NCBI GenBank assembly: GCA_012837335.1
Contig: DURM01000007.1
Location: forward strand, 31,127 to 95,126
DNA from: Bacillota bacterium
GTDB taxonomy: Bacteria > Bacillota > Limnochordia > Darwinibacteriales > DTU012
Direction: 5' to 3'
DNA: 64,000 nucleotides
In this document: one piece after another, positions 1 to 64,000 of the stretch
Position numbering within the stretch: the stretch's first letter is position 1
Layout of the letters: each line of letters opens with the position of its first letter
Notes under the pieces: generated by a model
Told to the model about the DNA's origin: nothing
Database searches by the model: none
The model's input: only the letters and a program-made list of their open reading frames with translations
Translations under genes and position numbers: made by a program

Positions 1-801
1 GCCGAAAGCACCGTCTGGTTTCCCGAATGCATTGATGATTATAACAGCTGGGGACCGCTGAAATATGATCCGGAAAATTACTGGTGGCAGCGGCATCGGC
101 AGGCAATTGCTAGAGCTGTGGAGCTGGCTCAGGGTGAATTTTTGGTCAATATCCCTGATCTGATTGAAAATCTCGATATTCTAGCTGCTATGCGCGGCGC
201 CCAGAATCTCTGCTTTGATTTGATTGATCAGCCGGATATAGTGAAGGAATACCTGGATCAGCTGGATGATTTGTATTTTAAATATTACCATCCCCTCTAT
301 GAGCTGGTAAAAACACCCGATGGGGGCAGCAGTTACACTGTCTTCTCAATCTGGGGTCCGGGCAGGATTGCAAAAGTTCAGTGCGATTTTTCGGCATTGA
401 TTTCCCCCGCTCATTTCCGGGAATTTGCCCTGCCTTCTTTAAGAAAGCAGTGTCAGAATCTCGACTATTCGCTCTATCATCTTGATGGACCGGATGCGGT
501 GAAGCATGTAGAAGCGGTGATGGAGATTGAAGAACTGAATGCGCTGCAGTGGACACCTGGAGCAGGCCAGCCCGATGGGGGCAGTGAGCAGTGGTACCCG
601 ATTTATGATCAGGCTGTCGCTGCTGGAAAATCGCTGTGGATTATCTTTTCATCGCAAAACAGTTTTGCTGATTTGGTCCGGGGAGCTGATCGATTGGTGC
701 AGCGGTATGGTTCAGAAAAGCTGTATCTCCTCTTCCCGGTGATGTCGGAAAAAGAAGCGGAAGAGCTGATGGAAATAGCGGAGCGGGATTGGACTAAATA
801 G
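1..801 (+). CDS. URO-D (uroporphyrinogen decarboxylase/MtaA-like) family protein, C-terminal portion; 5' end lies off the window
   Basis: Frame 1 is open from nt 1 (AESTVWFPECIDDYNSWGPL...) to TAG at 799-801, so the ORF-track start at 118 (GTG) is internal. Motifs TVFSIWGPG, LYHLDGPD and LQWTPGAGQ resemble the C-terminal half of URO-D/MtaA-fold enzymes. It is a paralog of the CDS at 22780-23925. Confidence 0.45.
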   Translation, partial: AESTVWFPECIDDYNSWGPLKYDPENYWWQRHRQAIARAVELAQGEFLVNIPDLIENLDILAAMRGAQNLCFDLIDQPDIVKEYLDQLDDLYFKYYHPLYELVKTPDGGSSYTVFSIWGPGRIAKVQCDFSALISPAHFREFALPSLRKQCQNLDYSLYHLDGPDAVKHVEAVMEIEELNALQWTPGAGQPDGGSEQWYPIYDQAVAAGKSLWIIFSSQNSFADLVRGADRLVQRYGSEKLYLLFPVMSEKEAEELMEIAERDWTK

Positions 802-821
802 CAGGGACAGAGGGTGATCAA

Positions 822-2117
822 GTGAGCTTTATTGGCGTGATTGCCGATGATTTAACCGGCGCCATGGATGCTGGGATGCAGATGCTCACAGCAAATCTAA
901 CTGTGCACACCGCCCTTCTGCCGCAAAACCTTAACCAGGTTAGGGCCGGGGCAGATGTGGTCGTAGTCAATACCCAGAGCCGCAATATCGAACCGGATGC
1001 TGCGTATCGGGCGGTGAAGACCGCGTTTCAAAATTTACAAAGCGCGGGCTGCGCAGGTTTTTATAAAAAAATCGATTCTACGCTGAGAGGCAATGTGGGG
1101 GCGGAGCTTAGAGCAGCCTTGGATTCCGCGCTGTTTGACATGATCTTAGTTGCTCCCGCCCTGCCTTTCAATAAGCGGACCACAAGAAATGGAATTCACT
1201 ACGTGGATGGGGTGCCCCTTGCGGAAACTGAGCTGGCGCAGGATCCTTTTGCGCCAATTCAAGATTCGGAGATCAGCCGGATTATCCGGACTCAATATGA
1301 AACAGACACCGGTCTGGTAGCCCTGGATGATGTGCACAGAGGGGCAGAGCGAGTGAGCCAGGTTATGGAAGAATACGCCAAGGCCGGGATCAAGCTGATT
1401 ATTGCGGATGCAGCGGCAGAGCAGGATTTAGAAGTGCTGGCAGAAGCAGCCGGCCGCTTAAACCGCAGCGTGCTTTTATGCGGATCGGCGGGCTTGTTTC
1501 AATATTTCAACCGGTTTTATGGCGAAGACTTGATCAGAACGGAAACCCAAATCAAGAACCAGGGATTAAATGGAAATGGGCCGGTGCTGGTGCTTTCCGG
1601 CAGTCCGGCAGCAGCGTCAAAACGGCAGATTGACAGGTTAAGGGACCACCCTGATGTCTGCGTCATCCAGCTAGATATCACCAGGCTTGCAGAAAAGCAG
1701 GATGCGGCAGCGCGGGAAACTGCCCAAAAAGCAGTCCAAAGCCTTAGAGGCGGCAGGCATGTAATCTTAGATGCGGCGGGAACCAGCAAAGCGGAAATCT
1801 ACCGCAGGGCAGCGGGAGATCGGGAGCTGTTAGACCGCCACAGTGCCATGGTTCTGAATCTGATCAGCGAGACCGCGGGAGCAGCTGCTCTGCTTCCCCT
1901 CGCGGGGCTGGTTATCTTCGGTGGTGATACAGCAGTTGCAGCAGCAGGACGGCTGGGAGCAGCTGGTATTGCAATCATAGGTGAGGTTGAACCGTTTATT
2001 CCCCTGGGCAGACTGATCGGCGGCAGCCGCTCCGGCCTGCCGGTTGTTACCAAAGCAGGTGGATTTGGCAGTGATGAGCTGCTGATCAGAGTTTTAAGTA
2101 TTTTAGCGGGAGGTTGA
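822..2117 (+). CDS. Four-carbon acid-sugar kinase, DUF1537 family (OtnK/DtnK/DenK/OiaK-like)
   Basis: GTG start 10 nt after a GAGGGTGA RBS. N-terminus IGVIADDLTGAMDAG is the DUF1537 signature; a C-terminal nucleotide-binding half (ILLPLAGLVIFGGDTA) is present. Stop is 3 nt before the pdxA2-like gene. Confidence 0.7.
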   Translation: MSFIGVIADDLTGAMDAGMQMLTANLTVHTALLPQNLNQVRAGADVVVVNTQSRNIEPDAAYRAVKTAFQNLQSAGCAGFYKKIDSTLRGNVGAELRAALDSALFDMILVAPALPFNKRTTRNGIHYVDGVPLAETELAQDPFAPIQDSEISRIIRTQYETDTGLVALDDVHRGAERVSQVMEEYAKAGIKLIIADAAAEQDLEVLAEAAGRLNRSVLLCGSAGLFQYFNRFYGEDLIRTETQIKNQGLNGNGPVLVLSGSPAAASKRQIDRLRDHPDVCVIQLDITRLAEKQDAAARETAQKAVQSLRGGRHVILDAAGTSKAEIYRRAAGDRELLDRHSAMVLNLISETAGAAALLPLAGLVIFGGDTAVAAAGRLGAAGIAIIGEVEPFIPLGRLIGGSRSGLPVVTKAGGFGSDELLIRVLSILAGG

Positions 2118-2120
2118 GTT

Positions 2121-3134
2121 ATGGATAGACCAATTATTGCAGTCTCAACCGGCGACCCCTCAGGTATCGGGCCGGAGATTTCAATCTCGGCTCTGAAGCA
2201 TCAAGCAATCTATGGGGCCTGTCGGCCTTTTTTAATCGGAGATTTGGCAGTATTCCGCGATCTGGTGCCGGAGGAGTTGGGACTGAATCCGGTGGGACAG
2301 ATCGAGGATATGCGCTTTGAATACGGAACGATCGATCTTTTGGATCTGCAGCTGTTAGCGGAAGCTCCGCCGTTAGGCAGAGTCAACGCCGCAGCGGGCA
2401 ATGCTGCGTTTCACTATGTTAAGCGGGCGATTGAGCTGGCCCTTGCGGGAGTTGTTGATGCTACGGTGACCGGTCCCATCAACAAAGAAGCAATTAACCT
2501 TGCCGGGCACGCATTTGCCGGGCATACCGAGATTTACGCCCATTATACCAAGACCAAAGATTATGCGATGCTGTTAGCCCATGAGCATTTCCGCGTCATT
2601 CATGTTTCGACCCATGTATCGCTGCGGGAAGCCTGTGATTTAGTGACGAAGGAACGGGTGCTGAAGGTGATTAAAATTGCCGACCGCGCCTGCCGGCAGC
2701 TTGGGATTGCCGAGCCTAAAATTGCAGTCGCTGGTTTAAACCCCCATGCCGGGGAAAGCGGAATGTTCGGCCGGGAAGAAATTGAGGAAATCATCCCAGC
2801 GGTGAATGCTGCCAAGGCACTTGGACTGGATGTGGATGGACCGATTCCGCCGGATACCGTGTTTCCGAAGTTAAACGGCAAACTCTATGATATCTGTGTG
2901 TGCATGTACCATGATCAGGGCCATATTCCCACCAAACTGCTGGGCTTCACCTGGAATGAACAGGAAGGGAAATGGAATTCGGTGAGCGGCGTCAATATCA
3001 CGATGGGCCTGCCGATTATCAGGGTTTCGGTTGATCACGGCACTGCTTACGATATAGCCGGCAGGGGGATTGCATCTGAGCGATCGCTGGTAAGCGCCAT
3101 TGAATACGCAGTGCAGCTTGCCAAAAACCGCTAA
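2121..3134 (+). CDS. pdxA2: PdxA-family NAD-dependent dehydrogenase, PdxA2-like (4-phospho-D-threonate/erythronate dehydrogenase type)
   Basis: N-terminus MDRPIIAVSTGDPSGIGPEI and HVSTHVSLREA / AGLNPHAGE motifs are typical of the PdxA family. The PdxA2 assignment rests on the adjacent DUF1537 kinase. Confidence 0.7.
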   Translation: MDRPIIAVSTGDPSGIGPEISISALKHQAIYGACRPFLIGDLAVFRDLVPEELGLNPVGQIEDMRFEYGTIDLLDLQLLAEAPPLGRVNAAAGNAAFHYVKRAIELALAGVVDATVTGPINKEAINLAGHAFAGHTEIYAHYTKTKDYAMLLAHEHFRVIHVSTHVSLREACDLVTKERVLKVIKIADRACRQLGIAEPKIAVAGLNPHAGESGMFGREEIEEIIPAVNAAKALGLDVDGPIPPDTVFPKLNGKLYDICVCMYHDQGHIPTKLLGFTWNEQEGKWNSVSGVNITMGLPIIRVSVDHGTAYDIAGRGIASERSLVSAIEYAVQLAKNR

Positions 3135-3162
3135 CGAAGAAACGCAGAGAGGAGCTGATGGG

Positions 3163-4050
3163 ATGGAGTTGTGCAGAGGGATTATTCCGGCAATTTTAAC
3201 GCCTTTTACAGCCAGCGAGGACATCAATTTTCCTGAACTGCGCCGGCACGTGCGGCGAATGCTGGATGCCGGGGTGCACGGGATTTTCTGCCTGGGTACG
3301 AATGGAGAGTTCTATGCCTTAAGTGAAGAGGAAAAATATCAGGTTGTGGAAGCAGTGGTTGATGAGGTTAATGGACAGGTTCCGGTCTACGCCGGATCGG
3401 GAGAGATCGCAACTCGAACGGTTATCCGGCTCACTAAGCAGTTTCAAAAGTTGGGAGCCGATGCGGTATCGATTGTAACGCCTTATTTTATTAATCCATC
3501 TCAGCATGAGCTGTACCACCATTACCGTCGAATCGCGGAAGCAGTCGATCTCCCCATCATTCTCTACAATATTCCCATGCGGACTCATGTTAATCTAGAA
3601 CCGGAAACAGTGGCAGCTTTAGCAAGAGACTTGACCAATATTGTCGGGATTAAAGATTCCAGCGGTGACCTTCAGCTGACAAAGGCCTATATCGAGCAGT
3701 CCCCTCAAGATTTTGCTGTGATGGGCGGAAACGATGGCCTGATTCTTGATACTCTGCTGCTGGGAGGAACGGGTGCGATTGCCGCAACGGCGAATGTGAT
3801 CCCGGATATTCTCCTCAACATCTACAATGCTTACTCGGCCGGCGATCTGGAAACAGCGCGCAAGTGGCAGGAAAGGGTAGCGCCGCTGCGCCAAGATTTT
3901 AAGCTGGGAACCAGCCCAGGAGTGATCAAGGTGCAGGCCGGGCTGTGCGGTTTTGATGTTGGTCCCAGCCGTGGTCCGATTCGCTATGATGACCCGGAAG
4001 TAATTGCGAGAATCAAAGATAATATCAAGCGGAACTATAATTTGGGATAA
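3163..4050 (+). CDS. DHDPS/NAL-family class I aldolase (DapA-like; dihydrodipicolinate synthase / N-acetylneuraminate lyase family)
   Basis: ATG at 3163 lies 8 nt after GGAG; the ORF-track TTG at 3100 overlaps pdxA2. Motifs GIFCLGTNGEF, TPYF, and the Schiff-base lysine context IVGIKDSSGD are present. Confidence 0.65.
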   Translation: MELCRGIIPAILTPFTASEDINFPELRRHVRRMLDAGVHGIFCLGTNGEFYALSEEEKYQVVEAVVDEVNGQVPVYAGSGEIATRTVIRLTKQFQKLGADAVSIVTPYFINPSQHELYHHYRRIAEAVDLPIILYNIPMRTHVNLEPETVAALARDLTNIVGIKDSSGDLQLTKAYIEQSPQDFAVMGGNDGLILDTLLLGGTGAIAATANVIPDILLNIYNAYSAGDLETARKWQERVAPLRQDFKLGTSPGVIKVQAGLCGFDVGPSRGPIRYDDPEVIARIKDNIKRNYNLG

Positions 4051-4068
4051 CCTTAAAGGAGACCTGAT

Positions 4069-5376
4069 ATGGCTGTAAACCGCTTAACCATTAGTGAAAA
4101 TGGCAGGTTCTTAGCGCAGGATAATGGGCAGCCGTTTTTCTGGCTTGGTGATACCTGCTGGCTGCTGTTCAGCCGGTTGACCTTGGAGGAAGCTGAATAC
4201 TACTTAAGTGTGAGACAGCAGCAGGGTTATAATGTGATCCAGGCGTCTCTGATCCACGGTCTGCCGACACGAAACCGCTATGGGAACCGACCTTTTGTGG
4301 ATCATGACCCAGCGCAGCCGATCCTGCTGGATCATCCCGAAGGATATTGGGAGCATATCGATCGTGTACTTGCGGCAGCGGAAAAAAAGGGCCTGTACAT
4401 GGCCCTGGTACCGATGTGGGGATCGGTTGTCAGATATCAGAAAGCCACCGCAGAGCAGGCTGCGGCCTACGGCACTTGGCTTGCCCAGCGCTATCGCAGC
4501 AGACCGAATATTATCTGGCTTAACGGCGGCGACTGCCGGGGCGATGTTGGTCAAGAGATCTGGGATGCTTTAGGAGAAGCGATTAAAGCTGGCGATCCGA
4601 AGCATTTGATGACCTTTCATCCCCGGGGACGGACCCGATCCTCCATGTGGTTTCATGATCGCAGCTGGCTTGACTTTAATATGTTTCAGTCGGGACACTG
4701 CCGTTACGGCCAAGCTGGTAAGGACGGTATAACTGATCATTTTGCCCAGGACAACTGGCGGTACGTTGAGATCGACTATCAGCTGACACCGACTAAGCCA
4801 ACGATTGATGGGGAACCTTCATATGAAGCTATTCCCCACGGACTTCACGATTTTAACGAACCGCTGTGGCACGCAGCCGATGCGCGGCGATACGCGTATT
4901 GGTCAGTGTTTGCCGGTGCCTTTGGCCACACTTATGGGCACGCTTCAATCATGAAGTTGGCGTTTAAAGATTCTCCCAGCGCGAGTATGTATAAACCGTG
5001 GCAGGAAGCTGTATTTGATGAAGGCGGCACCCAAATGCAGCATTTGAAAAACTTAATTCTTGCTTATCCCTATTGGGAGCGAATCCCTGACCAAGCGGTA
5101 ATTGCAGGTGACGAGGGAGAAAAATACGAGCGTGTTGCAGTTACACGCGGTGCGGACTACTTACTTGCCTATGTTTATACCGGCAGGGAGTTTAGTCTCA
5201 GAATGGGAGTGATCAAAGGCGCCACAGTGCGGGCATTCTGGTATGACCCGCGTACGGGAGTGCGGACGCTGATTGGAGAAATGGAGAATTCCGGAGTGGT
5301 AAGTTTTAACCCTCCGGGCAAACATGAGGATGGCAATGACTGGGTGCTGATTCTCGAATCGGTATCCAGTGCTTAG
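4069..5376 (+). CDS. DUF4038 / glycoside hydrolase family 140-like protein (apiosidase family)
   Basis: FFWLGDTCWLLFSRLTLEEAEYYL, NVIQASLIH, IWLNGGD, FNMFQSGH and RRYAYWSVFAGAFGHTYGH match the DUF4038/GH140 TIM-barrel family. No signal peptide. It is a divergent paralog of 56741-58054. Confidence 0.55.
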   Translation: MAVNRLTISENGRFLAQDNGQPFFWLGDTCWLLFSRLTLEEAEYYLSVRQQQGYNVIQASLIHGLPTRNRYGNRPFVDHDPAQPILLDHPEGYWEHIDRVLAAAEKKGLYMALVPMWGSVVRYQKATAEQAAAYGTWLAQRYRSRPNIIWLNGGDCRGDVGQEIWDALGEAIKAGDPKHLMTFHPRGRTRSSMWFHDRSWLDFNMFQSGHCRYGQAGKDGITDHFAQDNWRYVEIDYQLTPTKPTIDGEPSYEAIPHGLHDFNEPLWHAADARRYAYWSVFAGAFGHTYGHASIMKLAFKDSPSASMYKPWQEAVFDEGGTQMQHLKNLILAYPYWERIPDQAVIAGDEGEKYERVAVTRGADYLLAYVYTGREFSLRMGVIKGATVRAFWYDPRTGVRTLIGEMENSGVVSFNPPGKHEDGNDWVLILESVSSA

Positions 5377-5503
5377 GGTAGCTCTTCTTGCTTAAACATT
5401 TACTTGATAATTGTTTAAATCTATTACTGGAGATAATTACAGCACAACCTGCGTGCTGGCATCCTGGGAGCTGAAATTTTGAAGCAGTAACAGCAGACTG
5501 CTT

Positions 5504-5538
5504 GGGAGAGACCCGCGGAAGGGTCTCTCTTTTTTAAA
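5504..5538 (+). terminator. Rho-independent terminator
   Basis: GAGAGACCC-gcggaa-GGGTCTCTC followed by TTTTTT. Confidence 0.7.
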
Positions 5539-5589
5539 TAATTTACTTAAAAAACATCTCATAATTTAGTTAAAGTGTTAACAATCGCA

Positions 5590-5618
5590 TTGACTCAACC
5601 AGGTTAATGTAATATAAT
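5590..5618 (+). promoter_or_regulatory. Sigma-A-type promoter (TTGACT-17 nt-TATAAT) for the Yip1/large-protein/ABC operon
   Basis: TTGACT at 5590-5595, a 17-nt spacer, TATAAT at 5613-5618, then a ~130-nt leader. Confidence 0.6.
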
Positions 5619-5753
5619 AATTACAGATGTTAAAGACGGACTAAAATATGTCGTTAAAGTGAAGATAGTGCGTAAGATGTAATGTAAACTGCAGCTGATA
5701 TTTCAGCTGAACTATCCGGGAAGGTGATTTGTGTGCGGTGCAGAGGACTGATA

Positions 5754-7895
5754 ATGGGATCATTAGTATTTTTGATACTAATGAGTTTTTATTTTCCTGC
5801 TGATGCGGCTATGTATAAAAGCTATGTCTTTGATGCATGGGGCAGGGCTGTGCCTACACCAGAACCTTATGAACCGGTTCGGATTATTTATGGCTCGGAT
5901 ATAGGCGTTGGTGAACTGATCGGTCCGGAGGATTTGTTTGTTGCTCCGGACAACACGCTGTATATAGTCGATACCCGCAACAACCGGATTGTTAGAACGA
6001 CCAGCAATTTTGAGCTGCTTGAGGTATACGCTGAGTTTGAACGGGCAGACGGCACCAAGGATCGCTTTAACAATCCGCTGGGAGTCTTTGTAACCGATGA
6101 AGGGCATATGTTTGTGGCGGATACGAACAATGGCCGCATTGTTCGCTTTGATGAAAACGGTCGCTTTATGATGACAATTGAAGCTCCGGAAAAGACTTAT
6201 CCGGAAGCATTCCCCGCGTATTTCCAGTTCCGGCCGACCAAAATTGCCATCGATCAAGTTGGCAGGCTCTATGTGACAAGCGCCGGACTGTATGAGGGTT
6301 TAATTGAGCTTGATCTCAACGGCAACTTCCGCACCTTTATGGGCGCACCCCCGGTTTACGTGGGAATCTGGGATTACTTCTGGGGCCGGATAGCCACCGA
6401 TGAGCAGCGGCAGAGACGCCAGCTCAATCTTCCAACTGAGTACAGCAGTATGGACCTGGACGCACGCGGTTTCATTTATACAACCGTATCCGGCGGTGAC
6501 ATTGATGTTACTGAGGTGGTCCGCCAGTTAAGTCCGGCGGGTAAGGATATCCTTAAGCGGGATGGTTTCTGGCCTCCCATGGGCGATATCAATGTGTTTG
6601 ACGAAATGCTTCTTTCGGAAGTGACCGGCTACTCGCTGCTGGTGGATATTATCTGTCGGGAAAACGGCATTTACAGTGTCCTGGATCAGCGGCGGGGCAG
6701 AATCTTTACCTATGATAATCATGGCAATTTGTTATATGTTTTCGGCGGTCTCGGCCAGGGTACAGGCTTGTTTGTTCGCGCGGTAGCCATTGAGCAGCTG
6801 GGCGATCAGCTGCTGGTTCTGGACAGCCGCAATAACAGCATTACTGTGTTTGAACCCACCAAATACGCTCAGCTGATTCATCAGGCGATTGATGAGTATG
6901 AGCAGGGACGCTATGAAGATTCAGCCGCTCTATGGTTTGAGGTAATGAAATATAATGCCAACTATGAGCTGGCTTATTCAGGTGTGGGAGATGCGTACCT
7001 TCGGCAGGGCGATTATGAGCAGGCCATGCTCTATTATCGTTTAGGCAACGACCGGCCTGGCTACTCGGACGCGTTTTACCGCTACCGGCGGGAATTGATG
7101 AATGAGTATTTCGGAACGTTTATGAACTGGGTGTTGGTGATCGCAGCTGTAATCTTTGCGGCTGCAAAGCGCCAGTGGATTCCCAGAGCCAAGGCAAAGT
7201 ACCGCACCAGCCAGCTGGCAGCAGCGCTGGCAAGCGAGCGGGTGCAGCAGAACCGGGTTTATGCGGCAGTAAAGGGCACCTTAAGCAAGATGCGCTATGC
7301 TCTGCATGTCATCTTCCATCCTTTTGATGGTTTCTGGGATTTGAAATACGATAACCGCGGTTCCTTTGCTGCGGCAACGGTGATTTTGCTTATGGCTGCG
7401 CTGTCCTTCGTCTTTATGCGCCAGTACACAGGATTTGTACTGAACTACAACCGTATTGAAGATCTCAATATCTTTGTCGAGGCTGTCAGCATCATTATTC
7501 CATTCTTACTCTGGTGCGTGGTTAACTGGGGTCTGACAACCCTGATGGACGGCAAGGGAAGAATGATTGATATTTATATCGCGGGAGCTTATGCGCTGAC
7601 ACCGATGGTGCTGATTTTTATCCCGGCGACTATTTTCAGCAACTACATCACTGTCGATGAAGGCACTTTTTACTATCTCCTGGTCACGATCGGTACAGTG
7701 TGGAGCTTATCCCTGCTCTTCCTTGGTGCCGGGGTGATTCATGAGTATGGTTTCGGGAAAACCATCTTTACTACAGCAGCTACGATTGTCGGTATCGGAA
7801 TTGTCCTCTTTGTGGGACTGCTGTTCTTTGACGTAATTGACCGGATGAGCTTGTTTATCCAGGATCTATATACAGAAATTGCACTGCGGTTATAA
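5754..7895 (+). CDS. Secreted NHL-repeat beta-propeller + TPR-like region + C-terminal Yip1-like multipass membrane domain protein
   Basis: ATG at 5754 lies 7 nt after AGAGGA and gives the signal-peptide-like MGSLVFLILMSFYFPADA. NHL repeats appear as YIVDTRNNRIVR, FVADTNNGRIVRFD and LLVLDSRNNSITVF. The TPR-like YEQGRYEDSAALWFEVMKYNANYELAYSGVGDAYLRQGDYEQA follows. At least five hydrophobic helices sit in the last ~250 aa (Yip1/DUF1282-like). Confidence 0.5.
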   Translation: MGSLVFLILMSFYFPADAAMYKSYVFDAWGRAVPTPEPYEPVRIIYGSDIGVGELIGPEDLFVAPDNTLYIVDTRNNRIVRTTSNFELLEVYAEFERADGTKDRFNNPLGVFVTDEGHMFVADTNNGRIVRFDENGRFMMTIEAPEKTYPEAFPAYFQFRPTKIAIDQVGRLYVTSAGLYEGLIELDLNGNFRTFMGAPPVYVGIWDYFWGRIATDEQRQRRQLNLPTEYSSMDLDARGFIYTTVSGGDIDVTEVVRQLSPAGKDILKRDGFWPPMGDINVFDEMLLSEVTGYSLLVDIICRENGIYSVLDQRRGRIFTYDNHGNLLYVFGGLGQGTGLFVRAVAIEQLGDQLLVLDSRNNSITVFEPTKYAQLIHQAIDEYEQGRYEDSAALWFEVMKYNANYELAYSGVGDAYLRQGDYEQAMLYYRLGNDRPGYSDAFYRYRRELMNEYFGTFMNWVLVIAAVIFAAAKRQWIPRAKAKYRTSQLAAALASERVQQNRVYAAVKGTLSKMRYALHVIFHPFDGFWDLKYDNRGSFAAATVILLMAALSFVFMRQYTGFVLNYNRIEDLNIFVEAVSIIIPFLLWCVVNWGLTTLMDGKGRMIDIYIAGAYALTPMVLIFIPATIFSNYITVDEGTFYYLLVTIGTVWSLSLLFLGAGVIHEYGFGKTIFTTAATIVGIGIVLFVGLLFFDVIDRMSLFIQDLYTEIALRL

Positions 7896-7918
7896 CGTTT
7901 TCAAGGGGAGAGATCAGA

Positions 7919-10753
7919 GTGAAAAAGCGGCTGGTATACCAACACATATTTGTAACCTTGATGGCATTAGGAGTGATCCTGGCGGGAACCTGCCAAGTTT
8001 TTGCCCAACTGGATAACTTTCAGCTTGCTGCCGCTAATGAATACCTCAATCTGTATATTAATCCTGAGACAGCTGAAGCCGCAGTTGAAGACCGGGCATC
8101 CGGAAAAATGTGGTTTACCAATCCTCAGGATCGGGCGGCCACCAGCCGCGGCACTGTGCTGCAGCGGTTAAGCAGCCAGTTTACCATTGTCTATCATAAT
8201 GAGAATATCATTGAAGTCGCTAAAGACAATTACCGCTACTGCATTACTTACGAGCAGTTCGAGATTACTCCCATTGAACAGGGAGTGCGGTTTGACTACA
8301 CAATCGTGGAAGAATGGAAGCCGGAGCACTATCTGCCCCAGATGATCAGCCAAGAGCGGATGGATGAGCTGATTTTAGGGAAAATTGCCAGCGCAAAAGA
8401 CCAGCAGACTGTGCTCGGTGTATACAATTTAATAATGCTGGCTCCTGTAGGTGATGGAGAGCGCTTGGCCATTAGAGGCTTAGATCAGGACAAGGTTTTC
8501 GGTGAATATGACGTTGTGGTTCTTAACCCGGATTACCTGGAGCAGCAGGAGACCCTGGCGGCTCTCCAAGCTGAACAGGCAGCCGCTGCGGATGAGGAGG
8601 AGAAAGCAAAACTCCAGTCTCAGATCGATAAACTGCAGCAGCAGATGAATAAAACTAAGGAAGATTTGACTCTGCGGCTTCTCCGCGTCATTCAGGGCAG
8701 CCGCGCTGATTTGGATAAAATTGATGACATTACTCCCGAGGATATGAGCCAGCTCGTCAATACGCCTACTTATCTGATGGCTCAGGTGCCGGCATTTCGC
8801 CTCACCGGAGTGCAGGCAGTTGTGGTCGAAACGGGCTATACCCCGATAGATGCGGGTTTAGATCATGAAATGAACAATCTTGATCCACCGCTTCCGAACC
8901 TGGAAATTTTCCAGGTACCAATTGAGTATGTTTTGGATGGGCCGAATCTGCTGGTGCGGATTCCCGCCAAGGACATTGTGTATCCGATTGATGTGGAAGA
9001 CACACTTGGTGAGAAGTATACGTTCCCGCTGCTGAGGATCAGTGTCTTAGAGTGGTTCGGAGCAGCCGGAGCTGAGCAAGATGGATACATTCTTGTCCCT
9101 GATGGCTCAGGTGCTTTAATCTACTTAAACAACGGCCGCATTAACGCTTCCGCGTTTAATGTTCCGGTTTACGGCCGCGACAATTCCCTTGATCTTCTCA
9201 AAGAAGTCCAGAATTACCCGGAGATTATTCGGCTGCCGGTCTTTGGTTTAAAGCAGGAGGATCAGGCGTTCTTTGCCATTATTGAAGAAGGAGCTCCGCT
9301 GGCAAGAATCAGAGCAGATATATCAGGACGGGCTGCCAACTACAACCAAGTTTACGCGGAATTTGTCCCCCTGCCGTCAGGTGAGATTTCGTACCGGATC
9401 GAAGATGTCAGTTCCGGGCGAATTCCAACCTACCAAGCAAGGAAATATGAAGGCGATTTTGTCATCCGCTTTGCTTTTCTGACCGGTGAAAAAGCTGATT
9501 ACGCCGGGATGGCTGAGTGCTACCGCAGTTATCTTACTGAGCGCTATGATTTTACACCGGTGGAAAGCAGACCTAGTATTCCGTTTTATCTGGAACTGAT
9601 TGGTGCCATCGATAAGCTGGAACCGGTTTTAGGTATTGCCCGGACAGTGACTCATCCCTTAACCACTTTCAGTCAGGCGCAAGAAATTGCCGCCGACCTT
9701 GGTGAGCAGGGGATAGAACAGATTCAGCTGAAGTATACCGGCTGGCTTCGGGGCGGTGTAAATCACCATTATCCTGACCAGGCTGCGGCAGAAAAGGTTT
9801 TGGGCGGAGAAGCTGATTTTCGCGATCTCATTGCTTTCATGGAAGAGCAGGGCTATGAACTCTATCCGAGCGTTGGTTTTATGCGGGTTTACCGCACCAG
9901 CTTTTTCAGCAAGTTCAGCCCGCGCAAGCACGCAGCGCGCTTTTTGGACCAGCTGCCAGCTCGCGCCCATAGGTTTTATTTGGATTCCTTTGAGCGGAAC
10001 TCATCCGCCTTTGAATATCTGTTATCCCCAGGCAGACTACCTTGGCTGGTGGACAGCTTTATGCAGGACTACCAGAAATACGGTTTGAACAGCATCTCCT
10101 TATTTGATATGGCCCGGGAAGTAAACTCAGATTTTGTCGATAAAGCCGAAGTTGTTATCGATCGGGTCCAGGCTGAACAGCTTGTTTCCGAGCAGCTGGA
10201 GAAGATTAAAGCATCCGGATCCAAGCTGATGGTCGATCGCGGCAATGCCTATGCGCTTCCCTACGCTGATGCAATTGTCAACCTGCCTACTTCCAGCAGT
10301 GGGTATAGTTTAGTAAATGCAAGCATTCCTTTTTATCAGATGGTAATCCACGGCTTAATTGATTACGCTGGAGAGCCGATCAATCTCGCTTCCAACCAGA
10401 CAAAGGCGGTGTTGAGGATGCTGGAGTCAGGAGGATATCCGTACTTTATCGGCAGTTATGCTGAGTCCTTTGAAGTCAAAAACACTGACTTTGAACATTT
10501 ATACGCTCTGCATTATCGGGATTGGCTCGATCATGCCGCTGAGGTTTATCGGGTAGCAAATGAAGTGCTCAAGGATGTGCAGGATCAGCGAATTGTGGAC
10601 CACAGGATTCTGGCGGACGGTGTCCACCAAACCACCTATGCAAACGGCAAGTCAATAATCGTTAACTACAACCGAGAAGCAGTGACTGTTGACGGCAGAT
10701 GGATTGGTGCAGAGAACTTTATTGTATTGGAGGGCGGAGTTTATGAACATTAA
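7919..10753 (+). CDS. Large secreted hypothetical protein (944 aa) with signal peptide and coiled-coil; DUF5696-like, possibly a distant glycoside hydrolase
   Basis: GTG start after AGGGGAGAG. Signal peptide MKKRLVYQHIFVTLMALGVILAGTCQVFAQ. Coiled-coil QQETLAALQAEQAAAADEEEKAKLQSQIDKLQQQMNKTKEDL. No recognisable catalytic motif. The family call is from memory of Paenibacillus-type loci. Confidence 0.35.
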   Translation: MKKRLVYQHIFVTLMALGVILAGTCQVFAQLDNFQLAAANEYLNLYINPETAEAAVEDRASGKMWFTNPQDRAATSRGTVLQRLSSQFTIVYHNENIIEVAKDNYRYCITYEQFEITPIEQGVRFDYTIVEEWKPEHYLPQMISQERMDELILGKIASAKDQQTVLGVYNLIMLAPVGDGERLAIRGLDQDKVFGEYDVVVLNPDYLEQQETLAALQAEQAAAADEEEKAKLQSQIDKLQQQMNKTKEDLTLRLLRVIQGSRADLDKIDDITPEDMSQLVNTPTYLMAQVPAFRLTGVQAVVVETGYTPIDAGLDHEMNNLDPPLPNLEIFQVPIEYVLDGPNLLVRIPAKDIVYPIDVEDTLGEKYTFPLLRISVLEWFGAAGAEQDGYILVPDGSGALIYLNNGRINASAFNVPVYGRDNSLDLLKEVQNYPEIIRLPVFGLKQEDQAFFAIIEEGAPLARIRADISGRAANYNQVYAEFVPLPSGEISYRIEDVSSGRIPTYQARKYEGDFVIRFAFLTGEKADYAGMAECYRSYLTERYDFTPVESRPSIPFYLELIGAIDKLEPVLGIARTVTHPLTTFSQAQEIAADLGEQGIEQIQLKYTGWLRGGVNHHYPDQAAAEKVLGGEADFRDLIAFMEEQGYELYPSVGFMRVYRTSFFSKFSPRKHAARFLDQLPARAHRFYLDSFERNSSAFEYLLSPGRLPWLVDSFMQDYQKYGLNSISLFDMAREVNSDFVDKAEVVIDRVQAEQLVSEQLEKIKASGSKLMVDRGNAYALPYADAIVNLPTSSSGYSLVNASIPFYQMVIHGLIDYAGEPINLASNQTKAVLRMLESGGYPYFIGSYAESFEVKNTDFEHLYALHYRDWLDHAAEVYRVANEVLKDVQDQRIVDHRILADGVHQTTYANGKSIIVNYNREAVTVDGRWIGAENFIVLEGGVYEH

Positions 10754-11648
10754 ATTGCCGCGCTTAACTCTCAGGCGCAAGCGGGCGATGTGGGGGTATG
10801 TGTTTACAGCTCCTTTTGCCATTGGTTTTGTTCTCTTTTTCCTGGCGCCGATGCTGCAGTCAATCCAATTTGCCTTTAACGAGCTGACCATGACTGCTTC
10901 AGGATTCAATCTGCACAATGTAGGCTGGGAGAATTTTCGGTATGTGCTGCAGGTCGACCCTGATTTTCTCCAGATCTTTACAGAAACCACTTTAGGAATT
11001 CTGATCGATATTCCGGCTGTAATAATCTTCAGCTTTTTTGCAGCCAGTCTCTTAAACCAAAGGTTCCGCGGCCGCACGATTGCGCGGGTGATCTTCTTTA
11101 TGCCGGTAGTGCTGACAGCCGGTGTAATCTACGAGCTGGAAGTCCAAGACATTTTCCACCACATGCGTGCTTATGTCCCGGGGCAGGATGGATTCATCTC
11201 CGGATCTCAGGCTCTGATTGGACTGATGTTTAGGCTGCAGATACCCGCGGCCTTTGTCCAGTACATCATTACGGCGGTTGGCCGCATCCCTGCAATCATT
11301 AATGCGTCAGCTATTCCGATCCTGATCTTTTTAGCAGGACTGCAGGGGATTCCTTCGTCACTGTATGAATGCGCCAAAATCGAAGGTGCTACCGGGTGGG
11401 AGAGTTTTTGGAAGATTACCTTTCCGCTGATCTCGCCCCTGTTTTTGACCAATATCGTTTATATTATTGTTGATTCGTTTACCACCCCCGCTAACCAGCT
11501 TGTTGACCACATATATAAAACGGCATGGCTGCGTAATATGTTTGGCGCGAGTGTGGCCATGACCTGGATGTACTTTGCTGCTATTGCCGTGATTATTCTG
11601 CTGGTTTTTGCAGTCTTATCAAGACGGGTTGTCTATATGGAGGAGTGA
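10743..11648 (+). CDS. Carbohydrate ABC transporter permease (MalF/UgpA-type)
   Basis: ATG at 10743 overlaps the upstream stop. Six TM helices and the EAA-like loop region (YECAKIEGATGWESFWKITFPLI) are present. Confidence 0.75.
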   Translation: MNIKLPRLTLRRKRAMWGYVFTAPFAIGFVLFFLAPMLQSIQFAFNELTMTASGFNLHNVGWENFRYVLQVDPDFLQIFTETTLGILIDIPAVIIFSFFAASLLNQRFRGRTIARVIFFMPVVLTAGVIYELEVQDIFHHMRAYVPGQDGFISGSQALIGLMFRLQIPAAFVQYIITAVGRIPAIINASAIPILIFLAGLQGIPSSLYECAKIEGATGWESFWKITFPLISPLFLTNIVYIIVDSFTTPANQLVDHIYKTAWLRNMFGASVAMTWMYFAAIAVIILLVFAVLSRRVVYMEE

Positions 11649-11652
11649 CAAA

Positions 11653-12621
11653 ATGGGTATGGAAGCTAGGATTGCTGCGAAGGATGAAATGCGCCATGTC
11701 AGCAAGTACAGCACATCAAGCTACTGGGCTGCTACCGCTTGGAGCCTGGTTAGGGCAGTCTTGATTGCGGGCATCTGCTTTATCATTGTCTACCCGGTGC
11801 TGGTCAAGTTTTCATCTTCGCTGATGACTGAAGCGGATTTGTTCGATGTCACCGTGCGCTGGGTTCCCCGCCGCTTTAACATCCGCACTGTTGTTGGTAA
11901 TTATGTAGATGTTTACCGGGAGATGGATTATCTGCGGGCGCTGTTTAACTCAACGGTATTAGCCTTAACTGTGGCTGTGCTGCAGGCGGCATCGTGTACC
12001 GTTATCGGCTACGGTTTGGCGCGGTTTGAGTTTTTCGGCAACCGCCTCATGTTCGCGATGGTTATCTTTACCCTGCTGGTGCCTCCTCAGATGGTAAACA
12101 TACCGCTGTTCTTGAATTTTCGGACCTTTGATTTATTTGGATTGTTGGAAAACCCGATCAATCTCATCGGCACATATTGGCCGTTTGTGCTCACTTCGAT
12201 AACCGGATTAGGTCTCAAAAACGGACTTTTTATCTACATTATGCGGCAGTTTTTTAAAGGCATGCCGAAGAGCTTGGAAGAAGCAGCCCTGGTGGATGGA
12301 GCGGGACAGCTGCGCACGTTCTTTAGAATTATGCTGCCGGGTGCCAAGGTTTCTCTGATTATTGTCTTCTTATTCTCGTTTGTCTGGCAGTACAATGATT
12401 TGTTCTTAACGTCCATGTATATGCGGCAGACTCAGACGCTGCTGCCGTTTAAACTGAGAAACCTGACTTTGATTTTTGACAACCTGGATTACTCGGATGA
12501 GTATATTTCGGTGATTATCAACACAGGAATGATTATGTTCATTACGCCGGTACTACTGCTGTACGCTTTCCTGCAGAGATACTTTATTGAAAGTATTGAG
12601 CGGACTGGAATTGTGGGTTAG
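11653..12621 (+). CDS. Carbohydrate ABC transporter permease (MalG/UgpE-type)
   Basis: ATG at 11653 after GGAGTGA. EAA motif EEAALVDGAGQLRTFFRIMLP is present. Confidence 0.75.
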   Translation: MGMEARIAAKDEMRHVSKYSTSSYWAATAWSLVRAVLIAGICFIIVYPVLVKFSSSLMTEADLFDVTVRWVPRRFNIRTVVGNYVDVYREMDYLRALFNSTVLALTVAVLQAASCTVIGYGLARFEFFGNRLMFAMVIFTLLVPPQMVNIPLFLNFRTFDLFGLLENPINLIGTYWPFVLTSITGLGLKNGLFIYIMRQFFKGMPKSLEEAALVDGAGQLRTFFRIMLPGAKVSLIIVFLFSFVWQYNDLFLTSMYMRQTQTLLPFKLRNLTLIFDNLDYSDEYISVIINTGMIMFITPVLLLYAFLQRYFIESIERTGIVG

Positions 12622-12632
12622 GGGCTGATTTT

Positions 12633-14909
12633 GTGAAACAAAGCAATAATTTTATCGGAGATATGCTCGACTTTGATTTGCCGGAGGCAGCTGATGATGT
12701 TTTCTGGCTTGGCGGGAGACCGACGGCGGTTCGGGCAGAAAATGGCGCTGCAGTGATTACAATACCCTTTCAAGCCCAGACCAGGCCGAAATTAAATCCT
12801 GATCCTTCGCAAGCGCCGAAATCCTATGATCTGATTGTCCGAGCTTACGGAGAGAAGATCGTCCGCTGTTCCATTTCTTTTGGCAGTGACTTTCCGGAAG
12901 ATGACACCAATGTGATGATGGAATGGGATCCGGCTCTTAAGCAGGAGCCATTAGAAGTTAGACCAGCTGCAGCAGGCTGGGATATAGTTGACAGCAGCGG
13001 AAATGTGCGGATGACCATCACGACCGCAGAGCAACCCATTAAAAAGTGGAGCTCGCTGCTGCCGCCGCCGCAGGATATCTTTGCTGCTGCCGTCTACCCC
13101 GATGGTAAAACCGCTGTGCCCTTTATGGCTTATGATACTTTTTCACCGGGGCACATCGATTCCGCCAGCTTGGGCTATGTAGAGCGTGATTCTAAACCAA
13201 ACCGCTCTGTGTTTTCGCTGTACGCAGGACCGGATGAAAAGTTTGCCGGAACCGGCGAGCGGTTTTTGGGCATGAACCTTTCCGGACAAACCATTATTTT
13301 AGAAAATGAGGATGCGGCCGGTGCTAACAGCCGCAGGGCTTATAAAAACATTCCGTTTTACCTTTCCAGCCGCGGTTATGGACTCTTAATTATGACTTCC
13401 TACCATGTGCGGCTTTCTCTGGCCGATATCTCAACCAGAGCGGCTCAAGGGCTGGTTGAATCAGATCTTCTGGATCTGTTTTTTATCGGAGGCGAGACTC
13501 CGGCTGAGATTATTCGCGGTTACTGGCAGATAACCGGATATCCCCGGAATGTGCCGCTATGGTCATATGGTGTATGGATGAGCCGCATGACCTACTTTTC
13601 AGCCGAAGAAACGCTGGATATCGCCCGTAAGCTGAGGGAAGGCGGATATCCCTGCGATGTAATTCACCTTGATACCGGATGGTTCCGGAAAGATTGGCAG
13701 TGCGAGTGGGAGTTTAACGAAAGAACCTTCCCCGATCCCAAGGGCTACATGGGTCAGATGCGGGACATGGGGATCAGAATCTCGCTGTGGCAGACTCCAA
13801 ATGTTGCGAAGAAAACGAAGCATTACCAGACGGCCATCGAAAATGGCTATCTGCCCCGGAAGCGGGCTGCTTCAGGGGATGCTTCCAACTTCGGCGCGGT
13901 AGAATACGGCGGCCGGATTGATTTTACCAATCCGGAAGCGGTTAAGTGGTACCAGGGGCTTTTGAAAAATCTTTTTGATTTGGGTGCTGAAGTAATCAAA
14001 ACTGACTTTGGTGAGATGATTGATTCCAACGCTGAGTTTTTTAACGGCATGAGCGGTGAGGAACTCCACAATCTCTACGCTCTTTTGTACCAGAAAGCAG
14101 CTTTCGATATTACAGAAAAGACTAAAGGCCGGGATCAGGCCATAATTTGGGCGCGGGCCGGTTGGACAGGATGCCAGCGGTATCCAGTGCACTGGAACGG
14201 GGACTGCGCCAGCACTTGGGATGGTCTGGCGGGAACAATTCGGTCGGGACTGCACATCGGTGTTTCCGGATTTGCCTTTTGGAGCCATGATGTGGGAGGG
14301 TTTCATGGACTTCCGGATTTTATGAACAGCTGGCCCGATGAAAAATTGTATCTGCGCTGGACTCAAGTAGGCGTTTTTACCAGCCACATGCGCTATCACG
14401 GCACTAATCCCCGGGAACCTTATCTCTATCCGGAAGTAAGCGATTTGGTGAGGGAGTGGCTGAAACTCCGCTATGCTCTGATTCCGTATCTGGATGAGCA
14501 GGGCAAAAAGGCGGTCAGCAGCGGTTATCCTGTCCTGCGGGCTTTGATTTTCCATCATTATGATGATCCATTCTGCTGGTATATCGATGATCAGTTCTAC
14601 TGTGGTGATCAGCTCTTAATTGCGCCGATCCTGAATCCGGAAGGAATCAGAAATGTTTATCTGCCGGCAGGTCAGTGGACCGATTTTTGGACCGGTGAAG
14701 TGATTGTAGGACCGGTGATGTTAAAGGATGTCAAAGCGGAGCTGTCCCGGATTCCAGTTTACTGCGCAACCGGATCGAAGATTTCGGTTTATCCAGAGGT
14801 GGTGCAGCATACTGGTGAAATGGATTTGAATAAAACTGTCCACCTAAATTTTGACCAAACATATCGGGGCTTTGACCAGTCTATTTTAGGTAAAATCATT
14901 AAAATTTAG
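12633..14909 (+). CDS. Glycoside hydrolase family 31 (alpha-xylosidase/alpha-glucosidase-like)
   Basis: GTG start. GH31 catalytic region DVIHLDTGWF and KTDFGE (as in YicI), plus WNGDCASTWDGL. No signal peptide. Confidence 0.75.
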   Translation: MKQSNNFIGDMLDFDLPEAADDVFWLGGRPTAVRAENGAAVITIPFQAQTRPKLNPDPSQAPKSYDLIVRAYGEKIVRCSISFGSDFPEDDTNVMMEWDPALKQEPLEVRPAAAGWDIVDSSGNVRMTITTAEQPIKKWSSLLPPPQDIFAAAVYPDGKTAVPFMAYDTFSPGHIDSASLGYVERDSKPNRSVFSLYAGPDEKFAGTGERFLGMNLSGQTIILENEDAAGANSRRAYKNIPFYLSSRGYGLLIMTSYHVRLSLADISTRAAQGLVESDLLDLFFIGGETPAEIIRGYWQITGYPRNVPLWSYGVWMSRMTYFSAEETLDIARKLREGGYPCDVIHLDTGWFRKDWQCEWEFNERTFPDPKGYMGQMRDMGIRISLWQTPNVAKKTKHYQTAIENGYLPRKRAASGDASNFGAVEYGGRIDFTNPEAVKWYQGLLKNLFDLGAEVIKTDFGEMIDSNAEFFNGMSGEELHNLYALLYQKAAFDITEKTKGRDQAIIWARAGWTGCQRYPVHWNGDCASTWDGLAGTIRSGLHIGVSGFAFWSHDVGGFHGLPDFMNSWPDEKLYLRWTQVGVFTSHMRYHGTNPREPYLYPEVSDLVREWLKLRYALIPYLDEQGKKAVSSGYPVLRALIFHHYDDPFCWYIDDQFYCGDQLLIAPILNPEGIRNVYLPAGQWTDFWTGEVIVGPVMLKDVKAELSRIPVYCATGSKISVYPEVVQHTGEMDLNKTVHLNFDQTYRGFDQSILGKIIKI

Positions 14910-14956
14910 AGGTTAAGAAACGGTGTTATATATTAAGTAATTGGGAAAGATGCTCT

Positions 14957-14985
14957 TGATTTTTTAGCTGGAGACGCATATAATT
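14957..14985 (+). promoter_or_regulatory. Sigma-A-type promoter (TTGATT-17 nt-TATAAT) upstream of the solute-binding protein gene
   Basis: TTGATT at 14957-14962, TATAAT at 14980-14985, then a ~180-nt leader. Confidence 0.55.
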
Positions 14986-15167
14986 TAGATGAAGGTAAAA
15001 AATGCGTGTTGTTTTAGTAAATGCTAACTAAAAATTGACTAAAAAAGTTGGCTGGAGATCAGCGTCGGATTTAGTGCGGAAAGTACAAAACTGTCAAGGC
15101 TGCACTATCAGACTTATCGTTAGGGATGAGTCTGATTCAAAACAAAAATTAAGGAGGAGGTCTATTT

Positions 15168-16532
15168 ATGTTTACAAAGGGAAAAATGCTGGTTCCTAGT
15201 TTGATCCTGGTGATCGCGCTAGTTATGGCCAGCGGATTCGCAGCAGCCAATCAGGAGTTTGATTTCAATGGCGAAACATTGAAATTCCAAACTCGCTGGT
15301 GGGGTGTAACTCCACTTGGACCGAGAAACGAGTTTGACTGGTACGGTCCAGATTCACTGCTTCAAGCGCACATTGAAGAAATTGAGGAAATGTTTAACTG
15401 CAAGATCGAATGGGTTGAGCCCGGCGAGTGGTTTGGTGACCAATCATTCCTGGTAACCCACATGATGGCGGGAGATCTGCCGTTCCACTTCACTCACTTA
15501 GAAGAAGAAAGAATGGCGATTCAAGCTTCCCTGGGAACTCTCGCTCCTTTAGAAGATGTACTGGAAGACGACTTCTATGAAGGCTATCCAGATCTGTTCA
15601 AATCCGACGTTCGCAATCCCGGCTATACTTTCGGCAACCATGTCTACGGTTTTGAAGCGCTGAACTTCCAGCGGGAAGTTGTTGGTATTATTTGGAACAT
15701 TGATTTATTCGAGCGGGAAGGCCTGCCTAACCTCTATGAGCTGTACGAGAATGGCGAGTGGACCTATGAAGTAATGGCTGACATTGCCCGCAAAGCAACC
15801 AAGGATACAGACGGCGACGGCGTTATCGACCAAATGGGATTATATGTGGATCCCCAGAGATTCTATACTCACGCAGTCTATTCATTCGGCGGCTCCTTTG
15901 AAAGAAACGCCAACGGCAAGATCGAGTTTGCCCTTAACGATCCAAAATCACTGCAGGGTCTCGAGTTCGCAGTTGGATTGTTCAGAGAAGGCGTAGCTAA
16001 CGCTGACTATTGGGGCAAGCGTCGGGATGGTAACTTTGCAATGGGTTACTACTACGTCCATGACCTGCCGAACGTTGGTCAAAACTCCACCGATCGCTTC
16101 GGTATTGTTCCGCCGCCAAAAGGACCGGGCAGCGATGAGCACCTGGTCGACATCTGGAGTCAGTGGATGGGTGTTATTCCCCTTGGCGTTGAGAATCCAA
16201 GAGGCGTAATCGAAGTTGCTAAAGCGCTCTTCGGTTTAAGTGAACCTTACATCGCAGATATGAGCGCGTGGGAAGACAATTGGTGGTACGTATCACCGGG
16301 TCACGGCAACTACATCCAGGATATGGAAACATTTGAAAACTGGCAGTGGATGCTCGGTAACGCTAGAGGCCTGCTGGCACCGTACCTGAAGATGGCGATC
16401 AAGATGGCTGACTGGGATTGGTGGACTAAGTTCCATAACGCAGTTGTTACTGACGGCCAAAGTATCTCGGCTTACATTGATCAGTGGACACCAGTAATTC
16501 AAGCAGAATTGGATTCAGTACTAGGCCAATAA
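15168..16532 (+). CDS. Extracellular solute-binding protein (SBP family 1) of the sugar ABC transporter
   Basis: Strong RBS AAGGAGGAGG 7 nt upstream. N-terminal signal/anchor MLVPSLILVIALVMASGFAAANQ with no lipobox Cys. SBP_bac_1 hallmark YEVMADIARKATKDTDGDGVIDQMG. Confidence 0.6.
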   Translation: MFTKGKMLVPSLILVIALVMASGFAAANQEFDFNGETLKFQTRWWGVTPLGPRNEFDWYGPDSLLQAHIEEIEEMFNCKIEWVEPGEWFGDQSFLVTHMMAGDLPFHFTHLEEERMAIQASLGTLAPLEDVLEDDFYEGYPDLFKSDVRNPGYTFGNHVYGFEALNFQREVVGIIWNIDLFEREGLPNLYELYENGEWTYEVMADIARKATKDTDGDGVIDQMGLYVDPQRFYTHAVYSFGGSFERNANGKIEFALNDPKSLQGLEFAVGLFREGVANADYWGKRRDGNFAMGYYYVHDLPNVGQNSTDRFGIVPPPKGPGSDEHLVDIWSQWMGVIPLGVENPRGVIEVAKALFGLSEPYIADMSAWEDNWWYVSPGHGNYIQDMETFENWQWMLGNARGLLAPYLKMAIKMADWDWWTKFHNAVVTDGQSISAYIDQWTPVIQAELDSVLGQ

Positions 16533-16570
16533 GTGAAGGAGAAAGCATTTGACTTTTAATTTAAAAATGA

Positions 16571-16601
16571 AAAGAGCTAGATGAACAGTCTAGCTCTTTT
16601 C
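16571..16601 (+). terminator. Rho-independent terminator
   Basis: AGAGCTAGA-tgaacag-TCTAGCTCT followed by TTTT. Confidence 0.6.
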
Positions 16602-16645
16602 ACTACTATAGAAACCAGTTATTAGAAAAGTGGAGGAAAGAAGGT

Positions 16646-17986
16646 ATGACAAAACCATATGTTCGGGAAATGACCGGTGACGAGCTGAAGTCAATGCTGA
16701 AAAGCAGCATTCAGTTTAAGAGCTTGGGAGGGGTAAAGCATCCCGGATTAAAACTCAGCGAAGAGGATTTGGTCTGGTGGCGGGATGCCAAGTTCGGCAT
16801 GTTTATTCACTGGGGGCTGTATTCGATTCTCGGCAGAGGCGAATGGGTAATGCACAATGAGAAAATCCCTGCGGAAGAATACAGAAAATTGGCGCAGGAA
16901 TTTAACCCTCAGCATTTTGATGCGGATCAATGGGCTCAGATTGCCAAGGATGCGGGTATGCGCTACATGGTGATGGTATCCCGCCACCATGACGGCTTTG
17001 CGCTTTGGGACAGCCCCGGCAGCTACCAGGATTTTACCAGCATGAATTCAGCCGCCAAACGGGATTTTGTCAAGGAGTATGTAGAGGCGTGCCGCAGAGC
17101 CGGCCTCAAGGTTGGGCTCTACTATTCGCCCATGGACTGGCGCTTCCCCGGCTATTTTCAGCCAAAAGAGCTTCTGGACAACGCTCTCTTGATGAAAAAG
17201 CAGTGCTACGATCAAGTCCGGGAATTGATGACCAACTATGGGCCGATTGATATTCTCTGGTATGACGGCGCTTGGCTGGCTCACAAAAACCACGACCCGG
17301 ATGCGGCTTGGCTGTGGGAACCGATCAAACTTAACCAGATGGTGCGGGAGATCAATCCCAAGGTTGTAATTAACCCCCGCTCGGGCTGGGAAGGGGATTT
17401 CTACTGTGATGAAGGCTCCCATGAGATTTCCGGCGGCATAATTCCGGTACCATGGGAAAAATGTCTGTGCATCTGCAGCGGCACCTCCTGGGGCTGGATT
17501 CCTGATGATCCGGTGATGGAATTTGATGATGCAATCAGAATGTTTGTCAATGTGTGGGTTCGCGACGGCAATATTCTCTTGAACGTAGGCCCTGATCGAG
17601 ACGGGCTGTTCCCGCCTGAGGTTGTGGAAAGACTGGAGGAAATTGGAGTATGGATGCGGGCAAATGGTGAAAGTATCTACGGCACCCGCGGCGGTCCGTT
17701 CCAGCCGGTGGATCAGGTATACGGCAGCACTTATAAGGATCATAAAATTTATGTGCATATTCTCGATTACGACAAGTTTAAGGATCTGCGTCTGCCTGCG
17801 CTGGAGCAGAAGATTGTCAGCTGTCAAACAATCGGCGGTGAACAGGTAGAGTTTGAGCAGACAGAGGGAGGAATTAAAATCTCCTTATCTCCAGATCAGA
17901 TCACACCTCCGGACACAATTGTTGTGCTGGAATTGGATGCCCCAGTGCCCAAACCAGAGCTGGAAGAAATATCATTTAAAGGTTAG
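16646..17986 (+). CDS. Alpha-L-fucosidase, glycoside hydrolase family 29
   Basis: AKFGMFIHWGLYS and RHHDGFALWDS GH29 motifs. No signal peptide. Confidence 0.8.
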   Translation: MTKPYVREMTGDELKSMLKSSIQFKSLGGVKHPGLKLSEEDLVWWRDAKFGMFIHWGLYSILGRGEWVMHNEKIPAEEYRKLAQEFNPQHFDADQWAQIAKDAGMRYMVMVSRHHDGFALWDSPGSYQDFTSMNSAAKRDFVKEYVEACRRAGLKVGLYYSPMDWRFPGYFQPKELLDNALLMKKQCYDQVRELMTNYGPIDILWYDGAWLAHKNHDPDAAWLWEPIKLNQMVREINPKVVINPRSGWEGDFYCDEGSHEISGGIIPVPWEKCLCICSGTSWGWIPDDPVMEFDDAIRMFVNVWVRDGNILLNVGPDRDGLFPPEVVERLEEIGVWMRANGESIYGTRGGPFQPVDQVYGSTYKDHKIYVHILDYDKFKDLRLPALEQKIVSCQTIGGEQVEFEQTEGGIKISLSPDQITPPDTIVVLELDAPVPKPELEEISFKG

Positions 17987-18005
17987 TACAGAAAAGGAGT
18001 CCAAG

Positions 18006-20018
18006 ATGAAATACGGAGTTTCATACTATCCTGAGCATAAACAGCGAGCTGAGATCGAGCAGGACATTCAATTGATGCAGGAGTTGGGGATCAACTTTGT
18101 CCGCATGGGCGAGTTTGCCTGGTGCAAATTTGAGCCGGTGGAAGGCCAGTATGAATTTGACTGGTTGGATCCGGTTATCGAAGAGCTGGGGCAGCTCGGT
18201 ATCCTGACCATTATCTGCACCCCAACTGCCTGCCCGCCCGCTTGGCTGGTAGAGAAGCACCCGGAGATTCTGTATGTGGATAACCGGGGCATGACCCGGC
18301 CTTTCGGCGGCAGGCGCAGCTACTGCTACAACAACCCGGTTTACCGGGAATATTCTCGGAAAATAGCTGAGGCAATCGGGAAGCATTATCGCGATAATCC
18401 CCATGTCTTTGCTTTTCAAATAGATAACGAATTGGCGCAGGAGGGCACCGGCCGCTGCCGCTGCCCTGTCTGCCGGGATAAGTTTCACGGCTGGCTGGAA
18501 GAAAAATATGGGACCATCGATGAGCTCAACCAGAAGCTGGGCACGATTTTCTGGGGGCAGACCTACGATCATTTCGGCCAGATCAATCCGCCGGTCAATT
18601 CCATCGAGCCCAATACCAACCAGGCAATCACGGCCTTTTTTGAAAACCCATCGCTGCGTTTAGATTTTGAACGGTTCTGCAGTGATTCCAATATCGAGTA
18701 CCAAAATATCCAAACGGAAGCGCTGCGCAAATACACCGATAAAGTCATCACAACCAATGCCACAGGGGTGGCTACTAACAGCATCAATTATTACAAAGCG
18801 TTTCAGGAACTGGATAGATACGCTTTCGATTATTACCCCAGCATCAGAGATCGGGAAGTCGATTCATTTCCCTATGCCCATGCCCGAGGGGTCCGCGGCG
18901 AGCAGTTCTGGCTGATGGAGTTTGTCTCCGGCGGCGGCCATGGTGCTTGGGGCGCAGGAAGGCTCCAGCACTATCCGGGAGCCCTGCAGCAGGCAGCGAT
19001 GCACGCATTTGCTTCCGGCGCTGAGCTGGTTGCCCATTTTCAGTTTCGGACTTTCCCCTTCGGAGCAGAACAGCTGAATTATGCGATTGTGGATATTGAC
19101 GGCATTCCCCGCCGCAAATTCTACGAAGTGCAGGCAGCAGCAGCTGATCTTAAAAAACTGGGAGAGATTCTGAAAAACTCGTCATTTAAGAACGAAGTGG
19201 CTTTATGCTTTGACTATGACGCTTTATGGGCCCTTAAGATTAAACCTGTTGCTAAGGACTTTGATTATGTCAAATTCTGCAGCGAGCTTTATAATGCTTT
19301 TGTCAGCCTTGGCGTCGGTGTGGATGTAGTCAGCTGTGAGGAAGATCTCAGCGGCTATAAGGCGGTGATTGTACCGACCCCGGCGGTGATGGACGGCCGC
19401 TTTAAACAGCGGTTGAAAGACTATGTGAATGCTGGAGGCATTCTGCTGTCCACCTTCCTGGCAGGCATTAAAAACGAGTACAATGTGGGCATTGCTGAAT
19501 CGCTCCCCTGCGGTCTGACCGATTTATTCGGCATCCGAGTTGGCGAAGTGGAGCCGGTCTTTGAGCGCACTGTTTCTCAGATTGCTGTGACTGTTGGTGA
19601 CAAGGAATATCAGGGTGCTAATAAATATTGGACCGAGACCCTAGAGGAAAATGGAGCTGAGATCATTGGTTTTTACGCTGACACCTTCAGGAAAGGTACC
19701 GGCGTGATCAGCAGAAATAATTATGGCAGGGGTCGCGCTTATTATCTCGGTACGGCGCTGGCCAGTGATCTGATGAAAACTTTAGCCCAGCTGATCATTG
19801 CTGACGGGAAAATTACCCAGGTGCCATTTCCGGTACTGCCGGGTGTGGAAGTAATTGTTCGGGAATATGCAGGCCGGAAAGTCTACTGTATCTTCAATTT
19901 CTGCCAGGAAGCAGTCGAGTTTGAACTCGGCGGGACTTACACTGATCTCCTGAACGATGCGGCAGTGGCTAACCTGAAACTTGATGCAAAGAGCTATGCA
20001 TTTATTATGGATAATTGA
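18006..20018 (+). CDS. Beta-galactosidase, glycoside hydrolase family 42
   Basis: ATG at 18006 after AAAAGGAG; the upstream part of the ORF-track ORF overlaps GH29. MKYGVSYYPEH, FAWCKFEPVEG, and the GH42 Cys cluster CRCPVCRD are present. Confidence 0.8.
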   Translation: MKYGVSYYPEHKQRAEIEQDIQLMQELGINFVRMGEFAWCKFEPVEGQYEFDWLDPVIEELGQLGILTIICTPTACPPAWLVEKHPEILYVDNRGMTRPFGGRRSYCYNNPVYREYSRKIAEAIGKHYRDNPHVFAFQIDNELAQEGTGRCRCPVCRDKFHGWLEEKYGTIDELNQKLGTIFWGQTYDHFGQINPPVNSIEPNTNQAITAFFENPSLRLDFERFCSDSNIEYQNIQTEALRKYTDKVITTNATGVATNSINYYKAFQELDRYAFDYYPSIRDREVDSFPYAHARGVRGEQFWLMEFVSGGGHGAWGAGRLQHYPGALQQAAMHAFASGAELVAHFQFRTFPFGAEQLNYAIVDIDGIPRRKFYEVQAAAADLKKLGEILKNSSFKNEVALCFDYDALWALKIKPVAKDFDYVKFCSELYNAFVSLGVGVDVVSCEEDLSGYKAVIVPTPAVMDGRFKQRLKDYVNAGGILLSTFLAGIKNEYNVGIAESLPCGLTDLFGIRVGEVEPVFERTVSQIAVTVGDKEYQGANKYWTETLEENGAEIIGFYADTFRKGTGVISRNNYGRGRAYYLGTALASDLMKTLAQLIIADGKITQVPFPVLPGVEVIVREYAGRKVYCIFNFCQEAVEFELGGTYTDLLNDAAVANLKLDAKSYAFIMDN

Positions 20019-20044
20019 TTCGGTCAGCAAAGGGGGAGAGGGGA

Positions 20045-22759
20045 ATGAAACAAGCAGTTATTCTAACTAGTGCTGAAAAAAACAAGCGGATCGAATTTGG
20101 AATTACTTATCTGGAAACAGCGCTTGCAAGCGCGGGTTATACGATTGAAAGAGGAGTTTTAGATCAAGATTACTACCGCTATCGGGATTTTCCGGGCGAG
20201 AAGATTTACATCGGCTGCAGGGGAACAGATCCCTTTACAGCTTGGCTCGAAGCAGAAGAAATCCTGATTTACCATGGACAGGAACCCCAACGGGAAGGGT
20301 TTTATCTCACTACTTGTCCCGGATTATTAACCGCTGTTGTCGGTGGAGATGATGTTGGGGCGCTGTATGGCTGTTTGGAATTGGCGGAGCGGATTGAAGC
20401 AGCAGGCGGGATTCCCGCTAATCTGGCGTTTTATGATGCTCCTGAGTTTAAACTGAGGGGACCCTGCCTGGGTCTGCAGAAAACCAAGATTGAACCGCCG
20501 CGGCTTACTTATGAGTATCCGATTACTCCGGATCGGTTCCCCTGGTTTTATGATCGGGAAATGTGGTTAAAGCTGCTGGACCGCATGGTTGAGTACCGCT
20601 GCAATGTGCTTTACTTGTGGAGCGGCCATCCCTTTTCCTCCTTGGTTAAGCTCGCGGATTATCCGGAGGCGCTGGAAGTAACGGATGAAGAGTTCGAGCT
20701 CAACCGGGAGATGTTCGGCTGGCTGACCGAAGAGTGCGACCGCCGCGGCATCTGGGTGGTTTTGAAGTTCTACAACATTCACATTCCCCATCCATTTGCG
20801 GTAAAGCACGGCCTGGAGCAGCGGCAGAGCCGAATTCATCCCCTAGTAGCGGATTATACCCGGAAGTCAATTGTTGAATTCATCAAGTCCTTCCCGAGAA
20901 TTGGTTTGATGGTGTGCCTTGGGGAAGCTCTCCGGGGCTATGACAATAAAACGGAGTGGTTTGTGGATACGATCATTCCTGCTGTGAGAGAAGGCATTAA
21001 GGAAGCGGGACTGACAGAAGAGCCGCCGATTATTCTCCGCGCCCACGACTGCGATCCCTTTGCAGCAATTGAGGGAGCGGCGGAGCAGTACTCCAATCTC
21101 TATACGATGTGGAAATACAATGGGGAAAGCCTCACTACTTATTATCAGCGGGGCAATTGGCACAAGCAGCACGCGGCCTTGAGCAAGATGAAATCGACCC
21201 ACATCATCAATGTTCACGTGCTGGCCAACTTGGAGCCGTTTCGCTTTAAAGCTGCCAATTATATTCTTAAATGCATGCAGTCGGCTAAATACCAGCTTGG
21301 CGGCAATGGACTCCATCTTTACCCGCTCTTTTATTGGGATTGGCCCTACGCTCCGGACAAGGCCGAACCGCGTCTTCTGCAGCTGGATCGGGATTGGCTG
21401 TGGTACGAAGCGTGGTTCCGCTACGCGTGGAATCCGGAGCGGAATGAGCAAACAGAAGCTCTCTACTGGACCAAGCGCCTGGCAGAGCACTATGGGTTAG
21501 AACTGGAAAGAGCAGAGCAGCTGCGGCAGGCTGTCGAAAGCGCCGGCCATATTGCTCCAAAGATTTTGGGTCGGATCGGTATTACCGAAGGCAACCGCCA
21601 GACTTTCAGCCTCGGCATGACCATGAGCCAAATCACCAATGTCAACCGCTATGGCCCGAACCGGGAGCTCTGGAATTCAGTCGCCCGTCGGGGCGAGCAG
21701 CCCGATGACTACATCACCAACGAAGTGGCGGGGCAGCCCCATATCGGTGAAACGCCTTATGATACTATCGCAGAAGTAAAAGCCGATGCCAAAATAGCTC
21801 TCGCCAGCATCAACAGCGCTTTAGAAAGTTTAACCAACCCCGATCCGGAGTTGGTGCGGATTAAGACAGATATTGAAGCCCTGTATTATCTCACTGAATT
21901 CTACTGCGCTAAACTGGAAGCGGGAATGCTGATTTTAAAATACAAATACACCATGGACGAGAATTACCAAGGGGATTTTGATCTGCTCGAGCAGGCGGCA
22001 GATTGGATGGCAGAGAGTCTGAAAGCTTACCGCAGAGTGACTGAGCTTACCAAAGATACCTATCTTTATGCCAACAGCCTTCAGACCACCCACCGCAAGA
22101 TTCCTTTCCCCGATGGGGAGCGGTATTACCACTGGTCGCAATGCCTGCCTGAATATGAGCAGGAATATGAGAACTTTGTCCGCAATGCCGCGCGGCTGAA
22201 AGCAGGTGAGCTGCCGCAGTTTGCAGCTGGGGATCAGCCGGTGAAAAAGCTTCCGGAAGCAGAATTTGAGCTGTTAAGTCCGGAGTGGGAACTGTGCCCG
22301 GTGCGGATTGGCAGCAGGTTGTTTAAGGATGGACGGGAGATAATCCAGGCGGTTATTCCGCCCCTGGACGGCATGACCGGCATCCGCCTAAGCCACGCAG
22401 CCTGCCGCAGTAAAGGGGCAGAAATTAAGCTGGAGTTGAAAGAAGACAGCCAGATCTTAATTGGATATATCAAGGACCAGGATCAGAAGTGGCTGCAGGC
22501 GCCGAAACTGGAAACCAATGCTCACGCAGATGATCGGGGCGGATTTAAAGTCCAGTTCGGCAATGCGGTGCTCGCTTCTGACTGCCCGGCTGTCGATATT
22601 CATGCCCTGCAGTATGAAAAGGGTGTCCATGAGCTGTACTTAGGTACCGGAAGCTTTCTGGTTATAGGCATTGTGCCAAAAACCGTCAACTTGGCGGATG
22701 CAGCCGGCAAGTATGCCAAAGATGGTCCGGAAACCTTAGATTGGCTGTACACAGAATAG
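20045..22759 (+). CDS. Large cytoplasmic putative glycoside hydrolase (904 aa) with GH20/67/84/89/115-clan-like N-terminal lid domain; family unassigned
   Basis: ATG at 20045 after AAAGGGGGAGAGGGGA. The N-terminal GH67N/GH20b-like stretch LLTAVVGGDDVGALYGCLELAERIE is followed by a probable TIM-barrel core (VLYLWSGHPF, LMVCLGEA). No signal peptide. Confidence 0.35.
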   Translation: MKQAVILTSAEKNKRIEFGITYLETALASAGYTIERGVLDQDYYRYRDFPGEKIYIGCRGTDPFTAWLEAEEILIYHGQEPQREGFYLTTCPGLLTAVVGGDDVGALYGCLELAERIEAAGGIPANLAFYDAPEFKLRGPCLGLQKTKIEPPRLTYEYPITPDRFPWFYDREMWLKLLDRMVEYRCNVLYLWSGHPFSSLVKLADYPEALEVTDEEFELNREMFGWLTEECDRRGIWVVLKFYNIHIPHPFAVKHGLEQRQSRIHPLVADYTRKSIVEFIKSFPRIGLMVCLGEALRGYDNKTEWFVDTIIPAVREGIKEAGLTEEPPIILRAHDCDPFAAIEGAAEQYSNLYTMWKYNGESLTTYYQRGNWHKQHAALSKMKSTHIINVHVLANLEPFRFKAANYILKCMQSAKYQLGGNGLHLYPLFYWDWPYAPDKAEPRLLQLDRDWLWYEAWFRYAWNPERNEQTEALYWTKRLAEHYGLELERAEQLRQAVESAGHIAPKILGRIGITEGNRQTFSLGMTMSQITNVNRYGPNRELWNSVARRGEQPDDYITNEVAGQPHIGETPYDTIAEVKADAKIALASINSALESLTNPDPELVRIKTDIEALYYLTEFYCAKLEAGMLILKYKYTMDENYQGDFDLLEQAADWMAESLKAYRRVTELTKDTYLYANSLQTTHRKIPFPDGERYYHWSQCLPEYEQEYENFVRNAARLKAGELPQFAAGDQPVKKLPEAEFELLSPEWELCPVRIGSRLFKDGREIIQAVIPPLDGMTGIRLSHAACRSKGAEIKLELKEDSQILIGYIKDQDQKWLQAPKLETNAHADDRGGFKVQFGNAVLASDCPAVDIHALQYEKGVHELYLGTGSFLVIGIVPKTVNLADAAGKYAKDGPETLDWLYTE

Positions 22760-22779
22760 ATGAGTGGAGGCGGTGCCGA

Positions 22780-23925
22780 GTGACTTCTAAAGAAAGAGTG
22801 CTGAAAACAATTGCCCATCAGGAACCAGATCGGGTTCCGGTGGGAGAATGGGGCATCGATCACGATCATGTCAGTAGGATTATCGGCCGCCATACTTATT
22901 ACCGCAACCGCCGCGATGAAACGATTGCCATTTGGGAAGGCAGACGAGACGAGGTTGTGGGCAGCTATAAGCACGACTATGAAGAGCTGATCAAGAAACT
23001 GGATTACGACATCATTACCGTTGATCTAGTACCGCCGCGAGGCTATATCCATCCTGACCCTCCCCGCAGAATCGGGGAGGGTGTGTGGGAGGATTCCCGG
23101 GGACGAATTTATAAATATGCGGCCAGCAATGATTCAATCATGTGCATCGATAATAAGGAGCCTGCCCGGGAGCAGGTTACTGACGAGGATCTTGCAAGGC
23201 TTTTTGCCAGTTTGGATCAGATGGACGATTCTATCTTCGAGCTCGTCGATTATTTCGGGGCTAAATACGGCGATGAGAAAGTGGTTTTATTCCGCGGCAT
23301 CGATATCTACGACTGTTTGATGAATGTTTTTGGCGGCGATCAAGAGCATCAGCTGATTCTGCCTCTAATTGCTCCGGAACAGATCAAGAAAGTGCGTGAT
23401 TACGCCTTAGCGTACAATAAAAAGCTGATCAAGCACTGCGCAGAAAACAAGGTGTTAATCTGCATGCAGGGGAAAGATTTCGGGATGAATACTTCTACAA
23501 TCATGTCGCCTGCAGTAATCCGGGACATCTATCTGCCATTGATTGCGGAAGTCAACCGGGAAATCGCAGCTCACGGGATGATTCCCTTCTTCCACTGCTG
23601 CGGCAATATCTGGGCGATTCTCGATGATTTTGCAGCAGCTGGCTATCAGGGATACCAGTCGATTCAAGAAACGGCGGGTATGGATACCCGGCGGGTTAAG
23701 GAGCAGTATGGTGATATTCTCACGCTCTGGACTGGAATCCAGTGCGAGACCTTAATTGAAGGTACGCTGGCGGAGACGGAGCAGGAGGTTAGGTCGGCGT
23801 TAGAGTTTTTAATGCCGGGAGGGGGATTTATTTTCGGCTCCACCAATTCAGTTCAGTATGGAGCTAAGACCGACAACTACCTCAAAGCTCTGGAGATTGT
23901 GCGGGAATATGGGATCTACCGCTGA
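22780..23925 (+). CDS. URO-D (uroporphyrinogen decarboxylase/MtaA methyltransferase-like) family protein
   Basis: GTG at 22780 lies 9 nt after GGAGG; the ORF-track TTG at 22741 overlaps the upstream gene. [17 protein letters not shown] and [29 protein letters not shown] match the URO-D/MtaA fold. Confidence 0.55.
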
Positions 23926-23948
23926 GAATGGTGATGGAGGAAAAGAAG

Positions 23949-26165
23949 ATGGTTGATCTAAAGATGGTGAAAGTAACGGCCGGCGAGTATAAGCGGGGTG
24001 GCGGTGATCTGAAAGACAGACCAGATGCGCTGCCTCGCCACAAGGTAACCCTTACCAGCGATTTTGCGATCTCGCAGGAGCCGATTAAATACGACTTGTT
24101 TGCGCACTTTTATCTGGAAAGGTACGGTGAAAAGCCGGATGTAGAGAACTATATGGGTTATGTGATTGGGGTCAGCTGGTATGAGGCGGATGAATTCTGC
24201 CGCTGGCTGACGGAAAAAACCGGTGAGTTCTACCGTCTGCCGACAGAAGCAGAGTGGGAGTACTGTGCACGAAACAGCCGCAAATTAGGCCTTGACCGGA
24301 TGTGCGACCTGCATCTGCGGGAGTGGTGTTTTGATTGGTACGATGTCTACTCGGAAGAGGATCAGATTGATCCCGCAGGGCCCGATGGAGGCATGTTTAA
24401 AGTTGTCAGGGGCGGATTTTTAGACAATCCGGAGCGGTTTAATACTTACCACACCGAAGTGTGGATGCGGGCGTCGATGGCGCCGAACTACCGCCACTAC
24501 CCAGATGATATCCACAATGATTTTGGGCGCCACAATATTGGTTTCCGCGTGATCAAGGGACAACCTGCCGTGACCAACGGCAGGCAGGTTACTGCCCCCC
24601 TCAGTCTGCATGTAAAAGAAAACCCGCCGATGGGTAAAATCCGCGGGGATGTTCCTTATTTCCGCAAGCGGTTCTTATTTCCGATTCCGCCGGATACCGC
24701 TTCGTCCGAAGCGATTCGAGCATTCGGCTTAAATCCGCTGCTGCGGCACCACAACCATTCTCCGGGATTTGATGTGGCGCCAAATGGTGATTTGATCGTA
24801 TCTTTTTACTCATCCTACTGGGAATACGACGCAGAGGTGGGGCTGATTGCCGCAAGGCTCCGGTATGGTGCCGATGAGTGGGAGCTTCCGGATATCTTCG
24901 TGAATCCCGTGGCAGTTAATGACCATGCGCCCCTCTTGTTTACTGATTCTGATGGCACCATCTACCATTTCTGGGGCTGGCCGGAGCTGGAAAATGCGTT
25001 TCCGTTCCAGTTCATCTACTCTAAAGACAGCGGCGCAACCTGGAGTGAAGTGCAGTTTCCCAAGTTTAAGGAGAAGGCGGAGCAGGTGATGCGCCAGCCG
25101 ATTAACACTGTCGTGCACGCCCAGGACGGTTTTTATTACCTAGCCTGTGATGTGCGGGGCGAGTCCGCTTCGGTTTTGTACCGTTCCAAAGATTTGCTTA
25201 ACTGGGAAGTGCCTCAGGGCAAGACTCCAGGCCGACACAGCACAGTAGTGGAGTTACAAGATGGGCGGCTGTTGGCTGTGGGTGGAAAAAACACTGCTAT
25301 TGATGGCTATATGCCCCAAGGTATCTCCGGGGATCGGGGCGATACCTGGGAAGTGAGTAAAACTCCCTTTCCCGCCATGTCTTCGGGGCAGAGACCCTGC
25401 ATCATTAGGCTTCAGAGCGGACGGCTGTTTATGTGCGGAGATTTCCAGAACAAACAGGGTCAAAGACCCCGGGAAGCAGGCCCCGACGAGTGGGGTTCCT
25501 ACGCTGCTTATTCTGAGGACGAAGGAAAAACTTGGAAGTTTAAGAAATTATGGGGTACCCAGCACAAGAAGCAGGATGCCAACCAGTTAGGCGGGTCCCA
25601 CACCATAGGATATGCGGTCTGCCGCCAGTCGCCGGATGGACTGATTCACATTATTACTTCCAACAACCGCCCCAGTCTCCACCTCTGCTTTAATGAAGCC
25701 TGGCTGTTGGACGATGCGGAACCGACCATTCCTGATGATCAGGAACTGATGTACGAGCGGGCAGCCAAACTGCGGGATGTGGAGACTTATACGGAAAAAT
25801 ACGAAAACGGACAGGTTAAGTGTGTCTATTCCGGCGGATTTGCTGAGGACGGGCGTTTTCTCCTCCATGGTGAAGAAAGATGGTATTATCCGTCCGGACA
25901 GCTGATGACCGAGTGCACTTATGAGTATGGGGTCAGGAAAAACCGCTATGTCCACTATTCTGAGTTGGGAGATAAAATCTGGGAATGGGAGTATCTAAAG
26001 GACAATACAGCTGTCTATAAAACTTATTATTCCAATAACCAGCTGAAGACTGTGGGCCGCTACCGCAGCCGCATTGCGGAAGGCTGGAGCGAGACCTATT
26101 CTCCTGAAGGTAAGGTAACTGCTAGATTCTTATTTGATAACGGCAGGATTATTAAAAACGAGTAA
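23949..26165 (+). CDS. Three-domain protein: FGE/SUMF1-like domain + BNR/sialidase-like beta-propeller + C-terminal MORN-variant repeats
   Basis: ATG at 23949 lies 8 nt after GGAGG. FGE-family core [15 protein letters not shown]...RGGF...NIGFRV. BNR/Asp-box motifs [16 protein letters not shown] and SEDEGKTW. C-terminal YwqK/MORN_2-like repeats in WYYPSGQL...[16 protein letters not shown]...FDNGRI. No signal peptide. Confidence 0.5.
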
Positions 26166-26176
26166 GAGGGAAAACC

Positions 26177-27253
26177 ATGACAGATAAGCTGACTCTAGGT
26201 GTATTGGGTTTGGGGGAAGGCAGAAGCATTATTTCTGCCTGCCTCCAGAGTGAGATGTGGGAATTGGGCAATATCTGCGATATTAATGAAGAGATGTGCC
26301 GAGAGCGGGCAGAGGAGTTTGGACTTACCAAATACACAACCTCGTATCAGGACATGCTGCGGGATCCAGAAATAGATGTAATCGGAATTTACACTCCCGA
26401 CCAGCTTCACGCTGCCCATATTAAGCTGGCACTCGAAGCGGGAAAACATGTGATCTGCACCAAACCCCTGATTGTGGATTTAAGCCAAGCCAAGGAGCTG
26501 TTGGAAGTGCAGAAGCGGACCGGGAAGGCGGTCTTTGTGGGTCAGAGCTCCCGCTATTTTGAGCCGATGGTGCGGCAGCGCCAGGATTATCTGGCGGGTA
26601 AGCACGGTGAGCTTGTAACAATTGAGACCCACTATATCAGTGATTCCCGCTGGTTTCTCCAGAAAAGCTGGAGCCATCAGTCCGGATTCTCGTGGCTGTA
26701 CAATTTTATGAACCACGCGGTTGACTTGGCCGCTTGGTATCTGCCGGATGTGGAGGAAGTTTACGCGGTGGGAGTAGTCAGCGCCAACACCAAAGAATGG
26801 AAGCTGACAGTACCGGATACCATTAAAGCGGTTTTGAAGAGCACTAGCGGCATCTGCGCCAGCGCAGCCGGCGTTTATGCGGCGCCAACTCTGGGCAGCG
26901 CGGTGGAGCAGTCCATCAGCTGCACTCTCAGAGGCACGAAGGGAATCAGCCGCGCTGGATACCCAAAGCTTCAGTATTACACCAATTTCCCTCCGGTGAA
27001 GAAAACGGCAGAACTGCACACCTACGACGAAATGCATGGCTATTACTTCCGGTTTGAAGCGGAGACTCACCACGCGGGAGAATACCAGAATTATATTGAA
27101 GAATTTGCCTCCTGTCTCTTTCAGGGCAAAACACCAAAGCCGGATCTGGAGGAAGGGATTCGGACGATTGCGGTGCTGGAAGCAATCGATGAGTCGATGC
27201 GGACCGGAAAAGTTGTGAAAGTAGATGAAGTGCTGGCAAAATATCTTGGCTGA
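26177..27253 (+). CDS. Gfo/Idh/MocA-family NAD(P)-dependent oxidoreductase
   Basis: LGVLGLGEGRS Rossmann N-terminus, and GKHVICTKPL (EKP-type motif). Confidence 0.7.
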   Translation: MTDKLTLGVLGLGEGRSIISACLQSEMWELGNICDINEEMCRERAEEFGLTKYTTSYQDMLRDPEIDVIGIYTPDQLHAAHIKLALEAGKHVICTKPLIVDLSQAKELLEVQKRTGKAVFVGQSSRYFEPMVRQRQDYLAGKHGELVTIETHYISDSRWFLQKSWSHQSGFSWLYNFMNHAVDLAAWYLPDVEEVYAVGVVSANTKEWKLTVPDTIKAVLKSTSGICASAAGVYAAPTLGSAVEQSISCTLRGTKGISRAGYPKLQYYTNFPPVKKTAELHTYDEMHGYYFRFEAETHHAGEYQNYIEEFASCLFQGKTPKPDLEEGIRTIAVLEAIDESMRTGKVVKVDEVLAKYLG

Positions 27254-27267
27254 AGCAGGAAAGGAAG

Positions 27268-29094
27268 ATGAGGGTGGACTACCGCCGGAGAACTGCGGCT
27301 AGGCAGCCAATCCGCTATATCGGCTCCGAAAAAGCAGATATCCGCTTCTATGACGGAGCCTTAAGGCGCGCCATCGGTGCCAAAAACTATCAGGTAATGC
27401 GGGCCAACCGAGAGTTTCCTGAATCCCAGGAGGATTACGGCTGGACCTACAACCACGCGCCGATGCTCTGCTGGTGGAACGATCATTTCTGGGTTCAGTA
27501 TCTCAGCAATCCGGTCAGCGAGCATGAACCGCCATCCCATACGCTTTTGACTTGGTCCCGAGATGGAGAAAAGTGGTCTAAGCCGGTTGTGATCTTTCCC
27601 CAATTTCCCCTGCCGGAAGGGGTTTATACCGGTCCGGAAAAGGAGCTGTTAAAGCCCGGTGATACTGCCATCATGCACCAGCGGATGGGCTTTTATGTTA
27701 CCAACAGCGGCAGGCTTTTGGTGTTAGGATTTTACGGTGTTTCCCCTAGGAAACAGGTCAGTCCCAACAATGGCTGGGGCATTGCCCGGGTGGTACGGGA
27801 AGTCTACGCAGACTTTACCTTCTCTCCGGTTTATGTGATCCGCTATAACGAATACGGTGGTTTCCAGCCTGAGCACATCGATTTTCCATTTTATCAAACC
27901 AGCGGCGATCCGGGCTTTATTGCAGCTTGTGATGAGCTGCTCGGCAATAAACTTGTAGTTCGGCAGTGGTGGGAAGAGCAGCGCTTCGATACCGAGCTCT
28001 TTAGTCAGTCCAGCCGGCAGGCATTCTGTTTCTATACTCTGCCGGATCAGCGTGTAGTCGGACTTTATAAGCACGCCGATGTCAATATCAGTGAGGATGG
28101 TGGAGAGAGCTGGGGCGATTATACTAGGTGCACATCGATTGAAACTTCAACCGGAAAGATCTGGGGCGAAAGAACAGAAGACGGCAGGTATGCTCTGGTT
28201 TACAATCCATCCACTGACAGCATGCACCGCTGGCCGCTGGCAGTTGTTACCAGCGATGATGGTGAAAATTTCGATCAGCTGCTGACTCTGACCCCTTTCG
28301 TTCCGCCTACCCGCTATGAAGGCTGGGCCAAGAATCTGGGTCCCCAGTATGTGCGGGGAATCTGTGAAGGCTTTCCTAAGCCCATGGACGGACATTTGTG
28401 GGTTACCTACAGCATGAATAAAGAGGATATCTGGGTCTGCAGGGTACCGGTGCCCATTACCGGTGAAGAAACCGAGCCCATAGATGAGGATTTCAGCGAT
28501 CCGAACATTCCCAAATGGAACATTTACGCTCCGAGCTGGTGCCGGATCAATTGCTGTAAGGACAGCAAGGGTTTAGTAATCCGGGATAGTGATCCCTATG
28601 ATAAAGCCATCGCCGAGCGGGTATTTCCGGAATCAGTGGTTCTTACCCTTCAGACTGAGATCATTCCTAACACAATCGGCGAAGCGGGGTTGTATCTAGA
28701 TCTAACCGATGGCAGAGGCTCGACGCCGGTCAGAATAGTCTTTAAGCCGGATTACAATCTCTTTGTTAAAGCAAATGGCGTGTACCACCAGATCCACAGC
28801 TTTGCAGTAGATAAGGTTTATGGGATTACTATTAAAGCGGACTGTGTGCTCAATCAGTTTGCAGTTTGGATCAGCTGTGAAGAAGAAGAGCTGATTGCAA
28901 AAACCTACCGGTTTAATACATCAGTCCATAGTTTAGAGCGGCTGGTTTTCCAGACCAAAGATCGGGTTAATAACTATGATTTAGAATCAAACGGTAAAGA
29001 TGGCAGTATGAGCGACCTTCCCAATGCGGGCAGGCGCGCTCCGGAAACGAAGTTTGTGATTACTATGGTGAAGACCATGGATCATCTTAAGTGA
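27268..29094 (+). CDS. BNR-repeat sialidase-like (exo-alpha-sialidase fold) protein, cytoplasmic
   Basis: Asp-box motifs SRDGEKW, SEDGGESW and TSDDGENF. YNHAPML is sialidase-like. No signal peptide. Confidence 0.5.
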   Translation: MRVDYRRRTAARQPIRYIGSEKADIRFYDGALRRAIGAKNYQVMRANREFPESQEDYGWTYNHAPMLCWWNDHFWVQYLSNPVSEHEPPSHTLLTWSRDGEKWSKPVVIFPQFPLPEGVYTGPEKELLKPGDTAIMHQRMGFYVTNSGRLLVLGFYGVSPRKQVSPNNGWGIARVVREVYADFTFSPVYVIRYNEYGGFQPEHIDFPFYQTSGDPGFIAACDELLGNKLVVRQWWEEQRFDTELFSQSSRQAFCFYTLPDQRVVGLYKHADVNISEDGGESWGDYTRCTSIETSTGKIWGERTEDGRYALVYNPSTDSMHRWPLAVVTSDDGENFDQLLTLTPFVPPTRYEGWAKNLGPQYVRGICEGFPKPMDGHLWVTYSMNKEDIWVCRVPVPITGEETEPIDEDFSDPNIPKWNIYAPSWCRINCCKDSKGLVIRDSDPYDKAIAERVFPESVVLTLQTEIIPNTIGEAGLYLDLTDGRGSTPVRIVFKPDYNLFVKANGVYHQIHSFAVDKVYGITIKADCVLNQFAVWISCEEEELIAKTYRFNTSVHSLERLVFQTKDRVNNYDLESNGKDGSMSDLPNAGRRAPETKFVITMVKTMDHLK

Positions 29095-29107
29095 AAGGCG
29101 TGACATC

Positions 29108-31198
29108 ATGATCAATCAGCATCTTTCCTATAAAGGCCGCACTCTGCGGACCAGACCCGGCAAACTGCTGCTGGGTCCTACCGGCAAGCGCTTGTTTGCC
29201 GATTACTTAGATAAAGAACCGGGCTTTGTAGGACGGATTGATTTTATCCATACCATCAATTTAACAGGTTTATATCGCGTAAAATGCAGCGCTGTTCAGG
29301 ACTATGAAGCGGCGGAAACGGTTTGGTATCCCAGTATGCTCACAATGGAGCTGGACAGCAGTCGGGTGACCTTTTCCGAAACCAAATTTATAACTTTAGA
29401 TGACTGCGCTGTATCCTGCCAAACTTGGACTAACAAAACGGGCAGACCCATTGAAATTGCTTTAGAAGTAGGGGCAGAGCTCTGCGAAGCTGAGTACGAC
29501 GCTGAATCGGAGTGCATGATCTTCCGCTCTCCTAAGACCGATCACGGCTTTGCAGTGGGAGCAGCGGTGAAAACTGATCTTGGTTTAGAAGCTAATCCGT
29601 TAATGCTGAACCCCGGGGAAAGTGTGGATTTTGTGGTCTGCGCTGCGGTAGGAAATCTGGAAACTGAAACCACTGCCGACTTAATTCAGAAAGTGAAAAC
29701 CTATTTCAGCGGCGATCAGGATTATATTGAAAGGCAGAATAGAGAATACCAGCGCTTTTTCGATGCAATTCCCTACTTCGATTCCAGCGATCCGGTTTTA
29801 AACAAAACCTGGTATTACCGCTGGTTCATCCTCCGCCACAATCTGGCCCAGCCTGATTACGGATTTCTTAAGGGCGCGGTAATGTATGAAGGGCGGTCGC
29901 ACAAGAAGTCGAAAGCGCCCCTTTCCAGCCGCGGGTGGGGATTTGCCAAATTAATTAATTTATCCACACCACACCATATCGTGGATATGCGCTGGCATTT
30001 AAACCAGAAGTTTGTTTATGAAATGATCGAAAACATGGTCAATAACTTAGAGGAGAATGGCCTGTTCTGCTCCGCGTATGTAGACCGCCGGCTCCACTCA
30101 TTTGCCAATTACGGCATTTGGGCAATCTACCAGTTCTATTTGGTCAGCGGCGATCAAGAGTTCATCAGGAAAATTCTGCCCAGGCTTAAGGAAGTAATCG
30201 CTAACGCCGACCGGGTTTATTCCCGAGACGACAACCTCCATGTCGAGGTTAAGCACAACCGCACCGGCAAGGAATATCAGCCAAGCTACTGGTATTTCCA
30301 CAATTACCCGGATAATCCCAAGGATCCAGAAACCTATACCCATCTGAAGCGGGTAGACCGCTCCATCTACCACTACCAAAATGTGCTGGGAACAGCTAGA
30401 TTGTGCGAAGCGGTTGGCGATCCGGATAGTGAGCAGTACAGGGCCAAGGCTGAGGCTATTAAAAATGATGTTCTCACCAAAATGTGGGATCAGGAAACCG
30501 AATTTTTCTATGATCTCCACCATGAAACAGATGAAAAGGCGATGGTCAAGAACATTGTGGGCATTTATCCCCATTGGGCTCAAATCACAGCGGAAGAGCA
30601 TTTAGGGGCCCTGGAAAAACTCTTTGATCCAGATCATTTCCACACGAACAGCCCATTCCCATCGGTTTCTAGGGAATGTCCAGCGTACCGCCCGGAAGGG
30701 GGATGGATGGGACGGTTTATCAAGGGTAGAAACGGCTGTGTCTGGTGCGGACCATCGTGGCCTTACACAACCGGGGTTGCTATTGACGCGATCGGATTGG
30801 AAAGCAAGCGATACAATCACCGCTATGATCGGGAATTCGCCTATTATCTTCGGGAGTACTCCCTGCAGCATTTTCGGGATCGTGACCTTAACAAGCCTTA
30901 TCTGGTTGAGCACTACCACGGCGAAACCGGCGAGCCCATCAGCGATGAGCCTGATTACAACCACTCTTTTTACATCAACCTGATTATGACTCACGCTGCC
31001 GGTATTGATATCCGGGAAGATGGGATTCACTTTGATCCCATTGATATCGGGTTGGATTACTTTATTTTAGACCAAGTTCATATTCAAGGTGATATATATA
31101 AAATTACGTATAAAAAGCCGGACTGCACTGATCCCAAGGCAGAGGGGCTTGAATCCGGCTACAATGTTTATAAAAATGGGATCAAGCTGGAGCTTTAA
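29108..31198 (+). CDS. Putative (alpha/alpha)6-barrel glycoside hydrolase (GH63/GH37/MGH1-like)
   Basis: TWYYRWFILRHN and GCVWCGPSWPYTTGVAIDAIG resemble the (alpha/alpha)6 GH fold. Family not resolvable by eye. Confidence 0.35.
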   Translation: MINQHLSYKGRTLRTRPGKLLLGPTGKRLFADYLDKEPGFVGRIDFIHTINLTGLYRVKCSAVQDYEAAETVWYPSMLTMELDSSRVTFSETKFITLDDCAVSCQTWTNKTGRPIEIALEVGAELCEAEYDAESECMIFRSPKTDHGFAVGAAVKTDLGLEANPLMLNPGESVDFVVCAAVGNLETETTADLIQKVKTYFSGDQDYIERQNREYQRFFDAIPYFDSSDPVLNKTWYYRWFILRHNLAQPDYGFLKGAVMYEGRSHKKSKAPLSSRGWGFAKLINLSTPHHIVDMRWHLNQKFVYEMIENMVNNLEENGLFCSAYVDRRLHSFANYGIWAIYQFYLVSGDQEFIRKILPRLKEVIANADRVYSRDDNLHVEVKHNRTGKEYQPSYWYFHNYPDNPKDPETYTHLKRVDRSIYHYQNVLGTARLCEAVGDPDSEQYRAKAEAIKNDVLTKMWDQETEFFYDLHHETDEKAMVKNIVGIYPHWAQITAEEHLGALEKLFDPDHFHTNSPFPSVSRECPAYRPEGGWMGRFIKGRNGCVWCGPSWPYTTGVAIDAIGLESKRYNHRYDREFAYYLREYSLQHFRDRDLNKPYLVEHYHGETGEPISDEPDYNHSFYINLIMTHAAGIDIREDGIHFDPIDIGLDYFILDQVHIQGDIYKITYKKPDCTDPKAEGLESGYNVYKNGIKLEL

Positions 31199-31213
31199 GG
31201 AAGGAGAATTGCT

Positions 31214-34200
31214 TTGGCACAGGATACGTTCGCAGACTTATTCGCGGATCTTGCCCTGACTGAGCATCCGGGAAGTAATGATCAGGTACAGGAAGTTAAA
31301 CCGCCTGTTTTAGAGAAACAGTTTTTTCAGCCAAGTAATGAGATAGCTGATCCCACTGCCGAGCTTTCCTATCAGGAAAAACTCAAGCAGTTTGAAAATG
31401 AGCTGCAGAAACTGCGGATGAAGTATGCGCCGTTTCTGGAAAACCATGTTCCGGAGCCACCTCTGGAGCGGCGCCGCTTGTCCCTTACCGAGTTTCAGTT
31501 TCGCTATCAGACTGAAGCGGATTATGAGTTTACCAATGTGCTGAATGGCTTAGGTGAGTGGGAGCAGGTTACCATTCCCGACTATCGGGGTCCTGCCGGC
31601 GAGGACGGCAAGTGGACCGGTTATTACCGCACCGAATTTAAATTCGAGAAAACTCCTGGGAAAAGAGTATATTTAGTGTTTAAAGGTGTGGATTACGCTG
31701 CGGATGTTTATGTCAATAACAAGTGCGTCGGCAGGCATGAAGGTTTTTTTGCACCTTTTGAATTTGATGTGACTGAGCTTATTCAAGAACACAATGTGCT
31801 GGTGGTGGAAGTCAAGAATGACTATCCGACCCTGGGAGTGCAGGAAAATCAGCGGTTAGACGGGGATAAAATCTACGCTGCCACCGGTCCGGGTTGGGAT
31901 GATCCGGAGTCGGGCTGGCATCACTGCCCACCGGGAGCCGGGATTTATAACCAGGTGTACCTGGAAGAAAGAGCGGATCTGTTTGTTCACGATGTTTTTA
32001 TCCGGCCGGACATTGACAGGCATAGTATTGAAGTCTGGGTCGATCTTTCCAGCAGCAGTGATCAGGTTGTGGAAGATTTCAAGTTTGAACTGTCCGTGTG
32101 GGCGCGGAATTATGATGGAGGTCAACTGCTGACTGAGAAGATTGACGTTCCCTATACCGGACCCGGTCTCAACTACTACCGCTACCGGCTGCCTTTTTCC
32201 GACTACCGCCTGTGGGAGCCGGATCAGCCCTGGCTTTATACTGCGCGGGTAAAAGTTGCTAAGGATGGCGAGCTGTTAGACAGCTTTGACCGCAATTTTG
32301 GCATGCGCAAATTCCATCAGGATGAGGAGGCGGAACCAAAAGGAACACTCTACCTCAATAATCGGCCCATTATATTAAGAGGTGCCAATGAAATGGGGCA
32401 TCTGCAGCAGTGCGTGATGCGGGGAGACTTTGAACAGCTGATCGACGATATTCTCATTGCTAAACTGGCTAATATGAATTATTACCGCATCACTCAGCGT
32501 CCGGTTCAGGAGGAAATCTACGATTACCTGGATATGCTGGGGATGATGCACCAGTGCGACCTGCCGCTGTTCGGCACCTTAAGGCGGAATCAGTTTTATG
32601 AGGCAATCAAGCAGGTGGGAGAGATGGAGCGTTTAATCAGAAGCCATCCATCTTCCATCATGGTCACGTTTATCAATGAGCCGGTGGCAATCCGCAAGCA
32701 TCCGGATCCCAAGCATAAATACAACCGCCGCTATCGGGAAAAGGCTCACCGCCACTTGTTTAGGCAGGAGCTGGAATACTTTTTTGCCGCAGCCCGGAAA
32801 GCTATTGCCCTGGAAAACCCGGATCGGGTCGTGAAGAATGTGGAAGGCGACTATGATCCTCCGACGCTGGAAGGAATGCCCGATTTCCACTGCTACTGCA
32901 TGTGGTACACCAACCATGGTGTTCCCCTCGGGAAACTGCATATGGGCTATCTGCCGGCCGTTAAGCAGGGCTGGAAAGTGACCTGTGGAGAATACGGCAC
33001 AGAGGGCTTGGACAACTATCCGGTGATGGAGAAATACTATCCCCGCGAGTGGCTGCCGGAAGATGAACATGAACCCTGGCAGCCCAATCGGATTGTGCGA
33101 GCTCAGACCTATTCAATGCACGGTGATTGGTATCCGGAGCAGAGCAGCATCCGCGACTGGATTGCAGCCAGCCAAGAGCATCAGGCGCTGGCCACCAAGC
33201 TGATGACCGATGCTTTTCGCAGACGCTCTGATCTGCTGGTGGGCACGGCTGTGCACCTCTTGATTGATGCGTGGCCGTCGGGATGGATGAAGGCGCTGGT
33301 TGATGTTGACCGCGTACCTAAGCCCGCGTATTTTGCCTACCAGGAAAGTCTGGTTCCGGTGCGGGTTAATCTCCGCTCCGATCGGTGGAAAGTGTACTGC
33401 GGCGACCAGGCAGATCTCGATGTTTGGCTGTTAAATGATACTGCAGAAGACCTTCGGGACTGCAAGGTTATAGTCACTGTGCGGGATGACCAGAGAATTT
33501 ATCAGTCGTTTGACAAAACCATCACAGGCAAAGCGGTTTCCCCAACGTATACAGGAACGGTAAGGCTTAAGGTTCCTCAGGTTGCGGACCGAAGTTTATT
33601 GTATCTGGATGCTGCCCTTTACAGCAGTACCGGTGAAAAAATTAATCAAGAGCGGTTAACGCTGGAAGTATTTCAAAAACATGCTCTGCCTAAAAAGATG
33701 AAAACAGTATATCTTGGCGCTGCCGCCGCTGACTTAGTCAGCCGACTTGAACTTAGCGCAGCAGAGTTTAAGAATGATCTGCAGGCAGATGTGATCATTG
33801 CAGCAGCCGAGGAAATTGAGGAACATCGAGCAGAGCTTATCAAGCAGGTTGAAAAGGGAGCCCATTTGCTTGTGATTAGAGGAGCGCAGCCCCTTGCATT
33901 TAAGTTTGGCGAAAACTGCTTTACTGCTAAATCGATGAATCCGGTTTATTTCGCTGCTGTAAATCGAGAGTCAGAATTGATGCAGCAGTTTAAACCCGAT
34001 GACTTTGCTTATTTTTACAGCGCGCTGCATGAACAGTTGGACTTTACAGCGGACTGTTATTTACTCGGCAGTGACCTGGAACCGCTTGTTTATACTTATC
34101 AAAAGGTAAACGAGCCGGGTGGTAAGCCGAAGCGAATTATTGCTGGTACGACCAAATATGGAAGCGGCAGGGTTACGGTCTGCGGTCTGCCTCTGGCAGG

Positions 34201-34258
34201 AAAGATTGGTTTTAATCCAACCTTAGATCGTTTTATGCAGGCGTTAGTACAGTTTTAG
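31214..34258 (+). CDS. Glycoside hydrolase family 2 protein with ~100-aa acidic/coiled-coil N-terminal extension
   Basis: TTG start 7 nt after AAGGAG. GH2 sugar-binding jelly-roll (KRVYLVFKGVDYAADVYVNNKCVG), an Ig-like domain, and a TIM barrel (NRPIILRGANEMGH) are present. No signal peptide. Confidence 0.65.
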   Translation: MAQDTFADLFADLALTEHPGSNDQVQEVKPPVLEKQFFQPSNEIADPTAELSYQEKLKQFENELQKLRMKYAPFLENHVPEPPLERRRLSLTEFQFRYQTEADYEFTNVLNGLGEWEQVTIPDYRGPAGEDGKWTGYYRTEFKFEKTPGKRVYLVFKGVDYAADVYVNNKCVGRHEGFFAPFEFDVTELIQEHNVLVVEVKNDYPTLGVQENQRLDGDKIYAATGPGWDDPESGWHHCPPGAGIYNQVYLEERADLFVHDVFIRPDIDRHSIEVWVDLSSSSDQVVEDFKFELSVWARNYDGGQLLTEKIDVPYTGPGLNYYRYRLPFSDYRLWEPDQPWLYTARVKVAKDGELLDSFDRNFGMRKFHQDEEAEPKGTLYLNNRPIILRGANEMGHLQQCVMRGDFEQLIDDILIAKLANMNYYRITQRPVQEEIYDYLDMLGMMHQCDLPLFGTLRRNQFYEAIKQVGEMERLIRSHPSSIMVTFINEPVAIRKHPDPKHKYNRRYREKAHRHLFRQELEYFFAAARKAIALENPDRVVKNVEGDYDPPTLEGMPDFHCYCMWYTNHGVPLGKLHMGYLPAVKQGWKVTCGEYGTEGLDNYPVMEKYYPREWLPEDEHEPWQPNRIVRAQTYSMHGDWYPEQSSIRDWIAASQEHQALATKLMTDAFRRRSDLLVGTAVHLLIDAWPSGWMKALVDVDRVPKPAYFAYQESLVPVRVNLRSDRWKVYCGDQADLDVWLLNDTAEDLRDCKVIVTVRDDQRIYQSFDKTITGKAVSPTYTGTVRLKVPQVADRSLLYLDAALYSSTGEKINQERLTLEVFQKHALPKKMKTVYLGAAAADLVSRLELSAAEFKNDLQADVIIAAAEEIEEHRAELIKQVEKGAHLLVIRGAQPLAFKFGENCFTAKSMNPVYFAAVNRESELMQQFKPDDFAYFYSALHEQLDFTADCYLLGSDLEPLVYTYQKVNEPGGKPKRIIAGTTKYGSGRVTVCGLPLAGKIGFNPTLDRFMQALVQF

Positions 34259-34312
34259 GCGGCTGCCTGGGATTATGTCGATTTCCCTAACATAATTTAC
34301 TTCGATTAATCA

Positions 34313-34354
34313 TTTACTAAATATATTGACGTATTTTTAGTAAATTGATAAACT
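34313..34354 (+). promoter_or_regulatory. Promoter with overlapping perfect palindrome (candidate LacI-family operator) upstream of the regulator gene
   Basis: TTTACTAAA (34313-34321) and TTTAGTAAA (34336-34344) are reverse complements. They flank the -35 TTGACG (34326-34331); a 17-nt spacer leads to the -10 TAAACT (34349-34354). Confidence 0.5.
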
Positions 34355-34389
34355 ATAGATAGAATAGTATTCGAACTGAGGTTGATCTA

Positions 34390-35400
34390 ATGAAAAGAAA
34401 ACCAAGCATCCAGGAAATTGCAAAACTGGCGGATGTATCACCCGCAACCGTTTCGAACGCGCTGAACAACAAACCGGGGGTTAGCGACAGTACCCGGGCG
34501 AGAATCAAGACTATTGCCTATGAGCTCGGCTATAAAAAAACTCGTGAGCGGAATAAGTATACGGCAATCCGTGTAATTATTTATAAGCGCAGCGGGCTGG
34601 TCGTCGCCGATACGCCATTCTTTGCCAAACTAATTGAGGGAATGGAGCAGCAGTGCAGAACAGCAAAGATGGAGATGTTAATTTCCCACATTACCAGAGA
34701 CGAAGGGGATTATTTATCTCAAATTGCTGAGATCGAGCAGGACGGCGTGCTGGGATACGTGATTCTGGCAACTGAGATGCTGCCTGAAGACTATGCTCTG
34801 TTTACTAATCTGCAGCAGCCGGTGGTCTTTTTAGACTCCTGTTTTCCTTATGAGAGCCAGGACTTTGTGTTAATCAACAATGTCCAAGGCGCTTATTTGG
34901 CAACAAAGCATCTCATTGACGAAGGGCATCAGCGCATTGGCTACCTCCAGAGCTCCGTGTTTATTAACAACTTTAATGAGCGCAAGCAGGGGTTTACCCA
35001 AGCCCTGGCTGCCCATGGTTTAGAGATAGACACTGGCTATTGGTATCAGCTTGAACCGACCTTGGACGGTTCATATCGCGATATGCTCGCGCTGCTTAGA
35101 CGCGGCGCTGAAATGCCCTCAGCCTTTTTTGCCGATAATGACATCATCGCTTTTGGCGCCATGAGTGCGTTAAAAGAGTTTGGCGTAAAAATTCCTGAGG
35201 ATGTTTCCATTGTAGGCTTTGACGATATGCCTTACTGCGAGATTTCCGATCCGAAGTTGACCACCGTGTATGTCAACAAACAGGAACTGGGTGCAATCGC
35301 GGTTAAGCGCCTGGTGGAAAAAAACAATAACGGCCGGTCGATTCAAAAAATTGCCCTCAATGTTGAGCTGGTAAAGCGGCAGAGTGTTAAAAAGCTGTAA
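34390..35400 (+). CDS. LacI-family transcriptional regulator
   Basis: HTH IQEIAKLADVSPATVSNALNN and a periplasmic-binding-protein-like sugar-binding core. Confidence 0.8.
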   Translation: MKRKPSIQEIAKLADVSPATVSNALNNKPGVSDSTRARIKTIAYELGYKKTRERNKYTAIRVIIYKRSGLVVADTPFFAKLIEGMEQQCRTAKMEMLISHITRDEGDYLSQIAEIEQDGVLGYVILATEMLPEDYALFTNLQQPVVFLDSCFPYESQDFVLINNVQGAYLATKHLIDEGHQRIGYLQSSVFINNFNERKQGFTQALAAHGLEIDTGYWYQLEPTLDGSYRDMLALLRRGAEMPSAFFADNDIIAFGAMSALKEFGVKIPEDVSIVGFDDMPYCEISDPKLTTVYVNKQELGAIAVKRLVEKNNNGRSIQKIALNVELVKRQSVKKL

Positions 35401-35436
35401 ACGTTTGCGGCTGGCATAAGGAGTTGGAGAGGAAAA

Positions 35437-36918
35437 GTGGAGACGTATATCCTAGCCCTTGACCAGAGCACCTCTGGGACAAAGGGCTTATTAGTAAATG
35501 CGGAGGGACGCATTGTCCATCAGCACTGGATGGGCCACGAGCAGATTTATCCCCAGCCGGGCTGGGTGGAACACGATCCGGAAGAGATTTATCAAAATGT
35601 GCTGAAGACAGCGGAGGCCCTGCTTAAGCAGAGCGGCATCGCTTCTAATGCGATTGCAGCCTTAAGTATTACCAATCAGCGTGAAACAGTGGTTGTTTGG
35701 GATCAAACCAACAGCAAGCCTGTATATAACGCCATCGTGTGGCAGTGCATGCGCGGCGAAAAGATCTGCACCGATCTCAGCAATGCTGGCCATGAGCAGG
35801 AGATTCTGAAGCGCACCGGCTTGGTGGTAGATCCGTATTTCTCTGCCAGCAAAATCAAATGGATTCTGGATCACGCAGCAGCAGAAGTCGATCGGGAAAA
35901 GCTGCTGTTTGGAACCATCGACAGCTGGTTAATCTGGAAGCTGACTGATGGTAGGGTCCACGCCTGTGATTATTCAAACGCATCCCGCACCATGCTATTT
36001 AACATTCAAAGGCTGGAGTGGGATCAGGACATCTTTGATCTGCTGGATATTCCTCTGGCAATGGCACCGGAAGTGCGCTCATCCAACGCTGAATTTGGCT
36101 CAACCGATCTTGGCGGTTTACTGCCCCGACCGGTTCCGATCTGCGGCGTGATGGGGGATTCACAAGCGGCACTATTTGGTCAAGGCTGCATTACGCCAGG
36201 ATCTGCGAAGGTTACCTACGGTACCGGTTCTTCGATTGTTTTAAACATTGGTTCAGAGTTTCAGCTGCCGGCTGGAGGAATCGTAACTTCCCTGGCGTGG
36301 GGGATCGATGGTAAAGTTGATTATGTGTTTGAAGGTAACGTTCACTGCACCGGAAAAACGATCGATTGGATGATAAATACCCTGGGTTTGATCCCGGATG
36401 CAGAAAGCTCAGAGACAGTCGCCCTATCAGTACCGGATAACGGCGGCGTTTATCTGGTCCCGGCCTTTGTGGGCTTAGGTGCTCCGTATTGGCGGAGTGA
36501 TTTAAAAGCCGCCCTTTTTGGACTGACATTTAACAGCACGAAAGCTCACGTTGTCCGGGCTGGGCTTGAGAGCATCGCGTACCAGATTTATGATGTTCTA
36601 GCAGCAATGGAGAAAATTGGCGCCAAGCTCGGCCAGATTAAGGCGGACGGGGGCGCATCCCACAATCGCTTTTTAATGCAGTTTCAAGCGGATATGCTCC
36701 AGCTGCCGGTGATGACGCTGCCGTATGGGGAGCTGTCGGCACTTGGTGCCGCGTATATGGGGGGCATTGGTTTAGGAATGTGGAAATCTCTGGCGGAGAT
36801 TGAAGCCTTCAACGCGGATGGGAAAGTTTACCAACCTAGTTTGTCATTATCCGAACGGAATCAGCTGCTCTGCGGATGGCATGAAGCAGTGAATAAGCTA
36901 ATGGGGGAGAAACAATGA
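35437..36918 (+). CDS. FGGY-family carbohydrate kinase (glycerol kinase/xylulokinase-like)
   Basis: GTG start after GGAGAGGAAAA. LALDQSTSGTK and ITNQRETVVVWD are FGGY/GlpK-type motifs. Substrate cannot be set from sequence alone. Confidence 0.7.
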   Translation: METYILALDQSTSGTKGLLVNAEGRIVHQHWMGHEQIYPQPGWVEHDPEEIYQNVLKTAEALLKQSGIASNAIAALSITNQRETVVVWDQTNSKPVYNAIVWQCMRGEKICTDLSNAGHEQEILKRTGLVVDPYFSASKIKWILDHAAAEVDREKLLFGTIDSWLIWKLTDGRVHACDYSNASRTMLFNIQRLEWDQDIFDLLDIPLAMAPEVRSSNAEFGSTDLGGLLPRPVPICGVMGDSQAALFGQGCITPGSAKVTYGTGSSIVLNIGSEFQLPAGGIVTSLAWGIDGKVDYVFEGNVHCTGKTIDWMINTLGLIPDAESSETVALSVPDNGGVYLVPAFVGLGAPYWRSDLKAALFGLTFNSTKAHVVRAGLESIAYQIYDVLAAMEKIGAKLGQIKADGGASHNRFLMQFQADMLQLPVMTLPYGELSALGAAYMGGIGLGMWKSLAEIEAFNADGKVYQPSLSLSERNQLLCGWHEAVNKLMGEKQ

Positions 36919-38321
36919 AAATTGGAGTAATAATTGGAAGACGAGGGTTTTTCTCAGCTGAACTCTGCCTTGACGGCAGAAAGCGGATCCTGAAAGCGCT
37001 GGAGGAAGCGGGAGTTACACCGATCGTCCTGCCGGAAGATGTAGGGGCTTACGGCAGTGTGCAGAACAGAGAACAGGCGCTGGCCTGCGCGGAACTGTTT
37101 AAACAGCACCGTGACGAAATCCAGGGGATCATTATTACCCTGCCCAACTTTGGTGATGAGAAATCGATCGCAGCGGTGCTGCGGGAGTTTAAAGCAGATG
37201 TGCCGGTTTTGGTGCATGCCTTTAATGACCACCTGGATCAGCTCAATTATGTAAACCGCCGCGACAGTTTCTGCGGCAAGATTTCGGTCTGCAACAACCT
37301 GCGCCAGTACGGGTTTAAATATTCCTTGACCAGCCTGCATACGGTTGATCCAGAGGATCCGTCATTTAAGGCAGATCTGGAGCGGTTCTTAGCTGTCTGC
37401 CGGGTTGTCAAAGCGGTGCGCAGCGCTAGAATCGGTGTTGTGGGGCCGCGTCCCGCTGATTTCAACACAGTTCGCTATAGCGAAAAGCTGCTGGAGCACA
37501 ACGGTATTTCCGTAGAGCCGCTGGGGATTATTGATATCATCGGCAGAATCAACAAACTTGATGAGGAACGTGTGAATCAAGCAATTACTGAGATCAAGGA
37601 ATATATGCGGACCGATGGTGTTCCGGCCGAATCTCTAACCAAGATGGCTGGGCTGCTGACAGTACTTAGAGATTGGATTGATGAGCTGGATCTGACCGGA
37701 GTTGCCATCCAGTGCTGGAACTCGCTGCAGGAGCATTTAGGAATCAACCCGTGCACTGCGATGAGTATTTTGGCCAACAGCGGTGTACCAGCATCCTGTG
37801 AAAGCGACGTAACCGGAGCAGTCAGCATGCTGGCACTCCAGACCGCCACCAACCTGCCCAGCGCTATCGTGGATTGGAACAACAACTACGGCAATGATCC
37901 CAATAAATTTATCCTGTTCCACTGCGGCAACTTTGCCAAAGATGTGTATCAGGTCCGGGAGTGCGCTCCGGCTGTTAATTATCCTGAGATTCTATCTTCC
38001 ACTTTGGGTAAAGAAAATACTTATGGTTCGATTGACGGCAGTGTTAAGCCCGGTCAAGTCACTTTTGCCCGGGTAACTACTGATGATCTAACCGGACAAA
38101 TCCGCGCTTACTGCGCCGAAGGAACTGTCACCGAAGACAGCCTGGATACCTTTGGTTCCTGGGGTGTAGTGGAGCTGCCGGGTCTCCAGAAGTTAATGCA
38201 CTATGTCTGTGAGAATGGCTTTGAACACCATGTAGCGATGGTCCATACATCAGCAGCAGATGTGATCGCGGAAGCGTTTGAGAAATATCTTGGCTGGGAA
38301 GTCTACAATCACTCCGAATAA
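36915..38321 (+). CDS. L-fucose/L-arabinose isomerase-family protein (short form)
   Basis: ATGA start/stop overlap with the kinase gene. N-terminus MKIGVIIGRRGFFSAELC resembles the Fucose_iso N-domain organisation. Assignment is tentative. Confidence 0.4.
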   Translation: MKIGVIIGRRGFFSAELCLDGRKRILKALEEAGVTPIVLPEDVGAYGSVQNREQALACAELFKQHRDEIQGIIITLPNFGDEKSIAAVLREFKADVPVLVHAFNDHLDQLNYVNRRDSFCGKISVCNNLRQYGFKYSLTSLHTVDPEDPSFKADLERFLAVCRVVKAVRSARIGVVGPRPADFNTVRYSEKLLEHNGISVEPLGIIDIIGRINKLDEERVNQAITEIKEYMRTDGVPAESLTKMAGLLTVLRDWIDELDLTGVAIQCWNSLQEHLGINPCTAMSILANSGVPASCESDVTGAVSMLALQTATNLPSAIVDWNNNYGNDPNKFILFHCGNFAKDVYQVRECAPAVNYPEILSSTLGKENTYGSIDGSVKPGQVTFARVTTDDLTGQIRAYCAEGTVTEDSLDTFGSWGVVELPGLQKLMHYVCENGFEHHVAMVHTSAADVIAEAFEKYLGWEVYNHSE

Positions 38322-38390
38322 GAAATACTGCAGGAAACGCAGTCGCAAAGCCGAATAACATTGGCGAGCATAATTACAGGAGGGCAGATT

Positions 38391-40673
38391 ATGACGAACA
38401 CAGCAGGAGAAACAAACTTAGTTCTATGGTATGATCAGCCGGCAGCAGAGTGGGTTGAAGCCCTGCCCATCGGCAACGGCCGGCTGGGAGCAATGGTATT
38501 TGGAGATCCTAAAACTGAGCATCTCCAGTTAAACGAAGAGACAATTTGGACCGGAAAACCAAATGATTACGCCCGGAAGGGCGCTTACCAGTACTTAGAT
38601 AAAATTCGCAGTTTAATTGCGGAAGGCAGGCAGAAGGAAGCCGAGGAGCTGGGGATGGAAGTGTTTATGGGCAATCCCATCCGTCAGCAGTCCTATCAGC
38701 CTTTCTGCGATTTGTATTTAGATTTTCCTGAGATTAACGCTGAACAAGTTAACAACTATCGGCGCCGGTTGGATTTAGAACAGGCAGTCGCTGACGTTGA
38801 ATTTGTGCACAATGGTGTGAAATACCGGCGGGAGTATTTAGTGAGCCATCCCCATCAGGTAATTGCATCCCGCATCAGCGCGGATCAAGATGGGATGGTC
38901 AGCTTCACTGCTTCCTTGGGCAGCGCGCATGAAGCAGTTGAGGTTACCAGCGATGGCCAAGGGTTAATCCTTCGGGGTGAGGTTGAGCCCGGTGGAATCA
39001 GGTTTGAAGCGCGGGTGATCGTCACAACCGCTGGTGGAAAGGTAAGTATTGAAACCGAAGGAAACGCAGCAAGAATTTGCGTCTTTGCAGCCAATTCCGC
39101 GGTTGTGATGGTTGTTGGCGCCAGCAGTTTTGTTAACTACCGGGACATCAGCGGAGATCCCGGGAGCCGCTGCAGCGACTACCTTAGTGCTTTAGCTGGG
39201 GTTACCTGGGAACAGATCAGAGCAGCTCATCTAAAGGATTATCAGGCGCTGTTTGGCACTGTTCAACTTGATCTCGGTGTCAAGCCCTTGGATAAGCCAA
39301 CTGACAAGAGGGTAGCTGAGTTTGATCCTAACGAGGACCTTCAGCTGATCGAGCTGTATTTTCAGTTCGGCCGCTATTTGATGATTTCCGGTTCACGCCC
39401 GGGTACACTACCCTTGAATCTGCAGGGAATCTGGAATGAAGAGCTTAAGCCTTCATGGGGAAGTAAGTTTACCTGCAATATTAACTTAGAGATGAACTAT
39501 TGGCCGGCAGAAGCTGCGAACTTAGGCATCTGCCACAAGCCTTTGTTTGAATTTATGAAAGTGCTCCACCAAACCGGCTCAGTTGTGGCTCAAGAGCACT
39601 ACAACTGCCGGGGCTGGGTGCTGCATCACAACACCGATATTTGGGGCGGAACCGCACCGGTCAACCATTCCAACCATGGAATATGGCCCACAGGGGGAGC
39701 GTGGCTCTGCACCCATATCTGGCAGCACTACCTCTATAATGAGGATCGGGAGTTCTTAGAGGAATACTACCCGATCATGCGGGATGCCGCCTTGTTCTTC
39801 ATGGACTTCATGGTCGAAGATGAAAAAACCGGATGGCTGATCAGCACTCCGTCGAACTCCCCGGAGCAGGGAGGATTGGTTGCCGGTCCGACAATGGATC
39901 ACCAGATTATCAGGGAGCTGCTCAGAAACTGCAGCGCCGCCAGTGAGGTTTTAGGGGTTGATGCGGATCTGAGGGAAGAATGGCAGAAGATGATCAAGCG
40001 GATCGCGCCGAATTTAATCGGAAAACACGGTCAGCTGCAGGAGTGGCTGGTTGACATCGATGATCCGAACAATAAGCACCGCCATGTATCCCATTTGTAC
40101 GGGCTGTTTCCGGGTGAAGATATCAGCCCTCACCTCAATCCAGAATTGGCTCAAGCGGCCGCTAAATCTCTGGAGTTTAGGGGAGATAAGGGTACCGGCT
40201 GGAGCATGGCTTGGAAGATCAACTGGTGGGCTCGCCTGGAAGACGGAGACCGGGCTTACCGCTTGCTTACCAACCTGATTCAGGAAGGCACCTATCCGAA
40301 CTTGTTTGATGCCCATCCACCGTTCCAAATTGATGGCAATTTCGGAGCGATATCTGGGATCATGATGATGCTGGTTCAGAGTCATCTCGGCGCTATCAGT
40401 CTTTTGCCGGCGCTGCCGCAAGCTTGGAAGAAGGGCAGCGTGAGGGGTATCTGCGCTGCTGGTGGATTTAGTGTTGATCTGGCTTGGGATCAGGGCCGCT
40501 TAACGGCAGCCGAGATTACCTCAAGATTTGGTAACGAGTGCCGGATCCGCTCTGCTGAGGCAGTTGAAGTTTATAACAGCAGTGGTGAAAAAACAGCAGT
40601 CCGGAGCGAAGCTGGCGTTTACGCCTTTGCGACTCAAAAAGGTGAGACTTACCAGATTGTTTGTCAAAACTAA
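38391..40673 (+). CDS. Glycoside hydrolase family 95 (alpha-L-fucosidase / alpha-L-galactosidase type)
   Basis: ATG at 38391 lies 6 nt after AGGAGGG. Hallmark GH95 N-terminus LWYDQPAAEWVEALPIGNGRLGAMVFG; ~760 aa. Confidence 0.8.
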   Translation: MTNTAGETNLVLWYDQPAAEWVEALPIGNGRLGAMVFGDPKTEHLQLNEETIWTGKPNDYARKGAYQYLDKIRSLIAEGRQKEAEELGMEVFMGNPIRQQSYQPFCDLYLDFPEINAEQVNNYRRRLDLEQAVADVEFVHNGVKYRREYLVSHPHQVIASRISADQDGMVSFTASLGSAHEAVEVTSDGQGLILRGEVEPGGIRFEARVIVTTAGGKVSIETEGNAARICVFAANSAVVMVVGASSFVNYRDISGDPGSRCSDYLSALAGVTWEQIRAAHLKDYQALFGTVQLDLGVKPLDKPTDKRVAEFDPNEDLQLIELYFQFGRYLMISGSRPGTLPLNLQGIWNEELKPSWGSKFTCNINLEMNYWPAEAANLGICHKPLFEFMKVLHQTGSVVAQEHYNCRGWVLHHNTDIWGGTAPVNHSNHGIWPTGGAWLCTHIWQHYLYNEDREFLEEYYPIMRDAALFFMDFMVEDEKTGWLISTPSNSPEQGGLVAGPTMDHQIIRELLRNCSAASEVLGVDADLREEWQKMIKRIAPNLIGKHGQLQEWLVDIDDPNNKHRHVSHLYGLFPGEDISPHLNPELAQAAAKSLEFRGDKGTGWSMAWKINWWARLEDGDRAYRLLTNLIQEGTYPNLFDAHPPFQIDGNFGAISGIMMMLVQSHLGAISLLPALPQAWKKGSVRGICAAGGFSVDLAWDQGRLTAAEITSRFGNECRIRSAEAVEVYNSSGEKTAVRSEAGVYAFATQKGETYQIVCQN

Positions 40674-40742
40674 ATAAAGATACGGAGACCAGAATATACT
40701 GTGGTCTCCGTTCTACACTTTAGAAGCAGGGAGTTGATAACG

Positions 40743-41297
40743 ATGAAGATAGGAGTAATCAGTGATACTCACGGCAGTTTGACTGCTTGGCAGCAGGCCT
40801 TGGCTGGACCGTTTGCTGATGTGGATTTTATCATCCATACCGGCGATGTGCTTTACCACGGAGCCCGCAATCCGCTGCCAGAAGGCTATGCACCGGCAGA
40901 CTTAGCGGAAGCGATTAATGCCTGTAAGCTTCCCATCATGATTGTCAAGGGCAACTGCGACAGCGAAGTAGACCAGATGGTCCTTAACGTGCCCCTCCAA
41001 TCACCCTTCCTCATTACCGACCAGCCGGTGGGGCGCATACTCGCAACCCACGGCCACTACTATGATGAGGCTCAGACTCTGGTTTTAGCTGAGCGGTACC
41101 AGATTGAGATCTGGATCAGTGGGCACACCCATGTACCTGTTCTGGAGCGCACAGGAAACACGATTTTCCTAAATCCGGGCAGCTGCTCACTGCCCAAAGG
41201 TGAAGAGCCCCGCAGCTGTGTGGCGGTAATCACCGCTGATGAGCTCCAGCTGATTGATTTAAATACTAAATCAGTCTATAAATCACTGCAAAGATAA
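40743..41297 (+). CDS. YfcE-type metallophosphoesterase
   Basis: MKIGVISDTHGS, HTGD, GNCD and GHTH metal-ligand motifs. Confidence 0.7.
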   Translation: MKIGVISDTHGSLTAWQQALAGPFADVDFIIHTGDVLYHGARNPLPEGYAPADLAEAINACKLPIMIVKGNCDSEVDQMVLNVPLQSPFLITDQPVGRILATHGHYYDEAQTLVLAERYQIEIWISGHTHVPVLERTGNTIFLNPGSCSLPKGEEPRSCVAVITADELQLIDLNTKSVYKSLQR

Positions 41298-41302
41298 GTA
41301 AA

Positions 41303-41328
41303 GCAGCCGTGTTTGGCTGCTTTTTTTT
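41303..41328 (+). terminator. Rho-independent terminator (possibly bidirectional)
   Basis: AGCAGCC-gtgtttg-GGCTGCT followed by TTTTTTTT. It sits between convergent genes. Confidence 0.7.
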
Positions 41329-42256
41329 AGGCAAAGCTGGCAATCTGGGCCCTGCCTGCATCTTTATGAAACAGCTGCGCTGCCAGAGCGACTGCTGCAG
41401 AAGCTGTCTGCTGATTTTGATCTAACCGGGGATTGAGTTCGACGATGTCCATGGATGTAATGATGTCTGCTCTGCTTAATTCTAACATTGCCGCAGCGCA
41501 TTCCGGAACTGTCATGCCGTTTGGGCATGGTGTGCCTACCCCCGGCGCTGCAGCAGGATCAAGCACATCGATGTCAAAACTTAAGTGCACTTTATCTGCG
41601 CGTCCAGCAAGATATTTGATGCTCTCTCGGATCACTTTGCGGATGCCCAACCGGCGGATATCTGCCATGGGGTAAAGCTTGATGCCGTACTCCCGGATCA
41701 GCTGCTTCTCACCCCAGTCAAAAGAGCGCGCTCCAATGATCACCACATTTTCCGGTTTCACTTTTGGGTAAAAGCCACCGATATTGACTAACTTCGGGTG
41801 TCCCAAGCCGAGGCTGGCCGCCAAAGGCATGCCGTGGATGCGGCCGGAGGGTGTTGTTTCGATTGTATTTAAGTCGGGGTGGGCATCGAGCCAGATTACT
41901 CCCAGGTTATCGGAACCAGCAGCTGCTGCGGCAACTGAGCCGATGCTGATGCTGTGATCCCCTCCCAGGACAATTGGAAATGCGCTGCCCTGTTTGAAGA
42001 TGCAGCCAAGTCTTGCATACAGCTCTTGGCTGACCTTGACTACACTGGCAAGATTCTTAAGTGAAGTTGGTTCGGATCCAATGCTTCCATTCTCAGTGGC
42101 GGTCCTGATATTGCCCCAATCTGTTACCACATACCCTAAGGCCTCCAGTTTGCCAATCAAACCGGCATTCCTCAGTGCTTGAGGACCTCGGTCTGCGCCG
42201 TCTTCGTCCTGTCCGGCTTGGGAAGGTACGCCTAGGATTGCAATTGTTTTAGCCAT
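41327..42256 (-). CDS. Arginase/agmatinase (ureohydrolase) family protein
   Basis: ATG at 42256 (minus) lies 8 nt after AAGGAG; the ORF-track GTG at 42265 is less likely. GGDHSISIG, DAHPDLNT and SFDIDVLDP Mn-binding motifs. Confidence 0.75.
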   Translation of the reverse strand: MAKTIAILGVPSQAGQDEDGADRGPQALRNAGLIGKLEALGYVVTDWGNIRTATENGSIGSEPTSLKNLASVVKVSQELYARLGCIFKQGSAFPIVLGGDHSISIGSVAAAAAGSDNLGVIWLDAHPDLNTIETTPSGRIHGMPLAASLGLGHPKLVNIGGFYPKVKPENVVIIGARSFDWGEKQLIREYGIKLYPMADIRRLGIRKVIRESIKYLAGRADKVHLSFDIDVLDPAAAPGVGTPCPNGMTVPECAAAMLELSRADIITSMDIVELNPRLDQNQQTASAAVALAAQLFHKDAGRAQIASFA

Positions 42257-42300
42257 AAATTCCACTCCTTAATCCACCGGGAAAACACTAACAACTTGTA

Positions 42301-43638
42301 TTATACCACGCTTGAACGCTGGGTGTAAGCAGACCGCTCATATTTCGAGATGAAGAATAAGAAGATAATCTCTGTCAGCTCGCAGGCAAGCATTCCAAAT
42401 ACACCTACTAGGGCGGGGTTGGCGAGATTGAGCCGGGAGGCGGCAAATACCGCTCCTGTCAAGGTCAGCACATTAACAACCTTACCCCAGCTGACATACT
42501 TGGTTTTCCGCTCGTACATCAGCATTCCCCAGTAAAACTCGCGCACAATTACAAAAAACGGCAGGATCACTTTCCATCTAATCACACCCAGTGCCGGTTC
42601 AATAATCTCAGCCGGAGCTTGGATCCAGTGCTCCAGCAGAAACCTACCGAGACCGGTATAGCCCATCAGGGCAATGATTAAAGCAAAAAACGCCGCAACA
42701 GCCAGTCCAAAGCGTTGAACCTGGTGGCGGGTGCCGTTTGGAGTTCCCATAAAGCTGATGGGGATCTGGTGAAACGATCCGAGGGGACTGATGCAAATGC
42801 TGCCCAACCCCCAGCCAACCGCATAGGCTGATAAAGCTATTTCCGGAGTAACAGTCTGCCCCAAACCGGCATTGACAATTGGTGTACCCAACGAACGGAT
42901 TAGACCCATAATGATCAATGGACCAATAAAACTGAGAATCGTTCGGTATGTTAAATCCGGCACCGGTTCTGGTTTGCTGAGCTGATTAAGCTCAAGGATC
43001 TTTGTTTTAGGTCTGCCGATTAGGATCCTTGTGCCGATTACATCAATACTCAGCTCCACTAAAAGGGCAGTCAGGAACATCAGCCCGGCCAGCGCACTGC
43101 CTGGAACAAAGGCAATGCGGTCAATCACCAGCACAAAGAGACTGACATAGATCATTCTGCCGATAGTTGACAGTGTAATTAGGCGCGGGGCCTTGAATTT
43201 AATCAGGATACCTTGAAAGTAGTTTCTGATTGCGGAAAAAATTGGGAAAAAGAAGAGAATCCGCAGAATGACTACTGCTGCTGCAAGAGTCTTGCCCGAT
43301 AGGTTCATGGTCTTGGTCAGCACTTGGTAGGACAGGGGACTGTAGATGAAAACCGCAAAAGCTGCGGCTGTTGCGATGATCAGCCAGGTGCAGAAGCGGC
43401 GGACTTTGGCCATGCTGTCCTGATCAACTACTAGGGTAGAGTAGGTCTGCCTGAGCATGGAAATCGGGCTCTCGAACAGGTGCATCAGGCTTTTGGCAAC
43501 TGCAAATGCCGATATATAAATTTCAGGTTCATCAAGACGTCCTAGTCCCGCGTTGAAAAGGGTGTGGGTGATAGTGACTAAGGTGGCGGTTAAGGCTAAA
43601 GGCGTGAAGAAAGCAAGCATCGGTTTAATTTTCATCAA
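42301..43638 (-). CDS. MATE/MOP-superfamily polytopic membrane transporter (multidrug/oligosaccharide flippase family)
   Basis: ~12 predicted TM helices in two 6-TM halves; MATE-like. Confidence 0.5.
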   Translation of the reverse strand: MMKIKPMLAFFTPLALTATLVTITHTLFNAGLGRLDEPEIYISAFAVAKSLMHLFESPISMLRQTYSTLVVDQDSMAKVRRFCTWLIIATAAAFAVFIYSPLSYQVLTKTMNLSGKTLAAAVVILRILFFFPIFSAIRNYFQGILIKFKAPRLITLSTIGRMIYVSLFVLVIDRIAFVPGSALAGLMFLTALLVELSIDVIGTRILIGRPKTKILELNQLSKPEPVPDLTYRTILSFIGPLIIMGLIRSLGTPIVNAGLGQTVTPEIALSAYAVGWGLGSICISPLGSFHQIPISFMGTPNGTRHQVQRFGLAVAAFFALIIALMGYTGLGRFLLEHWIQAPAEIIEPALGVIRWKVILPFFVIVREFYWGMLMYERKTKYVSWGKVVNVLTLTGAVFAASRLNLANPALVGVFGMLACELTEIIFLFFISKYERSAYTQRSSVV

Positions 43639-43802
43639 GTCCTTTCCCGATAATCCACTAGCTATATTCTAGTTTGGCTGCTGCTTTCCTGTCTGCAGTG
43701 CTCCGCGATCCTTTGTGCCTGTGAGCACTTACCTTTTGTTGACAAGACTCTGATTATATAGGAAAATGTTGGCAAACCGCGAGGCCGAAAGGGGCGGACT
43801 GC

Positions 43803-46301
43803 ATGGAGCTGAGACTAAAAATTCTAAAAATAATCATTACTATGGCGATGCTTGTGCAGGTTAGGATTGCAGGTGCCCAAAATTTGAACAGCACCGGTGA
43901 TACGGTGTTTAACGAGGCTGCGTGGCAGCGGATTGAGCGTGAGCTCAAGGCCAGCAACGATCGCTTCCATAAAGCTGAGCTGATCGCCGGAATCGGTCAT
44001 TGGGAGTTTCATCTTGACGAAGGCACGGTGCTGCTTTCAGACGGAGCGGCTCAAGTGCTGGGATTGGAAAAGAACGAATATACCCTTGATGAGATCGATG
44101 CTTTGGTACTGCCGGAATTTGCGGAACTGCGGCTGCAGGCCCGCGCAGCGCTGATCGAGGGCAAAGCTCCTTACGACATCCACTTTCAAATCCGGCGCTT
44201 ATCTGATGGACAGCCCATCGACCTGCGTTCCACCGGTGAATATGATCCTGATACCAATATCGTCTTCGGTGTTTTCCACGATATTACTACTCAGGTGCAG
44301 GCGATCAGCGCCGTCGAGCGTTTGAGGAAAACGCAGGTGAACACGATGTTTGCCTTTTCAACCCTGCAGCTGGCAGCGATTATTGCTTTGATTTTAAACA
44401 CCTTTAGGCGTATACAGGCTGAAAAAGAACTGAAGCAGAACTTGAACCGCATGGAAAGCTTAGTGAGAATATTACAGCACCCGGCTGAATCCATTCCAGA
44501 GCTTTTGAATTACGCTCTGCAGGAATCACTGACTTTAACTGAAAGCAGGGTTGGATACATCGGGATTTATGACGAAACCGGGAAGCAGACAGCGTTCAGC
44601 GCCTGCTCAGAGGACTTACGCAAGCTGTTGGAAGAGCGGGAACTGCCGCAGCTCATCCGCGAGCGGAAGCCAATTGTAGTAAATCGAAACGGAAGCGGAA
44701 CCGGGATCAAGCGCTACATAGCTGTGCCCCTGATCAAGGATGGACGGCTGGCAGCAGTAATCGGTCTTGCTGACAAGTCCAGCAATTACAAAGAACTGGA
44801 TGTGCTTCAGGCAGCGCTGCTGTTAAACGGAATCTGGGGCACTGTAGCGCGGATCCAGACCGAGATTGCAAACCGCAGTGAGAAGGAACGTTTCAAGACA
44901 ACACTGCTGTCCTTGGACGAAGGTGTAATTGCTGCTGATCCAAATGGCTTTGTGCAGATTGTTAACCAGGCCGCCGAGCGGCTGATCGGCCGAAGTGCAG
45001 ATCAAGTAATTGGCATGCCTTTCGATGCCATAATGGAGATCATTGATCAAGATACGAAAACGCGGTGCGAAAGCCCCCTGCGGCGGGTGCTGGAGACAGG
45101 CAGGGCTGTGGCTCTTCCCCGCGGCACCATTTTGATTTCCAATGACGGCACTCAGCGCCATGTTGCGGCTTCAGCGGCTCCGATTGTCGGAGAGCAGGGA
45201 CAGGTGCAGGGTGTGGTAGCTGTTGTGCGGGATATTACCGAAGAAATGCTGCAGCAGGAAACGATCGAATACTTAAGCTACCATGATCAATTGACTGGGC
45301 TTCACAACCGCCATTACTTTGAACAGCAGCTTGTGAAGCTGGACTCAGCAGATAATCTGCCCCTTTCGATTCTGATTGCTGACCTGAACGGATTGAAGCT
45401 GGCGAATGATGCGTTTGGGCACCGCATGGGCGATAAAATGATCCAGAAAACAGCAGAGATCATTCTTGCCAACCGCCGTCCTGCCGATGTGGCTGCTCGC
45501 TGGGGTGGCGACGAGTTTGTGGTTCTGATGCCCCGAACAACCCAGCAGGAAGCAGAAGAATTTGCAGCGCGTTTGAGAGATGAGTTTACAAATACTGATA
45601 TAAATTCGGTGCTCCTGTCGGTTTCGCTGGGCTGGGATACTAAAGAGCACCTCAATCAGGATTTTAAAGAGGTTTTTGATCAGGCGGAGCAGCGGATGTA
45701 TCGAGCCAAACTGGTTGGCGGACCGAGTATTCACGGTGAAGCTCTGAAAACAATTATGGCTGCGCTGCATGAAAAAAACAGCCGGGAAGAGGAGCACTCG
45801 CTGCGAGTCAGTGAACTGTGCAAGTTGATCGGCACTGAGCTGGGATTGGCGGAACGGGAGATAGAGGAACTGGGTATAATTGGCATGTTTCACGACATCG
45901 GGAAGGTGTCAATTGATGAGCAGATTCTCAATAAACCAGGAAAGTTGACTGATCGGGAATACCGGGAAATTAAAAGGCATGCGGAAATCGGGTATCGCAT
46001 TCTCAAACTTGTTAAGAACATGGAGGATATTGCTGAGTACGTGCTCGCCCATCATGAGCGCTGGGATGGAGGCGGCTATCCCCGGGGCCTGCAGGGTGAA
46101 GAAATACCACTTAAAGCCCGAATTGTCGCGATTGCTGATGCGTATGATGCCATGGTCAGCTACCGTCCCTACCGTAGTCAGTTGACCCCAGTCCAAGCAG
46201 CAGAAGAACTTATCCGCGGCGCCGGCACCCAGTTTGATCCAGATTTAGTGCAAGTGTTTGTTGATGCCATCGGGCCTCACGGCGATTTGAAAGCAAACTA
46301 A
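43803..46301 (+). CDS. Signalling protein with N-terminal signal/periplasmic region, PAS and GAF-like domains, GGDEF diguanylate cyclase and C-terminal HD-GYP phosphodiesterase
   Basis: GGDEF in RWGGDEFVVLM. HD-GYP in HHERWDGGGYPRGL...IADAYDAMVSYRPYR. PAS-like segments lie upstream. Confidence 0.7.
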   Translation: MELRLKILKIIITMAMLVQVRIAGAQNLNSTGDTVFNEAAWQRIERELKASNDRFHKAELIAGIGHWEFHLDEGTVLLSDGAAQVLGLEKNEYTLDEIDALVLPEFAELRLQARAALIEGKAPYDIHFQIRRLSDGQPIDLRSTGEYDPDTNIVFGVFHDITTQVQAISAVERLRKTQVNTMFAFSTLQLAAIIALILNTFRRIQAEKELKQNLNRMESLVRILQHPAESIPELLNYALQESLTLTESRVGYIGIYDETGKQTAFSACSEDLRKLLEERELPQLIRERKPIVVNRNGSGTGIKRYIAVPLIKDGRLAAVIGLADKSSNYKELDVLQAALLLNGIWGTVARIQTEIANRSEKERFKTTLLSLDEGVIAADPNGFVQIVNQAAERLIGRSADQVIGMPFDAIMEIIDQDTKTRCESPLRRVLETGRAVALPRGTILISNDGTQRHVAASAAPIVGEQGQVQGVVAVVRDITEEMLQQETIEYLSYHDQLTGLHNRHYFEQQLVKLDSADNLPLSILIADLNGLKLANDAFGHRMGDKMIQKTAEIILANRRPADVAARWGGDEFVVLMPRTTQQEAEEFAARLRDEFTNTDINSVLLSVSLGWDTKEHLNQDFKEVFDQAEQRMYRAKLVGGPSIHGEALKTIMAALHEKNSREEEHSLRVSELCKLIGTELGLAEREIEELGIIGMFHDIGKVSIDEQILNKPGKLTDREYREIKRHAEIGYRILKLVKNMEDIAEYVLAHHERWDGGGYPRGLQGEEIPLKARIVAIADAYDAMVSYRPYRSQLTPVQAAEELIRGAGTQFDPDLVQVFVDAIGPHGDLKAN

Positions 46302-46323
46302 ATAAAAAAGGGATCGATTCCGA

Positions 46324-46578
46324 TTACTCGGGATCAGACCCCTTTTCAAATACATAACCGCATTCGGAGCAGGTTACTCTCAGGTGTACGTCTTCAGCGA
46401 TGGTCATTTCCTCGCTGCGGCCGCAGTTCGGGCAGACGATCTGGACAGTGGGGAGCTGTTTAGAGCTGATGATTGCAGCCATAAACTTCTGACCGCATTG
46501 ATCGCATTCTACCAGATAGCGGCCGTGTAAGTTGAGATTCTCGCTGTAGCCGCAGTTAGGACAGCGGATTGTAGCCAT
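46324..46578 (-). CDS. Small double zinc-ribbon protein (four CxxC pairs)
   Basis: CPNCG, CDQCG, CPNCG and CSECG; 84 aa. Confidence 0.5.
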   Translation of the reverse strand: MATIRCPNCGYSENLNLHGRYLVECDQCGQKFMAAIISSKQLPTVQIVCPNCGRSEEMTIAEDVHLRVTCSECGYVFEKGSDPE

Positions 46579-46634
46579 TGCCTTCCTCCTTTACATATAC
46601 TGGCATCTAGCATCCTCCCGGGAGATATCCGGCA

Positions 46635-46820
46635 TTACAGGGTTAGTAGAATGAATAAAATCAGGAAGATCAGGATTACCAGTAATATAAACAAAACCGG
46701 ATAGCAAGGAGGCTCAACCTGCCCAATGCGAACATAGTTACCCTCGTTTTTTGCAAGCGCAGTTAAAATCTTGCTCAGCTCCCTTCGAAGTATTCTCTTC
46801 CCGCCGATTTGGATAAGCAC
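46635..46820 (-). CDS. Small hypothetical protein with C-terminal hydrophobic helix (61 aa)
   Basis: The ORF sits between two co-oriented genes. C-terminus VLFILLVILIFLILFILLTL. Weak evidence. Confidence 0.25.
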   Translation of the reverse strand: MLIQIGGKRILRRELSKILTALAKNEGNYVRIGQVEPPCYPVLFILLVILIFLILFILLTL

Positions 46821-46858
46821 CGGCAGCTGGCAAAACAGCTGCCGGTTCAGTCAATTTT

Positions 46859-47320
46859 CTATGCTACTGCGACAAACACCAGGTCAAACTCGATCTCCAT
46901 GCCCTGAATCAAGTCAGTGGCATTTGCTGCAGGCAGAGTGAGTGCAAATTCTACGTCTTCGTTAGCTCCATCAGTTAAGGCGCGGCCGGCTGGATCGGGC
47001 TGTTGGATTAATCCTGCTAAAGAACCGGTGTACAGAACTTCTGGAGTTCCTGTAGGATCAGCTGTAACAGTTATTTCCAGTCTTTCAGCTAACAAACGCG
47101 CATCTTGGGGTGTACCACCTGCTGCTGCATACCAATCAGCTGATACATAGTATACAACGTCTACACCTGATGTGTTTTCAACATTGATTATGTCGGTTGC
47201 AGTTGAACCACCGACCCAATTGGTTTCGGTAAAAATCGGTGTTAATGGATCGATTGTCAGGTCTACCTGAGCTATACCAACAGTATTGTTCTCATTTAAT
47301 TGTTGAACTGTGAAAGGCAC
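46859..47320 (-). CDS. Hypothetical 153-aa protein, possibly TasA/camelysin-like beta-rich fold, no signal peptide
   Basis: GTG start 7 nt after AAGGTGGTG. Thr/Asp/Gly/Val-rich. Loose similarity in VDLTIDP and INVENTSGV. Low certainty. Confidence 0.35.
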   Translation of the reverse strand: MPFTVQQLNENNTVGIAQVDLTIDPLTPIFTETNWVGGSTATDIINVENTSGVDVVYYVSADWYAAAGGTPQDARLLAERLEITVTADPTGTPEVLYTGSLAGLIQQPDPAGRALTDGANEDVEFALTLPAANATDLIQGMEIEFDLVFVAVA

Positions 47321-47525
47321 TATTTTTCACCACCTTTATCATGATTTCAGTATATGTTATGAGCAAGCTGTTTTTTTGGCGATAGTTCTCCTGAGCAAAC
47401 AGGATTCAGTTCCTGAAAATAGGGAATTGAAAATCATTATCACTTGTTTATCTGCAGGCAAATTGGGGCTCAGTGGTTAATTATGCTAATATGAAAAACA
47501 GCGGGGAATAAGGGAGGCTCTAGTA

Positions 47526-49559
47526 ATGGCTTTTAAGTTGATGAAAAATACGGTGATCGAGCTCAATCAGCCTGACAGCAAACCGCTTCAGAACGCTGTC
47601 CGCATGTTCCGCCGCGACTTGGCGAATACTCTGCTTGACAGCGAAGAGGATCTCCAGAGTAGTATTTATGTTGATGCAGCTGCGGGCCATGGCTTGGCTT
47701 GTGAGCAGTTTGAAATTAAGGTTGAATCAGGGGAAAGACTGGTAATTAGAGCTGGCGATGAGCTGGGCGGCATATACGGACTGCTCTACATCAGCGAGAA
47801 ATATCTAGGTGTGAAGCCGTTTTGGTTCTGGCACGATCAGCTTTTTCATAAACAGGATTATGTGGAGATTCCGGAAGGTTGCTACCGGTCGAAGCCGCAG
47901 CGGGTGCGTTTCCGCGGCTGGTTTGTCAATGACGAGGTGCTTTTAAGTGAGTGGCAGATAGACGGCAGCAGCGATGAGGTGTGGCGAATGGTTTTTGAGA
48001 CTCTCCTTCGCTGCGGCGGGAACATGGCGATTCCCGGAACTGATCTCAACAGCAAAAAGAACCGGCACTTGGCTGTAGAAATGGGTCTGTGGATCACCCA
48101 CCACCACGCAGAGCCGTTAGGAGCGGAGATGTTTGCCCGGGTTTATCCTGATCAAGCTCCGTCTTATTTGGAGCATCCGGATTTATTTGAAGAGCTGTGG
48201 GAGCAGGCAATTTTAGCCCAGAAGGACCATAAAGTGGTCTGGAATGTGGGCTTTCGGGGGCAGGGAGATCGACCGTTTTGGAGTGATGATCGGCGTTTCA
48301 ACACTCCGGAAGAGCGAGGGAAGCTGATCAGCCGGATTATGCGGCGGCAGTGCGAGTTGATTAGAGAGTATGTTGCTAATCCGGTTTTCTGCACTAATTT
48401 ATATGGAGAAATATTGGAGCTGTACCGCGCCGGCCATCTTGACATTCCCGATGATGTGATCAAAATCTGGGGCGACAGCGGTTATGGCAAGATGGTTTCC
48501 CGCCGTCAGGGCAACCATAATCCCCGCCATAATGCTTTGGCTGATCCTGATGACCCGGGTCTAAACGGCATCTACTACCACGCGTCGTTCTATGACCTGC
48601 AGGCATCGAGCCATATCGCTATGATTCCCAATTCACCGGAGCTGCTGGCTGATGAGCTGAACCAATGCCTGGAGCGCTTGATGGATCAGTATTGGATCAT
48701 CAACTGCGGCAATGTTAAGCCCCACAGCTATATTCTCGACTTGATCCGAGAGCTGTGGACCGAAGGGACGATCGATGTGGCTCAGCACCGGCGGGACTTT
48801 CTCGAAGTTTTCTATCCCCAATCTTTTGTTGAGGATATCAGTCGGTTATTTGATGCCTACTTTGCCAGCACCATTCATTATGGAGTGCATCCTGATGAAA
48901 AAGCGGGCGAGCAGTTTTACCACCATCCTGCCCGGGAATTGATCGCCGCCTGTCTCTGCGGGGAAACGGAGCAGACCCTGATGCGCCTGTACTGGGCAAC
49001 GGGGAAGATTGGATTTCGCGAGCAGATTAAGTGGTTTAAAGCCAAGTGCGCAGCAGCCGTTGCCGGATGGCAGGATTTAGCAGAGCAGTGCCGGAAATTA
49101 CAGGATCAAATGCCCGCGCCATTCAGCCATGTTTTCTTTGCGATGTTGGGGGTGCAGGTAGAGATCCATTATACAGGCTGTAAAGGCTTTGTTGCGCTCT
49201 GTGACAGCCTGCTTGCGCTTTTGGATCGGGACTATGTGCAGGCGTTTGTGCTGGCAGGAGATGCATTGACAGCTTATACTCAAGGAGTTAAGGCGATGGA
49301 TCAGGCTGAGCATGGTCACTGGCAGGGCTACTATTATAACGACTGTTTGACCAATGTGAAGCTGACCGTTTACTGCTGCGATACACTGCGGCGCTATATC
49401 AGGATGCTGGGGGACGGACCCAGCTTCCACAGCTGGGAGCGAAATTATCTTTATGATGCCGGAGACCAGAAAATCGTGCTGCTTACCAATACCAACAATC
49501 ATTTGTCCGATGATGAGCTGTATCTCAAGCTGAAGAATAAACTGGGAGGCAGCGAATAG
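47526..49559 (+). CDS. Glycoside hydrolase family 115-like (alpha-glucuronidase) protein
   Basis: N-terminal lid pattern LVIRAGDELGGIYGLLYISEKYLGVKPFWFWHDQ resembles GH115. No signal peptide. Confidence 0.5.
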   Translation: MAFKLMKNTVIELNQPDSKPLQNAVRMFRRDLANTLLDSEEDLQSSIYVDAAAGHGLACEQFEIKVESGERLVIRAGDELGGIYGLLYISEKYLGVKPFWFWHDQLFHKQDYVEIPEGCYRSKPQRVRFRGWFVNDEVLLSEWQIDGSSDEVWRMVFETLLRCGGNMAIPGTDLNSKKNRHLAVEMGLWITHHHAEPLGAEMFARVYPDQAPSYLEHPDLFEELWEQAILAQKDHKVVWNVGFRGQGDRPFWSDDRRFNTPEERGKLISRIMRRQCELIREYVANPVFCTNLYGEILELYRAGHLDIPDDVIKIWGDSGYGKMVSRRQGNHNPRHNALADPDDPGLNGIYYHASFYDLQASSHIAMIPNSPELLADELNQCLERLMDQYWIINCGNVKPHSYILDLIRELWTEGTIDVAQHRRDFLEVFYPQSFVEDISRLFDAYFASTIHYGVHPDEKAGEQFYHHPARELIAACLCGETEQTLMRLYWATGKIGFREQIKWFKAKCAAAVAGWQDLAEQCRKLQDQMPAPFSHVFFAMLGVQVEIHYTGCKGFVALCDSLLALLDRDYVQAFVLAGDALTAYTQGVKAMDQAEHGHWQGYYYNDCLTNVKLTVYCCDTLRRYIRMLGDGPSFHSWERNYLYDAGDQKIVLLTNTNNHLSDDELYLKLKNKLGGSE

Positions 49560-49575
49560 CTACAGGAGGGCTAAG

Positions 49576-50295
49576 ATGAGTGGGCGGGACTGGATTGGTG
49601 TGGGTTTGTTTTTCCTGTATTTCATTCTTGGAGCGGGCGTAATTGCAGTGATCAGTTCGCTGATCAAAATACCGCAGGAGTTTCGGCGGAAGGCCTATCA
49701 TTTAATGGCCTGCGGCTCCATTCTGGTGCTTTTGTGGCATTTCGATAACTGGTACGGAGCTCTGACTGCGATCGGCTTGTTTCTGGTGGCAGTTTACGCT
49801 GTGGTACCGGCTGCGATGCGCTTGTTCTCCTTTAAGCACATAACAGTGCAGAGAGGCGGTTCGATTAAAGAGCTGTTGTATCAGGCGAGTGTATTTCTGC
49901 TCACTTTAGGTCTGCTGATTGCGGTGATTTGGGGCCTGATCGGTGAAGAACACAAGCTGCACATCCTGATTGGGGTTACAGCCCTCAGTTTAGGGGATGC
50001 GGCAGCGGCTCTGATTGGCCGGCACTTCGGCAAAAACAAACTGCGTTTTAAGCTGTTTGATCCCAATAAAACGGTGGAAGGCAGTCTGGGAATGATCGGG
50101 TTTGCCTTCATCGGGATTTTTACTCTGCTGCTTGTCTACACTGACCTATCGATGGGTACCGCTTTTTTCTCAGCCTTACTGCTGGCAATTGTTAGCGCTA
50201 TTGTCGAAGCGGCGGCGGTTCATGGTTCAGATACAGTTTTAATTCCTGTGATCGTATCGTTTGCGTCGCTTGGTTTGCTTTTTCTGGTAAGTTAG
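49576..50295 (+). CDS. CTP_transf_1 family (CdsA / dolichol-polyprenol kinase-like) integral membrane protein
   Basis: Seven TM helices. GRHFGKNKLRFKLFDPNKTVEGSLGM matches the CdsA/dolichol-kinase C-terminal signature. Confidence 0.45.
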   Translation: MSGRDWIGVGLFFLYFILGAGVIAVISSLIKIPQEFRRKAYHLMACGSILVLLWHFDNWYGALTAIGLFLVAVYAVVPAAMRLFSFKHITVQRGGSIKELLYQASVFLLTLGLLIAVIWGLIGEEHKLHILIGVTALSLGDAAAALIGRHFGKNKLRFKLFDPNKTVEGSLGMIGFAFIGIFTLLLVYTDLSMGTAFFSALLLAIVSAIVEAAAVHGSDTVLIPVIVSFASLGLLFLVS

Positions 50296-50302
50296 CTGGA
50301 TT

Positions 50303-50326
50303 GGGGGGCTTGGCCCCTCTTTTCTT
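50303..50326 (+). terminator. Putative intrinsic terminator
   Basis: GGGGC-ttg-GCCCC followed by TCTTTTCTT. Confidence 0.45.
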
Positions 50327-50361
50327 GTCTGATTTTTACACTTGAATATCTGAAAATTGAT

Positions 50362-50390
50362 TTGAATCAGTTAAAGGTTCCGGATAAAAT
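50362..50390 (+). promoter_or_regulatory. Sigma-A-type promoter (TTGAAT-17 nt-TAAAAT) for second ABC importer operon
   Basis: TTGAAT at 50362-50367 and TAAAAT at 50385-50390. Confidence 0.5.
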
Positions 50391-50425
50391 GTAAATGAAA
50401 TGTAAAATAAAGAAGGGGGTTAGTT

Positions 50426-51700
50426 ATGAAGAATCGCTTGATGTGTTTGGCTGTTGTGTTTTTGTTAATGTTTGTGGCGATCTCACCGCTGACCGCTGCC
50501 GATGAGCCGCTGCGGATCATGTGGTGGGGTTCCCAAGTGCGTCATGACAGGACCCTGCAAGTCATCGAATTGTTCGAGAAAGAAACCGGCATCAAGATGG
50601 AACCTGAATTCTACGGCTTTGATGATTACATTTCCAAGCTGAACATTCTGATCGCAGCCAACGATGCTCCTGATATTATGCAGATGGGCGGCAACTTTCC
50701 TACCTACATTGACCACATCGAATTCCTCAATCCTTACATCGAATCAGGCGTAGTAGACATTTCCAATACCGATCCCAGCTTTATTGCAATTACTACTTTG
50801 GAAGGGAATACCATCGGTCTGTCATCTGGTACGAATGCTCCGGCATTAGCGTACGACCCTGAACTGTTTAAAGCAGCGGGCCTGCCTGAGCCGAGCTTTG
50901 ACTGGACTTGGGATGAGTTTGAAGCGGCAACACTGAAGATTCAAGAAGAGCTGGGAATCCTGGGCGTAGCTCTCACCCGCAATGACGAGTTCTGGATTCT
51001 CACCACTGTAGTGCCGCAATACAATACCGGTGAAAGCTTATTCTTAGAGCCTTATCGCCTTGAGCTGAACTATGAAAATGATGAATATGTAGCTGAGTAT
51101 TTCCGCATGGTTAAGCGCCTGACTGATGCTGGTGCTTATCCAACTCCGGCTCAAATGGCAGAGATTAAGGATATCGAGGGCAATCCGCTGGTTCGCGGCG
51201 AAGCTGCCATGGCGTTTGTCTTCAGCAACCAGTTCGTGGCCCTGTCTGAAGCAGCCGGACGTCCATTAAAGCTGGTCTCGATTCCGAGAAGATACAAGGA
51301 CGGTCCCCTTTCCATGACCATTATGTCTTCTCAGATGTTCTGTATCTCCAAGAATTCGAAGCAGAAAGAAAATGCGGCGAAATTCCTAGATTTCTTTGCT
51401 AACAACGTTGAGGCAAATATGATCCTTAAAGGTGAGCGTGGTGTGCCGATTATGAGACATATCCGGGAAGCGCTAGCTGAGGATCTGCCCTACGCTGAAC
51501 AAGTAATTTACCAATACCTCACCGACTTAGGCCGGGAAGCAGCTACTGAGATTCTCCTGGATTCGCCGGTTCAGACTCAAATTAGAGATGTGTACATCAG
51601 ATTGGCAGAAGAAGTGGTCTTTAACCGCACTACTCCGGAGCAAGCAGCTAAGCAGTTCCGGACCGAGGCGGGGGCTATTCTGGACCGCTATCAACCGTAA
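50426..51700 (+). CDS. ABC transporter extracellular solute-binding protein (SBP family 1)
   Basis: Signal peptide MKNRLMCLAVVFLLMFVAISPLTAADEP and an SBP_bac_1-like core. Confidence 0.65.
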   Translation: MKNRLMCLAVVFLLMFVAISPLTAADEPLRIMWWGSQVRHDRTLQVIELFEKETGIKMEPEFYGFDDYISKLNILIAANDAPDIMQMGGNFPTYIDHIEFLNPYIESGVVDISNTDPSFIAITTLEGNTIGLSSGTNAPALAYDPELFKAAGLPEPSFDWTWDEFEAATLKIQEELGILGVALTRNDEFWILTTVVPQYNTGESLFLEPYRLELNYENDEYVAEYFRMVKRLTDAGAYPTPAQMAEIKDIEGNPLVRGEAAMAFVFSNQFVALSEAAGRPLKLVSIPRRYKDGPLSMTIMSSQMFCISKNSKQKENAAKFLDFFANNVEANMILKGERGVPIMRHIREALAEDLPYAEQVIYQYLTDLGREAATEILLDSPVQTQIRDVYIRLAEEVVFNRTTPEQAAKQFRTEAGAILDRYQP

Positions 51701-51721
51701 GTGAACCTATTAGGCTAAATC

Positions 51722-51758
51722 AGCACATGCTCCAGTTGCTGCTGGGGCATGTGCTTTT
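51722..51758 (+). terminator. Intra-operon hairpin/attenuator between SBP and permease genes
   Basis: AGCACATGC-tccagttgctgctgg-GGCATGTGCT followed by TTTT. Confidence 0.45.
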
Positions 51759-51774
51759 CAGGAGGTGGGTCTAG

Positions 51775-52734
51775 ATGATCGAGAAAAGAACCGCGGGTCT
51801 GCAGCTGAGGTATCGTCCTAAGCGCAAGCCGAACCGGTTGATCCGCTTTCTCAACCGAGAAGCGGTCTGCGGTTATGTCTTTGCATCACCTTTTATCATT
51901 GGGTTCCTAGCATTTACCATTGTTCCCATGCTGTACTCCCTGTATATTTCTTTTACCAGCTATCGGATTACCTCCAGTCCGACCTGGATTGGCCTGGACA
52001 ATTATGTCCGCATGTTTACCCAGGATCCCCGGTATATCAACTCCATCAAGGTTACCCTTAAATATGTGGCTGTATCAGTGCCCCTCAAGGTCGGCTTTGC
52101 CCTGTTCATCGCGTTTTTATTAACCAGACGGGCGCGGGGAATGCCGGTTTATCGCTCCATCTACTACCTGCCATCACTCATCGGGGGCAGCGTAGCCGTT
52201 TCTTTGGTGTGGAAGGAATTATTTGCTGTTAATGGCGTGATTAATAAAATCTTGTCAATATTTGGCGTTGACCCCATTCAGTGGCTGGGTGACCCAACTT
52301 ATGCGATCTGGGTTTTAATTCTGCTTTCAGCTTGGCAGTTTGGTTCTTCAATGCTGATTTTTGCAGCCGGCTTAAAGCAGATTCCAGCCGTATACTATGA
52401 AGCCGCGCAAATTGACGGCGCATCGGGTTGGCAGCAGTTTCTTTATATAACTATTCCCAGCCTATCCCCGGTAATTTTCTTCAACGTTGTGATGCAGACC
52501 ATTTCGGCATTTCTTAACTTCACCCAGGCGTTTATCATTACGCAGGGACGACCGATGGACAGCACCTTAGTTTACTCTTTATATCTGTATTACAGCGCCT
52601 TTAACTATTATGAAATGGGCTATGCCAGTGCTATGGCGTGGGTGCTTTTGATCATGGTCGCGGTTGTTACCGCATTTATCTTTAAATCGTCTAGTTATTG
52701 GGTCTTTTATGAATCGAAAGGGGGAGGGACATAG
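51775..52734 (+). CDS. Carbohydrate ABC transporter permease (MalF-type)
   Basis: Six TM helices; EAA-like YYEAAQIDGASGWQQFLYITIP. Confidence 0.75.
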   Translation: MIEKRTAGLQLRYRPKRKPNRLIRFLNREAVCGYVFASPFIIGFLAFTIVPMLYSLYISFTSYRITSSPTWIGLDNYVRMFTQDPRYINSIKVTLKYVAVSVPLKVGFALFIAFLLTRRARGMPVYRSIYYLPSLIGGSVAVSLVWKELFAVNGVINKILSIFGVDPIQWLGDPTYAIWVLILLSAWQFGSSMLIFAAGLKQIPAVYYEAAQIDGASGWQQFLYITIPSLSPVIFFNVVMQTISAFLNFTQAFIITQGRPMDSTLVYSLYLYYSAFNYYEMGYASAMAWVLLIMVAVVTAFIFKSSSYWVFYESKGGGT

Positions 52735-53589
52735 ATGCAGACTCGTTCTCAAACCAAAAAAATTGTCCTCACCGCTGCCTATCATACCTTCATTTTGGGG
52801 TTAGGGTTTGTGATGGTCTATCCGGTGCTGTGGATGATCTCCGGTTCGTTTAAAACCAACTACGAGATTCTCAACGAAGCTTTGAAACTGTGGCCGAATG
52901 AATTCAGTCTGGATAATTTTATCCGCGGCTGGAAAGGATTTGGGAACCTGAATTTCGGGGTGTTTTTCAAAAATTCTTTTTACATTACCATTCTAGCCAC
53001 TTTAGGAGTAACGATTTCATCGTCTTTTGTGGCCTATGCCTTTGCCCGACTGCGATTTCCGGGACGCCGGTTTTTCTTTGCCTGCATGATGGCAACTCTG
53101 ATGCTGCCGCCGCAGGTAGTGTTGATTCCCCAGTACATTATTTTCCGTAGCTTGAACTTGACCAACACCTATGTACCTCTGATCCTGCCGGCATGGTTTT
53201 CTCGAGCGTTCTTTGTGTTTATGATGATGCAGTTTATCCATGGGCTGCCCCGGGAGCTTGATGAGGCAGCAATCATTGACGGATGCTCCTGGTATTCGGT
53301 TTACTTCCGTGTCATCCTGCCTTTAATTAAGCCGGCCTGGATCACCACGGTGATTATCAACTTCTACTGGGTTTGGGATGACTTTATGGGTCCTCTGATC
53401 TACTTGAGCCGACCGGCTAAATTCCCGGTCTCACTGGCGATCAAATTGTTTGCCGATTCCACCTCCCGGACAGACTTTGGTGCCATGTTTGCCATGTCAA
53501 CTCTGTCCTTGATTCCGGTGTTTTTAATTTTCCTGATTTTCAACAAAGAGCTGATGGAAGGGATCAGTGCAACCGGACTAAAGGGATAG
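52735..53589 (+). CDS. Carbohydrate ABC transporter permease (MalG-type)
   Basis: TAGATG stop/start junction; EAA motif DEAAIIDGCSWYSVYFRVILP. Confidence 0.75.
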   Translation: MQTRSQTKKIVLTAAYHTFILGLGFVMVYPVLWMISGSFKTNYEILNEALKLWPNEFSLDNFIRGWKGFGNLNFGVFFKNSFYITILATLGVTISSSFVAYAFARLRFPGRRFFFACMMATLMLPPQVVLIPQYIIFRSLNLTNTYVPLILPAWFSRAFFVFMMMQFIHGLPRELDEAAIIDGCSWYSVYFRVILPLIKPAWITTVIINFYWVWDDFMGPLIYLSRPAKFPVSLAIKLFADSTSRTDFGAMFAMSTLSLIPVFLIFLIFNKELMEGISATGLKG

Positions 53590-53599
53590 AATTATTAAT

Positions 53600-53628
53600 T
53601 TGTAAAATATCTTTGTAAAAAGTATAAT
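53600..53628 (+). promoter_or_regulatory. Sigma-A-type promoter (TTGTAA-17 nt-TATAAT) for sensor kinase/response regulator genes
   Basis: TTGTAA at 53600-53605 and TATAAT at 53623-53628. TTTGTAAAA is a direct repeat. Confidence 0.5.
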
Positions 53629-53660
53629 GAAAGTGTAAAAAACAAAACAGGTGCTGAGCT

Positions 53661-55418
53661 ATGAAATTAATTTCGCTGCGCAAAGGCTACTTTGCGGTAT
53701 TGATTCTGATCGTGGTGATGGTTGCAACTGTAACCGGTTTATTTATGGTCAATCTTTATCAGATTTACACCAGGATGGTGTTCAGCGAATCGGCAGAAAT
53801 CCTCAATCTCTATTCCAATATTGCCAACACCAGACTCGCGGCGATTGAACATCTGTCATTTGAGGTGCTTTCCAACCACGATATTCATCAAAATCTGCAG
53901 AGCTATATCAGGGCATCGGATCCTTTTCAAGCCCATCAGGCGGTGAACGACCTCTATACACAGCTGTTTACCCGCTGGATCATGACTGAGGGCGTTGAGT
54001 CGATCAGCTTCGTGTTTTTGGATGGGAAAAGGGTGGATGTGGGGCGGACCCAAGCTGTTCATGTTTCTGATTCTGCCCTGCCGAGCATTGTAACAGCTGC
54101 CCACAGCCTGGAGGGTTCTCCGGCTTGGGCAGCCAACGCAGCTGGTGAGAACACCATCACCCTCTACCGCTTAATCCGCGATATTACCGGCAGCAATAAA
54201 TTTCAGCCCCTAGGTACACTGGTCATCAATATTTCCGCTGATTATTTCCTCAACTATACTCCAGTGATTTCGGCAAAATACAAGCCAATGATTGTCTGCA
54301 TTGCCGATGACCAGGTTCTTTACGGCCAGGATTGGAGCATTGATTCGGAAGAGTTTTTGCAGGCGGTTAATGGGCATAACCGCCATAAACGGGTGAAGCT
54401 GAACGGTCAGTCCTTCTACATGCTTACCACTGAGTTTGGCAGAAATGGGTGGAAGCTGATTTATCTGCTGTCAGCCAGTGAGATGCTGAAAGACATTCAA
54501 AGTGCCAATGTGACTTATGGGTTAACGCTGGCCTTGATTACCGCGGGTGTTGCTGTGCTGGTATACTGCTTGGCCAACGCAGTTAACCGGCCGATTATGC
54601 GCCTTACTTCTGCAATGCAGGTAGTAGAAGACGGCAACTACTCGGTCAGGCTGGAGGAACCGGGTTCTCGGCTGGGCGTAGGTGTGACGGAAGTGGTGCA
54701 GTTGACGAATGGTTTTTCCCGGATGGTAAAAGAGATTGACCGTTTGATCAATGAGGTCTATGCCAAACAGTTAGCTCTGATCGATATGAAGTACCGGATG
54801 CTGACGCAGCAGATCAATCCCCATTTCTTGTACAACACACTTGATACGGTTAATTGGAAAGCAATTCAGTCGGGAAATGAAGAAATCTCAGTGATGGTAA
54901 CAGCTTTATCCAAGCTTCTGCGCAGTTCTATCAAAGGCTCAGATATTATCTCTCTTGGTGAGGAACTCAATTTCATAGCTGACTACATTAAGATTCAAAA
55001 ACTTAGGTTCGAGGAGCGCTTGCATATTGCGATCAATATTCCGGAAAATCTTCACAGCTGTCCCATTCCCCGGCTGACACTGCAGCCAATTGTGGAGAAC
55101 AGCATCATTCATAATCTGGAAAAATATGCCAAGCCCTGCACAGTCATGATTGAAGCGGAAGCTGCGCAAGGTGAGCTTATGATCCGGATTATGGATGATG
55201 GGCGCGGGCTTGATCTGGACTATCTGGAAAAGGTGCTGAATCATGAGATCGAAACCGACAGCTGCGGTATCGGACTGCGGAATATTGACCAGCGGATTAA
55301 GATTACCTTCGGAGAAGCTTACGGTATCCGCGTCGCCAACCGCCAACCCACAGGAGCAATAATAACTGTTGTGCTGCCATGTGAGGGAGAGTGCGATGAT
55401 CAAACTGCTGATTGCTGA
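53661..55418 (+). CDS. Sensor histidine kinase, YesM-like (two TM + HAMP + His_kinase + HATPase_c)
   Basis: N-terminal TM, then a ~270-aa extracytoplasmic region, a second TM, HAMP, the QINPHFLYNTL H-box, and HATPase (MDDGRGLD). Confidence 0.75.
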   Translation: MKLISLRKGYFAVLILIVVMVATVTGLFMVNLYQIYTRMVFSESAEILNLYSNIANTRLAAIEHLSFEVLSNHDIHQNLQSYIRASDPFQAHQAVNDLYTQLFTRWIMTEGVESISFVFLDGKRVDVGRTQAVHVSDSALPSIVTAAHSLEGSPAWAANAAGENTITLYRLIRDITGSNKFQPLGTLVINISADYFLNYTPVISAKYKPMIVCIADDQVLYGQDWSIDSEEFLQAVNGHNRHKRVKLNGQSFYMLTTEFGRNGWKLIYLLSASEMLKDIQSANVTYGLTLALITAGVAVLVYCLANAVNRPIMRLTSAMQVVEDGNYSVRLEEPGSRLGVGVTEVVQLTNGFSRMVKEIDRLINEVYAKQLALIDMKYRMLTQQINPHFLYNTLDTVNWKAIQSGNEEISVMVTALSKLLRSSIKGSDIISLGEELNFIADYIKIQKLRFEERLHIAINIPENLHSCPIPRLTLQPIVENSIIHNLEKYAKPCTVMIEAEAAQGELMIRIMDDGRGLDLDYLEKVLNHEIETDSCGIGLRNIDQRIKITFGEAYGIRVANRQPTGAIITVVLPCEGECDDQTADC

Positions 55419-56610
55419 TGATGAGCGGACAATTCGAGAGGGGATCGCCCATTCAATTGATTGGGAGTCCTTGGGTATCTCACGCGTATTTTTAGCTGCA
55501 GACGGCAGGGAAGCCTGGGAGCTGATTGAGCGGGAACAGCCTGACATTGTGATTATCGATATTGTAATGCCGGAAATGACAGGAATAGAAGTGATCGCGA
55601 AGTTTGATGGCCTCGCCAACCGGCCGGAATTTGTTATTATTTCGGGGCATGATGAGTTTCAATTTGCGCAGGAAGCGATCCGCTACCACGTTAATAATTA
55701 TATTCTTAAGCCCTGCACTCCTCAGGAAATTATGACCACGATCAAAGAAGTGATCGATAAGATTGAGCAGCGCCAGTCGATGGACAGATATCTGGAAATG
55801 CTGCTGCCCCAGGCCAGAGAACAAATTCTCCATAACTTTTTGCTGGAAACAGGGTCTGGTTCTGACGATCTGTTGGAGCATGTTTTTGATAAGCGCCATG
55901 CTCTGTACCAAATACTGGTGTTTACCTTCGAGGATCCCGCTGATTTTGTCAATCTGCCGGAGCTGAAAATCAGTTTGAACAGTGCCGCTGTGGTGCTTAA
56001 CTGGAGTATCTGCACCATTATCCATGACTGTGTGGTGCTGATTTTTGATGCAGCTTCAGAAAGCAGGATTAAAGAACTGCTTAAGGCCGTCTACAGTTCT
56101 TTAGCGGAAGGCAGGATTACCGGTGTTAAAGCAGTGGTGACCGAAAAGGGAGGTCTTTGCCAGCTGCCGCGGCTGTTTAGGGAAGCGCTTGAAGCCCGCC
56201 GGCTGGGATGTGCCAGCAGTGAGCTGATCCCGCTGATTGATACCTGCAGGCTGAGATACTCGGAGCCGGTGCGGAGAGCTGTTCAGTATATCAATGAGCA
56301 CTACAGCGATCCGTCTCTTTCCTTAAACCACATTGCTTCGAATCTGCTTTTTCTTAACCCGGATTACTTCGGGAAGCTTTTTAAAAAAGAGTGTGGAGTT
56401 AAGTTTAATGATTATTTGACCATGCTGCGGATTGAAAAAGCCAAACAGCTGATTGCCCGCTCGGAGGATTTGAAAATCTATGAGGTGGCGGATAAAGTTG
56501 GCTTTGGCAGCAGTACCGCCTATTTCAGCAGGACCTTTCGGAAATATACCGGTATGCTGCCGAGTGAATATAAAGAGCGGTTTTACAGCAGCGGAGATCA
56601 GGGAGCCTGA
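55396..56610 (+). CDS. Response regulator with AraC-type HTH output (YesN-like)
   Basis: ATG at 55396 after GAGGGAGAG. REC domain MIKLLIADDE...DIVIIDIVMP. C-terminal AraC HTH. Confidence 0.75.
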   Translation: MIKLLIADDERTIREGIAHSIDWESLGISRVFLAADGREAWELIEREQPDIVIIDIVMPEMTGIEVIAKFDGLANRPEFVIISGHDEFQFAQEAIRYHVNNYILKPCTPQEIMTTIKEVIDKIEQRQSMDRYLEMLLPQAREQILHNFLLETGSGSDDLLEHVFDKRHALYQILVFTFEDPADFVNLPELKISLNSAAVVLNWSICTIIHDCVVLIFDAASESRIKELLKAVYSSLAEGRITGVKAVVTEKGGLCQLPRLFREALEARRLGCASSELIPLIDTCRLRYSEPVRRAVQYINEHYSDPSLSLNHIASNLLFLNPDYFGKLFKKECGVKFNDYLTMLRIEKAKQLIARSEDLKIYEVADKVGFGSSTAYFSRTFRKYTGMLPSEYKERFYSSGDQGA

Positions 56611-56740
56611 CCTCCGCTTTTTTACTATTTCCTGAAACATAGTTGACGTTGGGGTTAAAATAATGTTAAAGTTAGAGGTAGAGTTTAGTAATAAGCAATA
56701 AATTTTAGCTAAAACATTTTACCAGTGGAGGGAGAAGACT

Positions 56741-58054
56741 GTGAGACCGTGGGATCATGGAAATCTGCAGGTAACTGCCAATAAAAAGTATCTGGCTGTT
56801 GGTTCAAAGCCCTTTTTCTGGCTGGGAGATACAGCCTGGCTGATGCTGGAAAAGCTGACCGAGGATGAGATGTACATCTATCTGAAAAATCGTCAGCAGA
56901 AGCATTTTAATGTGATTCAGGCGACATTAATTCACCGCGCTCAGGTGTTAGCTCAATATGAACCGTTCTTTGATAATGACCTCGGCAGACCGAATCCGGA
57001 CAGCGAGTTCTGGACCCGCGTTGATCGGGCAATTGCCATGGCTGATGAACTGGGGCTGTACATGGCGCTGCTGCCAACTTGGGGCGGCTGGGCTAAGAGC
57101 GGGAAGCTTAATCTTGACAATGTGGAAGCTTACGGCAGCTTTTTAGCGGATCGCTATGGAAAATATCAGAATGTGATCTGGCTGACTGGTGGAGATATTC
57201 GCGGCAATATCGCTTATGATCTCTACATGAAGCTGGGTGCTCTGCTGAAGGAGCGCTGCCCGGGTCAGCTGGTGGGCTTTCATCCCTTTGGACGCACTTC
57301 CTCGTCCCTGTGGTTTAATGATGCTCCCTGGCTTGATTTCAATATGTTCCAGTCCGGACATCGCCGCTATGATCAATCCTCTTTAGGCGAATGGGATGAC
57401 AATAAAGAGAAGGAAGGATTCTTTGGCGAGGACAGCTGGCGCTATGTTGAGCGCGACCACGCTACACTTCCCCTCAAACCCACATTGGATGGAGAACCTT
57501 CTTACGAGCAGATACCTCAGGGTCTCCACGATCCATCGCAGCCATACTGGCAGGATCACGATGTGCGCCGCTACGCCTACTGGTCGGTATTTGCCGGCGC
57601 CTGCGGCCATACCTACGGACACAACGCAGTTATGCAGATGTTTCGGGAGCAGGATAATGATCCTGATTTTGGTGTAAAATCCTACTGGCACCAGGCAATT
57701 CACGATCCTGGAGCTGGGCAGATGGCCCACTTGTATGAGCTGATGACTGCTGTTGAATTTAGCGAGGGAGAGCCAAAGGAAGAACTGCTTGCCGATGGGC
57801 AGAAGCCGAAATATGAGCGGATTGCGGTGTTTGCTGGCCGTGACTATGCTTATTTCTACAGCTATTTAGGCACTCCGTTTAGAGTTAACATGGATAAACT
57901 GTTGGGCAGCAAAGTCGATGCCTATTGGTTTGATCCAGCCGCTGGTATCTACAGCTACTTTGGCGCGCTGGACTGCCGGGGAGTTGAAGAATTTGTACCA
58001 CCGGTTAAGCCTGCTGGCCACAATGATTGGGTGCTGGTACTGCGGAACAGATAA
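56741..58054 (+). CDS. DUF4038 / glycoside hydrolase family 140-like protein (second, divergent paralog)
   Basis: GTG start 6 nt after GGAGGGAG. FFWLGDTAWLMLEKLTEDEMYIYL, FNMFQSGH and RRYAYWSVFAGACGHTYGH; roughly 45-50% identity by eye to 4069-5376. Confidence 0.55.
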   Translation: MRPWDHGNLQVTANKKYLAVGSKPFFWLGDTAWLMLEKLTEDEMYIYLKNRQQKHFNVIQATLIHRAQVLAQYEPFFDNDLGRPNPDSEFWTRVDRAIAMADELGLYMALLPTWGGWAKSGKLNLDNVEAYGSFLADRYGKYQNVIWLTGGDIRGNIAYDLYMKLGALLKERCPGQLVGFHPFGRTSSSLWFNDAPWLDFNMFQSGHRRYDQSSLGEWDDNKEKEGFFGEDSWRYVERDHATLPLKPTLDGEPSYEQIPQGLHDPSQPYWQDHDVRRYAYWSVFAGACGHTYGHNAVMQMFREQDNDPDFGVKSYWHQAIHDPGAGQMAHLYELMTAVEFSEGEPKEELLADGQKPKYERIAVFAGRDYAYFYSYLGTPFRVNMDKLLGSKVDAYWFDPAAGIYSYFGALDCRGVEEFVPPVKPAGHNDWVLVLRNR

Positions 58055-58071
58055 GGTGGAGGCGATGGGGT

Positions 58072-59361
58072 TTGAGCAGTCTGGCGGACTACCAAACAAA
58101 ACTGCGGGAATTTTTTGAAGCCAACGTGGATACGGTGCTTAAATCACCAAACTCCTGCTTGAAACATCCCTTTGTTGATCCCGGTTCAGTATACGACGGC
58201 AATCTCTGGGATTGGGACTCATTCTGGGCCGTGTACGCCTTGTTCGGTCTGGTAAACCATAAAGGTGATCCAGATCTGAAAGAGCGGGTGCTTAAGCATG
58301 CTAAAGGCAATATCCATAACTTCTTTGATTATCAGCTGGAGGACGGCTATATCCCCATGATGATTGAAGAATCGGATCTGCCCGAGCCGTACCTGATTAT
58401 GAAACGCAAGCAGGGTGCGGTTTTAAATATGATGAAGCCGTTTTTGTGCCATCAGATTGCGCTGATCAGCGGCTTTGCCGGCGATTTTGAATGGATGCGG
58501 GCATACGCAGATAATATCGAGCGCTATTTTGCCTGCTACGATAAATTTTATTATCATGACAACTGCGGTTTATATGTCTGGGCTGATGACGTGATGATCG
58601 GGATGGACAATGATCCGGCTACTTTTGGTCGACCCCGCTTCTCCACTGCCAACATGTATTTAAACAGCTTTATGGTCAGTGAGCTCTGTGCCGCGGCCCA
58701 GATTATGAAAGAGCTGGGATATGATGAGCGCTCCCAGTTTTATTTCGATAAGGCAGTCCAGCTGATTGATCATATTCAGGGAGAGTGCTGGGATCAGCGG
58801 GATAGGTTTTTCTACTCTGTCGATGTGGATATTAAGACGAGAAAATATGACTGGTTTCATGTAGGGCTGGGCGTATTCTGGAAGACGCTGCCGATCAAGG
58901 TTCGCACCTGGACCGGATTTATTCCCTTATGGGCGGGTTTTGCCACCAAGGAGCAGGCGGAGCAGATTGTGCAGCATATCCGGGATGGAGAGACTTTTAA
59001 CAGCCCTTACGGCATTCGCACTCTGGCGAAAGACGAGAAAATGTACAACCTTACACCCACCATTAATCCATCTAATTGGCTGGGACCGATCTGGATTATT
59101 GTAAACTACGTTGTTTTCCGCGGGCTCTTAAATTACGGATATACTGATGATGCCCGCAAACTTTATGAAAAAACAGCGCTGCTGTTGGGACGGGATTTGG
59201 AGGAAAGGGGCACACTGCACGAGTACTATATCCCCGAAACCGGTGAACCGGTTATAAACAGCGGATTTATTAACTGGAATATGCTCGTTTTGAACATGGA
59301 GGATGAGCTTTCCGGCCGAAAATCCATGGATGATTATATCCACGTCCTTTTGCCTTATTAA
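58072..59361 (+). CDS. Putative (alpha/alpha)6-barrel glycoside hydrolase (GH63/MGH1/GH100-like)
   Basis: In-frame TTG at 58072 lies 9 nt after AAGGTGGAGG; the ORF-track TTG at 58027 overlaps upstream and has no RBS. GNLWDWDSFWAVYAL and toroid-like helices. Family unresolved. Confidence 0.35.
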   Translation: MSSLADYQTKLREFFEANVDTVLKSPNSCLKHPFVDPGSVYDGNLWDWDSFWAVYALFGLVNHKGDPDLKERVLKHAKGNIHNFFDYQLEDGYIPMMIEESDLPEPYLIMKRKQGAVLNMMKPFLCHQIALISGFAGDFEWMRAYADNIERYFACYDKFYYHDNCGLYVWADDVMIGMDNDPATFGRPRFSTANMYLNSFMVSELCAAAQIMKELGYDERSQFYFDKAVQLIDHIQGECWDQRDRFFYSVDVDIKTRKYDWFHVGLGVFWKTLPIKVRTWTGFIPLWAGFATKEQAEQIVQHIRDGETFNSPYGIRTLAKDEKMYNLTPTINPSNWLGPIWIIVNYVVFRGLLNYGYTDDARKLYEKTALLLGRDLEERGTLHEYYIPETGEPVINSGFINWNMLVLNMEDELSGRKSMDDYIHVLLPY

Positions 59362-59373
59362 GAAAATATCATC

Positions 59374-59427
59374 AAAAAGCCGGTGTTTCGCTTAAGATTT
59401 AAACGAGACACCGGCTTTTTGTTTTGT
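59374..59427 (+). terminator. Strong Rho-independent terminator between convergent genes
   Basis: AAAAAGCCGGTGT...ACACCGGCTTTTTGTTTTG forms a 13-bp stem. Confidence 0.7.
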
Positions 59428-59438
59428 GAGTATATCAG

Positions 59439-60608
59439 CTAAGGCAGGAGCCAGGACCCTGTGAGGATAGCACTGGTGCGGTAACCCGACTCGTCGGCTT
59501 TATGGCCGTTATTCTGCACATAGCCTATTTCTAAGTCCAGCCCTAACCGCATCTGGTCGAACTGGCGTGCCGCGCCAAGCTTAACGCCATAGATCTGCTC
59601 CGGAACTAGCTTTTCTTCTTTCCCAATCCAAGGCGCCACATCGGTATTGCCGAGCTTGAGGTAGTACAGGCCAAATTTAGTGTCTGCGTTCAGCTTTTCA
59701 AAGTGCCTGGAAAGCTGAATGTCCCCTGCGGTTAAGTCATCTCCATAAGCGTGCCCTAATGATAGATCTCCATATGTAAAGACATTTTGAGGTCTGCCAT
59801 TAGAATAGGCTTGGTCGGATACATGGCTGAATTCTGCCAGCAGATCCCACCCGGCAATTAATTCTTCAGCTTCAAGACCAAGCGTGATGGCGAACAGTTT
59901 AGGATTATCGTCCATGGGACTCATGGGAAATTCATTTACCAGGAGCTCCCCGTAGAAAGTAAACGGCGCTAACTGCAGTCTGCCGTCGCCATAGAAAAAA
60001 GCGTTGTCAATCGACGTCGATATTCCGGGGAAATACTTGGACAGGTAGTAGGGCATTATCGGCACAAAATAGAAGAAAGTATCTCCCTTAAAATGCTGGG
60101 AAACAACAAAAGCTTCGCCAATTCCAAGCGAGAAATAAGGAACAGGCTGCCAGTTCAAATAATGGACTCCCACCCGTTTATACTCATCATCTCGGCTGAG
60201 ATCGCCGAAGAATTTAGTATAAGTCCATGGTTCGCGGTTAAAAGTATACCCGAGTTTTAAGAAAGCGGGACCGGAGTCGCGCAGGAAAATTTGGTGGATG
60301 GCTGCCTGCCCGACGCTCGCCGGTACTGCACCGCCAAAAATGCTCAATTCATCATTATGATATGTTAAGCCAAGCTGCTCAACTGCAAAGGTCATCTGAC
60401 CTTTGTTTTCCATTTTCCCGCCGGCACTAAGGCCCATATTCAGGGTTAGATTAGGACTCAGCCCAATGCCGGCTGCAGCAGTCAGCTCATTGGCACCATT
60501 TTTCATGGTCCAAACCATATCCACTTCAGTTTTTGCGTAAATCTCGGCTAGACCCGGTGTGAGGCCAATAACCAGGACCATAAGAGCGATAATTGCCAGA
60601 TTTCGCAT
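59439..60608 (-). CDS. Secreted beta-strand-rich protein, possible outer-membrane beta-barrel (Wzi/OprB-like?)
   Basis: Signal peptide MRNLAIIALMVLVIGLTPGLA. The mature part is rich in Gly/Tyr/Phe with alternating hydrophobic stretches (FAVEQLGLTY, FAITLGLEAEE, LGLDLEIGYVQN). RBS GGTGGTG. Confidence 0.3.
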   Translation of the reverse strand: MRNLAIIALMVLVIGLTPGLAEIYAKTEVDMVWTMKNGANELTAAAGIGLSPNLTLNMGLSAGGKMENKGQMTFAVEQLGLTYHNDELSIFGGAVPASVGQAAIHQIFLRDSGPAFLKLGYTFNREPWTYTKFFGDLSRDDEYKRVGVHYLNWQPVPYFSLGIGEAFVVSQHFKGDTFFYFVPIMPYYLSKYFPGISTSIDNAFFYGDGRLQLAPFTFYGELLVNEFPMSPMDDNPKLFAITLGLEAEELIAGWDLLAEFSHVSDQAYSNGRPQNVFTYGDLSLGHAYGDDLTAGDIQLSRHFEKLNADTKFGLYYLKLGNTDVAPWIGKEEKLVPEQIYGVKLGAARQFDQMRLGLDLEIGYVQNNGHKADESGYRTSAILTGSWLLP

Positions 60609-60717
60609 CTTGACACCACCTGCCTGTTTTCTGATATTGTAAGGAGAGAGAAATATTCAGTATAGCTTTCTACATTTGGCAGATAGTTCCTTTCCAGACC
60701 AGCTGAGGAGATTTAAA

Positions 60718-61533
60718 ATGGCACGAGTAATTCTAGCAGAACTTACCATTACCCCGGCTTTAGCGGGCATTACCGGAGTAGAGCTTTTAAAGGAAGAATT
60801 GAAGCTGTCAGCGCGACAGAGGCAGAAAGTGATCCGCACCAGAGGTTTTAAGGTGAATGGTCGAGCTGCGCATTCGCATACCAAGCTTAAAGTAGGTCAG
60901 GTGGTGCAGGTATCCCTGCCGGCGGAGGAGCAGGTGAAGGTGGAGCCGAAACCGCTGCCGCTGGATATTATTTACGAAGATGACCATCTGCTGGTTGTCA
61001 GCAAGCCTGCTGGAACTATTGTGCACCACATCAAACCTAACCAAAAACAGCCGAGCCTGGTAGAAGGTGCAGCCTATTATTTTCAAGAGCAGGGCATGGT
61101 TATTACTCCCAGACCGGTCCACCGCCTGGATCGGGGCGCTTCGGGGGTCGTTATCTTTGCAAAAACAGCTGAGATTCAAGCAGCCTTAACCAGAGCGTGG
61201 TCTGGGATTACTAAGATATATTGGGTAAAGGTGCACGGCAGGTTGGACCGGATGGGTGAGATTACCGAACCAATCAAAGGTAAACCGGCGCGAACAAAAT
61301 ATCTTCCCTTGGAGATTGGGGAAGATACCACCACGCTTAAGGTGCAGATCTTTACCGGCAGAACCCATCAGATCCGGATTCATCTGGCCGGAATCGGACA
61401 TCCGGTTGTGGGTGATTACCGTTACGGAAATAGTACTTCTCGTCGGGAGCGCCTGGCCTTACACTGCTGGCAGATTACTCTGACTCATCCGGTGACAAAT
61501 GTTTCGCTGCAGCTGACAGCTCCCCTCCTTTAA
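60718..61533 (+). CDS. RluA-family pseudouridine synthase with N-terminal S4-like domain
   Basis: ATG at 60718 after GAGGAG. HRLDRGASGVVIFAKT catalytic motif. Confidence 0.75.
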   Translation: MARVILAELTITPALAGITGVELLKEELKLSARQRQKVIRTRGFKVNGRAAHSHTKLKVGQVVQVSLPAEEQVKVEPKPLPLDIIYEDDHLLVVSKPAGTIVHHIKPNQKQPSLVEGAAYYFQEQGMVITPRPVHRLDRGASGVVIFAKTAEIQAALTRAWSGITKIYWVKVHGRLDRMGEITEPIKGKPARTKYLPLEIGEDTTTLKVQIFTGRTHQIRIHLAGIGHPVVGDYRYGNSTSRRERLALHCWQITLTHPVTNVSLQLTAPLL

Positions 61534-61539
61534 TTACCC

Positions 61540-61568
61540 TTGCAATATTACTGAGTAAAACATAGAAT
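61540..61568 (+). promoter_or_regulatory. Sigma-A-type promoter (TTGCAA-17 nt-TAGAAT) for phosphoglucomutase gene
   Basis: TTGCAA at 61540-61545 and TAGAAT at 61563-61568. Confidence 0.5.
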
Positions 61569-61656
61569 ATAAGGTGGTCATTCATAAGATCGATTAGTTC
61601 CGCATCGAAGCAGCTTGAGATGACGTGAAGATAATACTGAAGATGGAGCGATTGCA

Positions 61657-63357
61657 ATGGTGAATGATTATATGATTAAATACAATAAATGGCTGACAGC
61701 GCCGTTTATTGATTCTAAAACTAAACAAGAGCTGGCCTCTGCTCATGAGCCGGCAGATATCGCTGATAGATTTTATAAGGATCTGGAGTTCGGCACTGGC
61801 GGTCTGAGGGGTATTATGGGGGCAGGGACAAACCGGGTCAATAAATATACGATCCGCAAGGCGACTTATGGATTAGCAAATTATCTTCTGGACAAGTACG
61901 GTGAAGCGGGTAAAGAGCGGGGTGTGGTTATCTCCTATGATTCCCGACTTAATTCACAGACATTTGCTTTAGAGGCGGCGCTGGTTTTCTGCGCCGTAGG
62001 AATTAAAACTTTTCTCTTCGATCAATTACAGCCCACACCGGTTCTCTCGTTTTCGGTCCGGCACCTTAAGTGCATGGGCGGGATTATGATTACGGCCAGC
62101 CATAATCCTAAGCAGTATAACGGCTACAAAGTTTACAATGAGCATGGTTATCAGGCTGTTCCAGATGAAGCAGATGAGATTATTGCCTTTGTCAACCAGG
62201 TCAAGGATTTTGCTTTAATTCCGGTAATTGAAGAGCAAGGTGCCCGTGAGCTTGGACTTCTGGTCAGTGTGGATGAGAGTGTGCTGGAAGCATACCAGCA
62301 AGCGGTAAACGCTCAATCGCTGATTGCGGATCCTGCCGTTAAGGCTGATCTGCGGATAGTTTTCACGCCGCTTCACGGCACCGGCTATGTTCCGGTCACA
62401 GCAGCTTTGGACCGCGCTGGTTTTGAGCATGTCTTTGTGGTCGAAGAGCAGAAGCTGCCGGATGGTAATTTCCCGACAGTTAAGTCACCTAATCCGGAGG
62501 AGAAAGATGCGCTGGCATTAGCGGTCGCCAAAGCGAAAGAGGTTGGCGCCGACCTGGTGATCGGGACCGACCCGGACAGCGATCGGGTTGGAGCTGCGGT
62601 TAAGCATCAAGGCAGTTATGAGTTTCTAACAGGCAACCAAATTGGCGCGCTGTTAACCTATTTTGTCCTGAGCCAAAAGCAGCAGGATCTTACACCGAAA
62701 TCGACCATGATCAAAACGATTGTTACCAACGAACTGGGAGCGGAAATAGCTTTAAGCTATGGACTGCAGGTATTGGACACTCTCACTGGTTTTAAATATA
62801 TCGGGGAGAAAATCACTGAGTTTGAGCAGACCGGTTCCCATGAGTTTATCATTGGCTACGAAGAAAGCTATGGCTATTTGGTGGGCACCCATGCCCGGGA
62901 TAAGGATGCGGTAGTGGCAGCGCTTCTGATCTGTGAAATGACCGCGTTTTATCGGGAGCAGGGCAGGACATTGATTGATGTTCTGGCTGAACTTTATGAT
63001 AAGTACGGCTGCTACCTCGATCATTTAGATGCGATCGAGCTTGAGGGCATTGAGGGCAGAAAGCGCATCGAAAGTATTATGGCCGCGCTGAGAGGAGAAG
63101 GCAGTAAGCTGATCCCAGATGTAGCCGAGATGCTGGATTACAGCCTCGGCATTGGGGATCTGCCGAAATCTGATGTGCTGAAGTTTGTGCTAAACGATGG
63201 TTCGTGGCTTGCCGCCAGACCATCAGGAACCGAGCCGAAGCTTAAAATCTATTATTCTATTAAGCAGCCATGTGAGGAGCTCGCTCAAGCAAAACTAGAT
63301 CAGCTCCAGGCTGTGATTAAAAATAAGTTTGTGGATGCAGAAGGACACACGCTGTAA
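61657..63357 (+). CDS. Phospho-sugar mutase (phosphoglucomutase/phosphomannomutase, PgcA-type)
   Basis: Active-site TASHNPKQYNGYKVY and metal loop GTDPDSDR. Confidence 0.8.
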   Translation: MVNDYMIKYNKWLTAPFIDSKTKQELASAHEPADIADRFYKDLEFGTGGLRGIMGAGTNRVNKYTIRKATYGLANYLLDKYGEAGKERGVVISYDSRLNSQTFALEAALVFCAVGIKTFLFDQLQPTPVLSFSVRHLKCMGGIMITASHNPKQYNGYKVYNEHGYQAVPDEADEIIAFVNQVKDFALIPVIEEQGARELGLLVSVDESVLEAYQQAVNAQSLIADPAVKADLRIVFTPLHGTGYVPVTAALDRAGFEHVFVVEEQKLPDGNFPTVKSPNPEEKDALALAVAKAKEVGADLVIGTDPDSDRVGAAVKHQGSYEFLTGNQIGALLTYFVLSQKQQDLTPKSTMIKTIVTNELGAEIALSYGLQVLDTLTGFKYIGEKITEFEQTGSHEFIIGYEESYGYLVGTHARDKDAVVAALLICEMTAFYREQGRTLIDVLAELYDKYGCYLDHLDAIELEGIEGRKRIESIMAALRGEGSKLIPDVAEMLDYSLGIGDLPKSDVLKFVLNDGSWLAARPSGTEPKLKIYYSIKQPCEELAQAKLDQLQAVIKNKFVDAEGHTL

Positions 63358-63376
63358 AAGCGTGTGTCCTTTTTTA
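63343..63376 (+). terminator. Rho-independent terminator overlapping stop codon
   Basis: GGACACACGCT-gtaaa-AGCGTGTGTCC followed by TTTTTT. Confidence 0.7.
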
Positions 63377-64000
63377 GATCAGTTCATCTTTAAGGTTTTT
63401 GGTGATCCCCGGAATGTGGGCTGCGCCCACAACGGCAGCGATTTTTTCGCCTGGAGCAGTGATGATTCTGCGGGCAATGTACTGATCCCGTTCGTCAATC
63501 AGCGGCTGTTTTAGTCGGGGGTATTGAGCTGCAAATTGGTTTAAAAGCACGGTTAAGCTGTCGGGAGACTGCATTTCCTCCAATTTTGCTTCGGTTATCT
63601 CCGCTCCCCGCATGCCAAAAGCTGTTTGAAAGAGCAGTTTAATTTTCTCGAAAAAACTGAGGCTGTCCCAGGTTCGCCTGAGCGTAATCCGGATATCTCG
63701 GTCTGCTAAGACAAGCTCTGCGCCGACCGCTTCTGCGGACTGAATTGCTTGGAGCATTTCCTGGCCTGGAACAGTATTTAAATCAGCTGCCAGCCGCTTC
63801 TGCATTTTTCCCAAAAGCACGCTGAGCAGAGCATAAGGGGCTTTTTTTCTGCGAATCAGTCGGCGAAGGTCAGGCGGATCAGAAGGAGCACCGCGGGTTA
63901 AAGCTAGATAGCGCTGGTAATCCAGCTCAACGCAGACTGTATCCGGCTTTTCTGCTTCAATAATCTCTTTAACCTGTTCGGCGCTGCGTTTAGAGATATG
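63374..64000 (-). CDS. TraB/GumN-family protein (3' portion; gene continues beyond window edge)
   Basis: The minus frame stays open past the ORF-track Met at 63820 through nt 64000 (...HISKRSAEQVKEIIEAEKPDTVCVELDYQRY...). AVVGAAHIPGI is typical of the TraB family. Confidence 0.55.
   Translation of the reverse strand, partial: HISKRSAEQVKEIIEAEKPDTVCVELDYQRYLALTRGAPSDPPDLRRLIRRKKAPYALLSVLLGKMQKRLAADLNTVPGQEMLQAIQSAEAVGAELVLADRDIRITLRRTWDSLSFFEKIKLLFQTAFGMRGAEITEAKLEEMQSPDSLTVLLNQFAAQYPRLKQPLIDERDQYIARRIITAPGEKIAAVVGAAHIPGITKNLKDELI

What the first reader, a model, noticed from the sequence alone, without database searches (positions are those of the whole stretch)
822..5376. DUF1537 acid-sugar kinase + PdxA2 + DHDPS-family aldolase next to a GH140-like (apiosidase-family) hydrolase: candidate unassigned acid-sugar route
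DUF1537 kinases with PdxA2 are established (Zhang et al. 2016) as the two-enzyme route that converts D-threonate or D-erythronate to DHAP + CO2. DUF1537 kinases also act in D-apiose catabolism (OiaK). Here the pair is tightly linked (3-nt spacing) to a class I DHDPS/NAL-family aldolase and a GH140-family enzyme; GH140 is the family of the RG-II apiosidase. It is flanked upstream by a URO-D-like gene. Genomic coupling of an apiosidase-family hydrolase to a 4-carbon or branched acid-sugar kinase pathway plus a lyase is not a described pathway. It could be a salvage route for branched or short acid sugars (apiose or aceric-acid derived, or Kdo/Dha-like keto-acids via the lyase) released from pectic side chains.
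Basis: partly seen in the sequence, partly recalled or inferred. Interest (0 to 1): 0.6.

Follow-up and report, generated by a model that had tools for sequence, protein, structure and literature searches.

The report
Candidate Dha (pectin sugar) breakdown operon
Three tightly packed genes (an acid-sugar kinase, a PdxA2 dehydrogenase and a DapA-like aldolase) inside a bacterial locus for digesting the complex pectin rhamnogalacturonan-II most likely break down the rare plant sugar acid Dha to pyruvate, DHAP and CO2, a route that appears never to have been described.

Summary
They form the end of one operon in a large intracellular RG-II-degrading locus of an uncultured Limnochordia-like Bacillota.

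The GH140 adjacency is not conserved in relatives, so the proposed apiose coupling is not supported. The kinase–PdxA2–aldolase trio is conserved. It recurs next to sialidase-fold hydrolases (GH143-like or a BNR_2 type) and a GH121/GH142-like beta-L-arabinofuranosidase-fold enzyme. In 46 other species representatives, 41 of them Burkholderiaceae, it also sits with an iron alcohol dehydrogenase, and the three such loci I annotated carry an acid or solute transporter.

My reading is that Dha (3-deoxy-D-lyxo-heptulosarate, RG-II side chain D) is cleaved by the DapA-like aldolase to pyruvate and D-threuronate. That is reduced to D-threonate, phosphorylated by a DtnK-like kinase, and oxidatively decarboxylated by PdxA2 to DHAP and CO2. 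The stereochemistry predicts D-threonate, which is the known DtnK/PdxA2 substrate.

The weak points are that no reductase gene lies in this window and that nothing has been tested biochemically. I found no paper on Dha catabolism. Confidence is about 0.55.

The parts
1..801 (+). 3' part of a 367-aa gene of unknown function, immediately upstream of the kinase in the same operon (possibly a very divergent URO-D/MtaA-like protein)
   Evidence: No Pfam or NCBIfam hit. The full gene is seen on L001:6536-7639. It is conserved upstream of the trio in L005 and L012 at 76% identity. hhalign to a PF01208 protein of L104 gives 77% probability, E 2e-5. A single-sequence AF2 model was unusable, pLDDT 46.
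822..2117 (+). DUF1537 acid-sugar kinase, DtnK-like; proposed D-threonate 4-kinase
   Evidence: PF07005 + PF17042. Best NCBIfam match is D-threonate kinase at 289 bits (cut-off 450), against OtnK 201 and OiaK 44. Best PDB match is 4xfm at 154 bits.
2121..3134 (+). PdxA2-clade dehydrogenase; proposed 4-phospho-D-threonate oxidative decarboxylase giving DHAP + CO2
   Evidence: PF04166. PDB: 6e85 'D-threonate 4-phosphate dehydrogenase' 297 bits and Salmonella PdxA2 2hi1 295 bits, against E. coli PdxA 190 bits.
3163..4050 (+). DapA-like class I aldolase; proposed Dha aldolase giving pyruvate + D-threuronate
   Evidence: PF00701. TIGR00674 dapA 235 bits (cut-off 206). Equivalents of K161, Y133, T44 and R138 are kept, but Y107 is Phe and T45 is Asn. 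Linked to kinase and PdxA2 in 54 of 80 related genome loci.
4069..5376 (+). GH140 family hydrolase (BT1012 apiosidase homologue), no signal peptide, last gene of the operon
   Evidence: PF13204 + PF12904. 3kzs/5msy 484 bits. N-terminus shown. The adjacency is not conserved in L005 or L012.
5504..5531 (+). Intrinsic-terminator-like hairpin (11-bp stem, T run) ending the operon
5590..5618 (+). Near-consensus sigma-70 promoter (TTGACT-17-TATAAT) for the next unit (NHL/Yip1, DUF5696, ABC permeases)
20015..22759 (+). GH138-like alpha-galacturonidase (marker of RG-II chain A)
   Evidence: NCBIfam NF049878 at 961 bits, E 5e-289.
23928..26165 (+). FGE-sulfatase-domain + BNR_2 sialidase-fold + MORN protein. 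Its BNR part is the window's closest relative of the BNR2 hydrolase found in the conserved module elsewhere.
   Evidence: Pfam. tblastn of the Burkholderia BNR2 hits 24750-25706 at 25% identity. Its 66%-identical homologue lies two genes upstream of the trio in L023.
26177..27253 (+). GFO/IDH/MocA oxidoreductase. It is the only other oxidoreductase family seen in the window and only a speculative candidate for the missing D-threuronate reductase.
   Evidence: Pfam and NCBIfam. Not conserved next to the trio in relatives.
27268..29094 (+). GH143-like beta-propeller, homologue of the Dha-hydrolase domain of BT1020
   Evidence: PF24067 at 4e-93. 5mqr residues 22-610, 441 bits, E 9e-131. The function of the BT1020 N-terminal domain is taken from PMC13501991. 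Adjacent to the trio in L010/L011/L104.
29108..31198 (+). (alpha/alpha)6 hydrolase of GH121/GH142-like fold; proposed beta-L-arabinofuranosidase for Araf-beta-1,5-Dha
   Evidence: PF22422. AF2 model pLDDT 93. Foldseek top hits are HypBA2 GH121 (E 1e-31, TM 0.78) and BT_1020 5mqr (E 6e-25). Adjacent to the trio in L010, L023, L029 and L031.
38361..40673 (+). GH95 (RG-II-type locus member)
   Evidence: Pfam at 2.7e-176.
56741..58054 (+). Second GH140 paralogue
   Evidence: Pfam. 45% identical to the first GH140.

Best explanation
The kinase–PdxA2–aldolase trio is the cytoplasmic catabolic module for Dha (3-deoxy-D-lyxo-hept-2-ulosaric acid), the acidic sugar of RG-II side chain D. The proposed steps are:

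1. Imported RG-II fragments lose the terminal beta-L-Araf through the GH121/142-like enzyme (29108-31198).
2. Dha is released by a sialidase-fold hydrolase, either the GH143-like protein (27268-29094) or the BNR protein (23928-26165).
3. The DapA-like class I aldolase cleaves Dha between C3 and C4 into pyruvate and D-threuronate (2,3-dihydroxy-4-oxobutanoate).
4. An NAD(P)H-dependent reductase converts D-threuronate to D-threonate. This is an Fe-alcohol dehydrogenase in other lineages and is unassigned in this window.
5. The DUF1537 kinase makes 4-phospho-D-threonate.
6. PdxA2 oxidatively decarboxylates it to DHAP and CO2.

The net reaction is Dha + ATP -> pyruvate + DHAP + CO2, and it is redox-neutral.

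What is shown: the gene families, the operon structure and the conserved gene neighbourhoods. What is inferred: every substrate assignment.
For: (a) The locus is RG-II-type. It has two GH140 genes, a GH143-like gene (441 bits to BT1020), a GH138-like gene (961 bits), GH95 and an upstream GH137-like gene. GH106 occurs in relatives.

(b) The trio is syntenic in relatives at 64-81% aldolase identity. In L010/L011/L104 it lies directly downstream of the GH143-like and GH121/142-like pair.

(c) The (alpha/alpha)6 neighbour is structurally closest to the beta-L-arabinofuranoside-active GH121 enzyme and to BT_1020, not to rhamnosidases. This matches chain D (Araf-Dha) rather than chain C (Rha-Kdo).

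(d) In 46 further species representatives the aldolase, kinase and PdxA2 are co-located with an Fe-ADH and a cytoplasmic BNR_2 sialidase-fold protein. These are 41 Burkholderiaceae, 2 Cohnella, 2 Alkalihalobacillus and bacterium UASB14. A Clostridiaceae MAG (L024) carries the same five genes. The annotated examples also have an SSF or TRAP (carboxylate-type) transporter. That supplies the reductase and the acid-uptake step the model needs.

(e) The nearest named relatives of that Fe-ADH are small-aldehyde and acid-semialdehyde reductases: sulfoacetaldehyde reductase, lactaldehyde reductase and 4-hydroxybutyrate dehydrogenase.

(f) Orthologues of that BNR2 (46-48% identity) sit immediately after the GH121/142-like gene in RG-II-type loci of Paenibacillus konkukensis and Bacillus sp. 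3255.

(g) The kinase's best match is DtnK, and PdxA groups with solved D-threonate-4-phosphate dehydrogenases.

(h) Stereochemistry, from my own derivation using carbohydrate nomenclature: the D-lyxo centres at C4-C6 leave a D-threo C4 fragment, so reduction gives D-threonate. That is the substrate of the only characterised DUF1537/PdxA2 pair.

(i) Chemical logic: DapA's own aldol adduct, 4-hydroxy-2-oxo-6-aminoheptanedioate, is a 7-carbon 2-keto-3-deoxy diacid like Dha. That would explain why a DapA-like enzyme is used. The window protein keeps the Arg138 equivalent, a residue known in DHDPS for binding the substrate carboxylate (established knowledge).

(j) No paper on Dha catabolism was found.
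Against: - No reductase gene of the Fe-ADH type exists in the window or in the fetched DNA of its closest relatives. Step 4 therefore has no assigned gene here.
- In this window the GH143-like gene is 23 kb from the trio.
- Three more distant GH143 homologues have no trio within 10 kb.
- The Arg138 equivalent is Lys in Burkholderiaceae but Leu or Gln in some Paenibacillaceae and Bacillaceae, so a conserved distal-carboxylate site is not demonstrated.
- A rough NJ tree does not resolve trio-linked aldolases as one clade.
- The kinase and PdxA scores lie below NCBIfam's equivalog cut-offs for DtnK and PdxA2.
- One module (L024) sits beside sulfatases and a heparinase-like gene, which hints at non-pectin sources.
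- The specificity of the BNR2 hydrolase is unknown; it shows only about 20-bit similarity to GH33 sialidases.
- There are no enzymology, expression or growth data.
Confidence: 0.55

Rival explanations
1. Two independent salvage functions share an operon. An ordinary D-threonate (or other 4-carbon acid sugar) kinase/PdxA2 pathway sits beside an aldolase for a different keto-deoxy sugar acid of RG-II, namely Kdo, which would give pyruvate + D-arabinose. There is no metabolic hand-over between them.
For: RG-II chain C carries Kdo, and a sialidase-fold Kdo hydrolase is known (PMC13501991). The window has two different sialidase-fold proteins. Some homologues of the (alpha/alpha)6 protein also carry a Bac_rhamnosid6H Pfam hit on record. 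An FGGY kinase and a fucose-isomerase-like gene that could handle a pentose lie at 35437-38321.
Against: It does not explain why the aldolase, an aldehyde-reductase-type Fe-ADH, the kinase and PdxA2 stay contiguous in 46 species representatives from different phyla, with the kinase fused to PdxA in the annotated Paraburkholderia example. D-arabinose is not an acid sugar, so Fe-ADH, DUF1537 and PdxA2 would have no substrate from it. The (alpha/alpha)6 partner resembles beta-L-arabinofuranosidase folds best.
Confidence: 0.13
2. The module degrades a different, perhaps still unknown, glycosidically bound ulosaric or ulosonic acid from algal or bacterial polysaccharides. It is only secondarily recruited into RG-II loci.
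For: L024 places the module beside two sulfatases and a heparinase II/III-like protein. The window's BNR protein carries an FGE-sulfatase domain. The BNR2 family has no characterised member. Papers retrieved place Dha in green-algal extracellular matrix and Tetraselmis material as well; I did not open them.
Against: Most contexts are plant-cell-wall degraders or plant-associated Burkholderiaceae. BNR2 orthologues sit inside RG-II-type loci with GH140, GH95 and GH138-like genes. The need for a C4 acid product fits Dha, which to my knowledge is the only well-known natural ulosaric acid glycoside.
Confidence: 0.12
3. One reading: a salvage route for apiose- or aceric-acid-derived branched or short acid sugars released by the GH140 enzyme, with the kinase acting like OiaK.
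For: GH140 is co-transcribed with the trio in this organism. Upstream genes on the same strand include split transketolases 48% and 36% identical to E. coli AptA and AptB.
Against: GH140 is replaced by other genes in the nearest relatives. The trio occurs widely in loci with no match to the window's GH140. The OiaK model scores 44 bits. No RuBisCO-like protein appeared among the ORFs of at least 150 aa scanned against Pfam. AplK is an FGGY kinase.
Confidence: 0.06
4. These are biosynthetic genes that are merely adjacent: DapA for lysine/diaminopimelate and PdxA for vitamin B6.
For: The aldolase passes the TIGR00674 dapA cut-off and PdxA passes the TIGR00557 cut-off. Public MAG annotations call the homologues DapA.
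Against: The catalytic-triad Tyr107 is Phe and Thr45 is Asn. No dapB was found in any of the 96 loci examined. PdxA is closer to PdxA2 structures. The genes sit in a glycan-degradation operon with conserved synteny.
Confidence: 0.03

Closest known systems
D-threonate catabolic pair DtnK + PdxA2 (Zhang et al. 2016, PNAS 113:E4161; reference cited; content recalled from memory because the paper was not readable here)
   Same: The same two families lie adjacent. The kinase's best model match is DtnK, and the dehydrogenase's best structural relatives are the D-threonate-4-phosphate dehydrogenases 6e85 and 2hi1. The predicted end products are the same: DHAP + CO2.
   Different: Scores fall below the equivalog cut-offs (289 of 450; 337 of 583). 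Here the pair is welded to a DapA-like aldolase, and in other lineages also to an Fe-ADH, a sialidase-fold hydrolase and an acid transporter. D-threonate would therefore be an internal intermediate made from Dha rather than an imported nutrient.
E. coli D-glucarate/galactarate pathway (GarL aldolase, GarR tartronate-semialdehyde reductase, GarK glycerate kinase); established knowledge
   Same: The logic is identical. A 2-keto-3-deoxy-aldarate is split to pyruvate and an acid semialdehyde, which is reduced to a hydroxy acid and then phosphorylated.
   Different: The substrate is one carbon longer (C7 rather than C6). The protein families differ: class I DHDPS-type instead of HpcH-type aldolase, Fe-ADH instead of a beta-hydroxyacid dehydrogenase, and DUF1537 instead of a glycerate kinase. 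An extra decarboxylating step (PdxA2) is needed.
Sialic acid (nan) catabolic clusters: sialidase, SSF/TRAP transporter, NanA lyase, NanK kinase
   Same: The architecture matches: a sialidase-fold hydrolase, an SSF or TRAP acid transporter, a DHDPS-family lyase and a kinase.
   Different: The aldolase is DapA-like rather than NanA-like (NanA models 143-156 bits against dapA 235). The downstream enzymes handle a C4 acid rather than ManNAc.
4-hydroxy-tetrahydrodipicolinate synthase DapA
   Same: The fold is the same, as are the Schiff-base Lys and the Tyr133, Thr44 and Arg138 equivalents. The score is above the TIGR00674 cut-off. DapA's aldol adduct is a 7-carbon 2-keto-3-deoxy diacid like Dha.
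   Different: Only 34% identical to E. coli DapA. Tyr107 is Phe and Thr45 is Asn. There is no dapB nearby, and the gene sits in a catabolic glycan operon.
Bacteroides thetaiotaomicron BT1020 (GH143 Dha-hydrolase + GH142 beta-L-arabinofuranosidase) of the RG-II PUL (PMC13501991; 10.64898/2026.03.13.711244)
   Same: The window has a GH143 homologue (441 bits) followed immediately by an (alpha/alpha)6 enzyme whose fold matches GH121 and BT_1020.
   Different: These are two separate, signal-peptide-less proteins rather than one fused enzyme. The second protein has no sequence-level match to BT1020. No downstream Dha catabolism is mentioned in the B. thetaiotaomicron RG-II papers read here.

Membership tests
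DUF1537 acid-sugar kinase family | Two-domain architecture: SBD_N (PF07005) + NBD_C (PF17042) | tested here: met
   E 3.5e-62 and 3.5e-26.
D-threonate kinase DtnK (equivalog) | Score at or above the NCBIfam NF047819 cut-off (450 bits) | tested here: not met
   288.8 bits. It is still the best of the three kinase models (OtnK 201, OiaK 44).
D-threonate kinase DtnK (equivalog) | ATP-dependent phosphorylation of D-threonate at O4 | not testable with these tools
   Needs an enzyme assay.
3-oxo-isoapionate kinase OiaK (apiose pathway) | Score at or above the NF042436 cut-off (700 bits) | tested here: not met
   44.4 bits.
PdxA2 (D-threonate 4-phosphate dehydrogenase) | PdxA fold, closer to PdxA2 than to biosynthetic PdxA | tested here: met
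   6e85 297 bits and 2hi1 295 bits, against E. coli PdxA 1ps7 190 bits.
PdxA2 (D-threonate 4-phosphate dehydrogenase) | Score at or above the NF002891 cut-off (583 bits) | tested here: not met
   336.7 bits. There is an 11-residue insertion relative to Salmonella PdxA2.
PdxA2 (D-threonate 4-phosphate dehydrogenase) | Gene adjacent to a DUF1537 kinase | tested here: met
   3-nt gap. The two are fused in the annotated Paraburkholderia homologue L091.
DapA / DHDPS (biosynthetic) | Schiff-base Lys161, Tyr133, Thr44 and Arg138 | tested here: met
   K164, Y135, T46 and R140 in the alignment with E. coli DapA.
DapA / DHDPS (biosynthetic) | Catalytic-triad Tyr107 and the GTTGE motif (Thr45) | tested here: not met
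   Phe109 and Asn47, invariant in the 20-sequence clade.
DapA / DHDPS (biosynthetic) | Genomic link to dapB or the lysine pathway; being the only dapA in the genome | tested here: inconclusive
   No dapB within the fetched DNA (up to 10 kb each side) in any of 96 loci. The whole genome of the source organism is not available.
GH140 (apiosidase family) | Homology to the BT1012 catalytic domain | tested here: met
   PF13204 at 9.2e-113; 484 bits to 3kzs/5msy.
GH140 (apiosidase family) | Apiosidase activity on RG-II | not testable with these tools
   Needs an enzyme assay.
GH143 (Dha hydrolase) | Homology to the BT1020 N-terminal beta-propeller | tested here: met
   window 27268-29094: PF24067 at 4e-93; 5mqr residues 22-610 at 441 bits.
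GH142/GH121 beta-L-arabinofuranoside hydrolases | Sequence-level membership | tested here: not met
   No PDB sequence hit for 29108-31198; only PF22422 MGH1-like.
GH142/GH121 beta-L-arabinofuranoside hydrolases | Fold similarity | tested here: met
   Foldseek: 6m5a E 1e-31, TM 0.78; 5mqr E 6e-25. These rank 1 and 2.
RG-II utilisation locus | Co-location of RG-II-specific GH families (GH137-143, GH95, GH106, GH78, GH127) | tested here: met
   GH140 x2, GH143-like, GH138-like and GH95 in the window. A GH137-like gene lies just upstream. GH106 occurs in relatives. GH78, GH127 and GH139 were not seen in the window.

The most novel reading that the evidence does not exclude
A complete and previously undescribed catabolic pathway for the rare plant sugar acid Dha exists and is widespread, in Burkholderiaceae, Paenibacillaceae, Bacillaceae and Limnochordia-like anaerobes. 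It runs from a sialidase-fold Dha hydrolase through a DapA-derived Dha aldolase, an Fe-ADH D-threuronate reductase and DtnK to PdxA2. If true, it would give the D-threonate kinase/PdxA2 pair its physiological substrate source. It would also mean that genes now annotated 'DapA' in these operons are mis-assigned.
Probability: 0.5. Interest if true: 0.75.

Novelty: new variant of a known kind. Interest (0 to 1): 0.66.

Why it matters
RG-II is regarded as the most complex plant glycan, and its depolymerisation is well mapped. The papers I could search say nothing about the fate of its unusual monosaccharide Dha. A 2026 preprint still lists pathways for several secreted RG-II products, including D-Kdo, as unconfirmed.

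The model gives a six-step, redox-balanced route built from identifiable genes, and each step can be assayed. It would do three further things:

- It would explain what the DtnK/PdxA2 D-threonate pathway is for in nature.
- It would define a functional subfamily of DapA-like aldolases that annotation pipelines currently call lysine-biosynthetic.
- It would suggest a substrate for an uncharacterised sialidase-fold family (BNR2).

Tried and rejected
- **Key papers not held.** The three primary papers (Zhang 2016, Carter 2018, Ndeh 2017) could not be read. Their content is taken from citing papers or from memory and is marked as such.
- **AplK as a DUF1537 kinase.** Rejected. The E. coli SE15 aplK locus tag named in PMC13001218 is annotated as an FGGY kinase.
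- **Arg138 equivalent as a conserved distal-carboxylate binder.** It is R or K in most trio-linked aldolases but L or Q in Cohnella, Alkalihalobacillus and Paenibacillus. I do not use it as strong evidence.
- **Monophyly of trio-linked aldolases.** Not resolved in a BLOSUM62 NJ tree.
- **Reverse neighbourhood test.** Starting from three distant GH143 homologues, no trio lay within 10 kb.
- **Fe-ADH in the window.** Searched for in the window and in its nearest relatives. There were no hits better than E 0.7.
- **The (alpha/alpha)6 protein as GH142.** No sequence match; only fold-level similarity.
- **'URO-D-like' label for the upstream gene.** BLAST and hhalign against the window's own URO-D-like gene gave nothing. 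A single-sequence AF2 model had pLDDT 46 and was not searched. The only support is a 77%-probability hhalign match through a third protein.
- **Extending L010 upstream (L104).** No reductase was found.

Full report
**1. The observation**

Window 822-5376 holds four co-directional genes.
- A DUF1537 kinase (PF07005 + PF17042).
- A PdxA-family dehydrogenase that starts 3 nt after the kinase stop codon.
- A DHDPS-family aldolase. Its real start is most likely ATG 3163, as called on identical contigs.
- A GH140 hydrolase.

NCBIfam places the kinase nearest D-threonate kinase: 289 bits, against OtnK 201 and OiaK 44. The aldolase scores just above the dapA cut-off, 235 against 206. The PdxA protein matches solved D-threonate-4-phosphate dehydrogenases (6e85 at 297 bits, Salmonella PdxA2 2hi1 at 295 bits) much better than E. 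coli PdxA at 190 bits. The GH140 protein scores 484 bits against BT1012.

A terminator-like hairpin at 5504-5531 and a near-consensus promoter at 5590-5618 show that GH140 closes the transcription unit.

The upstream gene is cut by the window edge and has no family hit. 'URO-D-like' is only weakly supported.

**2. The setting**

Nearly all genes from position 1 to about 41 kb are on one strand. None of the six hydrolases whose N-termini I inspected shows a signal peptide. The hydrolase set has the signature of rhamnogalacturonan-II degradation:
- two GH140 genes;
- a strong homologue of the GH143 Dha-hydrolase domain of BT1020 (27268-29094; 441 bits, E 9e-131);
- a GH138-like alpha-galacturonidase (20015-22759; 961 bits);
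- GH95, GH2 and GH29;
- just upstream of the window, a GH137-like gene.

Enzyme functions for BT1020, BT1012 and BT1013 are taken from PMC13501991.

A near-identical aldolase (one residue different from the window's) occurs only on metagenome contigs. Relatives at 64-81% identity are annotated Limnochordia or Bacillota MAGs, and one of the contigs is from an anaerobic digester.

**3. What is conserved**

In the nearest relatives the kinase–PdxA2–aldolase trio and the genes upstream of it are syntenic. The gene after the aldolase, however, is a pectate-lyase-fold or GH42-like protein, not GH140. The GH140 link is therefore incidental to RG-II locus membership.

In a second clade (66% identical aldolase; L010/L011/L104) the order is GH106-like, GH143-like, (alpha/alpha)6 hydrolase, kinase, PdxA2, aldolase, GH106, GH95, GH140. 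In L023 the order is BNR/FGE protein, (alpha/alpha)6 hydrolase, then the trio.

I modelled the window's (alpha/alpha)6 protein (29108-31198) and obtained pLDDT 93. Its best PDB fold matches are the GH121 beta-L-arabinobiosidase HypBA2 (E 1e-31, TM 0.78) and then BT_1020 itself (E 6e-25), ahead of GH63 and GH94 enzymes.

The GH143-like and (alpha/alpha)6 pair therefore looks like the two halves of BT1020. BT1020 removes beta-L-Araf and then Dha from RG-II side chain D.

**4. A wider module**

I scanned one genome per species with the aldolase clade and recovered 80 loci. tblastn with the window proteins showed that 54 of them carry the kinase and/or PdxA2 beside the aldolase.

In Paraburkholderia caffeinilytica the operon reads: porin, aldolase, Fe-dependent alcohol dehydrogenase, a DUF1537-PdxA fusion protein, an SSF symporter, a cytoplasmic BNR_2 sialidase-fold protein, and a DeoR regulator.

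Aldolase, kinase, PdxA2, Fe-ADH and BNR2 co-occur in 46 species representatives: 41 Burkholderiaceae, two Cohnella, two Alkalihalobacillus and bacterium UASB14. They also co-occur in a Clostridiaceae MAG.

Alkalihalobacillus deserti adds a TRAP DctPQM transporter, a type known to carry carboxylates. The nearest named relatives of the Fe-ADH are small-aldehyde reductases, including 4-hydroxybutyrate dehydrogenase, which acts on a C4 acid semialdehyde.

BNR2 orthologues (46-48% identity) directly follow the (alpha/alpha)6 gene in RG-II-type loci of Paenibacillus konkukensis and Bacillus sp. 3255. Those loci also hold GH78, GH29, GH138-like, GH95 and GH140 genes.

**5. Mechanism proposed**

Cleaving Dha (HOOC-CO-CH2-(CHOH)3-COOH) at C3-C4 gives pyruvate and a C4 aldehyde-acid.

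By my derivation from carbohydrate nomenclature, the D-lyxo configuration places the C4, C5 and C6 hydroxyls left, left and right in Fischer projection. This parallels Kdo (D-manno), which gives D-arabinose. The fragment is then D-threuronate, and reducing it gives D-threonate.

As I recall the literature, D-threonate is the substrate of the only characterised DUF1537/PdxA2 pair, whose products are DHAP and CO2. The reductase consumes the NADH that PdxA2 regenerates, so the route is redox-neutral.

The logic copies the E. coli glucarate pathway (GarL, GarR, GarK), one carbon longer.

A DapA-like enzyme is a sensible recruit. DapA's own aldol adduct is a 7-carbon 2-keto-3-deoxy diacid.

The window protein keeps the Lys161, Tyr133, Thr44 and Arg138 equivalents. 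It has Phe for Tyr107 and Asn for Thr45, and those two changes are shared by nearly all trio-linked homologues. Relatives without the trio have GSQGE and GRD motifs instead.

**6. Weaknesses**

- No Fe-ADH or other obvious reductase lies in the window or in the DNA fetched for its closest relatives. The only other oxidoreductase family seen in the window is the GFO/IDH/MocA gene at 26177-27253, and it is not conserved with the trio.
- The trio and the GH143-like gene are 23 kb apart here.
- Three distant GH143 homologues lack the trio nearby.
- The Arg138 equivalent is not universal.
- The trio-linked aldolases split into two clades in a crude tree.
- The kinase and PdxA2 fall below their equivalog cut-offs.
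- One module sits beside sulfatases.
- Everything about substrates is inference.

**7. Rivals**

- **Kdo as the aldolase substrate.** This fails to give an acid C4 compound for the Fe-ADH, kinase and PdxA2 steps, and it does not fit the arabinofuranosidase-like partner.
It is undercut by the non-conserved GH140, the 44-bit OiaK score and the FGGY nature of AplK. A separate apiose route may nevertheless exist just upstream, where split transketolases are 48% and 36% identical to E. coli AptA and AptB.
- **A purely biosynthetic DapA/PdxA reading.** This is contradicted by the active-site changes, the PdxA2 affinity and the conserved catabolic context.
- **A different ulosaric or ulosonic acid of non-plant origin.** This remains possible.

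**8. Novelty**

Full-text searches for heptulosaric acid combined with aldolase or threonate, for D-threonate enzymes, and for DUF1537 combined with dihydrodipicolinate or rhamnogalacturonan found no description of Dha catabolism or of this gene module. A 2026 RG-II preprint says nothing about aldolases or the fate of Dha.

The enzyme families are known. What is new is the way they are assembled, the proposed substrate, and the proposed natural origin of D-threonate. I rate it a new variant of a known kind, with interest 0.66 and confidence in the mechanism of about 0.55.

Noticed in passing
L001:1-4615 (DNA immediately upstream of the window start, same strand): Split transketolase genes (the complete pair is 48% and 36% identical to E. 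coli SE15 AptA and AptB), a TAL/FSA-like gene, a small cupin and a GH137-like gene precede the operon. This may be a transketolase-type apiose route, separate from the trio.
   Followed up: partly
window 22741-23925: A URO-D/MtaA-like protein (PF01208 at 4e-10; weak MtaA/CmuA model hits) lies inside the RG-II locus. A clearer PF01208 gene recurs in the related locus L104:2346-3377. It could be involved in demethylating the 2-O-methyl sugars of RG-II in an anaerobe, but that is pure speculation.
   Followed up: partly
window 23928-26165: An unusual fusion of an FGE-sulfatase-like domain, a BNR_2 sialidase-fold domain and a MORN repeat. A 66%-identical homologue lies two genes upstream of the trio in L023.
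   Followed up: partly
window 5724-10753: An NHL-repeat/TPR/Yip1 membrane protein followed by a 944-aa DUF5696 protein (E 5.5e-202) and two ABC permeases. The NHL/Yip1 + DUF5696 pair recurs in L012 and L021. Its role in oligosaccharide uptake or processing is unknown.
   Followed up: no
L091:11930-14428 (Paraburkholderia caffeinilytica chromosome 2): The DUF1537 kinase and PdxA2 are fused into one ORF of about 770-830 aa, a 'Rosetta stone' for their functional coupling. In the other Burkholderiaceae loci the two tblastn matches lie in the same close tandem arrangement, but I did not check whether they are fused.
   Followed up: partly
window 47526-59361: A second sub-locus holds a GH115-like gene, a solute-binding protein with two permeases, a histidine kinase with an AraC-type response regulator, a second GH140 (45% identical to the first) and a GH63/MGH1-like gene.
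   Followed up: no
window 2121-3134: The PdxA2 protein carries an 11-residue insertion (TWNEQEGKWNS) between the conserved LLGF and GVNIT motifs, relative to Salmonella PdxA2 and 6e85.
   Followed up: no
window 3163-4050 and homologues P0002, P0007, P0022 and others: Public records name these proteins '4-hydroxy-tetrahydrodipicolinate synthase', and the protein passes the TIGR00674 cut-off although Tyr107 and Thr45 are replaced. This is probably a systematic mis-annotation.
   Followed up: yes
L014/L015 and L025-L028, L030, L033, L039, L042, L045, L046 and others: A sister group of 'TPYF' DHDPS-family proteins has GSQGE and GRD motifs and no kinase/PdxA2 neighbours (Bathyarchaeia, Anaerolineae, Thermotogae). 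In the one example with gene calls (L014/L015) it sits among sugar-acid genes: MR_MLE, 2-hydroxyacid dehydrogenase, GFO and AP_endonuc_2. Their function is also unassigned.
   Followed up: no
L024:5079-15718 (Clostridiaceae MAG): The aldolase/Fe-ADH/kinase/PdxA2/BNR_2 module lies directly after a heparinase II/III-like gene and two sulfatases. This suggests a sulfated glycan source in that organism.
   Followed up: no
L001:4618-6525 (635-aa gene two genes upstream of the kinase): This gene is conserved with the trio in the Limnochordia-like clade. It has only a sub-threshold hit to the GH127 beta-L-arabinofuranosidase catalytic domain (E 0.006). It may be another RG-II side-chain hydrolase.
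   Followed up: no

Follow-up and report, generated by a model that had tools for sequence, protein, structure and literature searches.

The CUT1-type ABC importers by which Firmicutes take up oligosaccharides comprise a binding protein and two permeases and use a shared MsmX-type ATPase that is encoded elsewhere. In the YknWXYZ system of Bacillus, the Yip1-domain protein YknW reportedly works with the ABC transporter as a fourth component; YknYZ is said to be a MacB-like exporter with a membrane-fusion protein, and YknW is described as having neither a propeller nor a TPR ectodomain. Glycosidase family GH129 is represented by the α-N-acetylgalactosaminidase NagBb of Bifidobacterium bifidum (5wzn) and the 3,6-anhydro-D-galactosidase DagB (ZgGH129) of Zobellia (5opq). 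The locus described here lies in a stretch of 64,000 nucleotides from a Bacillota bacterium, referred to as the window. With moderate confidence it is assigned to an ABC oligosaccharide importer equipped with two dedicated outward-facing accessory subunits, the association and catalytic activity of which we infer. Since the two partner genes always accompany their own permease pair, the locus appears to encode an undescribed kind of complex-carbohydrate importer.

Each of the six genes and each of the two promoter-like sites that a first-pass annotation listed for this region was recovered at the stated coordinates (Table 1). The stop codon of the DUF5696 gene (10751–10753) overlaps the ATG of permease 1 (10743) by 11 nt. 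The upstream promoter-like site is positioned just 3′ of the hairpin forming the left edge and is the best one in the 14 kb covered by the scan. Taken together, such sites show no enrichment, with 21 observed versus 16.4 ± 4.0 in shuffles, and the idea that the module has its own promoters, for which the two consensus matches are candidates, is therefore graded as plausible. Signal peptides were called by eye on the translations.

Table 1. Features of the module, in positions of the window.
Feature	Position	Strand	Remarks
Terminator-like hairpin	5504..5531	+	11 pairs, 6 G-C, followed by T-run; closes upstream GH140 gene; left edge of module
Candidate sigma-70-like promoter TTGACT-17-TATAAT	5590..5618	+	consensus match 11/12
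NHL/TPR/Yip1 membrane protein	5754..7895	+	713 aa by gene call; 723 aa if GTG 5724 is the start
DUF5696 protein	7919..10753	+	944 aa; signal peptide ending VFA, followed by Q
Asp730 codon	10106..10108	+	end of barrel strand 4; aligned with NagBb nucleophile Asp435
Asp773 codon	10235..10237	+	end of barrel strand 5; aligned with NagBb acid/base Glu478
ABC permease 1	10743..11648	+	301 aa; divergent CUT1-type membrane subunit, EAA-like loop
ABC permease 2	11653..12621	+	322 aa; UgpE/MalG-like; classical EAA loop LEEAALVDGAGQLRTFFRIMLP
GH31 enzyme	12633..14909	+	758 aa; cytoplasmic, without signal peptide
Second promoter-like site TTGATT-17-TATAAT	14956..14984	+	consensus match 10/12
Divergent solute-binding protein	15168..16532	+	454 aa; signal peptide, without lipobox cysteine
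Long palindromic hairpin 3′ of binding-protein gene	16566..16604		16 pairs; likely terminator and right edge of module

The first gene product matches Yip1 (PF04893; E 5e-15, 56.2 bits versus a cut-off of 28.6, profile positions 2–172 of 173), NHL (E 1.5e-13) and TPR models of Pfam. Numbered from position 5724, it starts with a signal peptide, followed by a six-bladed NHL propeller (residues 33–378), TPR helices (380–440), one membrane helix (about 464–487), a basic cytoplasmic linker carrying the motif HPFDGFWDLKY, and a five-helix Yip1 domain (528–722). The AlphaFold2 model (pLDDT 85.6) displays five long helices at 548–722, and Foldseek returned NHL propellers as the sole matches, with TM-scores of 0.77–0.83 to the NHL domains of TRIM71, Thin and TRIM2. 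A score above the gathering cut-off together with the five-helix membrane domain places the protein in the Yip1 domain family, and repeat match and fold identify the six-bladed NHL propeller. Since the linker that follows the single membrane helix is basic, the propeller is predicted to face outside. One gene encodes both the propeller/TPR/membrane-helix part and the Yip1 part in 27 loci; in 36, each part has a gene of its own, and the two genes abut.

The second gene product is a member of DUF5696 (PF18952; E 5.5e-202, 673 bits versus a cut-off of 25.6, profile positions 20–612 of 612) and folds into an N-terminal β-sandwich, a TIM barrel (residues ~556–860, nt 9584–10498) and a C-terminal β-sandwich. 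An insert of about 200 residues, which carries a coiled coil, splits the N-terminal β-sandwich. The earlier description of a 944-aa coiled-coil protein thus names a real element, but one limited to residues ~204–261 (nt 8528–8701) of a larger multi-domain protein, and the hidden TIM barrel for which a fold search had been suggested was detected. The overall fold, three domains with a central (β/α)8 barrel, is GH129-like, and GH129 structures are closest to it, with E-values of 3.5e-9 to 1e-6 in a profile search of the PDB and of 2e-8 in hhalign at 16–17% identity. The Pfam model of GH129 did not match the protein at E ≤ 0.01, and a barrel-only profile could be aligned up to strand 2–3 and no further. 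A known glycosidase fold with a characterised close homologue had been named as evidence against an uncharacterised module; the fold is indeed known, but the characterised relatives are distant, at 16–17% identity and profile E-values of 1e-8 to 1e-9.

In an hhalign alignment of about 17% identity that is gapped around strand 4, Asp730 and Asp773 correspond to Asp435 and Glu478 of NagBb. The former position is Asp in 81 of 118 homologues, the latter Asp or Glu in 80 of 118; in the window protein and its close relatives both are Asp, with 29/29 at each position in this clade. In the window's clade, DUF5696 is probably an enzyme of the retaining α-glycosidase type, with Asp730 and Asp773 as candidate catalytic residues. 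Both positions are acidic in just 55 of the 118 homologues and in 27 of 55 complete genomic cassettes, so that hydrolysis by this pair cannot be what the family as a whole does. In NagBb, the metal (calcium) site after strand 2 includes the His and Asp of an HLD motif, altered in the 5wzq mutant; these residues are absent from DUF5696, which aligns K/R-Y-S/T there. The residues that are near-invariant in the family are different ones, namely D395, D421, E456, R517, W609, D738, R749, N776, N822, E836 and K854. DUF5696 might mainly act as a non-catalytic "heavy chain", a glycosidase-like ectodomain that binds glycan or that the permeases need in order to assemble, remain stable or gate, by analogy with the GH13-like CD98hc/rBAT chains that pair with SLC7 transporters; any catalysis in some clades would then be a relic. 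This is rather improbable, as the 29/29 retention of the pair in the window's clade suggests selection for catalysis there, and D738, which is kept in 113 of 118 homologues (~96%), might in fact be the nucleophile should the hhalign alignment be out of register. DagB-type GH129-like enzymes have a residue set that differs from that of NagBb (PMC5698469), and the variable positions of DUF5696 may therefore reflect altered rather than lost chemistry.

Against Pfam BPD_transp_1, permease 1 just reaches the cut-off with 26.4 bits and permease 2 scores 48.7 bits, compared with 55.9 and 59.6 bits for the permeases of a canonical ABC system in the same window (51775–53589). The best NCBIfam similarities of permeases 1 and 2 are to UgpA/MalF and UgpE/MalG, and EAA-like loops can be read directly from both translations. 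The binding protein has no match in Pfam or NCBIfam; its similarity to the sugar-binding protein AbnE (6rjy, E 1.7e-6) is weak but specific. The locus thus encodes two BPD_transp_1 membrane subunits with EAA coupling loops and a cognate extracytoplasmic solute-binding protein, as in a CUT1-like importer. An ABC ATPase is not encoded in the window, in which no open reading frame carries a Walker A or LSGGQ motif. Since Firmicutes CUT1 systems often rely on an ATPase encoded elsewhere, this is compatible with a CUT1-like importer. Across loci, the cassette permeases form a clade of their own, being 40–78% identical to each other and sharing about 25% identity with the second permease pairs of the same loci.

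In public genomes, the Yip1 protein immediately precedes DUF5696 in all 74 testable loci, and the two permeases follow DUF5696 in 71 of 71, counts that sample a family of roughly 4000 clusters. A reverse search from distant Yip1 proteins recovered the identical gene order, and a binding-protein homologue is located within 10 kb of the cassette in 50 of 55 fully flanked loci. The conserved unit is, in this order, the NHL-propeller/TPR/Yip1 protein, DUF5696, permease 1 and permease 2, plus a nearby binding protein. The pairing of Yip1 protein and DUF5696 beside sugar ABC permeases, named in the first-pass annotation, is therefore real and essentially invariant in the testable loci, and a literature search for DUF5696 or the cassette yielded no paper, in agreement with the statement that the pair has no published function. 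The six-gene module proposed there holds for the Yip1/DUF5696/permease core with its nearby binding protein, but not for the GH31 gene. Hosts are Paenibacillus, Cohnella, Lederbergia and metagenome-assembled genomes labelled Clostridia, Limnochordia and Halanaerobiales; one metagenome-assembled genome holds six copies. The pairwise identity matrices of the four cassette proteins (55 loci) correlate with r = 0.93–0.97, and in paralogous cassettes inside one genome all four have diverged to a similar extent. The four proteins diverge together and have been inherited and diversified as a unit.

The genes around the cassette vary by locus and comprise 131 Pfam families in 25 loci, the commonest being extra binding proteins, followed by GH95, GH43, GH130, GH4, GH106 and GH140; Paenibacillus loci contain GH10, GH43 and GH95. 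The GH31 protein has all three GH31 domains of Pfam, scores 479 bits with the NCBIfam α-xylosidase model (cut-off 606) and has 5f7c as its nearest solved structure (E 1.5e-258). A GH31 gene follows permease 2 solely in the closest locus (L001), and GH31 is locus-specific cargo outside the conserved cassette. The enzymes of the window, GH140 (two copies), a GH138-like protein, a BT_1020-like propeller, GH95, GH29, GH42 and GH2, are without signal peptides as judged by eye and resemble a cytoplasmic rhamnogalacturonan-II toolkit. Judged from this gene context, the likeliest substrate here is a pectic oligosaccharide resembling rhamnogalacturonan-II. An envelope or exopolysaccharide system for export or remodelling, in place of a nutrient importer, is very improbable: the Yip1-domain protein YknW is said to accompany an ABC exporter in Bacillus, and an ABC exporter gene (ABC_membrane plus ABC_tran) is located near some Paenibacillus loci, but BPD_transp_1 permeases with EAA loops and binding proteins are features of ABC importers, and the surrounding genes encode catabolic enzymes, sugar kinases, isomerases and AraC/LacI/GntR regulators.

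Synteny and joint divergence are also compatible with mere co-regulation. DUF5696 could be a free-standing secreted or periplasmic glycosidase of a new GH129-related family that pre-digests glycans, with the Yip1 protein serving separately in sensing or envelope maintenance, next to an ordinary ABC importer that is co-transcribed without forming a complex. Such an enzyme would agree with the GH129-like fold, with the acidic residues that the window's clade has where NagBb carries its catalytic pair, with the common mixing of enzymes and transporters in Firmicutes operons and with the divergence of DUF5696, which is the fastest among the four cassette proteins, as expected for a substrate-facing part. 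However, a substrate-specific enzyme is not expected to be fixed between the same gene families (71/71 to 74/74 loci) amid such varied neighbours, about half of the DUF5696 family lacks the acidic pair while the cassette is still intact, and the cassette permeases are a clade separate from the second pairs of their loci. A free-standing glycosidase is thus considered unlikely, but an alternative of some weight.

For the favoured importer with accessory subunits, we infer physical association, a direction of hand-over, catalytic activity and a substrate as follows. The four-gene core would consist of a membrane scaffold (outward NHL propeller and TPR, fused here to Yip1), a membrane-proximal DUF5696 protein, either secreted or lipid-anchored, and two divergent CUT1-type permeases. 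On the outside of the cytoplasmic membrane, DUF5696 would bind the complex glycan and, in this clade, probably also clip it by means of Asp730 and Asp773, while the propeller/TPR/Yip1 protein would keep it adjacent to the permeases. The cognate divergent binding protein would pass the product on to the permeases, which would import it at the expense of ATP, with an ATPase supplied from elsewhere in the genome, and the imported rhamnogalacturonan-II-like oligosaccharide would be taken apart in the cytoplasm. Canonical lipoboxes are present on DUF5696 and the binding proteins of Paenibacillus, Lederbergia and Gracilibacillus; their counterparts in the window's clade have plain signal peptides instead. 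If the host is two-membraned, the proteins of this lineage may be periplasmic rather than surface-exposed; the surface capture or processing machine proposed earlier for the Yip1/DUF5696 pair is retained as a suggestion.

More tentatively, the cassette might represent an unrecognised class of Firmicutes ABC importers, in which a GH129-derived ectoprotein, catalytic or pseudo-enzymatic depending on the clade, and the propeller/TPR/Yip1 scaffold are stoichiometric subunits. If so, this class would correspond in function to the Bacteroidota utilisome, and by means of it large, highly branched glycans, here rhamnogalacturonan-II-like fragments, would be captured and imported for wholly cytoplasmic breakdown. 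This would contradict the view that these bacteria merely scavenge pre-hydrolysed oligosaccharides via plain three-part ABC systems.

Compared with NagBb and DagB, to which it is 16–17% identical, DUF5696 has the coiled-coil insert of ~200 residues, lacks the calcium-site residues and is variable at the catalytic positions. Moreover, it is predicted to be membrane-tethered, and its gene is strictly coupled to those of an ABC permease pair; we know of no report of either property for NagBb or DagB. Two EAA-loop permeases, a binding protein weakly similar to AbnE, a locus without ATPase and glycosidase surroundings are shared with Firmicutes CUT1 importers such as the AbnE arabino-oligosaccharide system. 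In contrast to these, permeases (26.4 and 48.7 bits) and binding protein (no Pfam match) are unusually divergent, and the stretch from promoter to permeases obligatorily encodes two further proteins that face outward or lie in the membrane. As in YknWXYZ, a bacterial Yip1-domain membrane protein is encoded with an ABC transporter, but in the cassette its partner is a binding-protein-dependent importer. The resemblance of DUF5696 to the SLC3 subunits of SLC3-SLC7 transporters (CD98hc/rBAT) is an analogy, with homology limited to the shared barrel superfamily: those proteins are eukaryotic, have a GH13-like fold and are disulfide-linked to a secondary transporter (SLC7). Unlike the Sus utilisomes (SusC/D) of Bacteroidota, the cassette operates without a TonB-dependent transporter or SusD, is built of unrelated components and would mediate ABC uptake across the cytoplasmic membrane; in common with them, it has a conserved transport core whose genes are strictly coupled to those of outward-facing proteins that bind or cut glycans, and many paralogous copies per genome beside differing enzyme sets.

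The gene of the NHL/TPR/Yip1 protein (hereafter Yip1 protein), the DUF5696 gene and two permease genes form, in this order, a conserved cassette. A profile of DUF5696 homologues was searched against species-representative genomes and gave more than 590 loci, of which the closest 80 were fetched and analyzed; remoter family members could depart from the pattern. The proteins of the window were mapped onto these loci, and counts are limited to loci with enough flanking sequence. Among the closest 80 of the more than 590 loci, the Yip1 protein is encoded directly 5' of DUF5696 in 74 of 74 testable cases and both permeases directly 3' in 71 of 71, which bears out the pairing beside transporter genes proposed in the first-pass annotation. 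A binding-protein homologue lies within 10 kb in 50/55 fully flanked loci of the same set. A reverse search, starting from two Yip1 proteins 43–44% identical to that of the window, led to the identical gene order, and a stop/start codon overlap recurs in the loci reached in this way; in the window, permease 1 starts 11 nt ahead of the DUF5696 stop codon. Chance or an annotation artefact as the source of the gene association is rejected on the synteny counts from these loci. The GH31 enzyme, previously listed as a member of the module, follows the permeases only in L001, the locus closest to the window, among these 80, and thus represents local cargo.

The four core proteins also diverge together. 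Their pairwise identity matrices, calculated over 55 loci, correlate with r = 0.93–0.97, and in paralogous cassettes within one genome all four have diverged to similar extents; one metagenome-assembled genome harbors six copies. The cassette permeases are 40–78% identical to each other and share only about 25% identity with the second permease pairs that accompany them in many of these loci. The possibility that an independent secreted hydrolase and an unrelated membrane protein are joined by co-transcription only is given a minor share of our confidence. At 50% identity, the DUF5696 family falls into at least 4036 clusters (E ≤ 1e-30). A literature search for DUF5696, or for Yip1 proteins with an ABC transporter, solute-binding protein or glycoside hydrolase, found no paper naming DUF5696 or describing the cassette, in agreement with the earlier statement that no function has been published.

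In the window the cassette opens a run of six genes. The two consensus-like sites described as the module's own promoters are present; as a class, however, such sites are not enriched over shuffled sequences (21 observed versus 16.4 ± 4.0), and a promoter function of both is therefore plausible only. Neither Rfam (gathering thresholds) nor ARAGORN detected an RNA element anywhere in the window, and hence no riboswitch or other RNA within the 130-nt leader. The sixth gene product gave no match to Pfam or NCBIfam models and shows similarity to AbnE, a sugar-binding protein (E 1.7e-6).

Features of the window (window positions) and of related public-genome loci carrying DUF5696 homologues (L numbers, locus positions)
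Feature	Position	Strand	Remarks
Putative RG-II-type catabolic island	1-5376, 16646-40673, 47526-59361		window-wide
DUF1537-type four-carbon acid-sugar kinase (SBD_N/NBD_C), PdxA-family, DHDPS-family aldolase trio	822-4050		upstream of cassette
GH140-like apiosidase genes, two	4069-5376; 56741-58054		
Terminator-like hairpin	5504-5531	+	ends upstream GH140-type gene
Sigma-70-like site TTGACT-17-TATAAT	5590-5618	+	region's best such site; within 347-nt gap
NHL + TPR + Yip1 protein, 713/723 aa	5724/5754-7895	+	first of six genes; family matches
DUF5696 protein, 944 aa	7919-10753	+	second gene; E 5.5e-202
Two BPD_transp_1 permeases	10743-11648; 11653-12621	+	third and fourth genes; family matches
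Cytoplasmic GH31 enzyme	12633-14909	+	fifth gene, after permeases
Second promoter-like site	14956-14984	+	between GH31 and sixth gene
Binding protein, 454 aa, with signal peptide	15168-16532	+	sixth gene; AbnE resemblance
Long hairpin	16566-16604		after binding-protein gene
GH138-like alpha-galacturonidase	20015-22759		961 bits vs cut-off 1300
BT_1020-like propeller protein	27268-29094		
GH95	38361-40673		
Ordinary CUT1 importer	50426-53589		binding protein + two permeases, 55.9 and 59.6 bits (normal Pfam scores)
Giant protein, C-terminal SBP_bac_1/8	L070:2933-5830; L026:2957-5851		
Similar ORFs, ~965-1030 aa	L007, L009-L011, L017, L020		

The AlphaFold2 model of DUF5696 (pLDDT 91.3) displays, from the N- to the C-terminus, a signal/anchor helix, an interrupted β-sandwich, a TIM barrel and a second β-sandwich. 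The barrel, spanning residues ~556–860, is the hidden fold that the first-pass annotation had suggested looking for. A DUF5696 profile run against the PDB reached E 3.5e-9, and hhalign with the GH129 enzyme NagBb (5wzn), the gene of which was recovered from gut metagenome contigs, gave 95.4% probability (E 2e-8) at 16–17% identity. A profile of the barrel alone, run against the PDB, aligned only as far as strand 2–3, short of the catalytic strands, and a homologue search with a fragment of the GH129-like enzyme DagB as query returned nothing. Due to the low identity to NagBb and the lack of a match to any GH129 Pfam model, DUF5696 is, as judged from sequence and model, a family of its own with GH129-type architecture, outside GH129. 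The first β-sandwich is broken by an insert of ~200 residues, which in the window's clade, the closest DUF5696 relatives, contains a coiled coil (residues 204–261, nt 8528–8701); the former description as a coiled-coil protein applies to this segment, not to the remainder of the 944 residues. The coiled-coil insert occurs in ~940-aa homologues from digester genomes, which carry plain signal peptides, and is missing from the ~850-aa lipoprotein forms of Paenibacillus and Bacillaceae.

Canonical lipoboxes are present on DUF5696 and on the binding proteins in Paenibacillus, Lederbergia and Gracilibacillus, while in the window's clade both carry plain signal peptides. The two are thus predicted to be exported and, at least in hosts with one membrane, tethered to the membrane that bears the permeases. 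The window's clade comes from digesters and biogas reactors, and its hosts (labelled Bacillota, Limnochordia or Halanaerobiales) may have two membranes, in which case 'surface' would mean 'periplasmic'. A weak match to Wzi, an outer-membrane protein, stays below threshold (59439–60608, minus strand; 24.1 bits, cut-off 30.1); taken with the missing lipoboxes of the exported proteins, it faintly hints at a possible outer membrane in the host.

In the GH13/GH101/GH129 group the catalytic residues are situated at the C-terminal ends of barrel strands 4 and 5. The hhalign alignment, gapped near strand 4, places the NagBb nucleophile Asp435 on Asp730 and the acid/base Glu478 on Asp773, and in the model both aspartates occupy these strand ends. 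The window's DUF5696 is plausibly an enzyme of the retaining α-glycosidase type. Overall, both positions are acidic in 55 of 118 DUF5696 homologues, with 12/49 and 14/40 in two remoter groups. The metal-site residues of NagBb are not conserved; near-invariant polar residues are D395, D421, E456, R517, W609, D738, R749, N776, N822, E836 and K854. All 29 homologues with an identity of 47% or more to the window's protein have Asp at both positions, and at least one acidic residue of the pair is missing in 28 of 55 complete genomic cassettes. DUF5696 could instead be mainly a non-catalytic 'heavy chain' analogous to CD98hc, which we regard as rather improbable. The conserved role of the cassette appears independent of the Asp730/Asp773 pair, and in other clades either the chemistry has shifted, with D738 as a candidate, or many members may only bind. 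GH129-like enzymes already depart from NagBb in their catalytic residues, according to the DagB study (PMC5698469).

The model of the Yip1 protein (AlphaFold2, pLDDT 85.6) consists of a signal peptide, a six-bladed NHL propeller, TPR helices, a membrane helix and five Yip1 helices. In Foldseek the protein matched NHL propellers only, those of TRIM71, Thin and TRIM2 with a TM-score of ~0.8, the membrane domain being left without an informative match. The single membrane helix is followed by a basic linker, which in the model positions propeller and TPR helices on the outer side of the cell membrane. Among the closest 80 of the more than 590 loci, the protein is encoded by one gene in 27, including the window, and by two abutting genes in 36. 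In the split form, the longer product (~486 aa) carries the propeller and TPR part plus a single membrane helix with a basic tail, and the shorter one (~208 aa) the Yip1 domain, beginning at a conserved HPFxGFWDLKYE motif. As far as gene structure tells, this relation ties the propeller ectodomain to the Yip1 membrane domain.

Taken together, the cassette probably represents a binding-protein-dependent ABC oligosaccharide importer with DUF5696 and the Yip1 protein as two dedicated accessory proteins. In such a system the GH129-like ectoprotein DUF5696 would bind the glycan at the membrane and, in the window's clade, probably trim it; the propeller/TPR/Yip1 protein would scaffold DUF5696 beside the permeases, and binding protein and permeases would import the product, energized by an ATPase encoded elsewhere. 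A motif scan detected no ABC ATPase in the 64-kb window. ATPase-motif matches in related loci include ~740-aa ABC exporters with DUF1854 neighbors (Pfam-checked in L026); these exporters have no relation to the cassette. A role of the cassette in export or the envelope is very improbable, since permeases of this type and the accompanying binding proteins speak against it. An internal contrast to the cassette is provided by the ordinary CUT1 importer of the window, which lacks Yip1 and DUF5696 genes and is adjoined by a histidine kinase and an AraC-type response regulator (stretch 50426–56610).

The neighborhood of the cassette is varied: 131 Pfam families occur among 91 ORFs of 25 loci, most commonly extra binding proteins, followed by GH95, GH43, GH130, GH4, GH106 and GH140, and Paenibacillus loci carry GH10, GH43 and GH95. 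A generic uptake role fits this variety better than one fixed enzymatic specificity. Many Paenibacillus-type loci, for example L070 of P. amylolyticus, are nine-gene operons which additionally encode a lipoprotein binding protein, a ~965-aa protein whose C-terminal part is a binding-protein domain, and a second permease pair. This giant protein adjoins the cassette, is usually followed by the second permease pair and has ~580 N-terminal residues without Pfam match; it may represent a binding protein that is anchored in the membrane and bears glycan-binding modules.

The enzyme families of the window, which further include GH29, GH42, GH2, GH115-like and GH63/MGH1-like enzymes, a fucose isomerase-like gene and an FGGY kinase, point, as we take it from the Bacteroides RG-II system, to rhamnogalacturonan-II-like pectic glycans. 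Inspection by eye revealed no signal peptide in any enzyme of the island, so the cargo would have to enter as a complex oligosaccharide; from this context, an RG-II-like pectic oligosaccharide is inferred. For the GH31 enzyme, similarity is very high to an uncharacterized solved structure (5f7c, E 1.5e-258) and no more than moderate to YicI-type α-xylosidases. Given the RG-II-like context, its target could be the 2-O-methyl-α-D-xylose-fucose linkage, which Bacteroides thetaiotaomicron is not known to cleave. A URO-D-family protein is encoded among the glycosidases (22741–23925, E 4e-10), with a similar gene in related loci; it could act on methylated sugars as a methyltransferase- or demethylase-type enzyme. 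The DUF1537/PdxA/DHDPS trio also precedes the cassette in L001; speculatively, it may take part in the breakdown of an acid or branched sugar, for example apiose or a derivative. The ORF at 118–801 has no Pfam match, and a large GAF-PAS-GGDEF-HD signalling protein (43803–46301) breaks the run of carbohydrate genes.

We regard the cassette as a probable ABC importer with new obligatory partners. The GH129-type fold and the fixed gene order turn two 'hypothetical' families into a testable hypothesis on the uptake of complex plant glycans by Firmicutes. Should the accessory proteins prove to be genuine subunits of the transporter, they would constitute a new architecture among ABC importers, explain how cells equipped solely with cytoplasmic enzymes can use RG-II-like substrates and provide a marker gene set for spotting glycan-utilization loci in Firmicutes; the catalytic positions, kept in some members and lost in others, would then be a natural case of transition from enzyme to pseudo-enzyme.

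Comparison with known systems reveals partial precedents. YknW is a Yip1 protein reported to accompany an ABC exporter (PMC4887032), in contrast to the binding-protein-dependent importer proposed for the cassette. In Gram-positive bacteria, pectin uptake is still described as plain ABC import of pre-hydrolyzed oligosaccharides in a 2026 review (PMC13501991). The heavy chains of SLC3 offer a second partial precedent, being glycosidase-fold ectodomains that serve transporters, and the utilisomes of Bacteroidota are a conceptual analogue of the cassette.

Follow-up and report, generated by a model that had tools for sequence, protein, structure and literature searches.

The fusion gene described here, which joins an exported NHL propeller and TPR repeats to a Yip1 membrane domain, lies in a stretch of 64,000 nucleotides (the window) and, on balance, probably encodes a conserved accessory membrane subunit of a specialized CUT1-type ABC importer for complex-glycan fragments. 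We arrived at this assignment by comparing sequences, gene neighborhoods, and predicted structures. The preliminary description of the gene proposed a binding module anchored at the cell surface, possibly organizing the 944-aa product of the next gene or a glycan. As two ABC importer permeases are among the invariable partners of the gene, its context is that of a transporter and not just that of a surface scaffold, and the consistent synteny of the unit with DUF5696 and the permeases in hundreds of Bacillota genomes points to an unstudied kind of glycan-uptake machine.

The gene is a single uninterrupted open reading frame on the forward strand (5724..7895), as had been claimed. Its start had been placed at ATG 5754. 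We found that GTG 5733 is the most likely start, because homologue N termini of the form MRxR.. align there and the spacing from the Shine-Dalgarno sequence favors it; ATG 5754 and GTG 5724 were dropped on the same grounds. Translation from GTG 5733 would give the signal peptide its positively charged n-region (MRCRGLIMGSLVFLILMSFYFPADA|A). Upstream, a terminator-like hairpin ends a GH140 gene and appears to mark the point after which a new transcription unit begins, and the promoter candidate that follows, identified by consensus match only, was the top-scoring site in the 11-kb region scanned. The features of the gene and its neighbors are collected in Table 1.

Table 1. Positions in the window of the fusion gene, its upstream signals, the domains of its product, and the partner genes
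Feature	Position	Strand	Basis or remarks
Intrinsic-terminator-like hairpin and T-run	5504..5531	+	11-bp stem, 6 GC pairs, then TTTTAAATAA
Sigma-70-like promoter candidate, TTGACT-17-TATAAT	5590..5618	+	11/12 consensus positions
Shine-Dalgarno sequence, GGAAGGTGA	5719..5727	+	Direct sequence reading; 5 nt 5' of GTG 5733
Fusion CDS, 720 aa	5733..7895 (stop codon included)	+	Homologue N termini align at start
Signal peptide, residues 1-26	5733..5810	+	Predicted cleavage after A-D-A
Six-bladed NHL beta-propeller, residues 27-375	5811..6857	+	Pfam, profile search, AlphaFold2 model
Two TPR repeats (four helices), residues 376-440	6858..7052	+	Profile and AlphaFold2 helices 377-437
TM1, residues ~460-478	7110..7166	+	Hydropathy 2.06; AlphaFold2 helix 441-480
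Basic cytoplasmic linker, residues ~479-524	7167..7304	+	20% pairwise identity; net charge +6.7
Yip1 domain, residues 525-720	7305..7892	+	PF04893, 56.2 bits; hydropathy; AlphaFold2
DUF5696 protein, 944 aa	7919..10753	+	PF18952, 673 bits; N-terminal signal peptide or anchor
ABC permease 1, 301 aa, MalF/UgpA-like	10743..11648	+	Pfam, NCBIfam
ABC permease 2, 322 aa, MalG/UgpE-like	11653..12621	+	Pfam, NCBIfam
GH31 alpha-xylosidase-like enzyme	12633..14909	+	Pfam, NCBIfam
Divergent CUT1-type solute-binding protein, 454 aa, signal peptide	15168..16532	+	Positional homologue, weak PDB match

The 720-aa product consists, in order, of a signal peptide, an NHL propeller, TPR repeats, a first transmembrane (TM) helix, a cytoplasmic linker, and a Yip1 domain. 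Pfam, profile searches, and an AlphaFold2 model (pLDDT 86.4, pTM 0.75) agreed with the order of signal peptide, NHL, TPR-like, and Yip1 parts that had been claimed; in the model, a six-bladed propeller is followed by four TPR helices, a long helix leading into TM1, and five more TM helices. The propeller was recognized as the six-bladed NHL-repeat type by both HMM match and fold: Pfam detected NHL repeats (E 1.4e-13) and the DUF5128 six-bladed propeller, and a profile of 33 homologues matched the six-bladed Pizza designs and the NHL propeller of PknD (E 1e-49 to 3e-26), with up to six stretches matched in Pizza7H. Within the propeller there is a helical insert that is conserved (~212-229), and a loop at 288-294 has low confidence. 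At least three NHL repeats had been counted initially; the NHL propeller stands, and its extent is corrected to six blades. When the single sequence was searched, TPR_16 and TPR_11 fell below their Pfam cut-offs (TPR_16, 23.5 < 32.7); residues 388-438 of the family profile aligned with consensus TPR proteins (whole-chain E as low as 1e-25), and profile and model together gave two repeats of the 34-residue TPR type, each with a pair of antiparallel helices, which are predicted to sit directly above the membrane.

Six TM helices follow the signal peptide, so the label "5-TM" in the preliminary description fits the Yip1 bundle but not the total. TM1 is an extra helix, through which the chain is predicted to pass from outside to inside. 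A basic loop of ~65 aa (net +6.7 over 33 sequences) separates the ectodomain and TM1 from the Yip1 bundle, which matched PF04893 well above its cut-off of 28.6 bits and over profile positions 2-172 of 173. Hydropathy placed five TM helices in this domain (~544-562, 579-597, 612-634, 651-669, and 684-702), coinciding with AlphaFold2 helices at 545-564, 580-604, 611-636, 644-670, and 674-719, and the N terminus of the domain is predicted to be cytoplasmic. The domain also has a juxtamembrane motif (HVIFHPFDGFWDLK) and a predicted external C-terminal helix. For the propeller and TPR repeats, a location external to the cytoplasmic membrane is predicted, in agreement with the original proposal: a signal peptide is present, the homologues have small residues at −3/−1 (position −1 is Ala in 22/33 and A, S, G, or T in 29/33), the ectodomain is acidic (net −13), and the loop after TM1 is strongly basic. 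The host is probably a diderm (Limnochordia-like), and "cell surface" would in that case mean the periplasm.

As the protein is laid out like a receptor, with an ectodomain, a TM helix, and a cytoplasmic segment, we considered whether it is an extracytoplasmic sensor, in which a PknD-like propeller detects a ligand and signals across the membrane, for example to control transporter gating or expression. Pfam and NCBIfam scans of the fusion protein revealed no kinase or other cytoplasmic output domain, and the sensor role was rejected as very improbable. The cytoplasmic parts of the protein amount to the poorly conserved linker and short loops, the linker can be split between two genes without loss, and regulators in the loci are encoded apart from it, as LacI, AraC, or GntR genes and as two-component systems.

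Relatives of the fusion protein formed 899 protein clusters at E <= 1e-3 and were encoded in 559 stretches of species-representative genomes. The preliminary description called the fusion unusual, but among the 150 best representatives of clusters at 50% identity, 103 are fusions of full length. In this large family the fused form predominates and is no rare architecture, and the protein already carries the NCBI name "YIP1 family protein." A split form, with an NHL-TPR-TM gene overlapped by a Yip1 gene, occurs in Paenibacillus, Lederbergia, and Lachnospiraceae and in roughly half of the metagenomic loci that we examined. In P. polysaccharolyticus, Lederbergia, and a Lachnospiraceae MAG, it occupies the same position in the locus, and its genes encode 490-500 aa and 206-211 aa, respectively. 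The split point is the cytoplasmic linker, the least conserved segment (20% pairwise identity, compared with 48-53% for the folded propeller, TPR, and Yip1 parts). Together, the NHL-TPR-TM half and the Yip1 half appear to be one two-protein unit, either fused or translationally coupled.

The existence of separate genes in some lineages could suggest that the fusion is an artefact, a frameshifted or misassembled junction of two neighboring genes. This reading is effectively refuted: the frame in the window has no interruption, an independent Logan assembly gives an identical 713-aa product, the fused form occurs not only in the 103 cluster representatives but also in 80/80 genome loci, and it contains a linker of ~50 aa that the split form does not have.

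We analyzed synteny in both directions. The 80 loci taken from species-representative genomes, starting from the fusion gene and all fused, span Limnochordia, Halanaerobiales, Clostridia, Oscillospiraceae, Paenibacillus, Bacillus, and Mahella. The gene directly after the fusion is DUF5696 in 72/72 of the genome loci, and in 51/51 it is succeeded by a specific pair of ABC permeases; this order persists down to 33% identity. Starting reciprocally from DUF5696 in metagenome contigs, we found NHL and Yip1 sequences directly upstream in 60 of 61 loci (29 fused and 31 split) and the permeases downstream in all 63 of 63; in the sole exception (L126), an internal deletion joins the propeller to DUF5696 at approximately residue 153. 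With 72/72 and 60/61 loci in agreement, synteny gives very strong backing to the suggested link with the 944-aa neighbor. By this comparison, the NHL/Yip1, DUF5696, and permease genes are evolutionarily inseparable; on such grounds, synteny and fusion prove a functional link, not a complex.

The fusion gene is co-oriented and tightly packed with DUF5696 (exported and GH129-like) and the two permease genes, and the binding protein is encoded nearby. A structure model of DUF5696 (pLDDT 89.8) has a GH129/GH101-like fold, and Foldseek matched it to ZgGH129 (a 3,6-anhydro-D-galactosidase), NagBb, and EngBF (E 2e-28, 4e-27, and 1e-16, respectively). The proteins share three domains (an N-terminal beta-sandwich, a TIM barrel, and a C-terminal beta-sandwich), but sequence identity is only ~10-17%, and DUF5696 has an extra helical insert at ~204-320. 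The profile similarity between DUF5696 and GH129 is weak but significant (E 4e-9), with an alignment that ends before the catalytic strands, and a catalytic role for the near-invariant D738 is a positional guess from alignment offsets. DUF5696 is a probable new GH129-like glycosidase family. As the HMM alignment stops short of the catalytic strands, it could instead be a non-catalytic binding protein. A short form of DUF5696 occurs among the metagenomic loci. Our literature search on DUF5696 and PF18952 returned no papers, and a search combining Yip1 or NHL with ABC transporter, glycan, or Paenibacillus topics returned nothing relevant.

The start of permease 1 overlaps the stop of DUF5696 by 11 nt. 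The two permeases are of the BPD_transp_1 type found in CUT1 systems: they matched PF00528 with 27.0 bits (just over the cut-off of 26.4) and 48.9 bits, and NCBIfam classed them as UgpA/MalF-like and UgpE/MalG-like. The GH31 gene, in whose product no signal peptide was seen, is missing at that position in most related loci and is therefore locus-specific cargo outside the conserved core. The 454-aa protein, whose gene has its own promoter-like site (14956-14984), had no Pfam or NCBIfam match even at E = 10; it matched the SBP_bac_1 gene located after permease 2 of locus L084 (BLASTP 2e-24) as well as AbnE (6rjy; E 1.7e-6), which identifies it as the cognate extracytoplasmic solute-binding protein. 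Relatives of it are encoded within 8 kb downstream in 16/80 loci and within 7 kb upstream in 13/80. Neither the 64-kb window nor seven related contexts yielded an ABC ATPase gene, and transport activity is accordingly an assumption. Firmicute CUT1 systems commonly share an MsmX/MsmK-type ATPase encoded elsewhere, and the ATPase of the cassette is presumed to be shared and encoded elsewhere too. A second, ordinary CUT1 system is present in the window at 50426-53589.

Some genomes contain several paralogous cassettes, with at least five in MAG AS02xzSISU_7 and three each in AS21ysBPME_219 and AS08sgBPME_46. The permeases of the cassettes are 35-76% identical to those of the window, whereas a conventional pair next door is 22-34% identical. 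These observations suggest that the fusion protein belongs to a component-specific set rather than being a shared helper. Median identity to the window was 45% for permease 2, 43% for permease 1, 41% for the fusion protein, 35% for DUF5696, and 28% for the binding protein. Divergence of the fusion protein tracked that of the permeases (Spearman 0.81-0.86) and of DUF5696 (0.70) but not significantly that of the binding protein (0.29); all of these correlations rest on one reference sequence, and phylogeny confounds them.

An alternative is that the fusion protein is a biogenesis factor (a holdase or assembly chaperone), which would transiently help the export, folding, or insertion of the large DUF5696 protein or the unusual permeases without belonging to the finished machine. 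TPR modules are typical of chaperones and adaptors, and strict synteny fits a dedicated assembly factor equally. The Yip1-family protein YknW is described as modulating the assembly of its transporter (PMC4887032). However, each paralogous cassette keeps its own copy of the fusion gene, and the close tracking of permease divergence suggests a stoichiometric, co-adapted partner. We consider a purely transient role improbable.

The CAZymes that flank the cassettes differ from locus to locus (GH43 with arabinose catabolism; GH38 and GH85; GH28; PL1 with GH31, GH29, and GH42), and across these loci the propeller, TPR, and Yip1 domains are about equally conserved (48-53%). The role of the propeller-Yip1 protein would thus be generic across substrates. 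A different expectation follows if the propeller is itself active on the incoming oligosaccharide, as a glycan-binding lectin or a lactonase/lyase/esterase-type enzyme, and Yip1 is a mere anchor. Models for such an enzyme exist in the SMP-30/gluconolactonase, Vgb lyase, and PAL propellers, the Pfam SGL propeller scored above its cut-off (31.8 versus 26.3 bits), and NHL propellers encoded in Bacteroides PULs have been described as auxiliary nutrient-binding proteins (3tc9). However, the invariant residues of the propeller belong to the repeated structural NHL motif D-x-x-N-x-R-I/V of blades 1, 2, 5, and 6, and a metal or catalytic constellation was not seen. Conservation on a par with Yip1 in loci for different glycans would be unexpected for a substrate-specific site, and a plain anchor needs neither a conserved 5-TM Yip1 bundle nor a separate Yip1 gene. 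An active propeller is therefore an unlikely explanation.

For the importer subunit that we favor, the following sequence of events can be proposed. Sec export and signal-peptide cleavage would place the TPR-capped six-bladed propeller on the outer face of the cytoplasmic membrane, where TM1 and the loose basic linker would tether it to the 5-TM Yip1 bundle. By the precedent of YknW, the bundle may dock sideways on the permease heterodimer, and the propeller and TPR repeats may hold the DUF5696 enzyme, an oligosaccharide or binding protein, or both over the transporter. Trimming of the glycan could thereby be coupled to its uptake. Substrate specificity would reside mainly in the binding protein and DUF5696, with the propeller-Yip1 protein as a generic core part. 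We suggest more tentatively that the NHL-TPR-Yip1 protein (or split pair), DUF5696, the permease pair, and the nearby binding protein might make up one physical machine.

The usual picture of how Gram-positive and diderm Bacillota take up glycans combines secreted enzymes with ordinary three-part ABC importers. The five-component cassette is invariant across Paenibacillus, gut Oscillospiraceae and Lachnospiraceae, and digester Limnochordia, and its invariance, frequent presence in multiple copies, and location beside varied CAZymes imply a recurrent, unrecognized coupling of trimming and transport. If these products do form one machine, a widespread ABC importer of Bacillota would have its own glycan-processing head outside the cytoplasm and, although located at the cytoplasmic membrane, would correspond in function to the Bacteroidota SusCD "utilisome"; bacterial Yip1 domains would be general lateral docking modules for ABC transporters. 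The proposal gives testable functions to two families of "unknown" function, the bacterial Yip1 proteins and DUF5696, and the cassette can serve as a marker for finding and annotating glycan-utilization loci in Bacillota.

Among the closest known systems is the Bacillus subtilis YknWXYZ transporter, in which YknW, also a bacterial polytopic Yip1 protein, shares its operon with membrane components of the ABC transporter; it is reported to interface with YknX and YknYZ and to modulate how the YknXYZ ABC exporter assembles (PMC4887032, citing Yamada et al. 2012, J Bacteriol 194:4386). The cassette is a second, independent association of Yip1 with an ABC transporter: co-encoding of the YknW type was seen in 51/51 and 63/63 loci, far more strictly than is usual, with an importer as the partner. 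YknW is small and stand-alone and has no ectodomain, whereas the fusion protein has a propeller/TPR ectodomain. The partner of YknW is a MacB-type exporter with a membrane-fusion protein that functions in toxin resistance; those of the fusion protein are BPD_transp_1 type I importer permeases, a solute-binding protein, and a GH-like protein in glycan-utilization loci. As the ABC fold of the YknW partner differs from that of type I importers, the docking analogy is loose. In Mycobacterium tuberculosis PknD, one TM helix joins the extracellular NHL sensor to a Ser/Thr kinase in the cytoplasm; in comparison, the fusion protein has an additional TPR module and Yip1 bundle and has no kinase or other output domain. 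The NHL lipoproteins linked to SusC/SusD in Bacteroides (BT_3476, PDB 3tc9) belong to another phylum, are lipid-anchored in the outer membrane, have no Yip1 or TPR domain, and are partnered with a TonB-dependent transporter, not an ABC importer; the established likeness is that of the propeller fold. With conventional CUT1 (MalFGK2-type) importers, the cassette shares two BPD_transp_1 permeases, an SBP_bac_1-like binding protein, a setting among glycoside hydrolases, and, presumably, an ATPase encoded elsewhere. Ordinary CUT1 systems have no Yip1, NHL, or DUF5696 genes, however, and the cassette permeases form a co-evolving subgroup of their own, with 35-76% mutual identity and 22-34% identity to the conventional permeases encoded beside them.

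The fusion, which combines a signal peptide, an NHL propeller, TPR helices, a first transmembrane segment (TM1), and a Yip1 domain, is encoded by one open reading frame on the + strand (5724..7895) with three possible in-frame start codons. Judged from the sequence, the best of these is GTG 5733, which begins 5 nt beyond a strong Shine-Dalgarno sequence (GGAAGGTGA, 5719-5727) and yields a 720-aa product. The resulting N-terminus, MRCRGL..., aligns with those of the closest homologues (MRYRSP, MRCRCL, and MRHKCL) and supplies the basic n-region that is missing if translation starts at ATG 5754, as the preliminary description had assumed.

Pfam matches in the fusion were NHL, SGL, DUF5128 (a six-bladed propeller), and Yip1 (56 bits against a cut-off of 28.6), with TPR below threshold. 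A profile built from 33 homologues matched the PknD NHL propeller as well as six-bladed Pizza designs (E 1e-49 to 3e-26). In Pizza7H as many as six stretches were matched, and residues 388-438 matched consensus TPR proteins. An AlphaFold2 model was confident (pLDDT 86.4, pTM 0.75); in it, TM1 is followed by short cytoplasmic helices and then by five further TM helices. That the propeller is itself catalytic or a lectin seems to us rather unlikely.

Hydropathy indicated a signal peptide and six TM segments. In the 33 homologues, an acidic ectodomain (net -13) is followed, after TM1, by a strongly basic 65-residue loop (net +6.7), and position -1 of the signal peptide is Ala in 22 and small in 29. 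These features lead to the prediction that the propeller and TPR are extracytoplasmic, in agreement with the preliminary description and not with a cytoplasmic propeller. TM1 would carry the chain inward, and the Yip1 bundle is predicted to end outside after starting in the cytoplasm, the side expected for Yip1. A role as a sensor of external signals is highly improbable, because an output domain is absent.

The architecture had been called unusual, a claim that did not survive database searches: the full-length protein has 899 relatives at E <= 1e-3, and the best 120 of these nearly all span 690-760 aa and share the Pfam pair. The fusion itself is no novelty, as NCBI already lists the family under generic names ("YIP1 family protein" or "DUF1282 family protein"). 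When the Yip1 domain alone was used to query 1.84 billion cluster representatives, 1709 matched at E <= 1e-3 and 320 at E <= 1e-30; the best 150 matches comprised 103 full-length fusions, 18 stand-alone proteins (195-235 aa), and fragments. In Paenibacillus polysaccharolyticus, Lederbergia galactosidilyticus, and one Lachnospiraceae MAG, two genes occupy the same position, one encoding NHL, TPR, and TM1 (490-500 aa) and the other Yip1 (206-211 aa). They overlap by 17-22 nt, with an internal ribosome-binding site within the upstream gene, and align with residues 3-468 and 517-719 of the window protein. The split lies within the cytoplasmic linker, where conservation of the fused protein is lowest (pairwise identity 20%, as against 48-53% in the propeller, in TPR, and in Yip1). 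On these alignments, the window gene is a fusion of two genes kept separate elsewhere, and we give next to no weight to its being an artefact.

The main finding is the invariance of the neighbouring genes. A scan from the fusion, with one genome per species, found 559 stretches encoding a relative, from which we kept 80 loci in Limnochordia, Halanaerobiales, Clostridia, Oscillospiraceae, Paenibacillus, Bacillus, and Mahella. A homologue of the DUF5696 protein is the next gene in 72/72 loci with at least 1.5 kb downstream, and same-strand homologues of the two window permeases follow in all 51 with at least 6.5 kb; this synteny persists down to 33% identity. In the reciprocal direction, from DUF5696 in metagenome contigs, NHL and Yip1 lie directly upstream in 60/61 loci (29 fused, 31 split), and the permease pair lies downstream in 63/63. 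The sole exception to reciprocal synteny is a metagenomic locus (L126, 4935-8535) in which a deletion of the TPR, TM1, the Yip1 domain, and the DUF5696 N-terminus joins the propeller (query residues 11-380) to DUF5696, which is present from about residue 153 onward; the locus has either decayed or been mis-assembled. In several genomes the cassette occurs three to five times or more.

A relative of the window's 454-aa binding protein was found within 8 kb downstream in 16/80 loci and within 7 kb upstream in 13/80. A second, conventional permease pair lies directly upstream in 20/64 genome loci, preceded in 5/7 gene-called contexts by a giant SBP_bac_1 binding protein (~960-1000 aa); neither was present upstream of the NHL/Yip1 gene in the window. 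Many related loci have this longer arrangement of eight genes.

Features of the window, the fusion model, and related loci
Feature	Position	Detail
Terminator hairpin	5504-5531	clean; upstream of fusion gene
Promoter-like site	5590-5618	near-consensus TTGACT-17-TATAAT; upstream of fusion gene
Signal helix	residues 4-19	AlphaFold2 model
Six-bladed propeller	residues 27-375	AlphaFold2 model
Conserved helical insert in propeller	residues 212-229	AlphaFold2 model
Single floppy propeller loop	residues 288-294	AlphaFold2 model
Four TPR helices	residues 377-437	AlphaFold2 model
Long helix continuing as TM1	residues 441-480	AlphaFold2 model
DUF5696 protein	7919-10753	944 aa; N-terminal signal peptide or anchor
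Permease 1	10743-11648	MalF/UgpA-like, BPD_transp_1
Permease 2	11653-12621	MalG/UgpE-like, BPD_transp_1
Binding protein	15168-16532	454 aa; signal peptide; own promoter-like site
Glycan-degradation genes	4069-5376, 12633-14909, 16646-40673, 47526-49559, 56741-59361	+ strand
Second, ordinary CUT1 system	50426-56610	SBP and two permeases; adjoins histidine kinase and AraC-type response regulator
Eight-gene extended form	~1100-5900 or 5100-9980 (locus coordinates)	giant SBP_bac_1, second permease pair, and cassette; L081, L082, L084, L087, L088

The DUF5696 model was also confident (pLDDT 89.8) and consists of a beta-sandwich, a TIM barrel, and a second beta-sandwich, with an extra helical insert (~204-320) that is absent from the ~850-aa Paenibacillus forms. 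Its best Foldseek matches were GH129 (ZgGH129, E 2e-28; NagBb, E 4e-27), then GH101, GH36, and GH31. Profile searches also detected remote homology to GH129/GH101 (E 4e-9), families with similar catalytic domains (PMC8106489); the profile alignment to GH129 ends before the catalytic strands. DUF5696 is likely to be an undescribed, putative glycoside-hydrolase family. The 454-aa protein has no Pfam match, but is homologous to the SBP_bac_1 gene product after permease 2 in one extended locus (L084, 2e-24) and to AbnE, which binds arabino-oligosaccharides. The window itself encodes no ABC ATPase.

The window is, nearly throughout, one long + strand glycan-degradation island, encoding two GH140 apiosidase-like proteins, GH31, GH29, GH42, GH2, GH95, GH115, two GH63-like proteins, a BT_1020-like propeller with a sialidase-like CBM, a fucose isomerase-like protein, an FGGY sugar kinase, and LacI. 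Together these genes are reminiscent of a degradome for rhamnogalacturonan-II or a fucosylated pectic glycan; set beside the Bacteroides RG-II degradome, they suggest an apiose- and fucose-containing pectic glycan as the target. A 914-aa ORF (20015-22759) has no Pfam match; at a related locus (L089), a ~904-aa unannotated gene also follows GH42. ORFs 118-801 and 49576-50295 have no family match. Between two glycan-utilisation blocks lies an 832-aa GAF-PAS-GGDEF-HD(HD_5) protein (43803-46301), likely involved in c-di-GMP turnover or signalling.

A Logan metagenome contig matches the window, and the genomes closest to it are "Bacillota" MAGs from digesters. Among the relatives with names are Limnochordia and Halanaerobiales, both of them diderm lineages (PMC11456536), and so the ectodomain may face the periplasm in this host; the family occurs equally in monoderms, Paenibacillus among them. 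A 389-aa ORF on the - strand (59439-60608) matches the outer-membrane protein Wzi below threshold, with 24.1 bits where the cut-off is 30.1, which faintly hints at an outer membrane and fits a Limnochordia-like diderm.

The enzymes encoded beside related cassettes differ considerably from locus to locus (GH43 with arabinose catabolism; GH38 with GH85; GH28; pectate lyase with GH31/GH29/GH42), which makes the cassette look generic. Compared with the window, median identity is 45% for permease 2, 43% for permease 1, 41% for the fusion, 35% for DUF5696, and 28% for the binding protein. Divergence of the fusion tracks that of the permeases (Spearman 0.81-0.86) and DUF5696 (0.70), and its correlation with the binding protein is not significant (0.29), all of these figures being confounded by phylogeny. 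Within that limit, the ranks and correlations fit a conserved core of permeases and propeller-Yip1 with variable specificity parts.

What the sequences show or predict is the architecture and its topology, co-encoding that is obligate in both directions, a unit that is fused in some loci and split in others, and a partner with a GH129-like fold. We favour, with some reserve, the fusion as an accessory subunit of a specialised importer. The stronger claim, that a single physical machine is built from all of the parts, we advance only tentatively. The Yip1 bundle would dock on the permease heterodimer, and the propeller/TPR would hold in place the DUF5696 protein, the binding protein, or the substrate, thereby coupling the trimming of glycans to their import; two precedents make this proposal reasonable. 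That the protein is a dedicated assembly factor seems to us distinctly unlikely.

In the literature searched we found no account of an ABC importer that combines a Yip1/NHL-TPR component with a DUF5696 protein of GH129-like fold. Far from being an isolated curiosity, the cassette is widespread and strictly conserved, and it lends itself to experiment. The window's ordinary CUT1 system, which has neither Yip1 nor DUF5696, provides an internal contrast to it, and the cassette is related to known CUT1 glycan importers and to Yip1 accessory subunits of ABC transporters.
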